A stretch of DNA of 63,276 bases, counting the filler, from Hausera hauseri (taxonomy: Eukaryota): assembly GCA_046269625.1 (NCBI GenBank). It is 9 parts of 9 records of this genome, joined end to end, with 100 filler letters (N's around TTAATTAATTAA, not from the genome) between each part and the next. Parts side by side here need not be neighbours in the genome. Positions count along the whole stretch, not along the records: positions 37,846 to 52,939 come from JBJURY010466577.1; 8 more parts are not named here. One strand, 5' to 3'. Under the pieces are notes generated by a model. The model saw nothing but the letters and a program-made list of their open reading frames with translations. It did no database searches and was not told the DNA's origin. Positions 1 to 63,276 of this stretch are shown here, in pieces. Position 1 is the first letter of the stretch, and the number at the start of each line of letters is the position of its first letter. The position numbers and the translations under genes were made by a program.

Positions 1-132
1 GAAAAAAACGAAAGAGTATTGCAGAGGATTCTATAAGAATAATAATAAAAGATTGTATTTAATCAGAAAATGAGACTAAATATCTCTAATAAAATCATCT
101 AAATAAACCATTTTCATCATCAAGATGTCAAT

Positions 133-3129
133 CTACTTTGAATTTGGTTCCTTTTCGTTTATACATTGAGTGTTATTATAACTTTTGCACAATGTACTAG
201 ATGGAAATCGTTTTATTCTCGAATGGAGCAAGAGTCTTTTTGATTTACCCCTAATTTCTTCCGATATATCTCGTAGTCCATTTTTCATTTTATAACTCTG
301 ACATGGTTTAGGAACCATATTCTGTATTGAAGCGACTGTAGGTCTATTAAGTCTTAAGTTCTTACAAGAAGATGAGAAATTTCCATATCGTGGACAGCTT
401 AAACTATTCTCCGTCGATTCATCTTCAAAGCAAACGCTTCTGCATTTATTACGTGATAAATTGCATAAACTTGATGATCCTGGCCTTGATTTTATCATAT
501 CCTGTAAGGCACATAAGTCCGATCTTTTATCATCATAACAACTCTGGATATTTTCCGTGGATCTTGATAAAGGTCTACATTGTCTCAAATAATTAAGCGT
601 TTTTTCGAAATCTGCCACTTGAAAGTTATTACTTGACCGACATTGAGGAATTTCATCGAAAAAGTCACACTTGTTTTTTCCCTTAAAACACAGAGACTTC
701 TCTTTAGTGCAGTCTTGAAGTTTTTCTCCAAGGCACTTAAGAATGCTATTGATTAGTTTTGGATTGCATTCATTTTGGTTTTTGGCACAATTTCCTAATA
801 TTGGACTATAATCATTGCACATTTTTTTATCAAATGTACTAACTAAGTCACACACTTTCTCGAAATCAGTAACACAGCATTTTGAATCACAGACATCATT
901 GACATATTCACAAAACGTTTTGGGAATGCATATCGTTTTACTACTCACTGGATCGCATTGTGATGAACACTGTTTGGCCAGTTTGGATAAAACGTCCAAA
1001 TAATGCTCACTAGCTGCCATTATACATTTCATTTTGTGAACCATTTTGGACATATCTTTACACTTATCATCGGTGTCATCAGATTCTTTACTGTCTGATT
1101 TTTCACTCTTCGATGATTTCGTTTTTGATGTCGACGTTGTAGTTGATTTTGTTGATGCCGACGCAACTGTTGATTGTGATGTATGCTGATTAACAGGATT
1201 GTGTTGTATAGACTTTTCAACAACGTTTGTAGATGCTTGTGTACTTGAAACTGAAGACAATTTCAAACCTGAACTCTCATTAGAACTATACTGAGATGAC
1301 TTTTCATCGAAACGTGTAGTAACAGTCAGATTCATGTTATCAGAAATATTGGGACTAAACTGAGATGTCTTGTTGTCTAGACAAGCTTTCATATCACGTT
1401 TCATATTACCACATAATGTCTTAATTTTTTTACTCTTTGAACTGGATGCAGTCAATGACCTTGTAGACTGGTTGGACTTTGATCCTCGTGAACTCTTTTT
1501 AGTCAGAGAAGAAATTGAACTGAATGATTTTGCATTTCTTGACACTCGCTTTTGTTCTGTGGATTTAGGCGACCGTTTGGTAAACCTGTTTATTGTATCT
1601 CGTACATCAGACTTACTTCGCAGTACGGGGAGTTTATCTAAACCAAATTTCGAACTATATTTTCTTAGGGAATTTGTCGGTATTGTGCTTCTTGGTGTAC
1701 TGCTTAATTTGGATTTTAACTTTAACGAAATTAGGTCTCTCCTACGAGGACTAACATTTTCACCAGATTCGACACTTGAAAATTCGGAAAGTTTTTGCAA
1801 AGATGTCGTTTGTTCGTCCTCAAATTTTGAACTTCCAAATGATGCAAGACTTTTCATTCTTTTTCTAATATCTGCAGCTTTAATGGTTTCCATTTCCATA
1901 GCACAACGTCTTGGAGCGCTGAAACATCTTGAATCTCCATCTTTATAAATTTGAGGTATAGCATCAGAGTCTTTTATTGAACTCCATTTGTTACTTTCAC
2001 TAAATCGTTTTAAGTCACTTCGGAGACTTTCCGTACTTTCATCAGTAATTTTGCTAAAAACTAATTTCACTGTGTCATTGCCTTCGGTGTTGTATTGGGT
2101 GCTTGTGTATTTTGATGTATCTTCGGATACGTCATCCGTACCACTAACAGTAGATACATCAAACGTCTCAGTTTTTCGAATTGTTGTCGTAGTAATAGAT
2201 GAACTTGATGAATAAACTGAAATTGATGGAGTCTGTAAACTTTCGGTGCTCAGATTTGATGGTTCGGAGTTTTTGAACTCAACGACTTCAATCAAAACGT
2301 CTCGATGTGTCGGTTGATTTGATGCATAAATTTCATTATTTATGACCGAACTTGATCTTTCGGTATCATCAGTTGTCGCCAACGTTGATCTTGCACTACT
2401 TATAGATGTTCGACTTCTTCTCGATTCTTCAGATTCATTAATTGTCGATAGAGTCGTTCTTAAACTGCTTGTTAAAGTTCTAGTATCCCCAGCTCTCTTG
2501 CTCCTAGATTCTTCTGATTCATAAATTGTTGATTGACTTATTTTGTCAGTATATGAAGATGTTTTACTATCATCAGCGACAGTCAAAGTATACATAGAAC
2601 TATGACTCGTTGTTCCTTTCTGAGAAGAAGTCAAAGGTGTACCGGAACTACTTGTTTGGACTGTTATTGAATAAGGAGTAGTAGTGAGATTTGAATAACT
2701 TGACTTTTTCGGACTACGAATAATAATTGAATAGTATTCTTCACGGCTTGATTCACTTGAATTTTCAACAAATGCACTTTGTTCGTCTGAAAGACTTTCG
2801 ATGCTGATCAACGTAACTTCGGATAAAATACTGTATTGTTCAGAATAATCTGACGATGATTTCATTAATTCGTTTTCGTGCACTTTAATTCGATTTACTT
2901 TTCTCGAACTGCTACTACCGTTGTTAAGCAAACGATGTAAATACAAATTGGGATTTTTCATAAACAACATTGTTTCATTTAATGGTTTTATTAAATCATT
3001 GTTTTCCATAATGTTTTGAAATAATTTGACTATTAAAGCTTTCCAAATTACTATCAGTAAAACCAGCTCGAATAACGATTTTATTGAACAATAAATTTTC
3101 ATCTGTTGTTTGAATGGATCTACCATCAT
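133..3129 (-). CDS. Uncharacterised protein, Ser/Thr-rich low-complexity middle and Cys-rich C-terminus; 5' end uncertain
   Basis: 998-codon open frame with no recognisable domain. Upstream overlapping minus-strand ORFs (2996-3283, 3280-3933, 3893-4210) may be frameshifted or spliced parts of the same gene. Confidence 0.55.
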   Translation of the reverse strand: MMVDPFKQQMKIYCSIKSLFELVLLIVIWKALIVKLFQNIMENNDLIKPLNETMLFMKNPNLYLHRLLNNGSSSSRKVNRIKVHENELMKSSSDYSEQYSILSEVTLISIESLSDEQSAFVENSSESSREEYYSIIIRSPKKSSYSNLTTTPYSITVQTSSSGTPLTSSQKGTTSHSSMYTLTVADDSKTSSYTDKISQSTIYESEESRSKRAGDTRTLTSSLRTTLSTINESEESRRSRTSISSARSTLATTDDTERSSSVINNEIYASNQPTHRDVLIEVVEFKNSEPSNLSTESLQTPSISVYSSSSSITTTTIRKTETFDVSTVSGTDDVSEDTSKYTSTQYNTEGNDTVKLVFSKITDESTESLRSDLKRFSESNKWSSIKDSDAIPQIYKDGDSRCFSAPRRCAMEMETIKAADIRKRMKSLASFGSSKFEDEQTTSLQKLSEFSSVESGENVSPRRRDLISLKLKSKLSSTPRSTIPTNSLRKYSSKFGLDKLPVLRSKSDVRDTINRFTKRSPKSTEQKRVSRNAKSFSSISSLTKKSSRGSKSNQSTRSLTASSSKSKKIKTLCGNMKRDMKACLDNKTSQFSPNISDNMNLTVTTRFDEKSSQYSSNESSGLKLSSVSSTQASTNVVEKSIQHNPVNQHTSQSTVASASTKSTTTSTSKTKSSKSEKSDSKESDDTDDKCKDMSKMVHKMKCIMAASEHYLDVLSKLAKQCSSQCDPVSSKTICIPKTFCEYVNDVCDSKCCVTDFEKVCDLVSTFDKKMCNDYSPILGNCAKNQNECNPKLINSILKCLGEKLQDCTKEKSLCFKGKNKCDFFDEIPQCRSSNNFQVADFEKTLNYLRQCRPLSRSTENIQSCYDDKRSDLCALQDMIKSRPGSSSLCNLSRNKCRSVCFEDESTENSLSCPRYGNFSSSCKNLRLNRPTVASIQNMVPKPCQSYKMKNGLRDISEEIRGKSKRLLLHSRIKRFPSSTLCKSYNNTQCINEKEPNSK

Positions 3130-4381
3130 ATAATTGACTTTCAGATTCTGTTAAAACATTTTTAATTTCTGGTTTATTTCCTCTTATTGTTTCATTTTTC
3201 TCCATTTTGCCTTCTTTACTGGTAATTACACCAATATGGCTCGCAATAACCACCGAAGGATGTACAGTGCATGGATCTTTCAATGGTATGTCACATATCT
3301 TACCCTCATTTTGATTTGATAAATTGGTTGCGTTTCGGACACTAGTAAAAAATTGGTTATATTAGTTACCACTCGAGAACGAATTTGACCTTTTGTTCGG
3401 TGAAGTGTAGTTCGTAAAAGAGGTACTTTTTTCTTTGATCGACTAATTTCAGTTTCTGCTACAAGTGCATATAATCTTTCCATAAAATTTTCAGTCTTGT
3501 TGAAATTACCTGTGTCGTTTTCGTCGTCATCGCTTAAAATCTGAAAATATTCATCCGATATTAATGACTTTTCATTTAAATCCAGGCAAATTTCGTTATT
3601 TTCCTTACAGGCACCATGTTCGGAAATTAAAGAAATATCTAATGAGGCATGGGCTGTATCTTCTTGGTTTAATGTACTTTCTAATTCTTGTAGTAAAATG
3701 CATTTGGCTTTTAATTTGGAGTTTAATATTTCGGTTGTTCTTTTGTCGATAGGGAATTCGATTTCTTGCATTGTCTTATCGAAGTAATCAGCAGAATTAT
3801 TTTCCTTTTCACTTGTTACCGTCTCTACAATGTACATGACTTCATTTTGACCACTGGGTGTGTCATTTTCCTTAGTACTTGAAAGAAATTGATCATAAAT
3901 CATAATTGTTTTCCTTTTCTCGTACATTTTCAATGGTATTATTCAAATCATTGAGGTTGTTGACAGATTTTACGTCTTCCTTGTTTGCAAAGTTCTTTTG
4001 TTCGATCGAGAAATTTAGAAAATTGGGGTTTTGACATTTCGATCTTAGATAATCGTCCGCAATGACGCACACATGCCTATCATACGAATCTAGATCAATC
4101 CTACTTTCTAAACTCGGTGGATACATATCCACAAAAACATCATCCTTGGTTGATACATTATAATTTTTCATCAATTTCTCCTTGAACATACGTTCTTTCA
4201 CACCAAACAAAAATTGATTTTCTACTAAATATTCATCAAGTATATTTTTAAAATCATCAAACTCATTCAGAGTATCTATTCGTTTTTCAGTCAGTATCTG
4301 TGTAATATGTTCGATGAAATTTCGAAAATTTTTAAGATTTTTCTTTCGTGCTTTTAGTTCTAAACGGATGGAAGGATCAAT

Positions 4382-4481
4382 NNNNNNNNNNNNNNNNNNN
4401 NNNNNNNNNNNNNNNNNNNNNNNNNTTAATTAATTAANNNNNNNNNNNNNNNNNNNNNNNNNNNNNNNNNNNNNNNNNNNN
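4382..4481. other. Artificial contig spacer (44N-TTAATTAATTAA-44N)
   Basis: Identical 100-nt spacer with stops in all six frames, also at 13284-13383, 17842-17941, 23732-23831, 30358-30457, 37746-37845, 52940-53039 and 57765-57864. Confidence 0.98.
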
Positions 4482-5021
4482 ATCATGGTAAAAGCCACTA
4501 AGAGAGCTATATATAAGATATTAGGAAATGCTAATACAACGGAAGAGGAATTGTGGACAGTGTTAATTATTGTAAAAGGGATTGTTAATTCCAGACCCAT
4601 TACTAGCACTGTAACGAACACCAAGGACGATATCATATTGTCACCAAATTATTTCATCATACCCGGTTATGATGGGAAGATTAATACCGAATTTAATAGT
4701 ACTAGTCAAAGTTTATCAGTAGCACCTTGGAGATATATGCAGAAATTGTCTAACGATTACTGGACAAGATGGATGGAAGAAATAACAATAGGGTATCGAA
4801 ATTGGCAAAACAAAAATATGAAAGCAGTAGAATTCGATATTGGAGACAAAGTTTGGTTATTAGAAAATGACTTCAAACAAAACCAATGGCAAATCGGAAC
4901 CGTCAGTCAATTATTTCCAGAGAAAGATGGTATTACAAGAGTCGTAGAAATTGATATCGATGGGAAGCTGACGGTTCGATCAGTAAAAAAGATATGTAAA
5001 GTTGAGAATGACATTAATTGA
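4482..5021 (+). mobile_element. BEL/Pao retrotransposon integrase C-terminus (DUF5641-like), 5'-truncated by contig end
   Basis: IVNSRPIT, LSPNYFII, WRYMQ..YWTRW, IGDKVWL, WQIGTV..LFPEKDGITRVVEI and RSVKKIC are typical of BEL/Pao IN tails. Confidence 0.9.
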
Positions 5022-6386
5022 GATACTAGTAATTAAAATGAACTAATATAAATATATAATAAATAAATATAGGGATATATAGTCAGGAATCATCATTTGC
5101 CTCTTGAAAATAATCTTAAATGAGTATAAAAATAATGCTATCATTCTGTTACTGGACAAACTGAGTAAACCAGATCCTTCTTAAGTTGTGGTATACGTTG
5201 TTTCTTCAAGAGTTAGTATCTTATGTATAGAAACTAAATGTTTCATTGGAGAATTCTTTCTATAATTAATGTAGATTGAGGTAGTTTTGACACAAATGCT
5301 TATAGTTCTTCTTTTTATCACTGGTTGAAGACTGTACGACTTCAAGAAGGAGGAAAATGTATACACTAAAATAATTAACTAAAGTAAAAGATGGGGAGTT
5401 GAGACGGCGGATGGTGGTGTGTACCGATGTGGGGGATATGACAGATTCAGATTTTACGCAACATCAAAATCCCAAAAATTCAACCAGATCATCGGAAGCT
5501 GATTGTATCATTTATGGAAGAAAAACTGAATGAAATTGAGTCAAATTTCAACTTGCGGATTATCAATTCTGTTGTGAACTATACGAATTGGGTGATAAAT
5601 ATTGACAAAACATTTCACCATGCCAATCAACGACTGGACAATGATTTATCCACACGATTACTGGACAATTTACTACGAGATGTAATAAATGGATTCTCCG
5701 AAATACGACCAGCTGTCCTGACTGTATCCGAAGCATTTTTCTGTATTTACAAAAACCGAAACCTACCAAAGAGGTTACATCATCTGTTGGGTAGCGTTGG
5801 CGTATCACTATCGAATATCGAAAATGAAAACAACGTTCGAGAAATATCCTATAAAAATTTTGACCTAGAAATAGCAATAACCGTAGTCCGATTTAATGAA
5901 TTTTGCAAAATCCTTTATCTGTCGAAAAATTTTAGAACGTTTTCTTCCGTGCGATACTTTCCTAGATATATTACATGATATTACATCATACTCAAATGAA
6001 ATTATTTTGTTATGTTCTCTTATTTTAGAAGATATATTTGTATTATACGATAACGTAATATGTCAGAAAATTCCCACAAATTTAATTATATTTTTGAATG
6101 ACTACAGATACATCATTCAAATCTGTTACTTATAGTACAATTTTCTATCTCGCAATGATAGCATTACAGGACTTCGTGATTTAAAATTGCAGCTCTCGCT
6201 TTTTGTTCAAAAGTTCGTAATTTTATGTAATTTATTGTATATAACACATACGGGCTATAAAATTTTGGCATTGAAGTCCTGTGTGAACTTTCTAATTATA
6301 TTTGTATATAATTTTTTGTTTTAATTGTTACCAAGAAAGAATTGTGAATGTATATAATAAATGCAATTAGTTTCCAAGTTTAATCA

Positions 6387-7163
6387 ATGAGTTATATTTC
6401 TTCTTCAAAAGTTATTCACCAATATCAAAAGATATTAAAGATAAAAATTAAAGGAATAAACCGAAGAAAAGATGAATTAAAGATGAGTAAATGTGTTATG
6501 CCGAGATCAACAATTGGCATCTCAGGTGGGACACTCTCGAAACCCAGGCCAGAGAAACCCATAGATTACCTCCCAGAACTACAAACAGAAATCTCCATTT
6601 GTCACTTAAGCAGAAGATTATCCCATGTTTGTTCCAATATACAGATATCATCTAATTATATTATTCAAAAAAGAAGTTTATTTATGTGTGTCAATGATAT
6701 TGAATTCATGAATACAATGAGTTCGAATAATTCAGGTTTGCTTCCTGACTATGAAAAGATTTATACAAAAAGTGAAATTGAAGAATTATATATACAGAAA
6801 AACGGTAAATTTTATGAAAAAGTCTTCCCAAAAAATGAAAAGATATATACTTGGATTATTGAAAATTTATATGATGTTTTTGAAGTATGCAATTGGTATG
6901 TTATTATTGAATTATTTGACTTCACCGATTATATTTATCTCAGCTACAGAATATCCATCCATGATTATTTTGAAAAGCCTACGTTTGATAGAATTTACAT
7001 AATGGATTCATTTTTGGATTACAGTGATCGTTCTGCGGAATTTGGTGTTGAATTGTGCAGTAGAAAAATTCAGAGTATGATTTTGCATTACAATGTAAAT
7101 GATTTATTCTTATCCGATGAACGTTTAATATACGAAGACATTAAAGCATATTTCGATTTGTAA
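6387..7163 (+). CDS. Hypothetical protein
   Basis: 258-aa ORF, no recognisable motif. Confidence 0.3.
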   Translation: MSYISSSKVIHQYQKILKIKIKGINRRKDELKMSKCVMPRSTIGISGGTLSKPRPEKPIDYLPELQTEISICHLSRRLSHVCSNIQISSNYIIQKRSLFMCVNDIEFMNTMSSNNSGLLPDYEKIYTKSEIEELYIQKNGKFYEKVFPKNEKIYTWIIENLYDVFEVCNWYVIIELFDFTDYIYLSYRISIHDYFEKPTFDRIYIMDSFLDYSDRSAEFGVELCSRKIQSMILHYNVNDLFLSDERLIYEDIKAYFDL

Positions 7164-7178
7164 TTCGAGTACAGAAAT

Positions 7179-9248
7179 TTGAGAATATTGGGTCATCGAT
7201 TTCTAGCAGTTCAAGTTTCAAATTTATTGTTACGACAAAAATTATTATATGAAATGGAGCACATTGAAGTAATAAATCGCATTGAAAAGCATTTTAGCCG
7301 ATTTATTACGAAATTCAACAACGACTGTTTAGATTTTGTTGAGTCTATTACGAAATTTGCACCAAAAACCGCTACTGAAAATGATGTAAACTTACTGATC
7401 TATGAAAAACTGCCTCCAAAAGCAGATACCATTTCAAATGAAATCGTAAATGAACAAATATCCGAGGTCCGAGAATTCATGTACAGACTACAGATTGACG
7501 ATAAACGTACAAAAGAGGAATCCGACGAAATTTTGCATATGTACTTAAATTCTGTTCAATCTCTGGAAGAAAAAATGATTCAAAGCAAAATCAAAATGCA
7601 AAAGAATCTCGAACAACGTATGGAAAACCTGCAGCATAATGTTAAGAACGATATCGTAAGTAAAACAGAAGATTTTGTAGAACGATTTTCTGTTTTCAAT
7701 GAAATGGTTTCGAAGATTTTTCTCAACCTAACGGAATCTGATCTAAATAATATCTCAACCAATTACAGGAACAACGTCAGGGAAATCAAAAGGAATAATA
7801 AAGTGGAATTAGAAAATCAAACCAACAGCATATTAGCTGAGCTGAAAAGCCGACGAAGCCAAGAATTTGAAGGATTGTTGAAAAATCATCAAGAGCGCAT
7901 GATGAAATTTGACGATCAAGGTCTAAAAATGTGTTTGGATCAAAGTGAACAATTCATTGAGGAATTGATAAAGTTGGAATGTGCTTTAAATGACGATTTG
8001 TGGAAAATGACGCAAAATTTGGATAAAAAGGAACTGGAAATCTACAATCAGTTACGCAATAGACTTTCACAAAGCTCGAATGAACAAGTTTTGGAAATGG
8101 AAAAATCCTTAGCAATTGAAAAAGGAAATAATTTAAATATAGATGAAAATACTATCGATAATATAATTACAAAATATCAAAAACGCCTCTGAGATATTCA
8201 GAAAAACAGTTCAAAGAAAATCAAAAGGATCAATTGTTGGAGCTAATGCGCTCAAAAGAAAAGAAAAATAAGATTTATTTCGACAATGTTATCAAAGGAC
8301 AGACACGAGAACAAGGAAAAGAAGAAATAATTATCGAAAAAGTTTTGAATGAGCACATGAAACTTCCAATCGACATGAAGAAAAAGATCGTCGCCGATAA
8401 CAAAGCTATTAAAATAAACATTACAAATCAAATGGAGTCAGCTAAGATACGTCAACAAAAACACGGAATTGTTGATTGCGAAACGACTGCAGCAGACTAA
8501 AGAGCCGAATTTGGAACAACTTGTCGATAAGAATCATGTACAACAATGCAATGAAATGATTCAGAAATTTGATGAGGAATGTCAAAAGATTTTGCTGGAA
8601 TATCGAGATCGTTTGGTTTTGGAAACGGTGGCTAAATTGAAAGAACAAAAAGGGTATATGTGTCGTTTAGTAGCAAAGCATCAGGTGAACTTTGCTCGTA
8701 AACAATATAAAAAGAAAAATATAATAAAACTCTATGAAGATCTTCTCAAAGAACTTACTATTCCTGCATTTAAAAACAATCTCCCTGCAGCCAAACAAAT
8801 AATTTCTCAATATGAAAATGATAAACATCATATCGAAGGTAATTTATGTGACTGGATTGGTATTGTCGAGGACAAATTAGTTGTTGATGTTCATACCGAT
8901 GAATTAAAATATAAACGCCGTGTCATTGAAAGTACATCGGTGTTTTCCATAAGAAGTATAACTGTATATGGTAAAAATGTCGTCGAGAAAAATGATGAAA
9001 AAACTTTTGGTGATACCTATGTGAATAGTAGAAATGTCGTTGAAGGAAATTCAAAATTTAATAAAGTCGAACAATTCTCAAAAGGTGGCATTGTCGGAAT
9101 CCATAATCCCACAATCGTTGAAAAGATTCACAGCCTTGTATGTGATTATAAAGGAGAAATTTTAGAGATTCGTTTCTACAGAGACAATTTCCCAATTTTT
9201 CCTGAAATTATTTTCAATAACCAATCGAATTCGAAATTGATATGTTAA
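7179..9248 (+). CDS. Coiled-coil protein split over three frames (7179-8192, 8234-8500, 8469-9248); frameshifted or pseudogenised
   Basis: Continuous E/K/Q/L-rich heptad-like composition across abutting or overlapping ORFs. Confidence 0.45.
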
Positions 9249-10895
9249 ATCGAACGAAGAGAAGGGAGTTAATCGTAGTGGGTACTTAGTGGATGTCAAT
9301 CCTACAAAATTAACTGAAAAACTTGAGAGCAACGTATTTTCATCAGGCAACACAATCAAAGTTAAGACTAAACCAGTTTATGGTAAAATTAGTGAAACGC
9401 CTTTGATAAATAGACAACTTTGTGTTGAATTTGAAAAAACAATTCCATGTATAAAAATTAAACAAAAAATGCTTACTAAAGAATCCACCGTGAAAAGGTA
9501 AGAGTTACGGAATTGATATATAATAGAACGACGATGGAAATTGGAGCTATAGAGATATTGCATTCTGTTTTTGATGAACACTAATTGCCAAATGGATAAC
9601 GTTTATATGTTTATACCAAATAATATTATACAGTTGGACGAAAGTTGGGAAGAAATGGAAAAGGTATTTGGTGGGTGTAAGTGGATTGGGAAAATAAGGA
9701 GCCGAGATATAAAGTGTGTGGAATACAATGTTGAATCGCAAGACGGTACTTGTGGAATATATTCTTGTTTGAGTTTGCTCATTTACACTACAAAACGAAG
9801 ACAGAAATTAGATGCAATGGATATTGAACGTGACATTGACGACGACCACGCATCAATAACTACAATTGGTGAAGTTGAGTGGTTTGGTATTATTGATCAT
9901 AAACTATGTGCTGGCATTGATAAGAGACGTAATGATTCTCGGCGATATTCTAATACGGATGATAACAAGTATGGGTTCAATCGCAGAAGGGAACCTTTCA
10001 AATCGAGAAAAATTCTGAGAATGTTAACGGCTCTCCTTAGAGCCACAAATGATGATTCTGATGGGGTTCCGAATCCCCTTAAAAAATTCGATATAATCTT
10101 TCTTTCAGCCGACACTAAAAGAGATTGCGAAGACGAGATCAAAATCTACCATTTTATGCGTACGAGAACCCAAACCAATGACAAAGAAATCCTTGGGTTT
10201 ATTTCTATTCGCATTAATTCGGACCGTGTCAAAAGTAATGAAATCATGACCAGGACTACGAAAGATCAGGTCAGAGGAAAGAATGAGCTAATAAACAAAA
10301 AAGTCAGTTCTTCTACATTGTTGTATATACTGTCGTTAGCCGTCTCCACTCTCCGCCTTAAATTTCCCTTTGATAATTACTGCGTTAAAACTTATTGGGG
10401 AAAATTACATAAACTTTGTATTATTGTTCTAGACCATACTAAAATAAATGTAAAAATAAGCTTATTCTCCCTCGAAAATTTGTCTCCGAAAGTAATTGAA
10501 CAAAGCATTAGATTTAACGTCTTCACGGACGCTTCATCATACTTATATCGCGCCAGACCCATAATAACATTACAACAGATAGTTGGAAAGATTAAAAATA
10601 AAAAGAGTAACCAACTACCTGTTAGAAGGTTTCATCCGTTAAATAAATACTATATAATTAAAACATTCTTGTACTTACTTCTAGAAAACAAAATAAACAG
10701 GCTCATTATGTGATCATCAGATATTTATACCGTTGTTTATGGTAGAAACATTGTAAATATTTATAAAAACACAACTAAAGTGGTTGTTTATTATGAAATT
10801 ACGGTAATTTATATTTGAGGAAAACACATTGTTGATAAATTAGTTGGATTAAGAACTTTAAATTTTGTTCTAACAAAACACCACTCATGTAGAGA

Positions 10896-11713
10896 GTGTA
10901 TGTACAATTTAGAACCAGAAATTCTGAATTTTTTCTAGAAATAAGATATGCAATTCCGCGACCTAATGATGCTTTAACTTCCATTAGGAAGCACGTTATT
11001 AGAATTGACAATACCAGCCAACATCTGCTAAAGTTAATGGATCAAGAAACCGTCGACGTTGTTGTAGGGTCTGTTAGAAACGTTATTAACCGCATGTGGA
11101 ACTATTTTGGGTGTAAAGTTGCAACATATGCTAATAAGAATGTTTCATTTAGGCAAGTGTATAAAGCCGATGAAACGAAATCAAATCCATTGGTAAAGTG
11201 TTTTGTGAAAATTACAGGGAACAAGTTAAGGATCAAGCCATCAATTAATGAGATTCAAGTCAACATTCAAAAAATTACTGCAACAATTCAAACTGATATG
11301 AAAAAAGTTACAAAATGGTCAAAGAAAGGAACATGGGGGACATTAGAAATCGACTTAAAAGACGTAACAACTGAAATGCAAAAGAATGCAAATATCATAG
11401 TAAAGGATCTGGACGATGATATAAACAGAGATGATAAGCCTAGAGAGAAAAAACTAACAAAAGAAAATTCCATAATAACTTCGACCAATGCTCAGAATGA
11501 AGCAGAATTAAAAAGTAGTCAGTTGATAGATAAAACTAAACCAAAGGCATTTATTCTTGCAAAAGGAATTGTCAAATTTATGGAGAATAAACCGTCTATG
11601 TATGATTTCCAGAACAAAATTAAAGAATTGGACGTGATGCGAGAACAATTCGAAAATGAGCTTCCTTATCATCTGATAGGACCATCTTTAATCGATACTA
11701 GTAAATTTAAATT
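10896..11713 (+). pseudogene. Axonemal dynein heavy chain (DNAH5/8-like) stem fragment
   Basis: PLVKCFVKITGNKLRIKPSINEIQVNIQK...VTKW and FMENKPSMYDFQNKIKELD...YHLIGPSLIDTSKFKL resemble remembered DNAH5 stem segments. No motor domain. Confidence 0.55.
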
Positions 11714-11725
11714 GTATGAAGAACC

Positions 11726-13283
11726 CCAATTAAGACAAATTATTGTAAAAATATACCAAGACCCACCAATTGTGGTTGACGTTAACAGAATAGAGACCAT
11801 CACTATGTTGAAGAGGAAGATATCCGAAAAATGCCACATGAGAATGGATAACGCTGTAATCATCTATAAAAATAAAAGATAGAATTGTGGCGAACCAATA
11901 CGGAGAATTCCACATGGGGAAACAATAAATATCAATTGTGGACTGAAAGGAGAAAGCATAAATAAAAACGAAGACTTCGAGAGTCGATTATTGGCCCAAG
12001 ACGGATTAATATACAAGTTAATAGTCCAGAGAAAATCGCTTATGAATAGTGGATTAACAGAAGATGAATTTCAATGTCAAAACAAAAAATACGATGAAAC
12101 CTTTAAGAAGTTATCTATGAAGATTAGCGCGTTGAAATTAATCGCAAGGAAATTGAAGAAAAAAGAAGAACTAGCAGAGTTGATCGACGAGTCAAAGAAC
12201 ATGGATATTCAAAACAAAGAAATAATAAAGATGATCCAAATGAAAAATCTTATGACGTTAGAAGACAAATCAGACTTGAAAACTCAAAATGAATATCTGG
12301 CATAAAAATTGAAACGTGTAGAGCTTCCGAAATTCGGTGGGAACGTTGCAGAATTTGAGAAATGGCGATAAATATTCAAAACGTACGTAGACAAAACATC
12401 GTTTTCTAGTATAGGCAAGCAGATCCAATTAGAAAATTGTTTATATGGAGAAGCAAAACGTTTAGTTCAAAGTTATGATCTCTCAGAAGATTCCTACAAA
12501 GCAGCAGTCGAAAAATTGGAACAATATTATTGAGGAAATCAGAGGAACTATGCTTTCCTCATGTCAGAAATTATGGAATTTCAGAAAATAAGTGTGCACA
12601 ATATCACAGAACTGGATTCCTTTGTTACGTTATTGGATTCGGTCATTGTAAGGTTGCAACATTTGGATCGTGAAATAGAGTTGAAAGGCGGTTTATTGTA
12701 TCAAAATTTAATCCAAAAATTACCCGAAATCATGATGTTAATGTGGGAGCGATATTGTAAAGATAAAGACAAAAAACGAAACGTACAAGACTTGAAAATA
12801 TGGGTAGAAAAAGAAGCAGATTTAAAACATATTGCTGCGGTAGGAGTCCATGGAATAAATGTTTTGATGCCGAACAAAAATAGACACCCTAATAGATCGG
12901 TGAATAATTCGTTTTTTACTATTAATAAGAAAGGAAAGGTAAGGTAACAGACGAAATTGGGTTTGGTATTAAAGAAAAAAGATATGAAAGAAATGATAAT
13001 TGTTGGAAGGGTAAAGCAAACCAACAAAGACCTTGCAAATATTTCCTAACTGGTAAATGTCGATTTGGTAAGTTATATAGGTTTCAACATGAAATGAGAG
13101 ATCAAAATAGTTATAAGAATACAAATCAGGAACTCTGCATATATTTTCAAAACGGAGATTGTAAATACGGTAAAAACTGTCGGTGCAAACATAGAGATTC
13201 CTCAATTACTTTTAAACGAGAAATCAATTACTCAAAGAATCTTGATAGAAAATTAGATAAAGACGAGAAATTTAAAACCTCCA
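11726..13283 (+). mobile_element. Decayed BEL/Pao gag (DUF1759-like) with N-terminal ubiquitin-like domain and downstream CCCH zinc finger
   Basis: One frame with in-frame stops: RQIIVKIYQDPPIVVDVNRIETITMLKRKI...INCGLKG (UBL), then KLKRVELPKFGGNVAEFEKW, CLYGEAKRLV, SYKAAVEKLEQYY, LIQKLP..W (BEL gag). CIYFQNGDCKYGKNCRCKH at ~13136-13192. Confidence 0.8.
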
Positions 13284-13383
13284 NNNNNNNNNNNNNNNNN
13301 NNNNNNNNNNNNNNNNNNNNNNNNNNNTTAATTAATTAANNNNNNNNNNNNNNNNNNNNNNNNNNNNNNNNNNNNNNNNNNNN

Positions 13384-16300
13384 TTGATCTGATGGCTACC
13401 CGTAGCCAGCGTTACTTTTTGATTGTGGTATATTGTTCGACAGTTAATCCTTACATCGTAATTTATTGCTTTTTCCACAACAAAAGTTATTTCGCGCTGT
13501 TGTGTCCAGTATTTTACCGGAATTATTTCTAGATCCTTCTGAGGCAATATATTCGTTGGAGTGATTCTGGCGGATGCAGGAATGATAGACTTTGTTTTCG
13601 TAGTGGTAATTCTATTTGTTTTTATTCCAAGCAAATTCTGCTCAATTGGGTTTCTAAATCGATAACTTTGTAGATAAATTTTCGACTGGTTTGGTCTGAC
13701 ATCATATAAGTCCATTTGAGTTCTATATTTATATTTCCGGGGTAAGTTGCAGCATTTTTTTGGTTGCTCGACGTCAATTTGATAGTACTGTTGGTTGTAA
13801 GCTGGTATGTTCTCTTCAATGAACCGGACTGAAATTAATCGATCGTTAATTAATCGTCCTTTTGTGTTTATTTGAAGACAATTGTCCTTTGGGTTTTCTG
13901 TTATACTGGCGATATTTTCTTCCAGCATTTGCTTTACTGGGTCGACGGATTGGAGCATTTCGTTGGGTTTTATCCCATTATGCTTGTTCCATGCAGGGAT
14001 AACTAATTGAAATTGTGGTTCTATTTCGTAGATTTTAGATAATTTCGGTGAATACAGTCGATAGATAAGGTTATAAGTATGTCCGAAATCCGTACTGAAA
14101 CATTGCGTATGCTCTCCAGGCTCGAAATCACAATTCCTTGTTTCTTTTGTCATTATATCATCTAGAGCAATTTGAAGTTTTCCAACATTGTGGTGTGGTC
14201 TCTGTACCTTAAATCCAACGCATGTGGACTTCGGCGAATAATAATGAATTTTGACTGATTGTAACAACGTAATTCCTTCTTGTCTTTGGATTTCTTCTAA
14301 TGTTGGTCTCTTTTCAGTTCCGTATACATTCTTTATCGTAGATTCGTCGTGCCATTATCTAGCTTGTGCTCTCGGAATACAAAAAGCAATTAACGATAAT
14401 GCTAAAACTGTCTGCACATACGATATGGGTCTGGTGATAATCGGCTAGGTCTTGTTTTCTCGTGTTCTTAGATTGTAATGTTTAGCTGGCCTTATATCTG
14501 TTATAACTACTCTTTGAATCGATACAACTTCCTCTTTTCCGTTTTTGTTGACATAAACCGTGGTTGGTGTTGTACAGATGATTTCTTTTTGTTCTCTTCC
14601 AGTACGTGTTAATTTCAAGGATGTACGTTTCTTTGCGACTGAGTAATGTATGTAAACCCAATTTCCCTTTTCTAGATCATGAGACTTAGTTTTTTAGTCG
14701 TATTGTTTTTTAAATTGTTCCTGGTATTCGAGTGATAATGTTTTCGCAACCTTTCAACACTTTTATAATCTTGTCTGTAAGACGTCGGCAAAGTTTTGCT
14801 CTAAATCCTCGAGATTTTTTACATACTGCGTCATGCCTAGGTCGGTAGGTAAGATTGCCTCTCGTCCATACGTCATAAAGAACGGTGTGAACCCTGTTGC
14901 TGGATATGTAGTCGTATTAATCGCGAATTGTGTTCCTTCTAGGAATTCGTCACAATCCTTTTGATCTTTTGCCACTATTGTTGATAGTACCCGAATAACT
15001 GTTGCGTTCATCCGCCCGACCATTCGATTACATTGGGGATGGTACGCGTTAGTGGTTAAACGTTCAATTTCAAATATTTTGGTAATCTTTTCGAATAGTT
15101 CGCTTGTGAAGTTCCTTCCCCTATCCGTTAGAATTTGTTCTGGTGGTCCATATCTGCAAATGATTTTTCTTACCACTGCGTCGGCTAGTGTTTCCGCTTT
15201 TTGATCCAGTAATGCCACCAGTTCGACAAAATGTGTCAATTGATCCACGCATGTTAGAATATATTTGTTGTTTTTAAGTTTTAGGTAAAGGTCCTACTAT
15301 ATCCATAGACATGGCCTGCATAGGTCTATCTGGTACGTTTATTGGTTTTAGTTCCGCTACGTAGCCTATCGTCTTCTTTTGTTTTGTTGCACAAACTTCG
15401 CCCACTCCTACCCCATTCTTTACTGCAATATAGATACTTGGCCAGTAGTATTTATTCAATATTGTTTCCAATGTCTTCTTCCAAGACATATGTCCGGCTT
15501 AATATGAATCATGTTCGGCCATGAGTACTTCGGCGCATAATTCTTTTGGAATAACTATTAATCTTCGTCCCTTTCGTTCATAATAGAGTATATTATCCTG
15601 GTTTGAGGCGTGATATTTATATCCGTGTTTCTGCAGGTGCTTTTTCAGTTTTTGTCCCTTGGGCATTTCGCTGTTTTGTGCGAACTTAACAATTTTCTGA
15701 ATAACTTTATCTTTGGCTTGCTCGGCTGTAATTCTAATTGTCTTATCCATTATTAGAGTTTGTTGTCGTTCAATCAGTTGGTCGAGTTGCGGCCTTTTTG
15801 CTCTAGTAATTGCACTCGTTTTTGTCTTAAGCCTTAACAGTGCGTCGGCGTCGACATGTTTATTTCCAGGTTTGTATTAGAATTCAATGTTATATCGTGA
15901 GATCTCTTTAATCCAACGGTTTATTCTACACGTCGGATTATTAGCTCGTCCTTTCAATGTCGTAACTGCCTTGTGGTCGGTTCCTATTATAATCCTTTGT
16001 CCATAGACATAAACATTGATATGTCATAGTGCTTTCTTAAAGGCTAACGTTTCTAGTTCGGTAACCGAATAATTCTTCTCTGCTGTCCTTAGTGAACGTT
16101 CACCATAGGCTATAGGGTGTTCTAATTCTTCGCCTTCTCGTTTCTGAGCTAATTTGTATCCTATGCCTTCTTCACTGGCATCTGTTTTAATGACGAATGG
16201 TAAGTTGAAATCTGGGTATCTTAAAACTGGTTTGCTTGTCAAGACTTTGTTCATTTCGTTGAATGCTTTTTGTTCCACTTCGGTCCACCTCCACTTAGGT

Positions 16301-17841
16301 CCTTTCTTCAGTAGGCGATATAGTTGCGCATTAATTTTTGAATTGTCCGGTACGTATGTGGCATAATATCCACATAGGCCTAGCCAATGCCTTAACTCAT
16401 TAGTTTTGCGGTTCCATACAATCGGATATTTTGTCTAATAGTGATTTATCTGGTCTTGATCCTCCTTCTCCAACTATGTGTCCCAGGTAAGATACCGCGT
16501 TCTGTGCCCATTTTCATTTCTTCGGATTTAGTTTTAACCCTGCTGGTTCCAACCGCATGAGTGTATCTTCAATGTCTTTTAAGTGTTCTTCTTCTGTTTT
16601 TGAATTCATCATCACGTCGTCTAAGAACGCGAATGCATGATCAAGTCCCATGAGCATCTTATTTATCATTCTAGTAAAAATGGCTGGTCCTGTGGTGATG
16701 CCGAAAGGCATAACATTAAACTCGTATACGCTGTCTTATATCGATCTTTTTCTTCGATTTCCACTTGCTAGTATCGCGATTGTAAGTCTAGAGTGGTAAA
16801 GCATTTTGCTCCTGATAGTCTGTCTAATGCTTCCTCTGCCGACGGTAGGGGAAACGAGTCTTTCATCATAAGCATGTTTAATGCCCGATAATCTATACAA
16901 AATCGATGTTTCGTGGTTCCTTTCTTTTTGGCCATAAGTATAGGTGAGTACCATGATTGGTAGCTAGGTCGAATTATATCGGCCTTCAACATTCGTTCTA
17001 CTTCTTTAGTTATCTCTGGTCTCAGTAAATGAGGAGGCGGGTACCACTTGGGCATTTTCCGTTCTTCCAGATCAGTTTCGTCATTTGAGCCAGGTTTCTT
17101 CATTAATGGAATTGTTAATCTTAAAGCTTTTGATCTACTTATGTCTTCTTCGTTCTGTGCAATTATCGAACTGTATTTGCATAATAATTCGTAGAACCTG
17201 CAATACGCTTCCGGATAGAATTTGTTTTCGACGTGAGGTGGAAATTCTGCGCACTTCTATGGTTTTTCTTCTATTGTTATTGCCGATTCTCTACAAGTGT
17301 GACCTGGAGTAGTGTTAGCGTTCAATCGTACGGGAATTGGTGCATTGTTCACTAATCTGATGGGTATTCGTCCCGTCATTACTCTACATAGAATATTGCT
17401 AACCATGAGGTTTGGGTCGATATTCTCTTGAGGTTCAAAATATACCGGCAGATCTTCATCTTGGCGAATCTGTGCGAAAATTATCATTTCGGTCCTGGGC
17501 GGAATATCTTCGTCTACCGGAATCAATACTTCGCCCGATTTCGTCTCCTTTATTACCTTCGTCCCTTTTATTGGTTCGAGCTCGACTAATTTCTTATTAT
17601 GTACATCAATTGCCATACCTGGTATCTGTTTCAATATATCACAACTTAAGACTACATGGTCTATTAAATGGCCCATTACCGCGAATTCATGTTGAAGTGC
17701 TTGGCCCATCATATAAACGGTAGGAGTCCACTTAAATTTCGGCTTCGGTACCTGTCCAAGTGCCCCTATGCTACCAGGGTCCGATGATAATGGTGGGCAT
17801 AGTTGGTCGCGTAGTGTGATTGGTATTGATTCGTGTTTTAT
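13384..17841 (-). mobile_element. Degenerate Ty3/Gypsy pol (PR-RT-RH-IN plus C-terminal extension), relative of the 37846-52939 element
   Basis: KKKGTTKHRFCIDYR, MPFG, FLDD, IKTDAS, KYYWPSI, MDIVGPLP, LTDRGRNF, AYHPQCN; many stops and frameshifts. Shares EDIPP and post-integrase segments with the 37846-52939 element. Confidence 0.92.
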
Positions 17842-17941
17842 NNNNNNNNNNNNNNNNNNNNNNNNNNNNNNNNNNNNNNNNNNNNTTAATTAATTAANNN
17901 NNNNNNNNNNNNNNNNNNNNNNNNNNNNNNNNNNNNNNNNN

Positions 17942-18790
17942 ATTGTTGAAAACACTGTCGCACCTTGTAAAGCATCCAAGAGTCCATAAATATCCGGAAC
18001 TGGAAACGTGAACTTCTCTGTAACTGCGTTCAACTTCCTAAACTCCATGCACATGCGAATGGGCCAGTCTTTTTTAGGTATCACCACCAGTGGTGTATTC
18101 CAAGGGATTTGGCATGTCCTAATAATTCCGCTATTTAGCAATCGGTCGATCAATCTTTCAACCTCTGGCTCAAAGTTAATCGGAAGTTTTTTGGGAGGCT
18201 GCGCAATTGGGTCCCCTGTCGTCTCAATGTGATGTTGCACGATCTTTGTACGGCCCATGTCAAAAGCTGAAGCCATGAAAATATCACCATACTTTTGAAT
18301 CGTCCTTTTGAGCGATGGGTGTGCTGCGAAAACTTCCAAGGCCAACTGTGTCCGCTTCTCTGTTGTCACTTCTTGTGCCGTCTTTCGTGAGTCCAATACT
18401 CCAAACTTCTCTATTGTGTCGATTCCTCCAATAAAAGCAGGCGATAGCTTTTTCACCACGTAAGTAGTAAGTACTTCATATTTAACTCCCCATTTTGCAC
18501 GCATTTTACATTTTCCCATGTAACTTTCATTAGTTGGCGAAAAAACTTCAACTAAACGAACATCCGATGCTACAAGGGTTGGCTGTCCAATCTTTCTCCA
18601 ACATTTTGCACTTATTATCGAAACTGAAGCTCCAGAGTCCCATAGAATTTCAATTTCGGTTCTTCCACACATCATGGTACTCCACCACCGACCATCTGAC
18701 TTCTTGTACATCATCGGCTTCCCCTATCTATTTCTGGCTTCTTTTTCCTTTTCTGCTGCAACCCGAGTGTCGAGATAGGCACAGTGTCGA
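17942..18790 (-). mobile_element. Ty3/Gypsy protease-RT fragment
   Basis: LWDSGAS protease motif, PWNTPLVVIPKKD..IRMC.EFRKLN, FPVPDI. Confidence 0.88.
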
Positions 18791-18989
18791 AAGTTTCTCA
18801 TATCACAAAATCTATAACTTCAAAAGAATTTATTGAATATTCTAAACAATAATCGTTTTTTAAAAATCAAATAAAAAAAACCTTTTTTTCGTTTCTACTT
18901 GGTGAATATTAAAACAAACATATTTACAAAGGACTGCACATACATATTTATAAATCTGGTGCTTGTCCAACGAAACTCCGACAGTTTTT

Positions 18990-19298
18990 ATTTGCAGCCA
19001 AAAATCACCATTTTAAAAGCAGTATGCTGTAAGACCATACGTCAGATTTTATGGAAAAGAAACCAAATTTAATGGATTCTGGTGACATCAAAAAAATTGG
19101 TAAAGTGACATTTCTTTCGAGTTCTGTAAATCCTGTATTCGTATTCTGAGAAAGTCTTCTGGCAAGTCCATAATCACCCCATTTAAATTTAAAATCGTTA
19201 TTCAAGAGACAATTTCTACCTGCTGCATTTCGATGTATAATTTGCTTCGAGTGCATATAGGAAAGAGCATTGGCCACGCCTTTGGCACAATTTGTCAA
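18990..19298 (-). pseudogene. Protein tyrosine kinase catalytic-domain fragment, degenerate
   Basis: IIHRNAAGRNCLL (HRDLAARN with catalytic D lost), GDYGLAR, LP...MSPES, KSDVWSY; truncated. Confidence 0.8.
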
Positions 19299-20020
19299 TC
19301 AAATTTGGAAATCGGTAAATTCTGGTGAGTTTTCTGGTAGAATTTTCCTTGAAAACATTGGAATCGGATCCGTGATTTCAAATTTCTTGGAAATCTCATA
19401 TTCAAAAACCAAAGACGTTTTGAAGTTGTGAACATGACACAAGAACCACATTTTCCAAAATAGAGATTTATATTCTACTGATAATACTGAGTGGTCTAAT
19501 AAATTATGAGAACAATACGATTCAACCACAATTGACTTTTCAGTATTATCCAACTTTCCCAAATATTGTCAGACCATGATGAAGACTAATGAAAGACGCA
19601 TATTAAAAAGGAAACGCTGAATCTATTGCAGTGTTTAGTCTACATCACTCATTTTACGTTTCGATACACTGAAAAAATATCTGATAGAAATTTGATAGAA
19701 TGCGATTTTCATTGTAAGAAATATTTTCCGACGATTTTATTTGCCGAGCAATTTTCCGTCAATCGATGAGTTCTTTGATAACTTCGTAATACTATGGATT
19801 GTGGTGGCGCCCAAGCCCACGGCACCATACTACCACCGGTTACGAAAAGACGTTGTAAGAAGATAAAAAGGTAGAAAGGAGAAAGTAAAGAGACAACGGT
19901 GTAAGCAAACTAATGGGTCTTTGCATGGACAAGTCGTTGAATTTTATCGATATTTTGTTCTCTGCTGTATTTGCTGAAGGTAACCGTATTGCTTTGTTTA
20001 ACGCGCTATTTAATTGTCTG

Positions 20021-23000
20021 TTAAGATCGTTGAGATGAAGTTAGGTTTTGATTGGGCATGTCAGCAGCTTGAGAACTGGTAGATATGTCGTTTAGTGTAG
20101 TATTTTGAGTTAATGCGGGTTTTAGAGTAGCATATTGTCGTGTAGGTAGATTTGAAGAAGAATTGAAAGAATCTAGGAATGTATGTGTAGAATCAGTCGA
20201 GGAATCCGGTGTGTCATTAGCGAAAAATGCGGGTTTTACGTTAGATATGTGCACATTTTGTTCTTTCTCGTTTTTAAGTATTGTAACCGTGTGTGAAGTT
20301 AGATTGAGAACTTTATATGGTCGTAAGTAGTTTGGTTGGAAACCGGAAGGTGAAGGATTTTTTATCCATACGAACTTTGCATTAAATAGCGAGTCAGGTA
20401 AGTACGTTGTTTTCCCATGTACTATTTTGCAGAAAGAGTCCTGGCTTAATTGTATGAAATGGTTTTGTGCGGACCTAATGGTTTCGTTAGTTGGTGTATT
20501 GTGCAAGTCTGTGAGCTCAAAAAGTGCACGAATTGGGGTACCACAAAGTGCTTCAGCAGGTGCGCCACCGGTGGTAGTAGGAAGCGTGTTGCGCCATCCG
20601 AGTAAAACAAAATGGAGGATGATTGTCCAATTCTTATGAGTTTCGGCCAGGATTTTTAAAGAGATTTTGAGGGTGCGATGAAAACGTTCCAATAAGCCGT
20701 TCGACGGGGAGTGCTATGGAGTTATGCGTATATGATTTATGTCCAGTCGGTTAACTAAAGACTTGAATAGATTCGATTCAAATTGGGGACCTTGGTCTGT
20801 AATTATATAGCGAGGTGAACCGAACCGGCTAATCCAAATCCTTACGAATGCGTCGACAATGGAGGCTATATTGATGGAGCGCAAGGGGACGGCTTCAGAC
20901 CAACGAGACGCGCGGTCCATCATTGTTAAGATGAATTAATGACCGTTATCGGAAGGTAATGTGCCAACGATATCTATGTGAACTGACTCAAAGCGGGATG
21001 TACATGGGAAATGAAATAATGGTGGTTTAAGATATTTAGTTACTTTGAACTTTTGGCAAGCTACGCATTGCCTAACCCAGCTCTGTACATCAGACCTCAT
21101 TGACGGCCATGTTACGTGGCGTTTTAGAAGGCGGAATGTAGCTTTGGAACCAGAGTGATGCAAGGAATGAACATGTTGAAATGCAGTTTGTTGGAGAGGA
21201 GGTGCCAAAATTGGTAAATGTTGTCCAGGTGTCGAAATATCCATGGCTATTCCATCAATGATTTGCACGGATTTGTATCGTCTCAGAATTTTATTGGAAG
21301 GTGGATTTTGGGTTAACTGGTCTTTTGAGAATATTGGTGTGACACTAATTGCTCCAACTGACCGTGATAAGAAATCGGCTATTAAATTGTCTGTGCCAGA
21401 AATATGGCGAATTTTGAAGTTAAATGTTGACAGATATGAAATATGACGTTCTTGTCGCAGTGATGGTTGTTTCGTGTTCATTACGTGAACGAGAGGTTTA
21501 TGGTCCGTTTAAGTGGTGAAAGAACGAGCGATAAGAAATGTGAAAAATGTTTCAGATCTAAAACAATAGCCAGGAGTTCTTTATCGAAGGTAGAATAATG
21601 GCGTTATTGTGGCTGCAGCTTGCGTGAAACGAATTCTAACGGCTCATTTATACCTTGAGACTATTTGATGAAGAACTGCTCCTACTGCTGTAGTTGATGC
21701 GTCAATTGTTAAAATTAGATCAGCATCAGGTTTTGAGTAAGCTAAAATTTCTATTGTTTTAAGTTTGTCGCGGAGTTCGTCGAATTGGTTAATAAGTTCT
21801 GGTGTCCAATATATTAGCTTTTGCTTCGGCCCTGCTCCTAGTTGAGAAAAAGGAGAAGTTAAATGGCTGCAGCGTGAGTTGTATTTATGGACAAAATGTA
21901 AAGTCCCAAGGAAACTGCGCATGTCCGTAGTGGTTTTTGGTAGCTTAATGTTTCGTAGCTGATGGATTCTATCAGGTTGTGGACTGTGACCGTCAGGTAT
22001 GATGACGTGGCCAAGGACATTTACCTTTTTCTATAAGAAGGAGCATTTAGAAAAGTTCACTTGCAAATCGTAGTTGTGCAAGCGTTCGAAAACTAGTCTA
22101 AGATGTTCTTCGTGTTGTTTGGGCGATGCCGATGCGACTAGTATGTCATCAATGTATGGATATGCAAACGGCAAGCCTGAAAGAACTTAATCGACATGCC
22201 GTTGGAAAGTTTGTGCTGCGTTCTTTAAACCAAACGGCATGAATGCGTATTCAAAAAGACCCAAAGGTGTTATAATGGCCGTTTTTGGGATGTCTTCTGG
22301 TGCTACCGGTATTTGGTGGTAGACTTTTTCGAGATCTATGGTTGAACAAATCGTAGTCTTGTGTAAATTATGCAATATATCCATAATTAAAGTTAGAGGA
22401 TAAGCGTCCATGGTAGTGACGTTATTTATTTGGCGATAATCGCCGCATAGACAGAATGTGCCGTCTTTTTTCGTGACGACGTGCAGTGGTGATTCTAACG
22501 GTGATTTTGACCGTTTTATTATGCCAGCTTGTTTGAGTGCAGAGAATTCCGCTTGGGCTGCTTGTCGACGACGTGGTGAAAGTGGGCGGAGTTTCTGCCT
22601 AACGTGCCTAAGATTTTCGGTGATGATATGATGAAGTGTCGTGTTAGCCGGTCGAAATGGAAGGTCTTTTTTATTGTGTGAAAACAAAACTTGACTAAAT
22701 ATTGTTGTATTTTTTGGCTAAGCGTAGTAAAGTTTTGATTGGACGTAGTGTGAGAAATGGTAGAAATCGGACCGCCTAAATCGAACTTCAACAGAAAAGT
22801 AGGACTGTTTATATTGGTTCTATCTGGAAGCTTTTTATTTACATTAGTTAATGGTTTCTTCAATATTGATTTTATAGATTAGATAGGCTGCATGATCGGT
22901 TAATTATTTGTAGGTGTCGGCTTTGTTGAACTGCTTTTAACGATCCGACGTTGTCTACAATCTACAAGGAGGTTGTAGAAAGATAAGAAATCAAATCCAA

Positions 23001-23731
23001 ATATTGGAGATTGTGTGTCGGTAACGATGAATGTCCAATTGAAAATGTCAGAGAATGGTGGTAAAGTAAATGAAACCTTGGACGTGCCGAAAATGCGTAA
23101 GGCTTAGCCGTTAACTGTGTATAATTTAGTGTTAGATGGTGAGATGAATGGTGTTTTGATGGATGGTGGTAACAAATCTACGGCAGACCCAGAGTCAATT
23201 AGGAAGTTTATGGGTTGCTTGGATTCAGAAGTTAATGAAGCTTTCAGTGTAAAAACGGAATAAGTACGGCTATCATGATGAAAACGTTTGCCTGTGCCAG
23301 CATGTGCCGAAACATCCGGCGGCTTTATGAGTTTTTGGAGACACAAGATATATATCGTTGGAAAAGGTACGTCGTGACGAATTAGATCGATTAACGAAAA
23401 TTCAACCTGCAACGCAGTTATGTGCTTTATAATTGAATTTGTTATGGTAAATACAGATAATGTCGGGTCGTTTGAAATGGGTAGCATAAGATCTGCAACC
23501 TAAGCAGCATTTAGTGGAGTTTTCTTTAAATTTGGTGTGGTAGTAACACACTATTGGCCGTGTAGGTAACCTCGCATGCCTTGAATTTTGGGACGAGGTG
23601 CGGCTATGGTTCGCATCGGGACGATTTCGTCTACGAATGGTCAAAGCTTCGATTTTTGACGTATGAGTGCAGAAATTGCTTGATGTATGTTGGCGTTTTC
23701 GGCACGTAAAGAATTTATCTGTGAGTTCAGA
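20021..23731 (-). mobile_element. Degenerate Ty3/Gypsy element (CsRn1-like): gag C-terminus, PR, RT, RH, IN
   Basis: CYYHTKF..KC..GC gag motif, FLIDSGS, SPLHVVTKKDG, MPFGLKNAAQTFQR, YPYIDD, IDAS, VHIDIVG, TDQGPQFES, ERFHRTLK; multiple stops. Confidence 0.92.
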
Positions 23732-23831
23732 NNNNNNNNNNNNNNNNNNNNNNNNNNNNNNNNNNNNNNNNNNNNTTAATTAATTAANNNNNNNNNNNNN
23801 NNNNNNNNNNNNNNNNNNNNNNNNNNNNNNN

Positions 23832-26800
23832 GTAGCATGTTGCCTTTCGTTGATACCATTTGCTCCAGGATTATATACAGACGTTCGTATGTGCTTTATG
23901 TTCAACTCCTTCAGCGTGTTTCTCATCGACTGATTTACGAACTCTTTACCATTATCTGTGACGATGATTCTGGGGCATCCATATCTGGTTATGAATTTTC
24001 CTGTCAGAATATCGACAATGTTTTCAGCTGTTTTGTCTGGCACTGCATATAGCTCAGGCCAACCACTATAGATGTCCACAATATGTAAAATGTACCTATT
24101 TCCCGACGCTGTTAGTGGATGGGGTCCAGACAAATCTTAGCTTACTTTCTCTATGGGAAAATTGGCGTATTCAGGTTCTTGAATAGGATGTTTTAGTATT
24201 TCCATGTTGCGTAACTTGCAAGGTTCGCATGTTTTGATGTAGTTTCCTATCTCCTGCAACATATTTCGCCAATAATATTTCCTACTGATTAATTCCGCTG
24301 TTCTATCTCTTCCCAAATGACCTATCTTGTCGTGGTGTTCTTGCATTACCCATTGCTTCAAATGTTGTGGTATGCACAGTTGGAAGTTTCTCTTCTCTCC
24401 ACTACCTACACGATACAATTCTTCGCCGTCAAGTATAAACTTATTCCACTTTTTCAACTTCTCCTCCACTCCTGACTGTAAGTCTTCAATGATCTTCTTC
24501 AGCTCCTCGTCTTTCAGTTGTTCTGCCTTCATGTTCACTTTGTTTTCGTCTTCTTCACTAAGTTCTGTTTCCGATTCTCCCGTTTTGTCTACTTTCGTTT
24601 CTGTAGTGCTAACCGCTGAAATTTGAAGAGTATGTTCGTCGATTTCTGGGGTACCGTCGTCAGTGTTCTCTTCACGTGGTTCTTCATGCGTACTTTGCTC
24701 TGGGATTCTTGATAACAGATCTGCAATAGTATTCTGTAATCCCGGAATATACTCAATATTCATATCGTAGCCTTGTAAGTTTAAAATCCACGTTTGTATC
24801 CTTTTATTCTGCACGTCAGCCTTCATCATTGCTTTCAAGGGCATATGATCTGTTCGAATTATAAACTTGCTGTTGTGCAAATAAAAGTTAAGTTTTTGCA
24901 AGGCGTAGTGGATAGCGTACGCTTCTTTTTCCGTTACAGACCACTTCCGCTGCGACTTGGTCAAACGATGAGACAAGAAATATATCGGCTTTTCTTTATC
25001 TACTTTCTTCCCTTGTATTGTTTCTTCGCCGTCCTTTTGCGCCAGTACTGCTCCTACAGCAAAATCGGACGCGTCTGTATACAGTACGTATTCTTTATTT
25101 GTATTCGGGTAGACTAGTAGGGGCACAACTGTCAAGCTTTCCTTCAAGTATTCAAAAGCTGTTTGGCAGTTTTCGTCCCATCGAAAACGAGCAAACTTTC
25201 TGGTTAATGCCACCAGCGGCTCAGCGATTACAGAAAAGTTTGGAATGAACCTTCGATAGTACCCGCAAGTACCCAAGAATCCTCGTACTTCTTTGGTGGA
25301 CTTTGGCGCTGCCATATTCCTAATGGCTACCACTTTGTCATTATCCGGTTTCACTCCCTGTTGAGTGATCACAAAGCCTAAGTATTTGGTCTCCTCTTTT
25401 AGAAATTCGCACTTACTTAACTTCAATTTTACTTTGTGCTCTCTCAGTCGGTCAAATACTTGTTCTACATGTTTTAAATGATCTTTTATATCCCCTTTTG
25501 TAAAGATCAAAATATCGTCGATGTAGGCTAATGCAAATGCCTGCATCCCTTCCAGTACAACGTTCATCAAAGACATGTACGTCGCCGGTGATCCTTTAAG
25601 ACCAAAGGGCATCACATTCCACGCGTAGAGTCCAGTATGTGTGCAAAAGGCACTCTTCGCTTTCGCCTCTGGCGACATGGGAATGGACCAAAAACCCGAT
25701 CTGGCATCTAACGTTGTAAAGTATGTTGTGCCATCCAACAATCCTAGAATGTCGTCTATTAATGGCATTGGATAACTGACATTATTTGTTATGGCGTTTA
25801 ATGCACGGTAATCGACGCAAAACCGATGGCTGCCATCTTTCTTTGAAACAATTACCACAGGAAACGACCACTCGGACCTTGTCCGCTCGATAATCCCTGC
25901 CTTCAACATTTCTTCCACCGCCTTTTCAACTATTTCCCTATTTCCAAGCGGGGTACGATAGGGCTTCAAACTTATAGGAGCGTGATCTCCCGTTTCGATT
26001 TTCATAGTCACCGTTTGCGTTCTTCCTAGTTCCATGTCCGAGATGGCAAAGACATCTGCATGCTTTCTCACGAACTCTTCGACGCACGACTTGTGTTTTT
26101 CTTCTACCTTTAAAGTTTCCAGCAACTTCTTAGTTCTTTCATCGTCTTTCTTGATTTCTGCTATTAACTGTCCTTGCTTTCTCCTCCATAATCCTTCTTT
26201 TATTTCCGCCAACACTCTGTCACGATGTGCTCTTCTTTGCAACTTCTCTTCCCAGTATGTGTCTAGTTTCTCTTGGGCTGACTCTTTCTTGGTTTTTCTA
26301 GTTATGTTCACTGCTTCGCATGTTGATGTGTCAATTTTGTCTAGCTTTGCTACTACACATCCTTTTTGCAGCGTTATAGTCTTCCCAGTATGGTTGACAA
26401 TCATGACTGGTACTTCCCTTTTTTGATCTAACGTCACAATTCCGCATACTGTTTGTAAACCGGGTTCTTCAATAATCTCTTTCTCCTCCAGTGGTGTTAC
26501 AGTCACGTTCTCGCCTTCACGCCAATAACTATTTCTTTTTAGTGACGCCAGTACGATATTCACTGAATTTGGTTTCATCGTTATCTTTCTTCTAACCCGC
26601 ACTATCGATGCTATATGTATATCGTTCTCTAAGTCCACATACTGATCTTCCACTTTTATTTTCTTTAGGTCGAAATAAATTCTCACATTGTGCTTTCGGA
26701 GGAAATCTCTCCCAATGATAGCGCTTCGACACATATTACGAACGATCAGAAAACTATGTTTCATTGTTTTCCCTCCAATGTGAAACTCTAGTGTGGTCTT

Positions 26801-27700
26801 TCCTAAAACTTTCAATGCATTTCCAGAGACCGATCTTAAATCGACATCCTGTTTTATTAGTTTCCTTTGTCCTTCAGCATACGGTATACCCGTTCACTTA
26901 AGATGCTGACCTTCGCACCAGTATCTACTAAACATTGGACTCTCACTTTTCCAAAGTGTATGATGCATGAACTCGGGTCTTCTATTACATTGATTTCATA
27001 TTGTTGTTTCCATTTCCCACTTCTGTCGCATTCTTCTCTGATGCCTTCTGCTTTCAGTTGTTTGGACCGGGGACGTTGTTTTTTCGGAGTTGGGGTGTGG
27101 GTGTTATCGACCTTCTTGTTTTCAGGACTGGGTGGGACTAGCTTTGGGGTTTTTTCTGTATCCTTTCTTTCTGGTCTCATCTACTTCCATTGGCTCCGGT
27201 TCACTGTCCTTCCTATTTCCGGTTCCATCTTGGCCTTTTTTCGCTGATTCACTTCTGGCTTCTGTGTTAGTCTTCTTACACTGTTGGTTCATCTTTAACC
27301 CTTTTCTACCATTTCCGATTTCTTTGTCTTTATCCGTTTCTCTGCTTTTCATCACAGCATATTTTCGGTGATTGTTCCTTTCAACTGGAGTGTAGTTAAA
27401 CTTGTTATTTTTCGAATTCACCATTCTTCTAGTCTGACTGTAACTTCTGTTGCTTCTTCCATAGTTTGTTCTGTAATAATTTCTTTTCATATTTTCTCTT
27501 TCGTTATCCATTCCTGGCTTCTTTCTCTTGTAATTCACCTTGCTCGGTTCTTTTTGCTTCATGTTTCCAATCTTATATCTTTCTTCTTTTCTTAGTATTG
27601 GCCTGCTATTTCGATTTCTAATTTCTCTTGAATTGCTGATGGCTTCCTTTATCTCCCTGCTCTGTCGGAAGCTTAAATCACAGCAGGGTTTCCGTTTCCC
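23832..27700 (-). mobile_element. Ty3/Gypsy pol (PR-RT-RH-IN), lightly disrupted
   Basis: LVDTGAK, RFCVDYRALN, MPFGL, AYIDD, YTDASD, H-H-C-C zinc finger, TDNGKEF; two frameshifts and a premature stop at 24137-24139. Confidence 0.95.
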
Positions 27701-28824
27701 TGTTGCCTCGGAATTCGACCTTCTTCTGTACCGTTTACTTTACACACCCTGGCAAAATGTCCGGTTTTTCCACATTTATAACAACTTCCGCTATTTCCCG
27801 CTCTTGGTCTGTCACTGTTCGGTTTTGCTATTCTGCTTCGGCATTCCTTTGCAAAATGTCCAAATTTTCCGCAACTAAAACACTTCATTTCCTTTCCCAC
27901 TTCTTGGATGAACTTCCGGTTATCGTACCGCTTTTCTCTTTGGTGTTCATGTACGTGCTGTCTCCTGTGCCACTTAGGTCTGCATTGGTCGATGTCCATT
28001 TGCTCTTCGTTACGATCATCATGTCTTTCCCTTCCTAATCTCATATTAATTCTTTTGTTGAAATTCTCTTCTTCAACTGCTGTTTGTATTGCGTTCTGGA
28101 TCGTTCTCGGTTCATCTTTCATTAACTTGATCTTTATTCTCGTATTCTTTAGACCATCTATAAAAATGGGAATCAGTAACTTTCCAATCTCTTCGGACAT
28201 AATGTTTTGCCCAGAGTATGCTTCTTCAGCCATGTTGAGCATTCTGTCCCCGTACAGCTGAACTGCTTCGTCTCGTTCTTGTCTGATTTTTCTTAATGCA
28301 GCCACTGCATAGTGTGAATCGCTCACCTCGGCATATCTGTTCGCAAGTGTCTTCTTAAAATCTTCCCAATTTTCCTCGGGGTATGCTGTAAATCTTCGTC
28401 GGATGAAGTCGTTGGCCAAGCCATCTTAAGTCATATAAGCTAATTCTTTTTTCTCATCCTCTGTGGCCTTGACTAAATATGCGTATTTCTCAATTTGAGA
28501 CAGCCATGTCTTGAATGTTTTGGCTTCTCTTCCACTGAACGGCTGAACAAAAGTCCTGATGTTTTGGTGACGATTGTTCATGTCCACTTTTGTGACCATG
28601 GTTTCTATTTTGTCCAATGCCTTTCTGACGGGATCGTCCTTACCCAAACCTGACTTTCCTGGATATGGTTTCCCTTCTTTACTAGGGGTTTGACTTCCCA
28701 ACTGCATCTTTTCTAGTAACTTTTTAGTTTCTTCGTACGCCACCCTCATTGCATTGTACTCTGTCATCATTGCATCCAACTGTTGCTGGGGGATGGCTAC
28801 AATTCTTTCCCCTGCTTCAGCCAT
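27673..28824 (-). CDS. gag: Ty3/Gypsy gag with two CCHC zinc knuckles (one premature stop at 28426-28428)
   Basis: PFSG..FKTWL capsid motif, MDID, CFSCGKFGHFAKEC and CYKCGKTGHFARVC; both ORF pieces are in the same frame. Confidence 0.92.
27694..27700 (-). promoter_or_regulatory. Putative -1 ribosomal frameshift site G_GGA_AAC (gag to pol)
   Basis: XXXYYYZ heptamer correctly phased in gag a few codons before its stop. The -1 frame is open into ORF 27122-27562. Confidence 0.7.
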
Positions 28825-31039
28825 ATTCTCTTTACTAATACACTCCCTTAACTCAGCTATAAAGTTATCGTAATCAATGTTTTCTTTATAAATGTGTGAT
28901 ACACCAATGTGTGATACACCTGTACCCTTTCTATATCAGTTTATCGTGAAATCTTATCGTGAAATCACAAGGGTACCTTGACTGATGATGATCAACCAAT
29001 CTAATTACTACTTTGACTGATGATGATCAATCAATTGCAAAAACACTATGGCTCACACGTCAAACAAACACTCAACGGACCTCCGTTAACACCAATTCGG
29101 AAGTTGATTTCACTAAAGACTGGTGAAAGCAGTGGCGGGGCCGATCGTAAGACGCCGCAACGTACACTCCACTGCCGTCACAACAAATAAACAGATCTCA
29201 GTGTGTAAGGCTGAGATTATAACCACAAGACGATGGAAGCAAGTAGCGGGGCACAATTGACCTTACGGACCGGCTCAAACCGACTGTACCTTGCCGCCAA
29301 CAAACATATATGCACACCAACACCAGACGTGAGCCAAACCTCTAGATCAATTTCTACAACTACTAACTTCAAAAGGGACATTTTCCTATTATTAATATCC
29401 TTTGCACTGTTAGAATACAGTTAGGATTACGTTGTTAATTGTTAGCAGAATAAGCTCTTCAATAAGCTCTACCTTTATTTCAAATATATTATCGTTGAAG
29501 ATACTAAACACCCCGATGCATTTTAAGCATTCTAACGCCTCTTTAGACTGTCTCCGGGCTCCCAATCGGGGGTACGCCTTTAGGAACGTGCACAGTAACA
29601 ATTATATTGAAACAAATTACGATTAGTAGAGTCCTCATTTTATTCTTCAATGTCTACGTTTTGATTGGTTTGTCCAGTAGAATGATCATCTCCATCAACG
29701 AAAAAGTAGTTAAATACAAATAGTCAGAGAGACGTGCGAAATATAATGCTGACTAATAAAATGAAAAAATGTTTTCGAACAAATCCAAAATAATGTATTT
29801 GGATCCTTTGGATGCACTTGTTCAAATTCCCTCACTGTGTTTAGGAATTTTGAACTTTCCAAATTTTCATTACTTTTCTCGAACTAATATTCTTTTAATA
29901 TTCGGTTTATTGTGTTTTCTTGATGCCTGCCGAAACAAAATGTATTCATTGAATATAGTCTGTGGGCAGTCATGTACATAGCCAAAATTTATGCACGATG
30001 GAATATGCTATTGTGAATTAAACCAATACATTTTAGGTTAACAGAACATCAAGAAAAAAGTCGAATATTGAAAAAATATTAGCTCGAGGAAAGGAACGAA
30101 AATTTTGTCAAAGTTCAAAGTTTCTAAACGCGGTGGGGAGATTTGAACATGTGCGAAATTGTGCAACATTTAAAATCTCTAATTTCGTTATTTTGGTTTT
30201 GTTGGTATTAGTCCCTTCACGAGTTGTTAAATTTAAATTCATAATTTTGAAACACCGATAAACTTTGAAGAACCAAAATTTTTTATTTAATTATTTTATA
30301 ACATAAATTATGGTTATCAGAACAACTTAATGAAGATATTATGTAATTATTGTGTAGNNNNNNNNNNNNNNNNNNNNNNNNNNNNNNNNNNNNNNNNNNN
30401 NTTAATTAATTAANNNNNNNNNNNNNNNNNNNNNNNNNNNNNNNNNNNNNNNNNNNNTCCCCCGTGGTCGAAAAGGAGGTCGAACAATGGATTTTCGACA
30501 AAGTGATATCGATAGCGCGTGACAAGGTGAGCAAAAGCTATTATAGGTAAGGTACTCACAAATGTAATGGCGAGGCAGTAGAAGAGGAAGAAGCAAAACA
30601 GGAAATGTGCAACGCATAATGCGAAGCATGTTGATAGCACTCAGAAAATGTGTACAAGGAGTATGTCAATTTTGGCCAATCCAATGGACACGATTGCACC
30701 CTTGTCTAACCATGGGAACACGGGGAAAACCGATGGGAAAATTTCAAATGAGAAAAATTTCCCCTTGCACAAGTCAGACGGTGGTGAGAATGGGTTGAGC
30801 ACGTAGCCCATCATTAGTAGAGCATTTTATAGCCGCCTCACAATCAGATGATTGTAAGTTGGAGAAAATCTTTGTTGAAAATCATCATCATTATTATTAT
30901 TATTATAAAAAATCACGTTTGAAGGGTTTTTCCGCTTACAAAACCAACGAAAACCGATAATCGGTTATCGTAACGGAATTTCATTACACACAAACCAAAA
31001 GCATCAGTAACAAAATAATATATTTCACAAAACGTTTTT

Positions 31040-31417
31040 TCACAAAATTGATTGTAATGTAAGCCACAATAAGCAGTAATGTCCACATATTATAGTCATT
31101 GAATGTTGATAATGAAGTCTATTATATTCAACGCGGTATGATAATAATGATTGTCTTTCAATTGGAGAAACTAACGATGGCGGATAGTAAAATCCGAGTG
31201 GATCGAATACTTTGACGACGGTCGGATGGACATACACAGCAATGCAATGTTCGCCAAGTAACGATGAAATGTATGTATTAACAATGAAGTCGCCAGTTTG
31301 TCGTAAATCCCGCGGCAAACAGTCCAGTGGAAACACGCCACGAAATTTTGCGTCCAAGAGCAGTTTTTCGTAGTGACGGAGCTCACTGGGGCTAAATGTA
31401 AAATGTGATTTAAGCAT
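31040..31417 (-). CDS. Polinton adenain-like cysteine protease (degenerate)
   Basis: FRGVFPLD.LP, FIVNT, GEHC(W)IA, FDPLG, ICGHYCL. Confidence 0.85.
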   Translation of the reverse strand: MLKSHFTFSPSELRHYEKLLLDAKFRGVFPLDCLPRDLRQTGDFIVNTYISSLLGEHCIAVYVHPTVVKVFDPLGFYYPPSLVSPIERQSLLSYRVEYNRLHYQHSMTIICGHYCLLWLTLQSIL

Positions 31418-31479
31418 AATAGTAATCCAAATAAATTACTTCATACTACGACAAAGAAGAAGGCAAGACACAGCGGATA

Positions 31480-33199
31480 TTATTTATAAAAAGACGGTTC
31501 CGTTTTTCATTATTTCAACCTCGGCATCAAATACACCGTAAATGTACATCACGGTAGACTGCTCCAACGCTTTATCACAGTGAACCCCTAATCTCAGGTT
31601 TCCCTGCTGAGGTAGTTGAGTCTGTTCAACTTCANNNNNNNNNNTCATAGTACAACGACGAAGAAGAAGAACAAGAGGTGCGGATTTAATTTATTTGCAC
31701 AATGACGGTTCTGTTTTTCGTAATTTCAAGCCCGTCATCAAATAAACCGAAAATGGACATCACGGTAGACTGCTCCAATGCTTTTGCAAAGTGAACCTCC
31801 AGTCTCAGGTTTCCCTTATACAGGAGTAAATAAAACCAAAGACTAAATCAATGCACTGTCGTACATAATGTACATAAGTAGTCCAGAAAGCCTTTATAAA
31901 TAGACATATACCATTAAAGATTGGTAAAGTTGGTATTGTATTTTAATATTCTGATACTTCAGAACAATCGACCCTCTCTCGGTCTGTGTGTCTGAGCATT
32001 ATTGATTATCAGCTGTTTTATGTAACTTTACCCATGGCCACTTTTGTTTTGCTGTTGTTGTTATTGTCAGTTAAATTAGCTAGTTAAATTAGGTAGTTGA
32101 GTCTGTTCAATATCATAATATGGAGCCAGGACAAAGATAAAGAATGGATAGGTGGACTTCGACAAATCCATCGATATGCCATTGTTGACATTTTTGTTCA
32201 GCAAAACTATGTTGCGCACGATAGATTGCATATATATGCAAACATAATCATTAGACTCAAAGTCTTGTTTGTACGTCTCAAAGAAATCCGCATTCTTGCT
32301 CAAATTGATGTAATTCACATTGCTATTGGTGAACGTTTCCGAATCGGTGGTATAACTGCCCGTTTGTTGAGCAATCGTTTGAAATGTAACAAGCACAAAT
32401 TTGGGAAATCGTATGTCACCAACAGCGCATTTTTGTAAAATGTAGTTGAACTTTTGGGTATGATGTAAAACACGAGTTCTGTGCGTTGTAATATGTAACA
32501 GGTATTTTGTGTTTCTAAGCCCAAACGATGCCCCATGAGTACATGTGGTTCTACCTTTACACGACGTACGTATAATAGTGCCTCGGTAATTTTCAGTATG
32601 GGTTTAAAATTTGCAACTGCACTTTTCAAACAAAAGACACTGTCGCTGTGTTTGAGCCGAATCATGGCTTTAACACCAGGCAATAGGTATTTCAGCTGAT
32701 CGTAAAAGTCAAAGTACAGAGGTCCACACATTGTAAGCTCTTTTGATTCCGCCACCCATGTCTGACGGTTTGCTGCAGTGGCGTTGTATCCGATGGTTTT
32801 TGTCAAATGAGTCGTTTTCGTGTCTGCACTGTAATTGAGGGCCGTTTCAATGATAACTTTGATACTGTATAGACTGGTGTTTCCTTCAATTTTGACGCTG
32901 TTTAGAGTCAGTGAAGCTTCCTGGAATAGTGTGAGGAAAAGGTAATTGGCCGCTGTGACAGTATGTTTTAAAGCGAGAACCGCTGATGCATTCTTTTTAA
33001 CAATGACTTTTACATACAGTAGAGTGTCATTCAATAAAAGATATTCATTTTCCGATGCCATAATGTTGAACTGAATGACAATGTTATCGTCTGTTGAAAC
33101 AGAATCAACGGGATAGATTTCTTCAAATGCTGCAATGTCAATAACAACTTGTGGTGCGGCTTTGTCAAGTATATACATTTCAGATTTTGCAGATGCCAT
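31480..33199 (-). pseudogene. Polinton major capsid protein, frameshifted, with duplicated C-terminus
   Basis: IYPVDS..IQFNI..EYLLLNDTLLYVKV, KYLLPGV..IRL, EALLYVRRVK. The C-terminal GNLRL.VH..KALEQSTVM segment occurs twice (~31480-31634 and ~31690-31820). Confidence 0.8.
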
Positions 33200-33204
33200 T
33201 TGTC

Positions 33205-33563
33205 TGTCAATCGAAAATCGTACGACGACGACGTTTGTATATAGTTGAAAAGCTAGCTGATCTACCATGCTTTCTCAAGCCACTACCAGCGAATTATTTT
33301 TTTACTGATTCAACGACTCCCCGTGTGGCGCTTTTTATTTCTGACAAGGCGTGTTCCTTCAGTGATGGTAAAATCGATTTATTTTCATATAGTGCAACCT
33401 GTGATGTTTTTGCTGCCACTGTTCCAATACGCCTCAATACTGGAAATGCTAAACGTGCCAGTGTACACAGCCATCCAGAGGCCTACTGCTTACCAACGAA
33501 ATACGGCAGTTTACCACCTTGATGGGGTTTACTGTAAATAGAAACGATTTCAGAATCAGTCAT
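33205..33563 (-). pseudogene. Polinton core/PX-like basic protein
   Basis: My translation: HQGGKLPYFVGKQ*ASGWLCTLARLAFPVLRRIG...GSGLRK...KRRRRTIFD; has QGG/GSG protease-site-like motifs. Confidence 0.6.
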
Positions 33564-34615
33564 GCTTTCGACGAAAATGAAGAGTTCAGTAAGGTAGACT
33601 GGTTGTGGTACCGTACGGAAATTCAATAAGGTAGACCGCGTCACATCGGATATTCACTTCAACATTGTTTATAGTTGTTGTTGCCACAGGTAAGTACATT
33701 GGATTATCAAGCTTGACAGTGATATTATCTCCAGAAGAATACCGGTAACTTTCCGGACAAATTGAATGGAATAGTGGCATACGTACTTTACCCACCAGAA
33801 TCAGTTCAGTGACATTCGTGTAAATGTACATCTGATGTAGTGTGTTTTCAGCTTTGGTTTAAGTTTTGCAACATGTGCCTTCGTATTCACTTCAAACCAA
33901 TGTTATTCAAAACCCAATACCATGGCCAAAGCTTTATCCAACGAAATTTCAACCACATCCTTATTCATTTTGAATGTGACGTAGCTATTTTTATCTGACG
34001 TTAAAGCCTTAAATATGTCTTTGTACCTATTGGACTAAAGTGTCAACAGAAATCTTCTACAGATTCACAATAGACATTATCACCTATTGATACATCTAAT
34101 GTAGACACCATTTGTCCAGTAAGGGCAAATTTTGTAAAATACTGGATTTAGTCTTGGTGCAACTTTGTAATCACCAGAAACAATCGTACCATTTAGCTCT
34201 GTATTTTTGAATCCAAATTTTTGCGCAATTTCATTGGACGCGAAGCTGACAGTAAATTCGCGTTTTGAATCAAACACAACTTTTCCCTGTAAAAGGTAAA
34301 CACGGATTATACCTTCTTGTACGTCATTATTTAGATCTCTCGTGCAAATGGAAGCGTTACCGACAGACAGTATATTATTAGTAAGTGTCAGACGACAAGA
34401 TTGTGGTTTCATTTCAGTAACAGTCTTGTTGTACGTTATTTTTATACTATCTTTCAATGTCACCGGTGCATAGGGAAAGTTAAATTCCATCAGTGCAACC
34501 TCCCATCGGCCGGATAAATTTAACGGATTGTCCCATTCTACAACGTATTGACTTGCCAATTGTTTCGACGAGTAGTCGGACAACTATTACTCGGTAACAC
34601 CATGTAAAGATTCAT
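33558..34615 (-). pseudogene. Polinton minor capsid (penton-like) protein, copy 2
   Basis: MNLYMVLPSNS, PLNLSGRWEVALMEF, MYIYTNV..ILVGKVRMPL, PMYLPV. Confidence 0.8.
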
Positions 34616-34621
34616 GATCTC

Positions 34622-34663
<42 letters not shown>
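34622..34663 (+). repeat. (GAT)n microsatellite
   Basis: About 14 perfect GAT units. Confidence 0.95.
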
Positions 34664-34699
34664 AGTCATGACGCAGTTTGTTTTTTATCGACGACGACG

Positions 34700-35752
34700 A
34701 AAATGTAGCATCAAATGTGTCTTGGCTCCGAACAGAAATTTAATGGGTTTCCAAAATTCGTCTACTATATGCACGGAAATACTGTGCACAACATTTTAAG
34801 ACAACGATAAATACATGGGCCGAATGATATTTACATGAGCAGTTTCGCCTGGTGTTTTGTACGTGTCCGAATTCAGTCCAATAGAAGCCAAAATTTATCT
34901 GCAGTCTCCGCCAACATATACGGGTTCGGTTAGATCCGTTAAAATATTGATTCGATGAAATGCTTCGTAGAAACGTGGTTTGTGTTTAGGAATAATGGAT
35001 CGTCCACTGCCGGTTTGACCGAATTCTCGTTTCTTAAAACCCAGATTCCTTGCCAATAGTTCATGAAAGGTAAAATATGTAACATTATCGTGTAGTGTAA
35101 ACGAAATACTACCATCAGAGTTTAATTCAAATGTCTTGAGAGCCAATTTAGCTACTTCCTTGATGGTTGCACACAATTCCGTTTCCGTTTCCGTAAGAAA
35201 ACCAATTCCTGTTGTATGAGAGTAAAGGAATGATTCAGTCTTTGGCCAGTTCACTGTAATATCGGTGGTTTTCGCAGTAGAAAAGTTCAATTTTTCACTA
35301 ATTATATTATGTCCACCGAGCTGTAGACCTTTCGAGCGCACATTGGTAGATTATTGAAAACCCCATATCTGAGCGTCGGCTAGTGATTTAAATTGCAATT
35401 CAATCGGATGTTTATGTTTTAGCACCAATCGATTGTTTAAATGAAAAATATAGATCGGGAAATATTGCCGCTTGTAATTGCGAACGTGAAATGTAACATT
35501 ATAGTCTCGGACTACCTGCAAACGACTAGATGCAGGAGATTGTCTTAGTAGAGTATCGTATATTCAACTGTTCTCACGTATTGTTATTGGTGAAAATGTA
35601 AACGTGAATTCCGCCAAAGCCACTTCCCAGGCTCCTTGGCGTAAGTCGAGCGGCTAAACCAACGTCATGTTAAACCTTTTGGAGGTATTGTTGTTGTTGT
35701 TGTTGTCATGTTCTGATAATCTGTTACTATCAAGTATCAAATAAATGCTCAT
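34700..35752 (-). pseudogene. Polinton minor capsid (penton-like) protein, copy 1
   Basis: MSIYLILDSN..NTSKRF, PLDLRQGAWEVALAEF, INILTDLTEPVYVGG, RPMYL. The start overlaps the integrase stop (TGATG). Confidence 0.75.
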
Positions 35753-36695
35753 CACTCAATCTGCGATGCAAATATCCAACTCGGTGTAGTGTATCCGTGC
35801 CACTTGACGAGATATTGTTTATTCGAACCTTTGCCGCATGAACGTAGAATTTCATGAATACGATATACATCGGGTTTCTTGGGCAGTACCTGCAGTTCCT
35901 GTTCGTAGAATTTACCGCGTATTTCCTCACCGTTTTCATTCTCTAAAACGTACATGACAGGTGTTTGTTTTGTGTTGATTGCCGAAATACGGAAAACCTC
36001 GTCGCTCTAGTTCTGATTAAAATTCTTAATGAATGGCGTCGTACTTATTTTCGAAATACGTACGTAAGCACCGATTTTATATGTTGGGTGTTTAATTGCC
36101 TGTCGTTGTCGTTGTGTTCGGTTTTGATAAAGCCACATGTCCAAATCATCGATTACGTCAACCGGGCGCATTCTGTTGATTCCACGGTGTTTTGAATGAT
36201 TCTGTGCATGAATAATATCTACCCTGCGTTTGTTGCCTTGCTTCACAAAGAATTTGCTTAGTCAACCACGCAATGTTCGATTAAATCGTTCAACTAGCGC
36301 AGCCTTGTATTGGGAAAACACCGAGTCGTAGTTTACGCCAAACCGTTTCAAGATGGCTGCAACGTGGGCGTTGTAGAATTTCTTACCAAAATCCGTTTGT
36401 AAATGCTTTGGTTGTTGTTGCTGTATCAGTGTCTGATCAGCGTCGGCAATCTCTTTACCTGATTTAGATTTCACAGCAATTGTACGTGCAAAACGACTAA
36501 ACACATCAACACATCAGCACGTACCGATGAACGAGTTAAAAACCGCCGTTTTATCGGTTTGTTTATGTTGTATTCTATCTGTTTCCCGATCCAATGTTGG
36601 GCCTGTTGCCGAGTCTGTTTGACAGTCTTTGCCAGTTTGTCGACGCAACTATACCCGACGGGATGATCTGGATCGAACCACACGTCGCCCATCAT
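35752..36695 (-). pseudogene. Polinton rve integrase with C-terminal chromodomain
   Basis: DPDHPVGY, FSRFA..VKSKSG, LQTDFGKKFYN, KAALVERFNRTL, GKFYEQEL, QYLVKWHGY..SWI. Confidence 0.9.
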
Positions 36696-36834
36696 TGTCG
36701 TATATTATGTCGTTTTTGTTTGCATTGCAGCAATTAGAACAAAACGTTAATGAAAGATTCCGTAAATTGGGACAAAAGGATAAAAGCCATGCACCCATAT
36801 CGCTAAATCATATACTTACAGTCATTGTTTATAC

Positions 36835-37088
36835 TAAACTGTTCCACCAATGAGTCCACCCAGTAATGACGTGACAATCGGTAGAATTGCACCAACGAAT
36901 CCGCCGTCTTGCTGGTACATGAACTCCTGTTTCAGTATATGTGATTGTACCAGGATGAATGAAATATGTCACGGTAACTCTGCAGCAATTTGCAAACAGT
37001 GCGTTTTGCCAGTTCCACTAGGGCCTACAACCTGGAAAAAGGCACTATTCTGCAGCTTCTTGTCGTTGATGATGCATTTCTCACACAT
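36835..37088 (-). pseudogene. Packaging ATPase N-terminal fragment joined to a QxxGGF small virion-protein tail
   Basis: VVGPSGTGKT Walker A, a stop, then QQDGGFVGAILPIVTSLLGGLIG. Confidence 0.65.
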
Positions 37089-37142
37089 TTTATAATCACA
37101 CACACATAAGTAGCTGCACCATGAACACTGTTTCAATCAATC

Positions 37143-37540
37143 ATGACAGCCAATATCAACAACCACAGAAAATGTTACTGAGTGTATTAATATACTGCAG
37201 TTTAATCAATGGAAGCCTAGGCAGTATGTCCACATGCATCATATTTCCGTCGTAAAAGTGTCGTATTATGGGTTGTCACAAACCAATAACAAATGACAGA
37301 CATCTATCATTCGGAATTGTCATTGAACAAATTCAATCAATAACGGTAACGACTCAGTTAGACTACCAAACAATCAATCTGCACAAATTAGCAATGGCTA
37401 CCGAATGTATTTATGAGCCCAAACTGTTTCCTGCACTGCGACTAACACTATTCCTCCCGCTTTGTGTCACTGTGTTTAGCAGTGAAAAAAATTGTCGTAT
37501 TGGGGATTCGGTCAATCAACTATTAGACGATTATTAATCA
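37143..37540 (+). pseudogene. TATA-binding-protein-like gene within the Polinton
   Basis: Two TBP-repeat signatures: TCIIFPS*KCRIMGC and IQSITVTTQL..INLHKLA..YEPKLFPAL..VTVFSS/KIVVLG. Confidence 0.75.
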
Positions 37541-37845
37541 AATTAAACACCACATAAGTGTTTTACTGAATCAAAGTAATATAGTCTGGCCAATGAACTA
37601 TAAATATCATTCTCATATTTCTTCAGACATTACTACGATGGAAAACGATAAAACGATTCTGCTCAATCATACTTGTTACAATGACGAAAGTACAGATTGG
37701 TCATGGCTGTTTGGTGACAAGAATGACAGTGTCCAATATCTGGAANNNNNNNNNNNNNNNNNNNNNNNNNNNNNNNNNNNNNNNNNNNNTTAATTAATTA
37801 ANNNNNNNNNNNNNNNNNNNNNNNNNNNNNNNNNNNNNNNNNNNN

Positions 37846-40212
37846 AACAGTATAGCCGAAAAACAAACAGAAGACCAACAAACTGGTTATATCATTAACT
37901 ATGTGAAAACAAGAAAATTTCCACCTCATGAAAAATTAACTAAATACCTTAAAAAAGAAGGTCAAAAATTTCTATTAGATGAAAACGTATTGAAATATAA
38001 TAGAGATGGTCAACTTCTAGTAGTCATACCAAAACATTTACGAAATGCCGTACTTTATCAAGAACATGACTCGAATTTAGCAGGTCATCCATCTTCGAGA
38101 AAAACCAAGAAGCGAATAAAACAGAAATACTATTGGCCTACAATTGAACAAGACGTTAAAGATTGGGTAGACGAATGCAAAATGTGTGCAACAATGAAAA
38201 ATAAAGGTAAACGTTACAGACCAGAGTTAAAATCGTTACCAGAACCAAACAGCCCAATGGAATTATGTGCCATGGATTTCTCTGGACCTTTCCCAACGAC
38301 ACCAAGAGGAAATAAATATATATTATTATGCATAGACTATCTAACTAGTTACCCTATACTAATTCCAACAAAGGATTTACTAGCCACCACAGTAGCAAAA
38401 AAATTTATTAATAAAATAGTTTGTCAATTCGGTGCACCACGTTATCTACTAACTGATAGAGCACCAAATTTCCGTAGTGAATTGTTGAAAGAAATCACAG
38501 ACATTTGTCAGACCAGTAGAATGCTAACATCAGCATATCACCCTCAATGTAACGGAAAAGTTGAAAGACTAAACTATACCGTGCAATGTATATTATCAGC
38601 TATGATAGATAAAACACAAAATGATTGGGATATCCATTTAAAAGTCGTACAATTTGCAATAGCAACTACGCCAACCAGCTCATCAGGATATTCACCGTTC
38701 AAATTATTATTTGGCAGAGATCCGCTCATGCCAATAGATATCCAATTATTACCAGAAAAGGCAATACCTGAAAAACAATCAGATGAAGATCTACATGAAA
38801 GTGTAGTAAGTAGTTTAGCAAATTGTTGGAAAAAGGCCAAACAATCTATCAAGCAATATAAACAAGACTATCAAGAATATTACAATAGAAAAGCTAACCC
38901 TCATAAGTTTCAACCAGGAGATAAAGTGATGGTGCATTACCCGGTAGCTAAACCAGGTAAATCACTAAAATTAACACGTACAGGTAAAGGACCTTATCTA
39001 GTAGTAAAAGTTACACCAGAAAATATATTTATAGAAAAGGGCACTGGTAAAAAGACCAGAATTGAATGCATTTCTGCCCAACGGGTCACAAAAGGACCAA
39101 AAGAATCCAAATCGGAAGAAGAACCACGATACTCCTTAAGATCAACTAAACAACCAGTTCTAAAACCAACATCTAGTCTCGAACAATTACTTTTTATAGT
39201 TATAATTTTTGGTATAATATTATCAGCCACAGGACAAGTATTAGAAACAAACCCAATAATGACGGGTCTGGAACAACGAATAGACATAAAATGGAAATAT
39301 GTAAAAGAAAGGTTAAATGTATTATTTTTAGGAGAACCAATTTTTAAAGAAATCACGCAATTGATACTACCTTCCAAAGAAATAGAGTTTTGGATGTTAA
39401 CTAAAAGATGTGTCAGAACCACGAACAGAATATGTTATCTTAATTTGTTCTTCTTAACAACACAAGAACTCTTACAAAAGGGACAAAGATTTATGCCTAT
39501 AGCAAAGCAAGTATATGTCGAAAGATTCCAACAAATCTTTTCCTTTGGTCAAAGAGACCACACACCAAAATTAATAGACAAAGTCATCATGAAAAGGCCT
39601 ACGTTAGTAAATGAAGTTGATCTACAAATAACATATTATTTACCTAAATTCTTCAAACATAAATCAGGTAAGAAGGCTTTAGACTTTCATATCCATATGT
39701 CATTAACACAGTTTTTTGGTTTAATACCTACGACAACGCCAAATTCAGTGGAAGACGAAGAAGAACAAATTACTGACCATAAATTGAATAAAATACCAGA
39801 TATCGATATAACCACGGCAGATGTATATATCGAATTCAAAGTTCTACAACTAGTAAACAATCCAATTTCTATAACTTGCACAGGAAAATTCCATGAAATA
39901 CAGGTTGTAATAAAACAAAAAGAAAAAATGACTAGATGTACTAATCTTCAACCAGATGAAGAATATCTGATCGTCTTCAAACAAGACCAAGCGATAACCC
40001 AATATCAAACAGTTAGAACCCAGACTAAAATTCAAAAATATCTCATACCCGAAGAAAATCTAGTCTATACACAAACACTACCCATAACTACTCCTAAAAT
40101 TTACAACAATGTTAACCCATTAAAAGACTATCATACCATTTACTATTATAATAACTCTCCTATTGCTAATTTCCCTACCATTTACAATAATCGAAATCAG
40201 AAAATGGAATAA
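37846..40212 (+). CDS. pol: Polyprotein C-terminal part: integrase, internal signal peptide, FN3-like accessory domain
   Basis: H..H/C..C zinc finger, MDFSGPFP, LTDRAPNF, AYHPQCNGKVERLN, KGPY; hydrophobic LLFIVIIFGIILSATG (39187-39234); TNLQPDEEYLIVF. Confidence 0.92.
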   Translation, partial: NSIAEKQTEDQQTGYIINYVKTRKFPPHEKLTKYLKKEGQKFLLDENVLKYNRDGQLLVVIPKHLRNAVLYQEHDSNLAGHPSSRKTKKRIKQKYYWPTIEQDVKDWVDECKMCATMKNKGKRYRPELKSLPEPNSPMELCAMDFSGPFPTTPRGNKYILLCIDYLTSYPILIPTKDLLATTVAKKFINKIVCQFGAPRYLLTDRAPNFRSELLKEITDICQTSRMLTSAYHPQCNGKVERLNYTVQCILSAMIDKTQNDWDIHLKVVQFAIATTPTSSSGYSPFKLLFGRDPLMPIDIQLLPEKAIPEKQSDEDLHESVVSSLANCWKKAKQSIKQYKQDYQEYYNRKANPHKFQPGDKVMVHYPVAKPGKSLKLTRTGKGPYLVVKVTPENIFIEKGTGKKTRIECISAQRVTKGPKESKSEEEPRYSLRSTKQPVLKPTSSLEQLLFIVIIFGIILSATGQVLETNPIMTGLEQRIDIKWKYVKERLNVLFLGEPIFKEITQLILPSKEIEFWMLTKRCVRTTNRICYLNLFFLTTQELLQKGQRFMPIAKQVYVERFQQIFSFGQRDHTPKLIDKVIMKRPTLVNEVDLQITYYLPKFFKHKSGKKALDFHIHMSLTQFFGLIPTTTPNSVEDEEEQITDHKLNKIPDIDITTADVYIEFKVLQLVNNPISITCTGKFHEIQVVIKQKEKMTRCTNLQPDEEYLIVFKQDQAITQYQTVRTQTKIQKYLIPEENLVYTQTLPITTPKIYNNVNPLKDYHTIYYYNNSPIANFPTIYNNRNQKME

Positions 40213-40603
40213 AAAACGTAATATAATGAACAGAACCTTATTACTTACAACAAGCCTAATATGTTTAGTTAATATTGATAGGGAGGTGAAATTGGCAGTG
40301 AGCGTTTTTGAGACTAAAAGTTACAAACGAACAATAATAATACCACGTGTGAAAAAATCAACGTTAATGCAATATAATACGCAAAAAGACAAACGAAGTC
40401 CACCAATAATTGATGAACTAATAAAGTTAAACCTCACCAACATAATTAAAGGTCAAAAACAATCAATAATACGGCATATTTTATGCAAGGCAAATCTATC
40501 AACAAATAATCAACCAATCAAATTTAACTACATAAAGTTAAGTAAAATATACATACACGGGCTATATAATAAAACTCGTAATCAAAATCATTTCTTTTTC
40601 AGC

Positions 40604-42637
40604 ATGTCACACTTTAATATTGACCTCGATGCTACCGATGCAGAGTCAGAATCCTCAGTCTCATCAACCGAAACTGTGATCCCTAACCCTAAACGAAGGG
40701 TTATATCATCTCAACAACAATCCAATTCATTCTCTTTTCAAAATCCAACTCAAGGATTATATATGAGTAGAGGTATTCTAGCTAACCCTACCAAAACAAT
40801 AACAAATCAAACTAAACAAAAAATAAAATCTATGGTGGAAATCAGGAAGAAAGCACCAAGTTTCGAGGACTTACCTAAAGAAAAACGGGCTAAACTTCAG
40901 AAACAAATATTAACTAATTTTCAAGAAACAGAAATGGATCGAATAATGAATCGACCTTGGGAAGAATTGTATAAAAAATATATAAATATTTACGATATAC
41001 AAACAAACATATTTCCGTCAAAATTTTATAACCGAATAACAGAATTATCGGAAACATCATTGGATATACTCTTCCCAGAATGTAAATATTTGGAAAACGC
41101 CCTAAAAACTTCTACTACAAACAGTAGAACTTTCCGAATATTGAGAATAGAAAATGCAAGATACAATGTTAACCTTAACGATATTTTATATCCTAACCAA
41201 CTAACAGAAAAGGTCTTAATTCATGTAACCCAAGGAAAAATACAGTTTAGAGCCCATTCGGAAACTTACGAAAGTGTGGATCCTCAAATTTCGACATTAA
41301 CTGGAAAAACCTCCATGAGGATTAAATATCCTGCTCTTCAAACATCAATTTATTTCAAAGTAATATTATTTCCGGTAATACTCGGACTAGAAGTATGTCA
41401 AAAAATGGATGATAACAAAGGATTTAAAGAGCCAAATTTTTACAAAAGACCACCAAAAGATGAAGTCTGTAATTATCGGCTAACAACAGCCAATAATTAT
41501 AGATATCTAGCAGTTTCACTGGCCTATGCCTCAAACGGTGATCCCCTTCCAGTGGAAGTAATTATTGCAGATGAGGAAAAGCTCATTATTTATCAGGCTT
41601 ATCTAAATCCTAGACGAAAAATAGCCAATACAAATGAGCACATCCATGGATTATCACTTTCTATAATTGAAGAAGCAGAGGATGAAGAAACAATTAGAGG
41701 TGAAATAATACAATATTTATATGGATACATAATTATTAGTGCTAACACTAGCACTATCCTCAAGGCTTTACGGATACCCGAAACCTTTCTGTTTGGAATA
41801 ATGGATATATTATCCACACCTAATACAAAAATTAGGTTTGCTGAAGAAAAATTAAAAATTAACCTTACCCAACTGCCAAAAGTGTATGGATTTCAATACG
41901 AGTTCCCAAAAACGGCCGAGACCATAATACAGGTATTAATCGAAATATATAATAAAATATCACAGACTTGTTCAAATGAACATTGGAAATTCGATTGGGA
42001 ACCACCATCAAATAATTTGATTAATGATGGATCCTTCATGGAAATTGCAGAAAAATATCATACAAACTATAAATTTGAAAAAATCCAACCTTCAAGTATT
42101 AATGAAGATCAAATTTCATCATCAATAAATCAATTAAAGAATAACACAATTCAGATAATACGTCAATTAGAAAATAAATGCCCAGCAATAAATGTATCTA
42201 TTATACTATTTGGACAAACCAGTCAAATAATTAATGTCTTTTATATTCAAGAGCCAACAACGACTCTCAATCAAAACAAACAGATAATACCCGATCCAAC
42301 GCATGGCAAGGTGATAGGCATAGTGTATAAACACTCTATGCATTCCACTCTCCATTTAGCTGCCATAGGAGCTAATATGGAGAAAATACAGCAAATCAAA
42401 GATGAACCTATTACTACGGTACAACCTATTCCAATGCAACTTGACCTTATTCCAATCCCTAAACCAAGGGGAGGAAAACACCTTAGCTTAAAAAACACAA
42501 CCAGAGCCAAACTTCGCATGTTGTTATTTGAAAACAGAGGCCAATATCAATTGGAGAATATTTTCAGAATGGAAACCACAATTCAGAAGGAGAATAACGA
42601 CAGAATGAAAACAGTTGACATTGTAATCCAATTATGA
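40604..42637 (+). CDS. Accessory ORF2 (677 aa from ATG 40604; frame open from 40163) with inactive DEDDh exonuclease-like domain
   Basis: Intact ORF. TTTCTTTTTCAG acceptor-like sequence directly before the ATG. REX4-like pattern at ~41498-41950. Confidence 0.75.
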   Translation: MSHFNIDLDATDAESESSVSSTETVIPNPKRRVISSQQQSNSFSFQNPTQGLYMSRGILANPTKTITNQTKQKIKSMVEIRKKAPSFEDLPKEKRAKLQKQILTNFQETEMDRIMNRPWEELYKKYINIYDIQTNIFPSKFYNRITELSETSLDILFPECKYLENALKTSTTNSRTFRILRIENARYNVNLNDILYPNQLTEKVLIHVTQGKIQFRAHSETYESVDPQISTLTGKTSMRIKYPALQTSIYFKVILFPVILGLEVCQKMDDNKGFKEPNFYKRPPKDEVCNYRLTTANNYRYLAVSLAYASNGDPLPVEVIIADEEKLIIYQAYLNPRRKIANTNEHIHGLSLSIIEEAEDEETIRGEIIQYLYGYIIISANTSTILKALRIPETFLFGIMDILSTPNTKIRFAEEKLKINLTQLPKVYGFQYEFPKTAETIIQVLIEIYNKISQTCSNEHWKFDWEPPSNNLINDGSFMEIAEKYHTNYKFEKIQPSSINEDQISSSINQLKNNTIQIIRQLENKCPAINVSIILFGQTSQIINVFYIQEPTTTLNQNKQIIPDPTHGKVIGIVYKHSMHSTLHLAAIGANMEKIQQIKDEPITTVQPIPMQLDLIPIPKPRGGKHLSLKNTTRAKLRMLLFENRGQYQLENIFRMETTIQKENNDRMKTVDIVIQL

Positions 42638-42802
42638 ATCACATTGTGACTTTTACTTTCTGATTTTGAAATCTTCTTGTACTCTTTCATACCTTCTTGT
42701 CGTATTCTTCACCCTCATATTCATTGTATTATTTTTATTGTATTGTAAATAACAACTGATTTCGTTGATTTTTCAAAATTTTACTGATTTAAAATTTTTT
42801 TT

Positions 42803-42817
42803 AAGGGGGGGGGGAGA
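42803..42817 (+). promoter_or_regulatory. Polypurine tract
   Basis: AA(G)10AGA immediately before the TGTT LTR start. Confidence 0.9.
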
Positions 42818-43714
42818 TGTTAGGATTTGACACATAGATCTCATAGAGGTTTCACACAAGGAGGAACATTTTAAATCAATTGATTACTGTTAGGGTTTAG
42901 AACTTAAGATTTAGATTTTAGATTTAGAATTCAGTTTCTAAAATTAGAAATGCGTTGTCACAAAGTACAGAGAACCCTGGAATTCAGAATTCGGTTTTAG
43001 CGTTGTTACAAAGTACAGCCGCGAAATAACCATTTAGCGTAGTTACAAAGTGTAACAGACAAATTATGGTTACTAAAAACAGTAACCCTTTAAGAGCTGT
43101 GTACAACACCCCTCTGCCCCAAATTGAAAATGATACCAAAAAAGGTAACAAATTCACACCTCCACCATCACCCATAAAATAAGTATAAAAGTAAGACCTA
43201 AAATCATAACGACAAGAACAATTTTACTTAAACATATAAAAATCTATAATGTTTAAAGGATTAACGAAATCAGTTATGAAAGATTATTTTTCAAGTTCAG
43301 TTGTATTACCATTCTTTGTTATTTGAATATAACTGAGTCTCTCGGAATATTTATTTTATTTTCAATTGTGGAAAAATCAATTTCGGGATAAAAAGGGAAG
43401 AAAAGTAAATTTCATTTTTACTTTCTTTTTAACAATTATTTTGTTAATTCATTTATTCACCTTCTTCGTTGAATAAATAAATTTTTAATCCCACAAATTA
43501 ATAGCGTTGCAGTCGAAACCATAGTAGACTACGCAATCTTTCACCAATTAAATAAAATTAAACATTAAGAAATTAATTCTACTTTTGTTTTAAATATCCT
43601 TCATCAGATCTATAAATTACACAAGGGTTAAATAAAACCACAATACAAATCACAAACAGAATCCAATTTAACTTTTGAAAAATTCAAGTTGAAATTTTGG
43701 ACACCGAACCAACA
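42818..43714 (+). repeat. LTR (897 bp; single collapsed copy)
   Basis: TGTT...AACA termini between PPT and PBS; TATAAAA at 43184-43190, AATAAA at 43472-43477. Confidence 0.88.
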
Positions 43715-43718
43715 TTTC

Positions 43719-43736
43719 TGGCGACCCTAGCAGGAC
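43719..43736 (+). promoter_or_regulatory. Primer-binding site, tRNA-Arg type
   Basis: TGGCGACCCTAGCAGGAC, 4 nt after the LTR end; resembles the complement of a tRNA-Arg 3' end (TGGCGACC as in 412/mdg1 elements). Confidence 0.82.
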
Positions 43737-43934
43737 TGTTTGTGCTATAGTAACACATATAAAATCATAAACATTTCTAGCCCTAGAAAAGCTAAACTTG
43801 AAGCTAGAAAACGCATTGCTGCCAATTTCGCATCCATAGATAAATCAAAAAATCTACAACCTATTTTAAAAGATTTAACAGTTGAAATTGAACCACTAAA
43901 ATTAGACTTAATCGAAAAAGAAATTGAAAATAAT

Positions 43935-46900
43935 ATGGCTAATTTACAACCTATTAATTTAACTGTGTTCGAACCACTGAATATACCAAAATATAATGGT
44001 GACCCTGCAGGTTTACTAAAATTCCTAAAAACTTATCGACTCTTAAGTGAAGGATTAGGTGTTGAACAACAAGCCTATATCCGTAGAATGCCATTATACC
44101 TTGATGAAGTTGCACTCGATGTTTTTCAAGAATTATCAACTGAAGAAAAAGCTGATTGGGATAAATTAACCTCAGCTTTAATTAAACGCCTAATGCCTAC
44201 AGTTACTCCAACGGCTCAACTAGCTATCTTGCAAAGACGCTTCCAACAAACTGGAGAAACTGTCACCCAATATTCATACGCTTTGTCCGAATTAGCAAAA
44301 AATTATGCTAACACCGTAAAGACTCAAATTTTAATTAAAAAGCCTAATGCAAAAGAGGCAGAATTAGAAGTAGAAACCGATATCCACTTGTTAACGCAGT
44401 TTTTAAAAGGTGTTAGAAAGGATATCAAAACAGATATCTTGAAAAGAAACTGTTTAACTTTTAAAGATGCTGTAAGAGAAGCACAAAATCTCGAAGCTTA
44501 TGTAGGCCCCTATAAAGATGAAAGACCACCAAAATCTAATCAAAGATTTAACAATAATAATCCAAATAATCAACAAAATCAGCAGCAAAACCAACAACAA
44601 AATCAACAGCAAAGTATTAACAATCAGCAACAAAAACAAAGTAAACCTCAACAAAATCAAAATAATTATGGAAACTCAAACAATTCATATCAAAAAGATA
44701 ATAATTTTGGTAAAAAACCATTCAATAAAAATAATTCATCAAACCAATATCAACAGAAAGGTCGAGTTGATATCAACAAAAATGGTACCCCCATAGTTTG
44801 CAAAAGATGTGAACTAACAGGACACAATTCCATAAATTGCATGACACCAGTAGATCAACTCCCAAGAGTGAAACAAGAAAAAAGTGTAAATCTTTCGTCG
44901 CTTCATGAAACGTTAGAAGACGTAAAATTAAAATTAGATAAATTACCACCAACGGTAAAGGAACAGTTTATAAACCAAGCTGCTAATGAAAGCAGAGAAG
45001 TGGATACAATGTTGAAAAGATACAACGCTGGAAAGTACAAATCACAAGTATCATCTATGTTAGAAGAAGATGATTATACTGACGAATTCATTACAGATAG
45101 TATAATTTTATCTACTAGAAAACGAGCAGTAGACAAGGTAATGCAAGGAATACCATTAACACCAGCCGAAGAACTATTACTTAATGCAATGCCAATAGGC
45201 CCTGAATCAAGATATGATAGTCATGGCATTAATGAACCTAATATTTACAAAGATAATGAGACTAGTTCACTTTTCCCACCTTTTCATATTAATGAAAATA
45301 TTGAAGAAAAAGAGGAAAATAACGATGAAACAATAGCTGTCATAGATCTAGACAAATATTCTGATAAAGAATCTGAAAAATCGCTCCATATTGACGAAGG
45401 TTCCGATAAATCCATCCAGATAACAGAAGAAGTAGAAACTATACTTAAACAAATGGACGAAATAGATATAACAGATCTTAACAAACCAATCTTGAATAAA
45501 CCAAGTTCTCAAAATATAATTAAATCAGACAGTGAAGAATTTTTATCAACAGTTCATAAAAAGAAAGGCAAAAAGATGGATAAAGCAGAACCATCAACTA
45601 CTGAAATAAGTAGAGAAGAAAAATTTATAGCGCAAAATATTAAACAGGATATTAAAAATATCCTAGCTGGAGAAATACCTTCCTATGCTAAGGATCTGCC
45701 TGAGATGCAATTAGTAATAGTATCAAAGCAATTAAACGATCCAAAAGCCCTAAAACAATCAGAAATCTTTAAAGATCTATTACAGGTACTAAAGCAAGTA
45801 CATAACAATAGATATAAACAACAATGTTTAAATATAGAAAACATCATTGATGAAGTTTTAGGAAGACCTAAAGATATAGAAAGTCATACTCGCAGCAATC
45901 CAGTTGAGATCATAGATTTGACTGAATATTCTCCAGAGATCGAATTTAATATAAGACAAATTTTAGCTAAAGCTAAAAATTTTAATATGGAAGAAATTCC
46001 AGATATCGAACAACTACAAAATCTCTTAGAAAAATTAGAAAACTACCTTCAACAAAAAAGAAAAATACCTTTCTTAGAGCGTCAAGATATACAAAGTGCA
46101 ATGAGAGATTTACAACAAAAGATTGTAGATTTCGAACTTAAAAAACAATCTATAGTAGAAATATATTTTGACATAGATAAAATAATTCAATCAAAGTTAT
46201 CTAGGCAAGAAAAAATGAGATGGCTAGAACGAAAAAATCTAGTTGCACAGACAATGGAGTTTCCGTTTAAAAAAGAAAATGAGCAAAAAAGGTCTGAGAT
46301 TCGACAAGAAATTATTAAGTTTACTAAACCAAGTAGACAGAAAGTAAATGAATTAAAAACCAGAATTGAAAACCTTAGTAGAATGAATTTACCAAAGTTA
46401 TCCCAAGAAAAGTTAAATAAACAAATGTTAAAGTTGAACAAATTCAAAACCACCTTTACTGAAAATGATCGAGCTAAAATCGATGCCATTGAATATTTTC
46501 TAGATAAAATAGATGACACTCCCAAATTAATGGCACAAATTGAGGAATTAAAAAATAAATTAAGAAGCAAGACCTTTAAACCTCTTGACGAAATAAAAGC
46601 AAGTAAACATCTAAAAACCGTAAATAACTTAAAACCTTTCTTCACAGAGTTGGATAAGAAAAAGATTAAGAAAATAGAAGAATGGTATAAAGATGCTACT
46701 ACAGATCAATATGCATCTCAAGAAAACCTTGTCGATATAGACGACATTGATCCAGCAGAATTAGATGATATAGAAGAAATAAACAATGATGATGATCTCG
46801 AATTAACAGAAAGGGACATTGAAGAAACCCTACAACAATACGAGGAAACATGTAACGAACCGTTATCTAACCAAATAGTACTAGACGAATATTCAGTGAA

Positions 46901-49900
46901 TAAGTTAAAATCTGATATAACCATGACTCAGGTTTGGCCAGAGATCCTAGATGAACACGCATCAAATTGTCTAGAATTAAAACTAGATTTAAAAACAATA
47001 AAAGATAAAATACCTGAGCTCATCACATTAGCAGCGGATAATAATCGCTATAATGCACTCCCAAGGATATTATTAAAAAAATATGGAGAACAGTTTCGGC
47101 ATTTAACACCAATGGTTTTACCTATTAGAGTTCTTACGCTCAAAGCAAAAGACTCAAAAATTATCATGAATACTCATGACACTGTGTTAACAGCAAAGCA
47201 AGTCATAGCACAACAATTGAAAATGAATATCAATTATATGAGAATAATTTTTAATAATCGAATATTAGACAATGCAACACACCTCACGGAAGTAGGTATC
47301 CTCCCAGATGGAAACAATGAAATCCACGTAGTTGAAACAAATCAACTATTAAAAGAAGATGTAATAAGAAGAATATCTGATGGCCAAGACATTAAAATAG
47401 ATGAAGAAATTCTGGGAGTAACAGACAAAAAACTGTTTGTAGCTAAACTTAAAAATAATTTAATTAACCAACAAGAAATTTCATTATGTGACTACGATCA
47501 AGAAATTCACCAAAATATTCCACAACAGCTAATGCAAGCTAAATCAAAAAGAGGTAAAACTAGACAAACTAATGATGAAGTAATCGTCGACTCATTTGTA
47601 CAAAAATTCACTAATGCTGAAGTAATTAAAACAAATAAAAGTTATAAAATCATCCGGGATTTGTTAAAAGAGTTATACGATATCATTAATGGTGTTATCA
47701 CTATTAACAAAGATACACCAAATTGGATAAAAAGTGTTAAAGAATTAGCACTACAATATCAAAAAGAAACAGCACCAAAACAACTTCGCGAACAAATTGC
47801 TCGAAAATTACTGCAACCTATATCAAAAAGGCGTATCGAAAAAACCATGATATACCTGACTACGACAATAACAAACAAATCTGAATTAAAAGAAATAATC
47901 CCAATCATTATAGATCTAATCGAGCCAGATGTTACTCGATTTGGTGGATGGCCAACAATATTTGACAGAGAAATCTTGCAAAAACAACCATTAATTCAGC
48001 AAACTGAAAATAACATTGAAAAATTACCAGAACTAGTAAAACAAATGACGGATGCAATAAAAGAACAGCAAACCGAAGATGAAAAGATGGGCATAACGTC
48101 AACTAAAACAATGATGAATGCATTCTTAGCTATTCTATTAATGCTAACCACTATCCTACCAAAAGGAGCAGGTATAACAATATATGATTGTAATAACAAC
48201 ATAAAACACGGAAAAAAATATTCCTTAATGGATTTAGATAAATGCCCAGACGCATCACCACACAGGATAGTAACACTGCAAGAATATATTTATGTATATC
48301 AACAAAAACAAAAAATACATACGGAAGGGTACGAATGTTCGCTGCAATTATCAGAAAAATGGCAACATTGCGGTATGCACAGTCATATGTCAGAAATAAG
48401 TCCATTCACACCCTTTAAGCAACTGAAATTAACACCACAACAATGCCAAGAAGCAATAAATTACGGACGATACGTTTGGGATGGATCAACAATAGATATC
48501 CAAGTTGGGGAAATTCGAACATATTTGAAATACAAAGAAGGTACCATAGATGCAGCAGGAAATTGTGCATCAAGTGATGGAGGAAAAGGAAAAATACATA
48601 TCCAGAGATTTATAGCTGAATTAAAAGTGGCAAAATTCATCTTTGATACTACTACTAACACCATGGTGGATGCACCATTTTGTAAGTACACAGCAGAATC
48701 ATGTCGAGTCAGAACTGGATTATTATATTGGACAGTTAATAAAAACCAAAATGATTGCCAATTGGCTCTAATTAAAAAAGGAATGTTTAATGTTACAACT
48801 GGATATCGCTATAATGATGAAATGAATAAAAATTTGCCCGATGCATCGGTAAGACGAATACCAGAAAATCCCACATCCAGGGTATATTGGTCTAGTAACG
48901 TGACAGAAGGAATGAAATTCATCAGGCAAGAGGCAGTAGTAATATGTGGAACAACACTATGGAGAACAAATTATCCAAATTTCTTCATTTCTCAAACTTC
49001 TGTAAATCAAGCAGACGGAACCTTTGCAGATAAAACTCAACATTTAGATCTCCAATCATATATAAGAAATCGTGACGATTACTTATATTTCATTACTACA
49101 AAAAGTATACATGAAATGTATTCAGAAGTAATTGAAAATGATTGCAGATTAAATCAAGAAATATTACGAACAAAACTATCATTAATAACATCAAATCCGG
49201 ACATGATAGCACCAGCGTTACCATTAATGGAAGGGATGTTTGGAAGAGTCATCGGAGAAACTCTGATAACTTTTAAATGCGAAAAAATAGAAGCAAACTT
49301 AGCGGTAGATAGAAAAATAGTAAGCACTTGTACCGCCGAAATACCTATAACAATTAATGGTGAAACAAGATATGCAACACCAATAACACGAATCCTATTA
49401 CCAAAACAAACTAAGCCAACAATTATCCAAAATTGTACAGGTTTAGTAAAACCAATAATAAAATTTAATAATCAAGATCAATGGGTACAATTGCCAGAAG
49501 GTACTATTGTAACCACACCAAGTAAAATAACAATGACAGCATTAAAATACGCCGTCGATATAAATTTATTTCAGGACACGTCACAAGTTGGATTATATGG
49601 ACCAACAGAAGTGAACGCTTTCATCAAACAAATAATGTTCCCTATAATGAGAGAACAGGAATTTAATCGAGTTGGACATGCCGTTCTAATGAGTGAATCA
49701 TCTAATCGAGACTACAGTCAAGGATGGCAAACAGTATTGAATCCCAACTTACATGAAGAAGCAGCTAAACGAGTTTTTAAAAAGTTATTTGGAAGTTTTC
49801 AGTGGTTTGGAAATATAGCTGCAGGAGTTTTGGCCATTTACTATATACTAATGTGGATAAAAATGGGACTCATGTCATGCATAGATGCTTATGGTATATA

Positions 49901-52900
49901 TACCATAACAGGATGCACATGGAAAATTGCAACAGCAATTATTAGACCAATAGGAAGAATCCTTATGGTACATCAAGAGCATAGATGGAAACAGGGAATA
50001 GAAAAACATGTAAATTACATTCCACCTCACAAAAAATATCATAAAAAACCTCCAAAACCGCCTAAACGAACGTCGGGATCAGTTAAAGGAAGTTTGAACG
50101 ATTTACGACAACGATTTAAAAAATATGCGTCAAGTAACCAAGAGGAAGAATACGATAAAATCCAATGTAACGTTGATAAAAAGTGGCTTGATTACCAACC
50201 ACCATATCAGCCAATATTAAAACCATTGCCAGATTACCCAACAGCACCTCCAAATTATAAATCAGACACAATGTTGTATAGTCCCAGAAGGCCAACGTCA
50301 CCAATAACTAATATGCCACTTGTAAATCCTGAATTGGCTCAAATGTTACAAAACAAACAAAGTCAATCCACTTCGCCCAAAAACTTCGAAGAAGTATCCA
50401 TCCATGATACTTACGAACAACGAGAAAGATATGCTAAATTATCAGTAATAAAACCAGATAAACAAAATTTATATCCAACAAATCAATTAAAAAATTATCA
50501 AGAAAATACGGATGAACTTGGCCCGACAAATGTTGTAGTTTTTGGAACAAATAATTTTACCATTTCGATGCTAAGTGAAATAGAATCCACAGAAGGAGCT
50601 TTAGATCCTCATTTAAATCAGACCACACGAAGAAAAGTCGATAAAAGACCAAGAACACTAATCAAAGTTGGCGGCTCGATATTTAAAGCATTAGTAGATA
50701 CAGGTGCCTCGATATCAGTGATAAAGGAATCACTAATTCCAGAAGAAAAGAAATGTGAATTGGTTGTTCCAGATATATTACCATCCGGAACAAGTGTATT
50801 TGGAGATTCACAGACTCCAGTAGCTTATTGGGAAACCGATGTGCATATTTATGGAGAAATATTACCTGCCAAATTTAGAATAATGAAAGGACTTGTCGAT
50901 GAAGTAGTAGTTGGAATGGATATATTATCCTTGTTAAAAGATATGGTATTAGACTTGTCAACAGGACAATGTAAACCATACAAGAAAGATACCCTACCTG
51001 ATGGATATCAACAAAATACAGTTTGGATGGACACAGATGAAGATATTCCACCAATTACCGAAGTAGTACTATTTGCAAATGTAGCAATTAATGATGAAAG
51101 TAAAGATTTCTTTTTTCAACCAAAACAATTACATAATGAAGATCTAATAGTAATACCATCAGTAAGTAAAATCATTGGTAACAGAATACCAGTTAGAATT
51201 ATAAATGTCGGAGTAGGACAAACTTGGTTAAGACGAAATCAACGAATTGGAGAAGTAATCGCTTCTGTAACCGAAATAAAAGAAGAACCACCTAAACCAA
51301 AGGAGTATATTCTCTTACCAAAAATAAAAGATACCGACTTAAATTTAGAAGAATATGCTGAATTTAGTCTCACGCTATTAAAATACGAAGATGTATTTGC
51401 CAAGAATGAAGATGATTTAGGAAAATTGAAAAATTTTCAAGTTGCAATAAAGTTAAAAAAGGACCCAGAAACGGGATACGAATTGGACTTAGCAAATCAA
51501 CCTCAACCAAAATATTATCTCCCACCAGAAGCAGTTCGACAAGATCTAGATGATGAAATCAAAAGGTTAATAAGACTAAAAATAATAGAAAAAACTAATG
51601 CCCCATGGGTATCACCAACCCTAATGGTTCCAAAAAAGAACACAACGAAAAAACGTTTGTGTATTGATTTTCGGCATATAAACAATTTTATAATAAGTGA
51701 CACCTTTCCACTACCAAAAATAAAAGAAATAATCGAAAAATTGAAGAATAGTGAATTCTATATAACAATTGATTTTCAATGTGGATTTTGGCATGTTAAA
51801 ATTGACAAAGAAGACAGATACAAAACCGCATTCAGAGTACCACGAGGAATTTACCAATTTAAAAGAATGCCTTTTGGACTAAAAATAGCTCCATCAGTAT
51901 TTCAGAGACTAATGACTCAAATTCTAATAGAGGAAAACAATCCTGGCGCAGAAATAACGAGCAATAATAATGAAGGAGACATGGTATACATCGATGACCT
52001 TGTCTTAACTGGTACAAGTTTTAATCAGTTAATGGAAAAGTTAGAGGATAAGTTACAACGATGTAGAAAAACAGGTTTAAAAATCAACCCTATGAAGTGT
52101 AAATGGTTTAAACGTGAAATAACTTATCTTGGATTCAGAATATCAAAACAAGGAATAACTACAATGGATGATATAATTCAAAAAATTATTGAATATCCTA
52201 TACCATTAAATAAAAAACAATTACAAAGATGGTTAGGATTAGTTGGATTCTATGCAGACTTCGTGGAAAACTATGCACAAATAAACTCACCATTATACCG
52301 ACTATTAAGAGCAAAAGTCAAATGGGAATGGACAGAAGAATGCCAAAATGCTTTAGACGAAATGAAAAAGCGGTTAATCTCAGCACCAATAATTCAATAT
52401 CCAGATTACGAACTACCATTCATTATCAAAACCGACGCAAGTGGAAAAGGTTTAGGTTACATATTGGCCCAACAAACACCACATGAAACCACAGAACATG
52501 TCATAGTCTACGGAAGTAGATCACTGAAACCCGCTGAAACTCGCTATGCAGCAACAGAACTCGAATTATTAGCAGTAAAAGAAGCTCTAAAACACTATTA
52601 TTACTACATCTATGGACAAAAAATTATTTTGTACACCGATCATATAGCGTTATTAAACAAAAAATTTGATCAAGAACTAACTAAAAGGATGAATAAATGG
52701 TTAGCATATATCAAAGATTTCGATATAGAATTCAGATACAGACCTGGTAAAAACAATACGGATGTAGATGCATTATCTAGAATGTATGAAAATATTTCAT
52801 CCTTGGACGAGAAAGAGCATTTATTTAACAAACTCTTAAAACAATATCGAGAAATAAATACGAACAGTATAGCCGAAAAACAAACAGAAGACCAACAAAC

Positions 52901-52939
52901 TGGTTATATCATTAACTATGTGAAAACAAGAAAATTTCC
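43935..52939 (+). CDS. Giant Gag-UBL-Env-PR-RT-RNaseH polyprotein (continues through the circular junction to 40212; ~3,764 aa)
   Basis: Capsid motif IPKYNGDP; CCHC at 44799-44840; UBL at 47112-47333; signal peptide at 48111-48173; glycoprotein with YDC/CGMHSH; TM ~49800-49970; DTG at 50697; YIDD at 51987; IKTDASG. Confidence 0.95.
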
Positions 52940-53172
52940 NNNNNNNNNNNNNNNNNNNNNNNNNNNNNNNNNNNNNNNNNNNNTTAATTAATTAANNNNN
53001 NNNNNNNNNNNNNNNNNNNNNNNNNNNNNNNNNNNNNNNCGTTTTAGACAGAGTCATTTATTTAATCAGTTTTTTATTGGATGTTGTTATTTGGTAAAGC
53101 CTTGTCCAAGCCAGTTTTTTATATTCTTTTTATCAGTAGGGTTCTTTAGGAGCAACATATAAAGTTATTAAA

Positions 53173-53274
53173 CTATACATATATGTGTTTTAGAGGACAA
53201 TAATGTTGCAGGATTCGAGTTGCAGAACGTTCGAATCCTGCAACATTATTGTCCTCTAAAAGACATATGTATAG
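53173..53274. repeat. Hairpin or short MITE-like palindrome
   Basis: Perfect 31-bp inverted repeat (53188-53218 / 53231-53261) with a 12-nt loop and imperfect outward extension. Confidence 0.85.
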
Positions 53275-54199
53275 GTGAAGAAAATACTTATCGAAATCCG
53301 GAAGAAAATCCGGAAGCCGAATTTGGGTAATTTTGAAAATCCATAGAATTAGCGGGAATGTAACAATCGGCAATTTGTGTAATTGCAAATAAAATTCCAA
53401 AATTACCGGATTTCACAAATTTTTAGGAAGTATAAAAGCTGCTGTCGGTGACCAACAATAACAATTATTATTACAATACTACTTGTTTATTACGAAGATT
53501 CTTTTGTGAAAATTCTCGGAAAACTCGACAGTTGTCAAAGGCGAGTTCATCTGACATTTCAACAATTGCTTATGATCATAATCGTAATTTACAGAATTAT
53601 CCCTGAGAGGTTAATTTACCAGATTTTACAACGCAACAACTTTACGAAATATTTTATACCATTTATCGCGAATTACACTTCTCATAAACTCGACAATCAT
53701 GCCGACTATTTCCTCAGTATTACCATACGAAAGAAGATTTCTACATGAAAGTGTCGATACAAACTCAAGAACTTGATGACTATTATTAAACTAGATAATA
53801 TCTCAACTCGATATTGCGATAAAAATCATTCTCTTAAAAGACAAATCCAGAACAACATTAATATTTCGTGACAAATTTCTCAATATATTCCTCCGAACTT
53901 AACGGTAAAGCTAGTTGTCGTAAGTATTAATTATCGACAAATATAATTGTTATTATTATTGTTATTCGATTCCAACACTTGCTATATCATACGATTACTA
54001 CGACCCAATTCTTATTGAAATCAGACTTCATTTCATGAACACTGATTCCAATGTCTTTTTGACTTTAATGAAAGTCGCTTTAGCTTGGTCACATATGTTT
54101 TGCTGACCGATTTACTGGTATCTTGTCAATCGTCATCGGTTTTATCGTTTAGAGTACTATATAGTGAGTTATTTTCGAAGTCTTTCTTTTAGTAACTTC

Positions 54200-55043
54200 C
54201 TTTTCCATTTTGCATTATTATTCGCTAGGAAACAATTTGCTACTTCGGGTACTACCGCTATTAAGATTTTCCATGAGCATCAAACTGCTGCGTAGATACC
54301 TTATGCTTTACCGAGAGTAGTGAATATCGTTTGTAAGGCGCTAATGATAAAATATATTGCAACGAAGCCTGAGACTGCATGTCCGAAATATGGGAATTTT
54401 CCCCACATCTTCTCAATAACATTTCTTCTAACTTTCTTTAGGTAGTCTTTTCCCATCAGATTCTCCCACTATAGTGATCCTTCTCCATCGCACATCACTC
54501 TTCTCGTCAGTTCCGTTATTACTTGCTGTGTTTGCTGGAGAATAACAACATTCGTCGGTAACCTTTTACATTCTGCTCCGTATAGATTCCTCCTTGTGAG
54601 ATACCGGTGAGCGGTTCAAATTATTCATTTCTTTGCAAGTTTATCAGGCTAAGCGTCTCTGGTTTTGTTACGGTTTCTCTCTTTAATATTCTAATCCACT
54701 TATCATCCATTTTAAGCATGGCTGAGATATTAGAAGTGCAATTATCTTAGTTGGTTGGTTTTAAATTGGCGTCTAGCAGGATTCTTGTTACTGGCATCTC
54801 ATATCTAGGTTTCATGTTATAGACTACTGGTAATTCTGACGTGCATTCCTCAGTTGGTCTTATTAATAATTCTACTTTTTTTCCAATTATTTTGCCTATT
54901 ACTCCACAGACAAATTGCATTACCGGTACTACAATATCTGGGTTATTTATCACTAGAGCCATCTTATTAGGTACTATCTGGTAATTTAACTTACCGTTCT
55001 TGGTGCGATAGTATTTTTTATATCGTAATTTACTCCATAACAC
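54200..55043 (-). pseudogene. Degenerate chuvirus-like glycoprotein C-terminal half, homologue of the env in the 43935 polyprotein
   Basis: KMALVINNPD, CTSELPV...RYEMPVTRILL, WGKFPYFGHAVSGFVAIYFII..GIY...CSWKI align by eye with KLSLITSNPD, CTAEIPI...RYATPITRILL, FGSFQWFGNIAAGVLAIYYIL..GIY...CTWKI. Confidence 0.82.
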
Positions 55044-56829
55044 GTGCCCTTCATAGTCTTATCGATTCTTCTAACTCTAAAAGTCTGAGTGTACTTTATT
55101 TTTGTCGTACTTCTGGAATTTGCACGTTTTGTATAGTTATTACTCCAATTTTAAAGGGGTCTTGACATTCTGCTTGTTATATATTGATTGAATCAAAAGG
55201 TGTCGTTTGTTCTATTATAGCAGAATTCCCCGATTAATAAGTGCAGTAAAACAAAAAGAACGATTTCTTTACGTAATATTGATGGTATATATATGGAATG
55301 TTTAGTATCCTGGTATCAATCGATGGAAGAAGCAGTATATCAACAAACTAGCATTGGGTTTTGTAGTTTTGTTTTGATTTTTGAATCACTTATAGAAGAA
55401 GTACCGTAAAGCAGAAGTTACAAAAGTGGAATCATGTATGCAAGAAGTGCCGTAAATTTCTATATAACAATAAAATATAGTTTACATATGTATTAATTCA
55501 ACATGAGACGTTAAATCTTTTGTTGGACGTGTTGTCTATTTTATGGTTTCATATAGGGAAACCACTTAAGCAATAAGTACCATAAATGCCTATGTAACAA
55601 TATTACTTACATATATCAATTCAACATGAGACGTTATGCATATTTAATTATGAGTTATAAAATGGTATTTAAAAAATGAAGGAAGAAACATGAAGTTGTG
55701 TTTATACAAAATGTACATTATGCAGCAGCAGCTTTTCCAATATTCCTGTACTATGTTAATACTCCAATTGGTTTACCCATGTTTTGAAAATCGGTGTATT
55801 GGTTGCTCCTGCATTTCATCCATACTTTTTGTACACTTCAATCAAATTGAAAATAATATATTTGGATATCTTTGTTTCATAACATTGTTTCCATTGAATT
55901 TCACAAAGGTTAGAATTGACAGTTTCAAGATCACTGTGACTAGGCACGTTGATGACATGTTCCATAATGTTGGAAAGTAATAGTTTGAAGTTTGCGTTTT
56001 TTGGATACAGACACAATTTATATCTCTTATGTTTACTACTTTATATGTGCGTGTTAAAACAATACATTAACACATGAAAAAGACGATAAGACACTAAAAC
56101 ATACGAATTTATTCATAAAATAGAAAAACTTTCAATGAACAGACTCTACGTCCAATCCGTTTGTCCAGCTTAATAGCATTTGTCAATGTCACCAGTATCT
56201 AATGTTATCACTATTTCACCATCTTCTTCTTCTTCTTCTTAATAAGTGTATAATATTTTCATTCCATTGAAAATTTGTTTCCCTAGAATAATTTTGTACC
56301 TTGCATGTTATACCAATCTGCTAAAATATGTTCTCATATTAATTTGGATTCCATGATCGGCCATCGTCCATCTTTTCAATATTAAAGGGACTCCGAATGA
56401 TATTCTTCCATCTATCACTGGCAAATTGAACCTACCCTCATTTTGACTTCTCGTTATATCTTCAATCATTTTCAAATTATGACAAAATTTGTTTAATATT
56501 CATACGTTTTATCATTTATTTTATTGGCTGCAATTTTCTGAAAATTAGTATAAATAAAGTGACCATTTACATTTATTTTGGAATCAAATTTAATTTCAAT
56601 TGGAATTTAACTTTAAATCAAATTTAACTTAAAACGAATAGAAATTTATAGTACTTCTTGCATGAGTAGTTCCCCAATATTAACCAAAATGGTTATAAGC
56701 AAATCATTTTTAATATTACAAAACGCCATACAAGAAGAGTTTATTAACACATAAGTTTGAGTATTTTTTGTTTCATGCTGGGGGATGACTTATTCAAGAA
56801 GTACCATAAATTTCTATTCCATGTTAATT

Positions 56830-57270
56830 TAAATTTGTATTATTTATAAATTTGATTTTAAGTTAAAATTGATATTTTGTAAAATTTGATTTACTTATAA
56901 ATTTGATTGTAAGTTAAAGTTGATTTCAATTTATATTTGGTTTAAGTTAAATTTGATTTTAGGTTATATTTGATTTACTTCTTAGTTCAATTTTTTGTTA
57001 AATTTTATTTTAGGTCAAACTCGATTTTAAGCTAAATTCCATTTGAAGATAAATATGATTATAATATTTATTTCATTTTAAATTAAATTCTATTTTAAGT
57101 CAAATTCGATTTTAAGTTATATTAGACTTTAATCTAAATTTGAATTTAGTTAAATTTGATTTGAAGATAAATATGGTCATAATTTATATTTGATTTCACG
57201 AAAAATTTGATTTTAAATTAAATTTGAGTTTTAGTAAAATTTGATTCTAAGTAAAATTCGATTTTAGTGA
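56830..57270 (+). repeat. Degenerate AT-rich tandem array (~17-nt unit AAATTTGATTTTAAGTT)
   Basis: Many imperfect copies of aaattYgattttaagtt. Confidence 0.75.
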
Positions 57271-57289
57271 AAACGGATATAGTACAAGA

Positions 57290-57390
57290 GTTATGTAGGA
57301 ACGAATTTACACGAAAATCCATCAGCTACAAACCATTTCCTCTAAAAAGAAGGCACTGGACCCGTTTGATGATAAACAGCATTGAGCTCA
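57290..57390 (+). pseudogene. Possible Polinton-type DNA polymerase B C-terminal scrap
   Basis: HQLQTISSKKKALDPFDDKQ resembles the K.ALS.FDDKR C-terminal motif; very short. Confidence 0.4.
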
Positions 57391-57513
57391 TATAAACAAA
57401 AGTGTTGCTTACGGAAATTTACATGTAAATCTGCAAACTTGTATGCGTCTTTTCTAATTGGTTGGATTCTTGTATATACATATCACAGAACCTATACTCT
57501 GAATTCACTCATT

Positions 57514-57764
57514 ATGAATACATTCACTTGGATATTAGATAACTTTAAGAGTCACAAGAAAATTGTTACAATATGCAATGATTCTCTCAGTCTTCAACGG
57601 TACTATTTCTATATTCCACTTTATCCGGATGGTGATGGTATAAGAAGAAATAAACGTTTATCAGTATTCTTCACAATTGTAAAAAATGAATACGACGATT
57701 CGTTGCAATAGCGTTTCTCTGCAAATATTTATATATCCTTACTGAATGGACAAGGTGAAGTGTC
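57514..57764 (+). pseudogene. TRAF-type MATH domain fragment
   Basis: FTWILDNF, LYPDGDG..LSVFFTIVKNEYDDSLQ*RF..ISLL (conserved W replaced by a stop). Confidence 0.8.
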
Positions 57765-57864
57765 NNNNNNNNNNNNNNNNNNNNNNNNNNNNNNNNNNNN
57801 NNNNNNNNTTAATTAATTAANNNNNNNNNNNNNNNNNNNNNNNNNNNNNNNNNNNNNNNNNNNN

Positions 57865-58018
57865 TACTTTCCTGTTTAGTACGTAATTTTTCCTGTTCCT
57901 GTTTATGCAGCGCGCCATGTTTTTGCGTTCGTATAAATTGCGCTACACATCTTTGTGTTCACTTGTCGTGCTTTGTGGTTTGGCAGCCAGTTCTACTATC
58001 ACACACGCCCTTTTCCCC
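57865..58018 (-). repeat. PPT and start of 3' LTR of the F-env Gypsy element
   Basis: Minus strand GGGGAAAAGGG (58018-58008) followed by TGTGTG at 58005; cut by the contig end. Confidence 0.6.
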
Positions 58019-58880
58019 ATTAAAAGATATTATTTTCTACACACAAGTAGATAAAAATTTCTTTTCTATCTACTGTCCCTCATAATTTTTCATTCTTGCT
58101 TTAGGTACTACCTATATCACTCTAGTAATAATAGCATCACTTATGCATTTAACCAATCAACACTTGAAAAATTAAAAACTAATGACCAAATATCAATTTC
58201 TTACAACATCTCATCATCGGCAACTTCAAAGAATTCAAAATTTCAATTTCTAACCATACTATTTACATGACATTTATAAATTCTTCTAATTAATACCAAG
58301 TAATCAATACAAGTGTGGTGGCTTGTCACATTATTTCTCCTTCATCGACCACCAGCAAATATCATCATACATATTATATACACATTATTATCCTCAATAA
58401 CAATTAACTTTAACACAACATGTCTACCCTATTTATTCCTTGCACTGTTAATTTCTCTTTCGTCCTTCACACTCATCCGTCATGGACATCTACTTGGATG
58501 TACATGGTATCTGTGGGTTTCTTTTAACCACTTTAATTCCCCACAGTGACCTCATTCGCACTTCCTTTCACACTTCTCATTCGCGGGTTTGGGTTGGTTC
58601 TTAAGTCTCCCAGTCCCAACGTTAGTGCAAGTGCTAAAATTTCGAAAAAATTTTCTGGTGTCTCTTGGGCTTGTCCTTATTATATGCCCCTCGCCCAATA
58701 AAAAGTATTTTCCATTCTTCTCTAAGAGTGGGAAATATCTTTTCTCACTCTAAGTTAAATTATCCATCCGCCCCTAGTATAACATTTAAACCATCTTTTC
58801 CACTATATCCTTTGCTTTATCTTTTAGCCCTGTTTAAGAACTATTGGTGAGAAGAAGGGTTCTCCCATTCTACTGGTGTT

Positions 58881-60854
58881 TTAAGCTTTTTGGATCGTCA
58901 GGTTGGGGTAAATTGACCCAATATCCCTGTACTCTATCCGCCTCTCTGTTGTGGTTAGTTCTCCTCTTTCTGCTTGCTCGTATTTCTTATTTTCTTTGTG
59001 CTTAACATATGTGTCTTTTATTCTCTTCCACAAATTATATCGCTTACTAAGCCCAAAGATTAGACCGCATATTGTGACTGCTGCTACAATGCTTATGATA
59101 CCTATGTCCTTTGTTCTATTTCTATCGTCAATCTCTTGAATGGCTTGGAATTGTTCTAATTCGTTTAACATCTCATTATAGTTTATCTTTTCTATTGCCT
59201 TTAGATGAGTGGGAGCTTTCCCAAATGTAAACTTTAAGTTCTTTACCGCTGTTTCTGCTTCTAGGTTCTTCCACTGCTGCTCAGTAATGTCGATGTTGAT
59301 AGTATTAATCTTCGATGTCTCGACATTCACCTGCGAGTCAAATGTCTGTGGTTCTGCAATGACCATTTCTTTCGAATATAAGGAACATCCTGTTTCTAGT
59401 TGAAGTACTTCCAGTTTCTTTGTTAAATGTACTGCTTCTGTCTCCAGTTTTCCTTCCCGTTCGCATAATTTCTGTGCTTTTAATTCAGTTTTCGTGATTA
59501 CTATCCACGTGCCTCTACCAATCTTTGTTGCCTGCGGTATCTGCGATCTCTTGACTAATTCTTTTCGACAAAGTTCCTCAGCTCTTTCTCTGTTACCTTC
59601 GTACATGTTCAAGATACACGATTCTGCTTGTTTTGTTGTATACATTGGTTGTGAAACTTCGCAATATGCAGTGATCGCTCTGCGGCAGTTGTTAAATTCT
59701 TCCTGCTGTAGAATCGTATACATGGTGCCTGCCTTATTAATCAGTAGCGCCTTTCCGTCTGGAACATTTCTAATGTAATAATTTTTCCACCATTCGTTCT
59801 GTTTGTCTTTTCTATCGTCGTTTACCCTTCCAATACTGGTGACTTCGTATAGTTCATATTCTTCGTTCGTGTCGACTAATGGAATATTCATCGTCATGAT
59901 AAGCTGACCTCTATTCACATAAGTTTCCGTTTCTAACTGCTCATAATAGTCGATTAGATGTTCGTTGATGTTAATCGGCATTCTAAGATTTGGTGGAATA
60001 TTTCGTTGGATGCCTTCTAAAATCACTTTTAGTTCAGTTGGATTCATTGCATTGACGTTCAATCTCTTTAGGGTTGTGAGACTTATAATATCTTCTATAT
60101 TGTTCGCAATTCTCTCGGTTCTTCTCACTAGTTCGCTACATCTGCCTTCAAGTGACATCAGCATTCCTAGCGTGTTTATTCTAACTTCGAGTTCCTTGGT
60201 CATATTTTCCATGTTACCTTCCATTTCTTGCATATAATTTTCAATTCTAGTTATATGGGTTGCATACTCATTGATTTTTCTTCTATTTTCCCCGATTTCT
60301 CTGTTTGACACGTTAATTGCTGATATGCTGCGCTCTACTACATGTTTCATAATTTCAATGTTGCCATTAATGACGTGGACGCTTTGCTTTATGTTTTGTA
60401 CTTCATCGTCTTTTGCTGTGCCAAATAGGGTGTCTAGGATATCCCCTATAAATGGTAATATTGCTCGCTTCTCTTTACTTCTATTAATCCAATTCAGTCT
60501 CTCTTTTACGTTCCGAATTTCGTCTTGCCACTGTCTTACTTCTTTCTCCAATTCTAACATCATGCTCTGGAAATGTGTAGCATTCGTCGTCTTTTGAATT
60601 CTATTGCTTGCGTATACTCTGGCGTGTAGCAGTCTTCTAGCTCTCCCTAATTTTTCTTCTACATCTATTATTTGTCTTTGGAAATTCGTTAGTGACTGCA
60701 TGATCACTAATTTCCAGTGGGCTTTCACTTGGTGGATTTCTTTAACTTTGACAAACACTGTACCTTCACTTTGAAAGATTTCTTCTCTGGCTTGCGTCGA
60801 AACGACGATTATCCAGCTTGTGATGACAGTCATCAACCGATGAGAATTCATCAT
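58881..60854 (-). CDS. env: F-type (baculovirus F/errantivirus-like, class I) envelope protein, intact
   Basis: Signal peptide, basic cleavage site RSKEKR followed by fusion peptide AILPFIGDILDTLFGTA, heptad repeats, Cys-rich region, C-terminal TM; acceptor-like TTCCACAG just upstream. Confidence 0.9.
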   Translation of the reverse strand: MMNSHRLMTVITSWIIVVSTQAREEIFQSEGTVFVKVKEIHQVKAHWKLVIMQSLTNFQRQIIDVEEKLGRARRLLHARVYASNRIQKTTNATHFQSMMLELEKEVRQWQDEIRNVKERLNWINRSKEKRAILPFIGDILDTLFGTAKDDEVQNIKQSVHVINGNIEIMKHVVERSISAINVSNREIGENRRKINEYATHITRIENYMQEMEGNMENMTKELEVRINTLGMLMSLEGRCSELVRRTERIANNIEDIISLTTLKRLNVNAMNPTELKVILEGIQRNIPPNLRMPININEHLIDYYEQLETETYVNRGQLIMTMNIPLVDTNEEYELYEVTSIGRVNDDRKDKQNEWWKNYYIRNVPDGKALLINKAGTMYTILQQEEFNNCRRAITAYCEVSQPMYTTKQAESCILNMYEGNRERAEELCRKELVKRSQIPQATKIGRGTWIVITKTELKAQKLCEREGKLETEAVHLTKKLEVLQLETGCSLYSKEMVIAEPQTFDSQVNVETSKINTINIDITEQQWKNLEAETAVKNLKFTFGKAPTHLKAIEKINYNEMLNELEQFQAIQEIDDRNRTKDIGIISIVAAVTICGLIFGLSKRYNLWKRIKDTYVKHKENKKYEQAERGELTTTERRIEYRDIGSIYPNLTIQKA

Positions 60855-60885
60855 TTTCTGTGGAATTATATATTCCTTGTTACTG

Positions 60886-63276
60886 CTATGCTAAGTTTAG
60901 CATCGTTTGCATGACATTTAACAATTTAGCGATATTCTCTGCTTTTACTTCTCCTTCATCCACGCTTTTAGCTTTGCTTGTTTTACTTTTACTCTGTACT
61001 TCCGCTTCTATTATTACTTTAGGTTTACTTATGTCCCGTTTCATCATTGTACTTTGATTTCCTATTTCGTCTGGGTTTTCTTTCCCGTTAACTACTTCGG
61101 CTAACTGTTTTCTTAACTTCGTTATTGTTTCTATCTTCTCTGTATTTTCTTCTGCTAGTCTAGCGGAATGGTTTTCCACTTCTCGTATCATCTCTTCCTT
61201 TTCTTGTACTTTGCCTTGGAGTTCATTAACTTCCATCTCTACTTTTCGTTTGGCTTTTGTTAATTTTTCCACCATGTCTCGCATGCCGTTCATTTCTTTA
61301 TCTTCCTCAGCCACTGTCATTGCTCTTGGCCTACTTTCGCCATGTGCTCCGGTTTCAGCGACCTTCTTTTCTTTTAATTTCTCTGTTTGATTTACCCGGT
61401 TTTTCTCTTTTAACTGCCTTCTTAGCTCATTTATTATCCCGATTTGTTTCATATTTTCTGCTTTCAAACTCATCGTCTGTAGCTCTTTTCCCTTTCTTTT
61501 CGTTTTTGATTGCATGGCTTCACTTATTGGAATTCTTGACCTTTTCTCACCAACTTCTGCTATACTTGCTTCTACTTGATTTCTTTCTTTTTCTTGTTTC
61601 TTTCTAACTTCTTCTGCTCTCTTCTTATACATTCTTCGTAATGCCGCTTCCCTCTTGATTTTCGCTAGTGGTTCATCTTCTGTGGATGTACCTGAATCTC
61701 TGAGTCGTTTTAGTCTCTTGACCATTTGGTCTAACTCCGACGTTTCCGTTTCCGTATCTTCTACTAATGTGTCTGAACTACTATCATCCGGTTCCGTGTC
61801 GTCTTTCTGTTCACCTTGCGTTTCTTCATCATCTCCTTCGTCTTCCTGTGCTTCTCTTTTTTCTCGATCTTCTAGACGTCTTTTCCTTTCTAGTATAGGC
61901 ATGTCGCTATCTTCTGACGAGCTGGTTCGTATAGTTCTTCGTCTCTTTAACTGTTGTGCCCTTGCTTCTTCAAATTTCTTTCTCGCTGCTGCTCTGGTGT
62001 TTTGATATGGGGCGGTCATCTCAGTTTCTTTTTCTGTTCTCACTTCCGTTTCGTTTTTCGTTCCAGTTTCTGTTCTCGGTTTTATTGGGTATGGGATTGC
62101 TATTTCATATCTGGTGTCACTTTCTTCTTCGCTTGACGTTTCGCTACTACTTGAACTTTCTTTATCAGATGGATCTGAACTGCTTGATGTCTTTGGTGGT
62201 ACCACATATCTCGCTTTTCGTTTTCCGTCTTTCATCTCAGCTTTGGGCTCTTCTAACATTTTCCTGTTGTCTTTTCTCAGTTGACTGGTAGTTGTTGTCA
62301 CTTCATGTTTTGTAAGTTGGTTCGTTATAAAATATGATATTGGTCCTCTTTTTTCAATTATTTTGTACCCTGGTAACCAGTTATTCTCCATTTTTGAACT
62401 TTTCCTGTGCTTCCTGTAATATACCCTGTCTCCTACTTCGAATTCTTGCTCTACTGACTTAGGATCTGCGTATTTCTTTCGTTTTTGGAATGCTTTTCTT
62501 ACATTTCTACTAACTTTAGTCGTGATCTCATGTAACTTTTGTAGTAGATACTGATGAAATTCTTCGCCTTGATATCTTAACCTTGGTTTCAACAAGTTGT
62601 CGACTGGTAATCTCGGTTCTCTGCCGAACATCATTTCATATGGTGAATATTTCCTACTACCATTCTCCATCACACGTATTACCATCGCTGCTTGACTTAG
62701 ATAGAGATCCCACTCTTTTGGTTGGTCGTTCGTATGTTTCGCTATTATGTCATACAATGTAGAGTGTTGTCTCTCATTAATGCCGTTAGCTCTCGGGTTG
62801 TAGCAAGATGTCGTTACATGTTTGATGTTTAACTCTTTTAATGTTTCTTTCATTGCCTTATTTACAAACTCTCTTTCATTATATGTGGCTATTATTTGGT
62901 GACATCCATATCTCGGAATAAAACTTCCTAATAATATTTCTATTATATTCTCTGCCGATTTATCTGGCACTGCGTATAATTCCGGCCATCCGCTATATAC
63001 GTCCACAATGTGTAAGATATGTTACTTCCTGAGGCTGTAATTGGATGGGGTCCCGAAAGATCTAAACTTATCTTTTCGATTTGAAAGTTCGCATATTCGG
63101 GTTCTTGTATTGGATGTTTCAGTATTTCCATATTTCTCAATTTACACACTTCACAATTTTTGACATAATTTCCTATTTCTTGAGTCATGTTCTTCCAATA
63201 ATACTTTCTGCTAATCAGTTTGCTAGTTCTGTCTCTACCAAGGTGTCCTAACTTGTCGTGATGTTGTTGCATTACA
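60886..63276 (-). CDS. pol: Gypsy integrase with ~450-aa acidic/coiled-coil C-terminal extension (frameshift ~63020)
   Basis: GHLGRDRT..YYW..C..C, DLSGPHP, YNPRANGINER, SPYEMMFGREP; closely similar to the integrase at 23832-24350. Confidence 0.92.

Follow-up and report, generated by a model that had tools for sequence, protein, structure and literature searches.

We consider it quite likely that contig JBJURY010466577.1 is a Ty3/Gypsy LTR retroelement of the Burro-like gag-env-pol kind, in which one frame encodes Gag, a fusion protein of the chuvirus/gB type and Pol. The contig occupies positions 37846-52939 of the window, the whole stretch of 63,276 nucleotides (filler included) analyzed from the Hausera hauseri assembly GCA_046269625.1. 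The resemblance of its envelope points to a flatworm element, and the product is probably a membrane-threaded polyprotein cut by host signal peptidase and by the element's own protease. With half the size of Burro, the element represents a compact and seemingly intact case in which capsid, envelope and enzymes are supplied from one frame. This layout has already been published, and the element adds a member, not a kind. All features given below lie on the plus strand.

Translation of positions 43935-52937 gives 3,001 codons with zero stops, while the remaining two plus frames across this region contain 322 and 289 stops; the odds of such a stop-free stretch at the same composition are about 1e-108. 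The first ATG downstream of the primer-binding site is located at 43935, and the main ORF (43935-52939), which accounts for 3,001 codons at the start of the polyprotein, reaches the contig end and enters a 77-nt repeat of the contig start (52863-52939). This assembly overlap closes a circle between RNase H and integrase, and the joint 52862->37846 is also present in run X1. Of the nine contigs in the window, this is the only one whose two ends share an identical 77-base sequence. The integrase-bearing 5' piece encodes 788 aa, ends with a stop at 40212 and was matched by Integrase_H2C2 and rve (Pfam). As proposed in the sequence-only reading, the frame crosses the circular junction into integrase, since the 77-nt overlap keeps it; by arithmetic across the overlap, the polyprotein totals 2,976 + 789 = 3,765 codons, or 3,764 aa. 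Pfam domains follow each other in the 3,001 aa as Retrotrans_gag (53-131), ubiquitin (1064-1133), Monjiviricetes_fusion (1394-2041), RVP (2236), RVT_1 (2565-2736) and RNase H (2799-2929). Translation and domain order thereby confirmed the single stop-free frame and the gag-env-pol order claimed in that reading, and its assignment to Ty3/Gypsy agrees with the pol order PR-RT-RH-IN, in which IN follows RH across the overlap.

The collapsed circle has 15,017 nt, corresponding to approximately 15.9 kb with two LTRs. It contains a single collapsed LTR of 897 nt with TGTT...AACA ends (42818-43714), the boundaries of which were deduced from the polypurine tract and the primer-binding site. The polypurine tract (42803-42817, AA-G10-AGA) lies directly before the TG of the LTR, and the primer-binding site (43719-43736) starts with TGG 4 nt after the LTR end and is presumably of the tRNA-Arg type. 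All three features had been reported from the sequence and were found again at 42803-43736. Either the assembler merged two near-identical LTRs to give the 15-kb circle, or the molecule is a circle with one LTR. Recent activity of the element is plausible from the open frames and the catalytic residues; the single collapsed LTR precludes dating by LTR identity. A search of the whole contig gave no Rfam match.

The Gag capsid domain (43947-44495) was detected by a weak Retrotrans_gag match (E 8e-4 for the separate piece, which stays below the curated cut-off) and by BLAST matches to the relatives P0003 (E 1e-22) and P0021 (E 6e-15). It is followed by one CCHC zinc knuckle motif (44799-44840, aa 289-302) and a gag-env linker of about 1,080-1,090 aa. 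The linker contains a ubiquitin-like domain (47124-47333; PF00240, E 5.9e-8 as a piece), the same region being matched by P0003, and just upstream of env a weak, probable Bcl-2-like module (47607-47969), which ends in a GGW motif and corresponds in place and motif to P0001, P0127, P0134 and P0139. Equally good matches to the Bcl-2-like motif were obtained with 5 of 1000 shuffles, the profile rows having been partly chosen by that motif. The counterpart in P0127 is recognized by Pfam Bcl-2 (E 1e-3), and the element's own piece gave no match in Pfam, PDB or BLAST. Downstream of env, we identified an aspartic protease (50640-50954; DTG at aa 2255, RVP E 3.9e-8) and a reverse transcriptase with YIDD followed by RNase H with its acidic catalytic residues present (51492-52784; Pfam, motifs). 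The PR-RT spacer (50982-51269), located at the site of Burro's dUTPase-like domain (label from PMC6431247), matches P0004 (E 3e-8) and had no match in a Pfam scan. The integrase (37846-39141), in the main-ORF frame, shows an H2C2 zinc finger, a D-D-E core and a terminal YSLR motif. The ubiquitin-like domain, the probable Bcl-2-like module, a signal-like segment after the integrase and a second ORF of 837 codons had been overlooked in the sequence-only reading.

The envelope is preceded by an internal signal-sequence-like segment (48111-48173), seen in hydropathy plots and present at the same place in relatives. The ectodomain (48174-49799) was matched by PF24664 with E 2.4e-66 to 2.9e-65. Its structure model (pLDDT 85.3) gave chuvirus-like glycoproteins as the best fold matches in a viral library (E 3e-35), together with herpes gB (E 1e-12); a sequence search against PDB yielded no match. 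Since Pfam, the structure model and the viral fold library agree, we assign the ectodomain to the class III type. The membrane anchor (49815-49883, around aa 1961) leads into an amphipathic stretch, after which a low-complexity, basic tail extends to approximately 50624. The 542-aa ectodomain contains half of the cysteines of the 3,001-aa piece (16 of 32), and the 1,080-aa linker has only 4. Eight of the envelope cysteines (aa 1468-1671, domains I-II) are ordered as in the six Smed rows of the Platyhelminthes C1a group, compared by eye.

The same gene order is found beyond this contig. Among the best 120 of 264 long RT relatives, 8 contain PF24664, and in all eight it lies upstream of PR/RT. 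The sequence-only reading had proposed looking for this order in other invertebrate genomes, and it is indeed present in independent database proteins from ENA, JGI, NCBI and Logan: gag, env and RT follow each other in one chain in P0019, P0021, P0022, P0034, P0108, P0126 and P0136. Because these seven independent proteins share the order, the env block is not a mis-join. Among the contigs listed, none spans env to protease, as might be expected if env had been mis-joined or had recently been inserted passively into an ordinary gag-pol element; an exact 367-nt contig joins linker, signal and env. The chance of such an origin is close to negligible given the independent proteins, the published precedent (PMC6431247) and the third-position bias in env: in related copies from two runs, codon position three accounts for 30 of 42 listed env differences (p 5e-7, limited to the best-supported rows). 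Scans of metagenome and viral contigs detected no related loci.

Phylogenetic trees were calculated with 121, 50, 30, 24 and 19 rows, picked among the available proteins, the relatives being unnamed. In the integrase tree, the element groups with P0004/P0021/P0126 (92/79) and P0019. The RT-RH branch is long and stands apart from the env-carrying clade in all five RT or RT-RH trees. A first AU test spoke against the env-clade grouping (p 0.001), its constraint having split a pair with support 99, P0136 from P0135; in three better-posed AU tests the grouping was not rejected (p 0.13, 0.12 and 0.31). The grouping of the RT with P0038 was discarded as a likely long-branch join, with a support of 22 under a mixture model.

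The disagreement between RT and IN trees would also be expected if the contig were a chimera of paralogous copies from a large repeat family, the layout being real and the exact 15-kb sequence not that of one copy. Repeat families can recombine in short-read assembly, and run X1 contains thousands of related contigs with 85-95% identity over gag-to-integrase and few over 39862-43389. These are mostly less than 95% alike, and contig depth does not equal copy number. We nevertheless regard a chimera as very improbable, since the element is covered by near-exact X1 contigs whose depths are alike (15-31), one of which, 4,077 nt long, runs from the integrase end through ORF2 into the LTR. X1 may be the source sample itself. 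Moreover, 3,764 open codons would hardly be expected from a chimera of diverged copies, and the position of the RT can be put down to a long branch.

For the membrane-threaded polyprotein that we favor, translation of the full-length RNA would start at 43935, and Gag and the linker, with its ubiquitin-like and probable Bcl-2-like parts, would be retained in the cytosol. The internal signal (aa 1393-1413) would direct env into the ER and then be cleaved. The anchor around aa 1961 would bring the chain back to the cytosol, where PR-RT-RH-IN would remain tethered to the env tail until released by the protease. After the integrase, a second signal would direct another, family-variable ectodomain into the ER. 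We infer a 1:1:1 stoichiometry and cutting by protease and signal peptidase. The membrane threading suggested earlier from the sequence is compatible with the hydropathy, the luminal cysteines and the relatives, in which no Met is conserved upstream of the env signal; signal peptides were called from hydropathy alone. Within the 40 residues inspected, no Met precedes the signal core in 10 of 14 relatives, and the env signal is therefore taken to be internal. The element's own signal begins with Met-Met and, if a shorter RNA were translated, could also function at the N-terminus.

Capsids usually require Gag in excess, and this, like the Met-Met start in this copy, would fit expression of the one genomic frame from several mRNAs. 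Splicing or internal starts would then yield separate Gag, Env and Pol in unequal amounts, with the frame kept open mainly for Gag-Pol and the 1:1:1 polyprotein a minor product. Cer1 of C. elegans provides a parallel, as it has no gag-pol stop and yet a spliced mRNA (PMC10309623). We judge this scheme unlikely: besides the relatives lacking the Met, the main ORF has no strong MAG/GTRAG donor (simple pattern only), and in 8/8 relatives checked the frame is kept at both borders of env, something that a block removed by splicing would not require.

The gag-env-pol architecture was taken for an undescribed one in the sequence-only reading. This claim is refuted by the planarian Burro/GYPSM1 elements, whose gag and pol flank an in-frame env (PMC6431247), and by GAG-ENV-POL elements described from three phyla, flatworms, bryozoans and nematodes (Chary & Hayashi 2026, PMC13524379). 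The single ORF of Burro/GYPSM1 is described as encoding retrotrans_gag, CCHC, Ubi/SUMO-like and BCL2-like domains, an env with mononegavirus fusion-protein hits, PR, a dUTPase-like spacer, RT, RH and IN, alongside accessory ORFs (PMC6431247; Arkhipova & Yushenova 2019). Likened to this published description, not to the sequences, our element shares the in-frame env between gag and pol and the Ubi-like linker domain. It differs in size (about 15.9 kb with two LTRs and 3,764 aa, compared to >30 kb and 4,873-5,140 aa) and in having one knuckle instead of two or three, and the MATH, BIR and ankyrin features of Burro had no Pfam match at E 0.1 when both ORFs were scanned (PMC6431247). Conversely, the membrane protein after the integrase and the DEDDh-like ORF of the element are absent from the Burro section of PMC6431247. 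The Platyhelminthes C1a group (Smed_errantivirus_1-6) resembles the element in gene order and in a gB/chuvirus-type env between a signal/TM segment and an anchor, and by eye its env shares the same eight cysteines and common motifs in domains I-II (PMC13524379). In the text of PMC13524379, as far as covered, the words 'polyprotein', 'in-frame', 'fused', 'immunoglobulin', 'fibronectin' and 'ubiquitin' do not occur, and the single frame, the linker cargo and the post-integrase protein therefore appear to be undiscussed there. Atlas virus (Belpaoviridae) likewise has one env-including polyprotein of 2,828 aa with predicted membrane threading, but it belongs to Bel/Pao, has the order Gag-Pol-Env and carries a class II phlebovirus-type env (PMC9094657). 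The nematode proteins P0096 and P0125, used as stand-ins for NERVs, contain env-PR-RT-RH-IN in one chain and, like the element, have env before pol. Nematode NERVs themselves reportedly possess a continuous gag-env-pro-pol ORF. The env of P0096/P0125 gave no BLAST match to that of the element at E 0.01, their RT was placed elsewhere, and they have no hydrophobic segment after the integrase, unlike the element. No experimental test of gag-env-pol topology or processing was found in the literature searched.

Less covered in print are the post-integrase membrane protein and the separate degenerate DEDDh-like ORF. In frame after the integrase, hydropathy revealed a second signal-like segment and a predicted ectodomain of about 280 aa (39187-40212), with a C-x-x-L-x-P-D-x-x-Y motif (39931-40020). 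No anchor is encoded before the frame stops at 40212, and the overlapping +1 frame contains an anchor-like segment. A predicted membrane protein follows the integrase in 5/5 close relatives, compared to 3/78 other gypsy proteins (a count omitting 20 proteins with an early-ending integrase match and 5 cluster duplicates). The ectodomains vary: P0019 has an Ig domain, the element, P0004 and P0126 have a beta-sandwich-like motif in common, and P0021 and P0135 carry others. The beta-sandwich or FN3 label of the element's ectodomain is a motif reading that 2 of 1000 shuffles equalled and Pfam did not support, and single-sequence folding reached a pLDDT of 32. We tentatively suggest, as a possibility less probable than its opposite, that in this clade the polyprotein is threaded two times through the ER, and that the swappable surface protein is the attachment partner of the gB-type fusogen, comparable to gD or gH/gL with herpes gB; the attachment role is a guess. 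According to PMC13524379, gB-type errantiviruses without known entry partners are an open point, to which such a partner, if true, would be an answer. The conserved protein is a testable candidate for cell attachment by retroelements with gB-type envelopes.

The second ORF (40124-42637, 837 codons, first Met at 40226) lies in the +1 frame, overlaps the first ORF by 89 nt and opens with the membrane-anchor-like segment (40127-40189). The overlap showed neither a slippery heptamer nor a stable RNA fold (z 0.21), and a programmed frameshift there is unsupported. Because the 4,077-nt variant contig of X1 lists no indel at this site, the change of frame is not confined to this assembly. Searches of 7,995 candidates with lengths of 441-1,406 aa returned no sequence relatives of ORF2, and the atlas gave no whole-protein match. 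Its RNase_T/DEDDh-like domain (about 41483-41953), apparently devoid of the catalytic acidic residues, obtained an atlas score of 0.95 with PF00929 on 59% of the cluster, and matched PDB 2p1j with E 0.59. Bdelloid LTR elements with a DEDDy exonuclease ORF3 also carry a DnaQ-superfamily domain after pol; in these, ORF3 takes the place of env and has its catalytic residues intact, whereas the degenerate domain of our element is part of an 800-aa ORF and coexists with env (PMC5408684).

The window consists of nine contigs with N spacers between them, and only the contig at 37846-52939 has identical ends (77 nt). The main ORF of its Ty3/Gypsy-type element starts at 43935, the first ATG downstream of the primer-binding site, and extends over 3,001 stop-free codons up to the contig end, compared to approximately 300 stops in each of the two remaining frames. 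The sequence-only reading had proposed this open frame and its continuation through a circular junction into integrase. Both proposals were borne out: the 77-nt overlap preserves the frame, and integrase is encoded at the contig start, where 788 further codons lead to a stop at 40212. By arithmetic across the overlap the main ORF encodes 3,764 aa. The LTR, primer-binding site and polypurine tract that had also been reported were all located on the plus strand: the polypurine tract (42803-42817) is followed by an LTR-like segment of 897 nt (TGTT...AACA) and by the primer-binding site (from 43719). Since these landmarks occur in the correct order, the circular contig is an LTR element with a single collapsed LTR, and the break that makes it linear falls between the RNase H and integrase regions. 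The same RNase H-integrase joint was also seen in X1, a sequencing run with contigs related or near-identical to the element. The element is probably young.

Pfam searches of the main ORF (plus strand) detected a capsid in the N-terminal part (weak match), a ubiquitin-like domain (aa 1064-1133), a Monjiviricetes fusion glycoprotein (aa 1394-2041, E 2.9e-65) and, after this env, protease, RT and RNase H. Together with hydropathy, these matches confirm the proposed order of capsid, signal-like segment, glycoprotein, TM segment and PR-RT-RH. The catalytic motifs are in place (protease DTG, RT YIDD, acidic residues of RNase H and integrase). The env ectodomain was modelled with a pLDDT of 85 from a 70-row alignment, and the predicted fold matches chuvirus-like glycoproteins best (E 3e-35), with herpes gB lower (E 1e-12). 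A helical stretch with a terminal GGW directly upstream of env aligns with Bcl-2-like modules of four relatives, a weak and partly circular support. In the close relatives P0002, P0003, P0005 and P0130, two to four consecutive protease-like domains follow env, compared to one in the element, and P0104 carries an Upf1-like helicase upstream of env in the same chain as env-PR-RT-RH-IN.

The same env family was found in 8 of the 120 long RT relatives listed, upstream of PR/RT in every case. Seven of the best 10 env matches scanned run on into protease or RT, and three stop at or within env. Gag, env and RT are present in a single chain in seven database proteins; this equal order in relatives shows that the env block is not a mis-join. 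One exact contig from X1, which may be the source sample, bridges linker, signal and env, and further X1 contigs tile the env anchor and tail; none among the matches listed spans env to protease. Among the best-supported rows listed, 30 of 42 differences between related copies in env lie at third codon positions, indicating that env is retained as coding sequence in this frame. Judged by sequence comparison, the gag-env-pol order is genuine. In the NCBI records, the gag-env-pol relative P0126 is assigned to a Flavobacteriaceae MAG; it probably represents animal sequence that ended up in a bacterial genome bin.

The layout is not new, and the suggestion that it was undescribed did not hold. Planarian Burro/GYPSM1 elements carry gag, knuckles, Ubi/SUMO-like, BCL2, env, PR, dUTPase-like, RT, RH and IN in one ORF (Arkhipova and Yushenova, 2019, PMC6431247), and GAG-ENV-POL elements with gB-type env (the chuvirus/herpes-gB-like class) were reported from Nematoda, Bryozoa and Platyhelminthes (Chary and Hayashi, 2026, PMC13524379), following Sacco et al. 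(2022). The element thus belongs to a published kind. The size, knuckle number and MATH/BIR/ankyrin features described for Burro are absent from the element, which we therefore class as Burro-like and not as Burro. By eye, its env shares an eight-Cys pattern and motifs with the six Schmidtea rows of the PMC13524379 alignment but not with the nematode C2 rows, and a flatworm origin is therefore likely.

Translation of the full-length RNA would leave Gag and the linker in the cytosol, the internal signal would carry env into the ER, and the env anchor would bring the chain back to the cytosol, with Pol initially attached to the env tail and freed later by the protease. Only two strong hydrophobic segments are present within the first 2,300 aa, one on each side of the ectodomain, and cysteines concentrate in the predicted luminal part. 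The latter, together with the absence of a Met upstream of the env signal core in 10 of 14 relatives, supports such membrane threading. However, the env signal of this copy starts with Met-Met, and the gypsy element Cer1 is spliced despite its stop-free frame (PMC10309623), which both weigh against certainty of this route. The equal amounts of Gag, Env and Pol proposed by the sequence-only reading are therefore hypothetical.

Downstream of the integrase end motif, the same frame encodes a second signal-like segment and a predicted ectodomain of about 280 aa, which the sequence-only reading had overlooked. A hydrophobic segment at this position is present in 5/5 close relatives, in 0/3 distant env-carrying elements with tails of at least 60 aa and in 3/78 other gypsy proteins. 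The post-integrase cargo differs between relatives (an Ig domain in P0019), and the motif C-x-x-L-x-P-D-x-x-Y is common to the proteins of the element, P0004 and P0126. The anchor is in frame in P0004, P0021 and P0126; in the element the frame stops before the anchor, and an anchor-like segment begins the overlapping +1 ORF. No sign of a programmed frameshift was found at this overlap. Related X1 contigs are dense over gag to integrase and roughly hundredfold fewer over the 3' cargo and LTR start, which fits a variable 3' module. The post-integrase protein was found neither by a word search of PMC13524379 nor in the Burro section of PMC6431247. That it serves as attachment partner for the gB-type env is a speculative and rather unlikely reading. 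The +1 ORF itself (40124-42637, plus strand, 837 codons) encodes a degenerate DEDDh/RNase_T-like domain (atlas score 0.95; PDB match E 0.59), in which the catalytic acidic residues are apparently absent by eye. Searches detected no sequence relatives of this accessory ORF; exonucleases carried by rotifer LTR elements are a precedent (PMC5408684).

The integrase tree placed the element with P0004, P0021 and P0126 (92/79) and with P0019, with bootstrap values not fully settled. RT-RH gave its highest BLAST scores with P0021 and P0019, but it forms a long branch and was not grouped with them in trees. AU tests of this grouping yielded one rejection under a badly posed constraint and none under three others. 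The RT may have been acquired by recombination.

The contig at 57865-63276 carries a second element of usual order (58881-63275, minus strand), with integrase (rve, E 9e-9) followed by a 669-codon ORF. The latter begins with a signal-like segment, contains a basic cleavage-like site upstream of a hydrophobic stretch as well as an anchor, and by eye reads like an F-type env; it has neither an envelope Pfam match nor likeness to gB-type env. An ordinary gypsy at 24137-28425 (minus strand) encodes gag (two CCHC, Ty3_capsid) and pol as separate ORFs, and the end of this region shows 74% similarity with the beginning of contig 57865-63276. A 319-codon ORF (32315-33274, minus strand) gave no Pfam match and by eye resembles a polinton-type major capsid protein. 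The ORF at 10893-11882 (plus strand) resembles a dynein heavy-chain exon by eye, continues into a region that matches ubiquitin weakly (E 0.024) and suggests eukaryote host DNA. A Ser/Thr-rich ORF of 1,005 codons with a Cys-rich C-terminal part (133-3150, minus strand) had no Pfam match, and a tandem repeat array with a 17-nt unit is located at 56807-57296.

Follow-up and report, generated by a model that had tools for sequence, protein, structure and literature searches.

Motifs on the tail of an envelope (Env) protein encoded at this locus address the question of how chuviruses and the env-bearing retrotransposons of invertebrates exit the cell. The window, as the whole stretch of DNA analysed here is called (63,276 nucleotides of Hausera hauseri, GCA_046269625.1), consists of AT-rich contigs with N-linkers between them, and one of these contigs (37846-52939, JBJURY010466577.1) carries a Gag-Env-Pol element. 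An earlier note, made from the sequence alone, had drawn attention to late-domain motifs between the Env and protease regions of this element. In our reading, to which we give a probability of about 0.65, PTAP and LYPx3L in the Env tail are under selection and likely recruit the ESCRT machinery, via TSG101 and ALIX, to release enveloped particles. That the element releases such particles is something we infer from its sequence. If the reading is true, canonical late domains on the tail of a fusion protein represent an unusual division of labour. Further, they provide a short, testable handle on whether elements of this kind make real enveloped particles.

The element is a Ty3/gypsy LTR retrotransposon with the GAG-ENV-POL layout of the gB-type errantiviruses, an element type that is already known. 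The order of its Pol domains (protease, reverse transcriptase (RT), RNase H and integrase, with H2C2 and GPY/F) is that of Ty3/gypsy elements (Metaviridae), and an Env of gB fold lies between gag and pol, as in GAG-ENV-POL errantiviruses of the HSV/gB type (Table 1). The RT is 35-40% identical to those of seven Env-bearing relatives, versus 29% to that of the window's other element. The contig is circularly permuted, with integrase at its start and the rest of Pol at its far end. Its first and last 77 bases are identical, the pattern to be expected of a collapsed multi-copy element, and this collapse accounts for the absence of a second LTR. Evidence for the LTR in this collapsed assembly comprises one TG...CA stretch, a polypurine tract and a site resembling a primer-binding site (PBS).

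Table 1. Features of the Gag-Env-Pol element, in positions of the window.
Feature	Position	Strand	Basis or remark
Integrase H2C2 and core, at contig start	38026..38541	+	PF17921, PF00665; GPY motif at 38989
Polypurine tract, putative	42803..42817	+	Purine run immediately before the TG of the LTR
LTR, putative, TG...CA, single copy in collapsed contig	42818..43714	+	Ends read from sequence
Primer-binding-site-like sequence starting TGG	43719..43736	+	Read from sequence
Gag-Env-Pol ORF, no stops	43935..52939	+	3,001 codons, from ATG at 43935 to scaffold gap at 52940
Gag: Retrotrans_gag (weak) and CCHC zinc knuckle (44799-44840)	44091..44840	+	PF03732 E 9e-4, below cut-off
Ubiquitin-like domain between Gag and Env (residues 1064-1133)	47124..47333	+	PF00240 E 1.6e-5, just under cut-off; PDB ubiquitin/DSK2 matches
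Env internal signal sequence, predicted	48117..48176	+	Kyte-Doolittle peak 1.84; start of PF24664 match
Env ectodomain, chuvirus-type class III fusion protein, gB fold	48177..49802	+	PF24664 (Monjiviricetes_fusion) E 2.9e-65
Single membrane span, predicted	49803..49859	+	Sole charge-free hydrophobic run in 138-row alignment
Amphipathic juxtamembrane helices, predicted cytosolic face	49860..49970	+	Periodic polar columns; helices in model
Hydrophilic Env tail / pre-protease spacer, 225 aa	49971..50645	+	Basic start, 8 K/R in first 30 aa
LPDY-PTAP-PPNY block: TSG101-type PTAP overlapping NEDD4-type PPxY	50226..50258	+	In-frame match; island conserved among copies
LYPTNQL, ALIX-type LYPx3L	50469..50489	+	Aligns with LYPLKQL, LYPTIQL, LYPVDQI, IYPLQQL of relatives
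Aspartic protease, DTG within 50691-50711	50640..50930	+	PF00077 E 2.4e-7
Reverse transcriptase (YIDD) and RNase H	51627..52721	+	PF00078, PF17919, PF17917

The element and its surroundings have other features of note. Its one protease is followed by a stretch with no assigned domain (~51000-51600); in seven relatives (P0002, P0003, P0004, P0006, P0007, P0010 and P0011), there are apparently at least two tandem protease-like domains after Env. The integrase frame runs ~400 residues beyond GPY (39187-40212, plus strand), with a hydrophobic, signal-like segment at 39187, and this extension is possibly a second membrane protein. Relative P0002 has a similarly long integrase extension with a C-terminal membrane segment. 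Between integrase and LTR lies an extra ORF of 803 amino acids (40226-42637, plus strand) with no Pfam match; by Atlas features, its residues 380-620 score 0.88 for likeness to RNase T/DEDD exonucleases, which is no more than a lead. Copy depth over this ORF is far below that over the main frame, and thus most copies lack it or differ there. The ubiquitin-like domain keeps the residues that match ubiquitin Leu8, Arg42 and Ile44 in a PDB alignment, and has no terminal di-glycine; weak ubiquitin-like stretches (E 0.06-0.5) lie upstream of Env in 4 of 14 relatives. Ubiquitin, when fused, can substitute for late domains, and by analogy this domain could be a further ESCRT-recruiting signal.

Elsewhere, the window holds a decayed second env of the same family (54992-54187, minus strand; 26-28% identity), with a frame change, stops and no tail motifs left. 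It also holds, at 24137-26893 and 60886-63021 (both minus strand), a second LTR-retrotransposon pol with a weak dUTPase match and a separate integrase ORF, and an AT-rich array of ~17-nt units, inverted copies included (56570-57300). Among the relatives, the Gag-Env-Pol polyprotein P0005, also a member of this family, bears a label that assigns it to a Flavobacteriaceae MAG; it is probably a eukaryotic contaminant in a bacterial bin.

On which side of the membrane would the motifs lie? The PF24664 match spans ORF residues 1394-2041, and a model of the Env ectodomain (pLDDT 86) has HSV-1 gB (5v2s) as its best Foldseek match, at E 4.6e-11. There are two clear hydropathy peaks, at residues 1396-1414 and 1965-1983, and none from the spacer to the protease. 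In the 138-row alignment, only the region ~1957-1972 is free of charge; K/R follows at 1973 (53%) and 1976 (74%). Past the span, hydrophobic residues alternate with polar columns, and the hydrophobic moment of residues 1994-2011 is 0.59. We read the membrane region as one span followed by amphipathic helices, which is the layout of the gB tail; the second hydrophobic stretch might instead form a hairpin. Because the spacer is continuous with Pol, both belong on one side of the membrane, and Pol needs the cytosol. The spacer is thus predicted to be a cytosolic Env tail behind a single predicted span. A lumenal location, which by the earlier note's own account would be fatal to a role in budding, was rejected as the likelier topology in view of the single charge-free span, the positive residues after it and the continuity with Pol.

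The motifs themselves can be read directly. PTAPPNY (50238-50258), in which PTAP (50238-50249) overlaps PPNY (50247-50258), and LYPTNQL (50469-50489) are present just where they had been reported, in frame with the ORF that starts at 43935. They match the late-domain consensus sequences (PT/SAP, PPxY and YPxnL, as defined in the passages of PMC8402826 cited here). PTAP, PPNY and LYPTNQL are each the sole match of their kind in the 3,001-residue frame, and each is unique also in the 19,233 residues of window ORFs of at least 100 aa. An LPxY word (LPDY, 50226-50237), absent from the earlier note, immediately precedes PTAP. The nearby QPPY, which had been listed alongside these motifs, was rejected as a PPxY, as YQPPY (50193-50207) does not fit that pattern. 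In 100,000 shuffles of the 225-aa spacer, a post hoc comparison, the chance probability was 0.008 for P[TS]AP, 0.0065 for LYPx3L and 0.13 for PPxY; it was 2e-5 for all three types together and 2e-5 for an overlapping P[TS]APPxY. Shuffles of the proline-rich 100-aa segment first remarked upon, likewise post hoc, gave 8e-5 for all three types. Taken singly, PPxY is within chance in the spacer (P 0.13-0.18 in shuffles).

Copies of the element speak to selection on part of the tail. Genomic copies were examined as contigs of three runs, X1, X2 and X3; X2 and X3 mirror X1 closely and are perhaps not independent of it, and X1 is possibly the window's own source. Contig depth in X1 is in the thousands over most of the main frame, versus ~15-25 for unique pieces, and dips over the spacer. 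At 80% likeness, the summed depth in X1 (summed contig depths are not equal to copy numbers) is 4,900-35,000 over 50190-50264 versus ~60-310 in adjacent bins, with a lesser peak of 860-3,200 at 50280-50339; X2 and X3 give the same shape. By contig depth, the PTAPPNY block is an island of conservation among diverged copies. Among the 40 best-supported of 142 differences, all six changes within 50226-50261, a block delimited afterwards, are silent, versus 14 of 34 outside it (Fisher p 0.02). None of these best 40 of 142 falls on the codon for Asn or for Tyr in PPNY. Residue P2093, just upstream of the block but inside the island, does change. LYPTNQL coincides with no depth island (depth ~80), and thus the copies are uninformative on this motif. 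To judge from these sequences, PPxY is conserved only among the copies of the window's element, and partly at that.

A wider comparison was made with the tails of homologous proteins. An exhaustive search found 824 homologs at E 0.001, the best 150 of which were taken together with P0002, for a total of 151. The membrane region is reached in 137; nine proteins with tails shorter than 25 aa were dropped, and the 128 tails kept comprise 115 stand-alone tails (no downstream protease) and 13 from Env-protease polyproteins. Among the matches listed for the stand-alone tails, P[TS]AP is present in 23 of 115 (shuffle mean 1.2, maximum 5; the 300 shuffles take no account of relatedness), YPxL in 32 (1.4 shuffled), YPx[LI] in 45 (2.4), LYPx3L in 3 (0.09) and [LIVM]YP in 59 (4.1). 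Any strict motif is found in 48 of 115 (5.7 shuffled) and none in the other 67, and PPxY is at chance level, in 5 versus 3.2, which is not significant (matches listed). Among the matches listed for the 13 Env-protease spacers, [LIVM]YP occurs in 9 (0.8 shuffled), YPxL in 5 (0.4) and LYPx3L in 2 (0.03); P[TS]AP (1 of 13, a count reached in 65 of 1,000 shuffles) and PPxY (1 of 13) are not significant. No PxxP words are commoner in the tails than PSAP and PTAP, and YPx-hydrophobic occurs 63 times, versus 7 for the next Y word (matches listed). In the ectodomain controls, again among the matches listed, P[TS]AP is found in 1 of 128, YPxL in 6 of 128 versus 10 shuffled, and PPxY in 13 of 128 versus 4.7. 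Over-represented as it is in a lumenal control, PPxY must be regarded as unspecific.

LYPTNQL aligns with LYPLKQL of P0002 (27% overall identity), and the three further words in Table 1 come from other relatives; across most homologs, motif positions are not alignable. Carriers of P[TS]AP are dispersed over the tree, with 24 changes, gain or loss alike, for 25 carriers, as for shuffled labels. Twenty motif carriers were picked for look-up; five of these are named, all of them chuvirus or chu-like glycoproteins (Guangdong red-banded snake, Wenling fish, OKIAV150, soybean thrips 2 and Wuchang cockroach virus 3). Conservation beyond chance, a mark of late domains, was found for PT/SAP and YPxnL. 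The absence of the motifs from relatives, named earlier as grounds for abandoning the budding reading, is therefore not what we observed, as both recur in relatives' tails. As a conserved feature, the proposed cluster of all three late-domain types stands for PT/SAP and YPxnL, which are family-enriched, and fails for PPxY, which is at chance level in both sets of tails.

These results bear on where the motifs came from. The 1,387 residues before Env in the window's ORF contain no late-domain motif. Likewise, in 7,946 residues from the Gag sides of 11 polyproteins, of which the window's is one, there is no P[TS]AP, PPxY or LYPx3L, and YPx[LI] is at chance level (2 of 11 versus 1.5). Given a Gag with no late domain, the Env tail would supply the release function. 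The suggestion that budding signals had been relocated to the glycoprotein is too strong: the same motifs are also borne on glycoprotein tails of RNA viruses without a Gag, which makes them look like a property of the Env family. We rejected a transfer out of Gag, since the Gag sides have the motifs at no more than chance level and RNA-virus glycoproteins carry them. The motifs are likely a trait of the chuvirus-type glycoprotein family itself. With two of the three signal types enriched in related tails, this family likely brings its own exit signal together with cell entry.

Alternative explanations of the motifs must be weighed. The one that survives best, which we nonetheless consider unlikely, is that they recruit ESCRT and NEDD4 to sort Env into multivesicular bodies, extracellular vesicles or lysosomes, rather than for virion scission. 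A membrane-anchored tail with 24 lysines and a PPxY suits ubiquitin-dependent sorting, and the loading of host membrane proteins into vesicles uses the same motifs (PMC9511404, in the part cited here). This explanation sits less well with the lack of PT/SAP and PPxY in Gag (11 of 11) and with the many copies that keep the block. Sorting of Env and release of particles are not mutually exclusive, and they are indistinguishable by sequence. YPxL is also compatible with YxxPhi, a general sorting pattern. The same pattern with no Pro, Y[not P]x[LI], shows no enrichment (12 of 115 stand-alone tails versus 16.5 shuffled, matches listed), and YPTN is not a YxxPhi word; plain AP-2 sorting is thus unlikely, and we rejected plain YxxPhi sorting on the former count.

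It is less probable still that LYPTNQL is mainly a cleavage site (LY/P) at which the element's protease separates the Env tail from Pol, which would leave PTAP as the only ESCRT signal. Tyr-Pro and Phe-Pro bonds are cut by retroviral proteases, and YP is present in the spacers of 11 of 13 relatives, in 10 of them at 12-39 residues from the spacer end (matches listed). Yet FP is not enriched, being found in 11 of 115 stand-alone tails versus 10.7 shuffled and in 2 of 13 Env-protease spacers (matches listed), and Leu or Ile is preferred at +3 or +5. Moreover, [LIVM]YPx[LI] also occurs in the RNA-virus glycoproteins P0070, P0109 and P0065, and such viruses have no such protease. Finally, a disordered linker rich in proline might yield such motifs by chance, a caveat of the earlier note. 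This explanation accords with PPxY taken alone, for which it survives, and with the unalignable positions, but is very improbable and largely refuted for PT/SAP and YPxnL by the joint probability in the spacer, the silent-only change among copies in the PTAP block and a 20-fold, tail-specific enrichment of these two types with clean decoy controls (matches listed).

We therefore return to ESCRT-driven release, for which we propose the following course. The polyprotein would be threaded through the membrane at the internal signal and one span, leaving Gag, tail and Pol in the cytosol, and each Env trimer would gather three tails where assembly takes place. There, PTAP would bind the UEV domain of TSG101 and LYPx3L the V domain of ALIX, and, in the lineage of the window's element, the overlapping PPNY would bind a WW domain of the NEDD4 family; these pairings of motif and partner (TSG101, ALIX, NEDD4 ligase) follow the passages of PMC8402826 cited here. 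ESCRT-III would cut the neck, and Pol would then be detached from the tail by the protease. The Env tail would thereby take on the role played in other systems by p6, p12 or a matrix protein. Since the tail tethers Pol to Env, release and protease activation could be coupled through this single linker; a race between these two events has been described for HIV (PMC4900648, in the part cited here).

A broader proposal, to which we give slightly less than even odds, is that chuvirus-type class III fusogens are entry-and-exit proteins, with TSG101 and ALIX late domains on their cytosolic tails. G would then drive chuvirus budding, and Gag-Env-Pol retrotransposons would have gained both infectivity and ESCRT-driven release via one gene. 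The chuvirus genomes given in two preprints are listed with L, G and N plus one further ORF, small or unknown, and neither preprint names a matrix protein.

GAG-ENV-POL errantiviruses with an ENV of the HSV/gB type are described by Chary and Hayashi (2026, PMC13524379), whose main text reports this layout from Nematoda, Bryozoa and Platyhelminthes and cites the nematode ERVs of Sacco et al. (2022). Our element resembles these in its Ty3/gypsy Pol, its gB-fold Env between gag and pol, its LTR with a PBS-like site and its many copies; unlike the elements as described in that main text, it has a single frame, a ubiquitin-like domain and late-domain motifs on the Env tail. The main text, supplements being outside our scope, makes no mention of ESCRT, late domain, PTAP, cytoplasmic, ubiquitin, budding, fused or frameshift. 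Chuviridae glycoprotein G (PF24664) and the env of the BEL/Pao element Anakin (Dezordi 2020, PMC7642597) belong to the same family as the window's Env, at ~20% identity, and share its membrane region and tail motifs. In chuviruses, G is a protein of its own and its tail has ~70 residues, whereas the tail here has 225 aa and continues into Pol. There is no mention of late domain, budding or cytoplasmic in PMC7642597, and PMC6394706 assigns its motifs to ORF I and ORF III rather than to G. Within the open literature (subscription papers, supplements and Sacco 2022 lay outside its scope), our search turned up no description of either PT/SAP or YPxL in the Env tails of chuvirus-type proteins or errantiviruses. 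What appears new here, relative to that literature, is the presence of late-domain motifs on the Env tail and, mainly, their family-wide enrichment.

Well-known late domains include the overlapping PTAP/PPxY of Ebola VP40, PTAP with LYPxnL in HIV-1 p6 and the three types in MLV Gag (PMC8402826, in the passages cited here). The window's tail has the same motif classes, a VP40-like overlap and a p6-like position just upstream of the protease. The motifs of those proteins lie in soluble Gag or matrix, whereas those of the window lie on the tail of a fusogen, with no sequence homology and a predicted role. Nearer in concept are the tails of hartmanivirus GP2 and hantavirus Gn, proposed as matrix surrogates (PMC6261641, in the part cited here), and bluetongue NS3, a membrane protein with access to ESCRT (PMC4452911, likewise). 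The motif in hartmanivirus GP2 is, in that account, a speculated ALG-2 site rather than PT/SAP or YPxL, and bluetongue NS3 is non-structural and not a fusogen, as the window's Env is. The idea shared with all three is that, where a matrix protein is absent, the cytosolic part of a membrane protein gives access to ESCRT.
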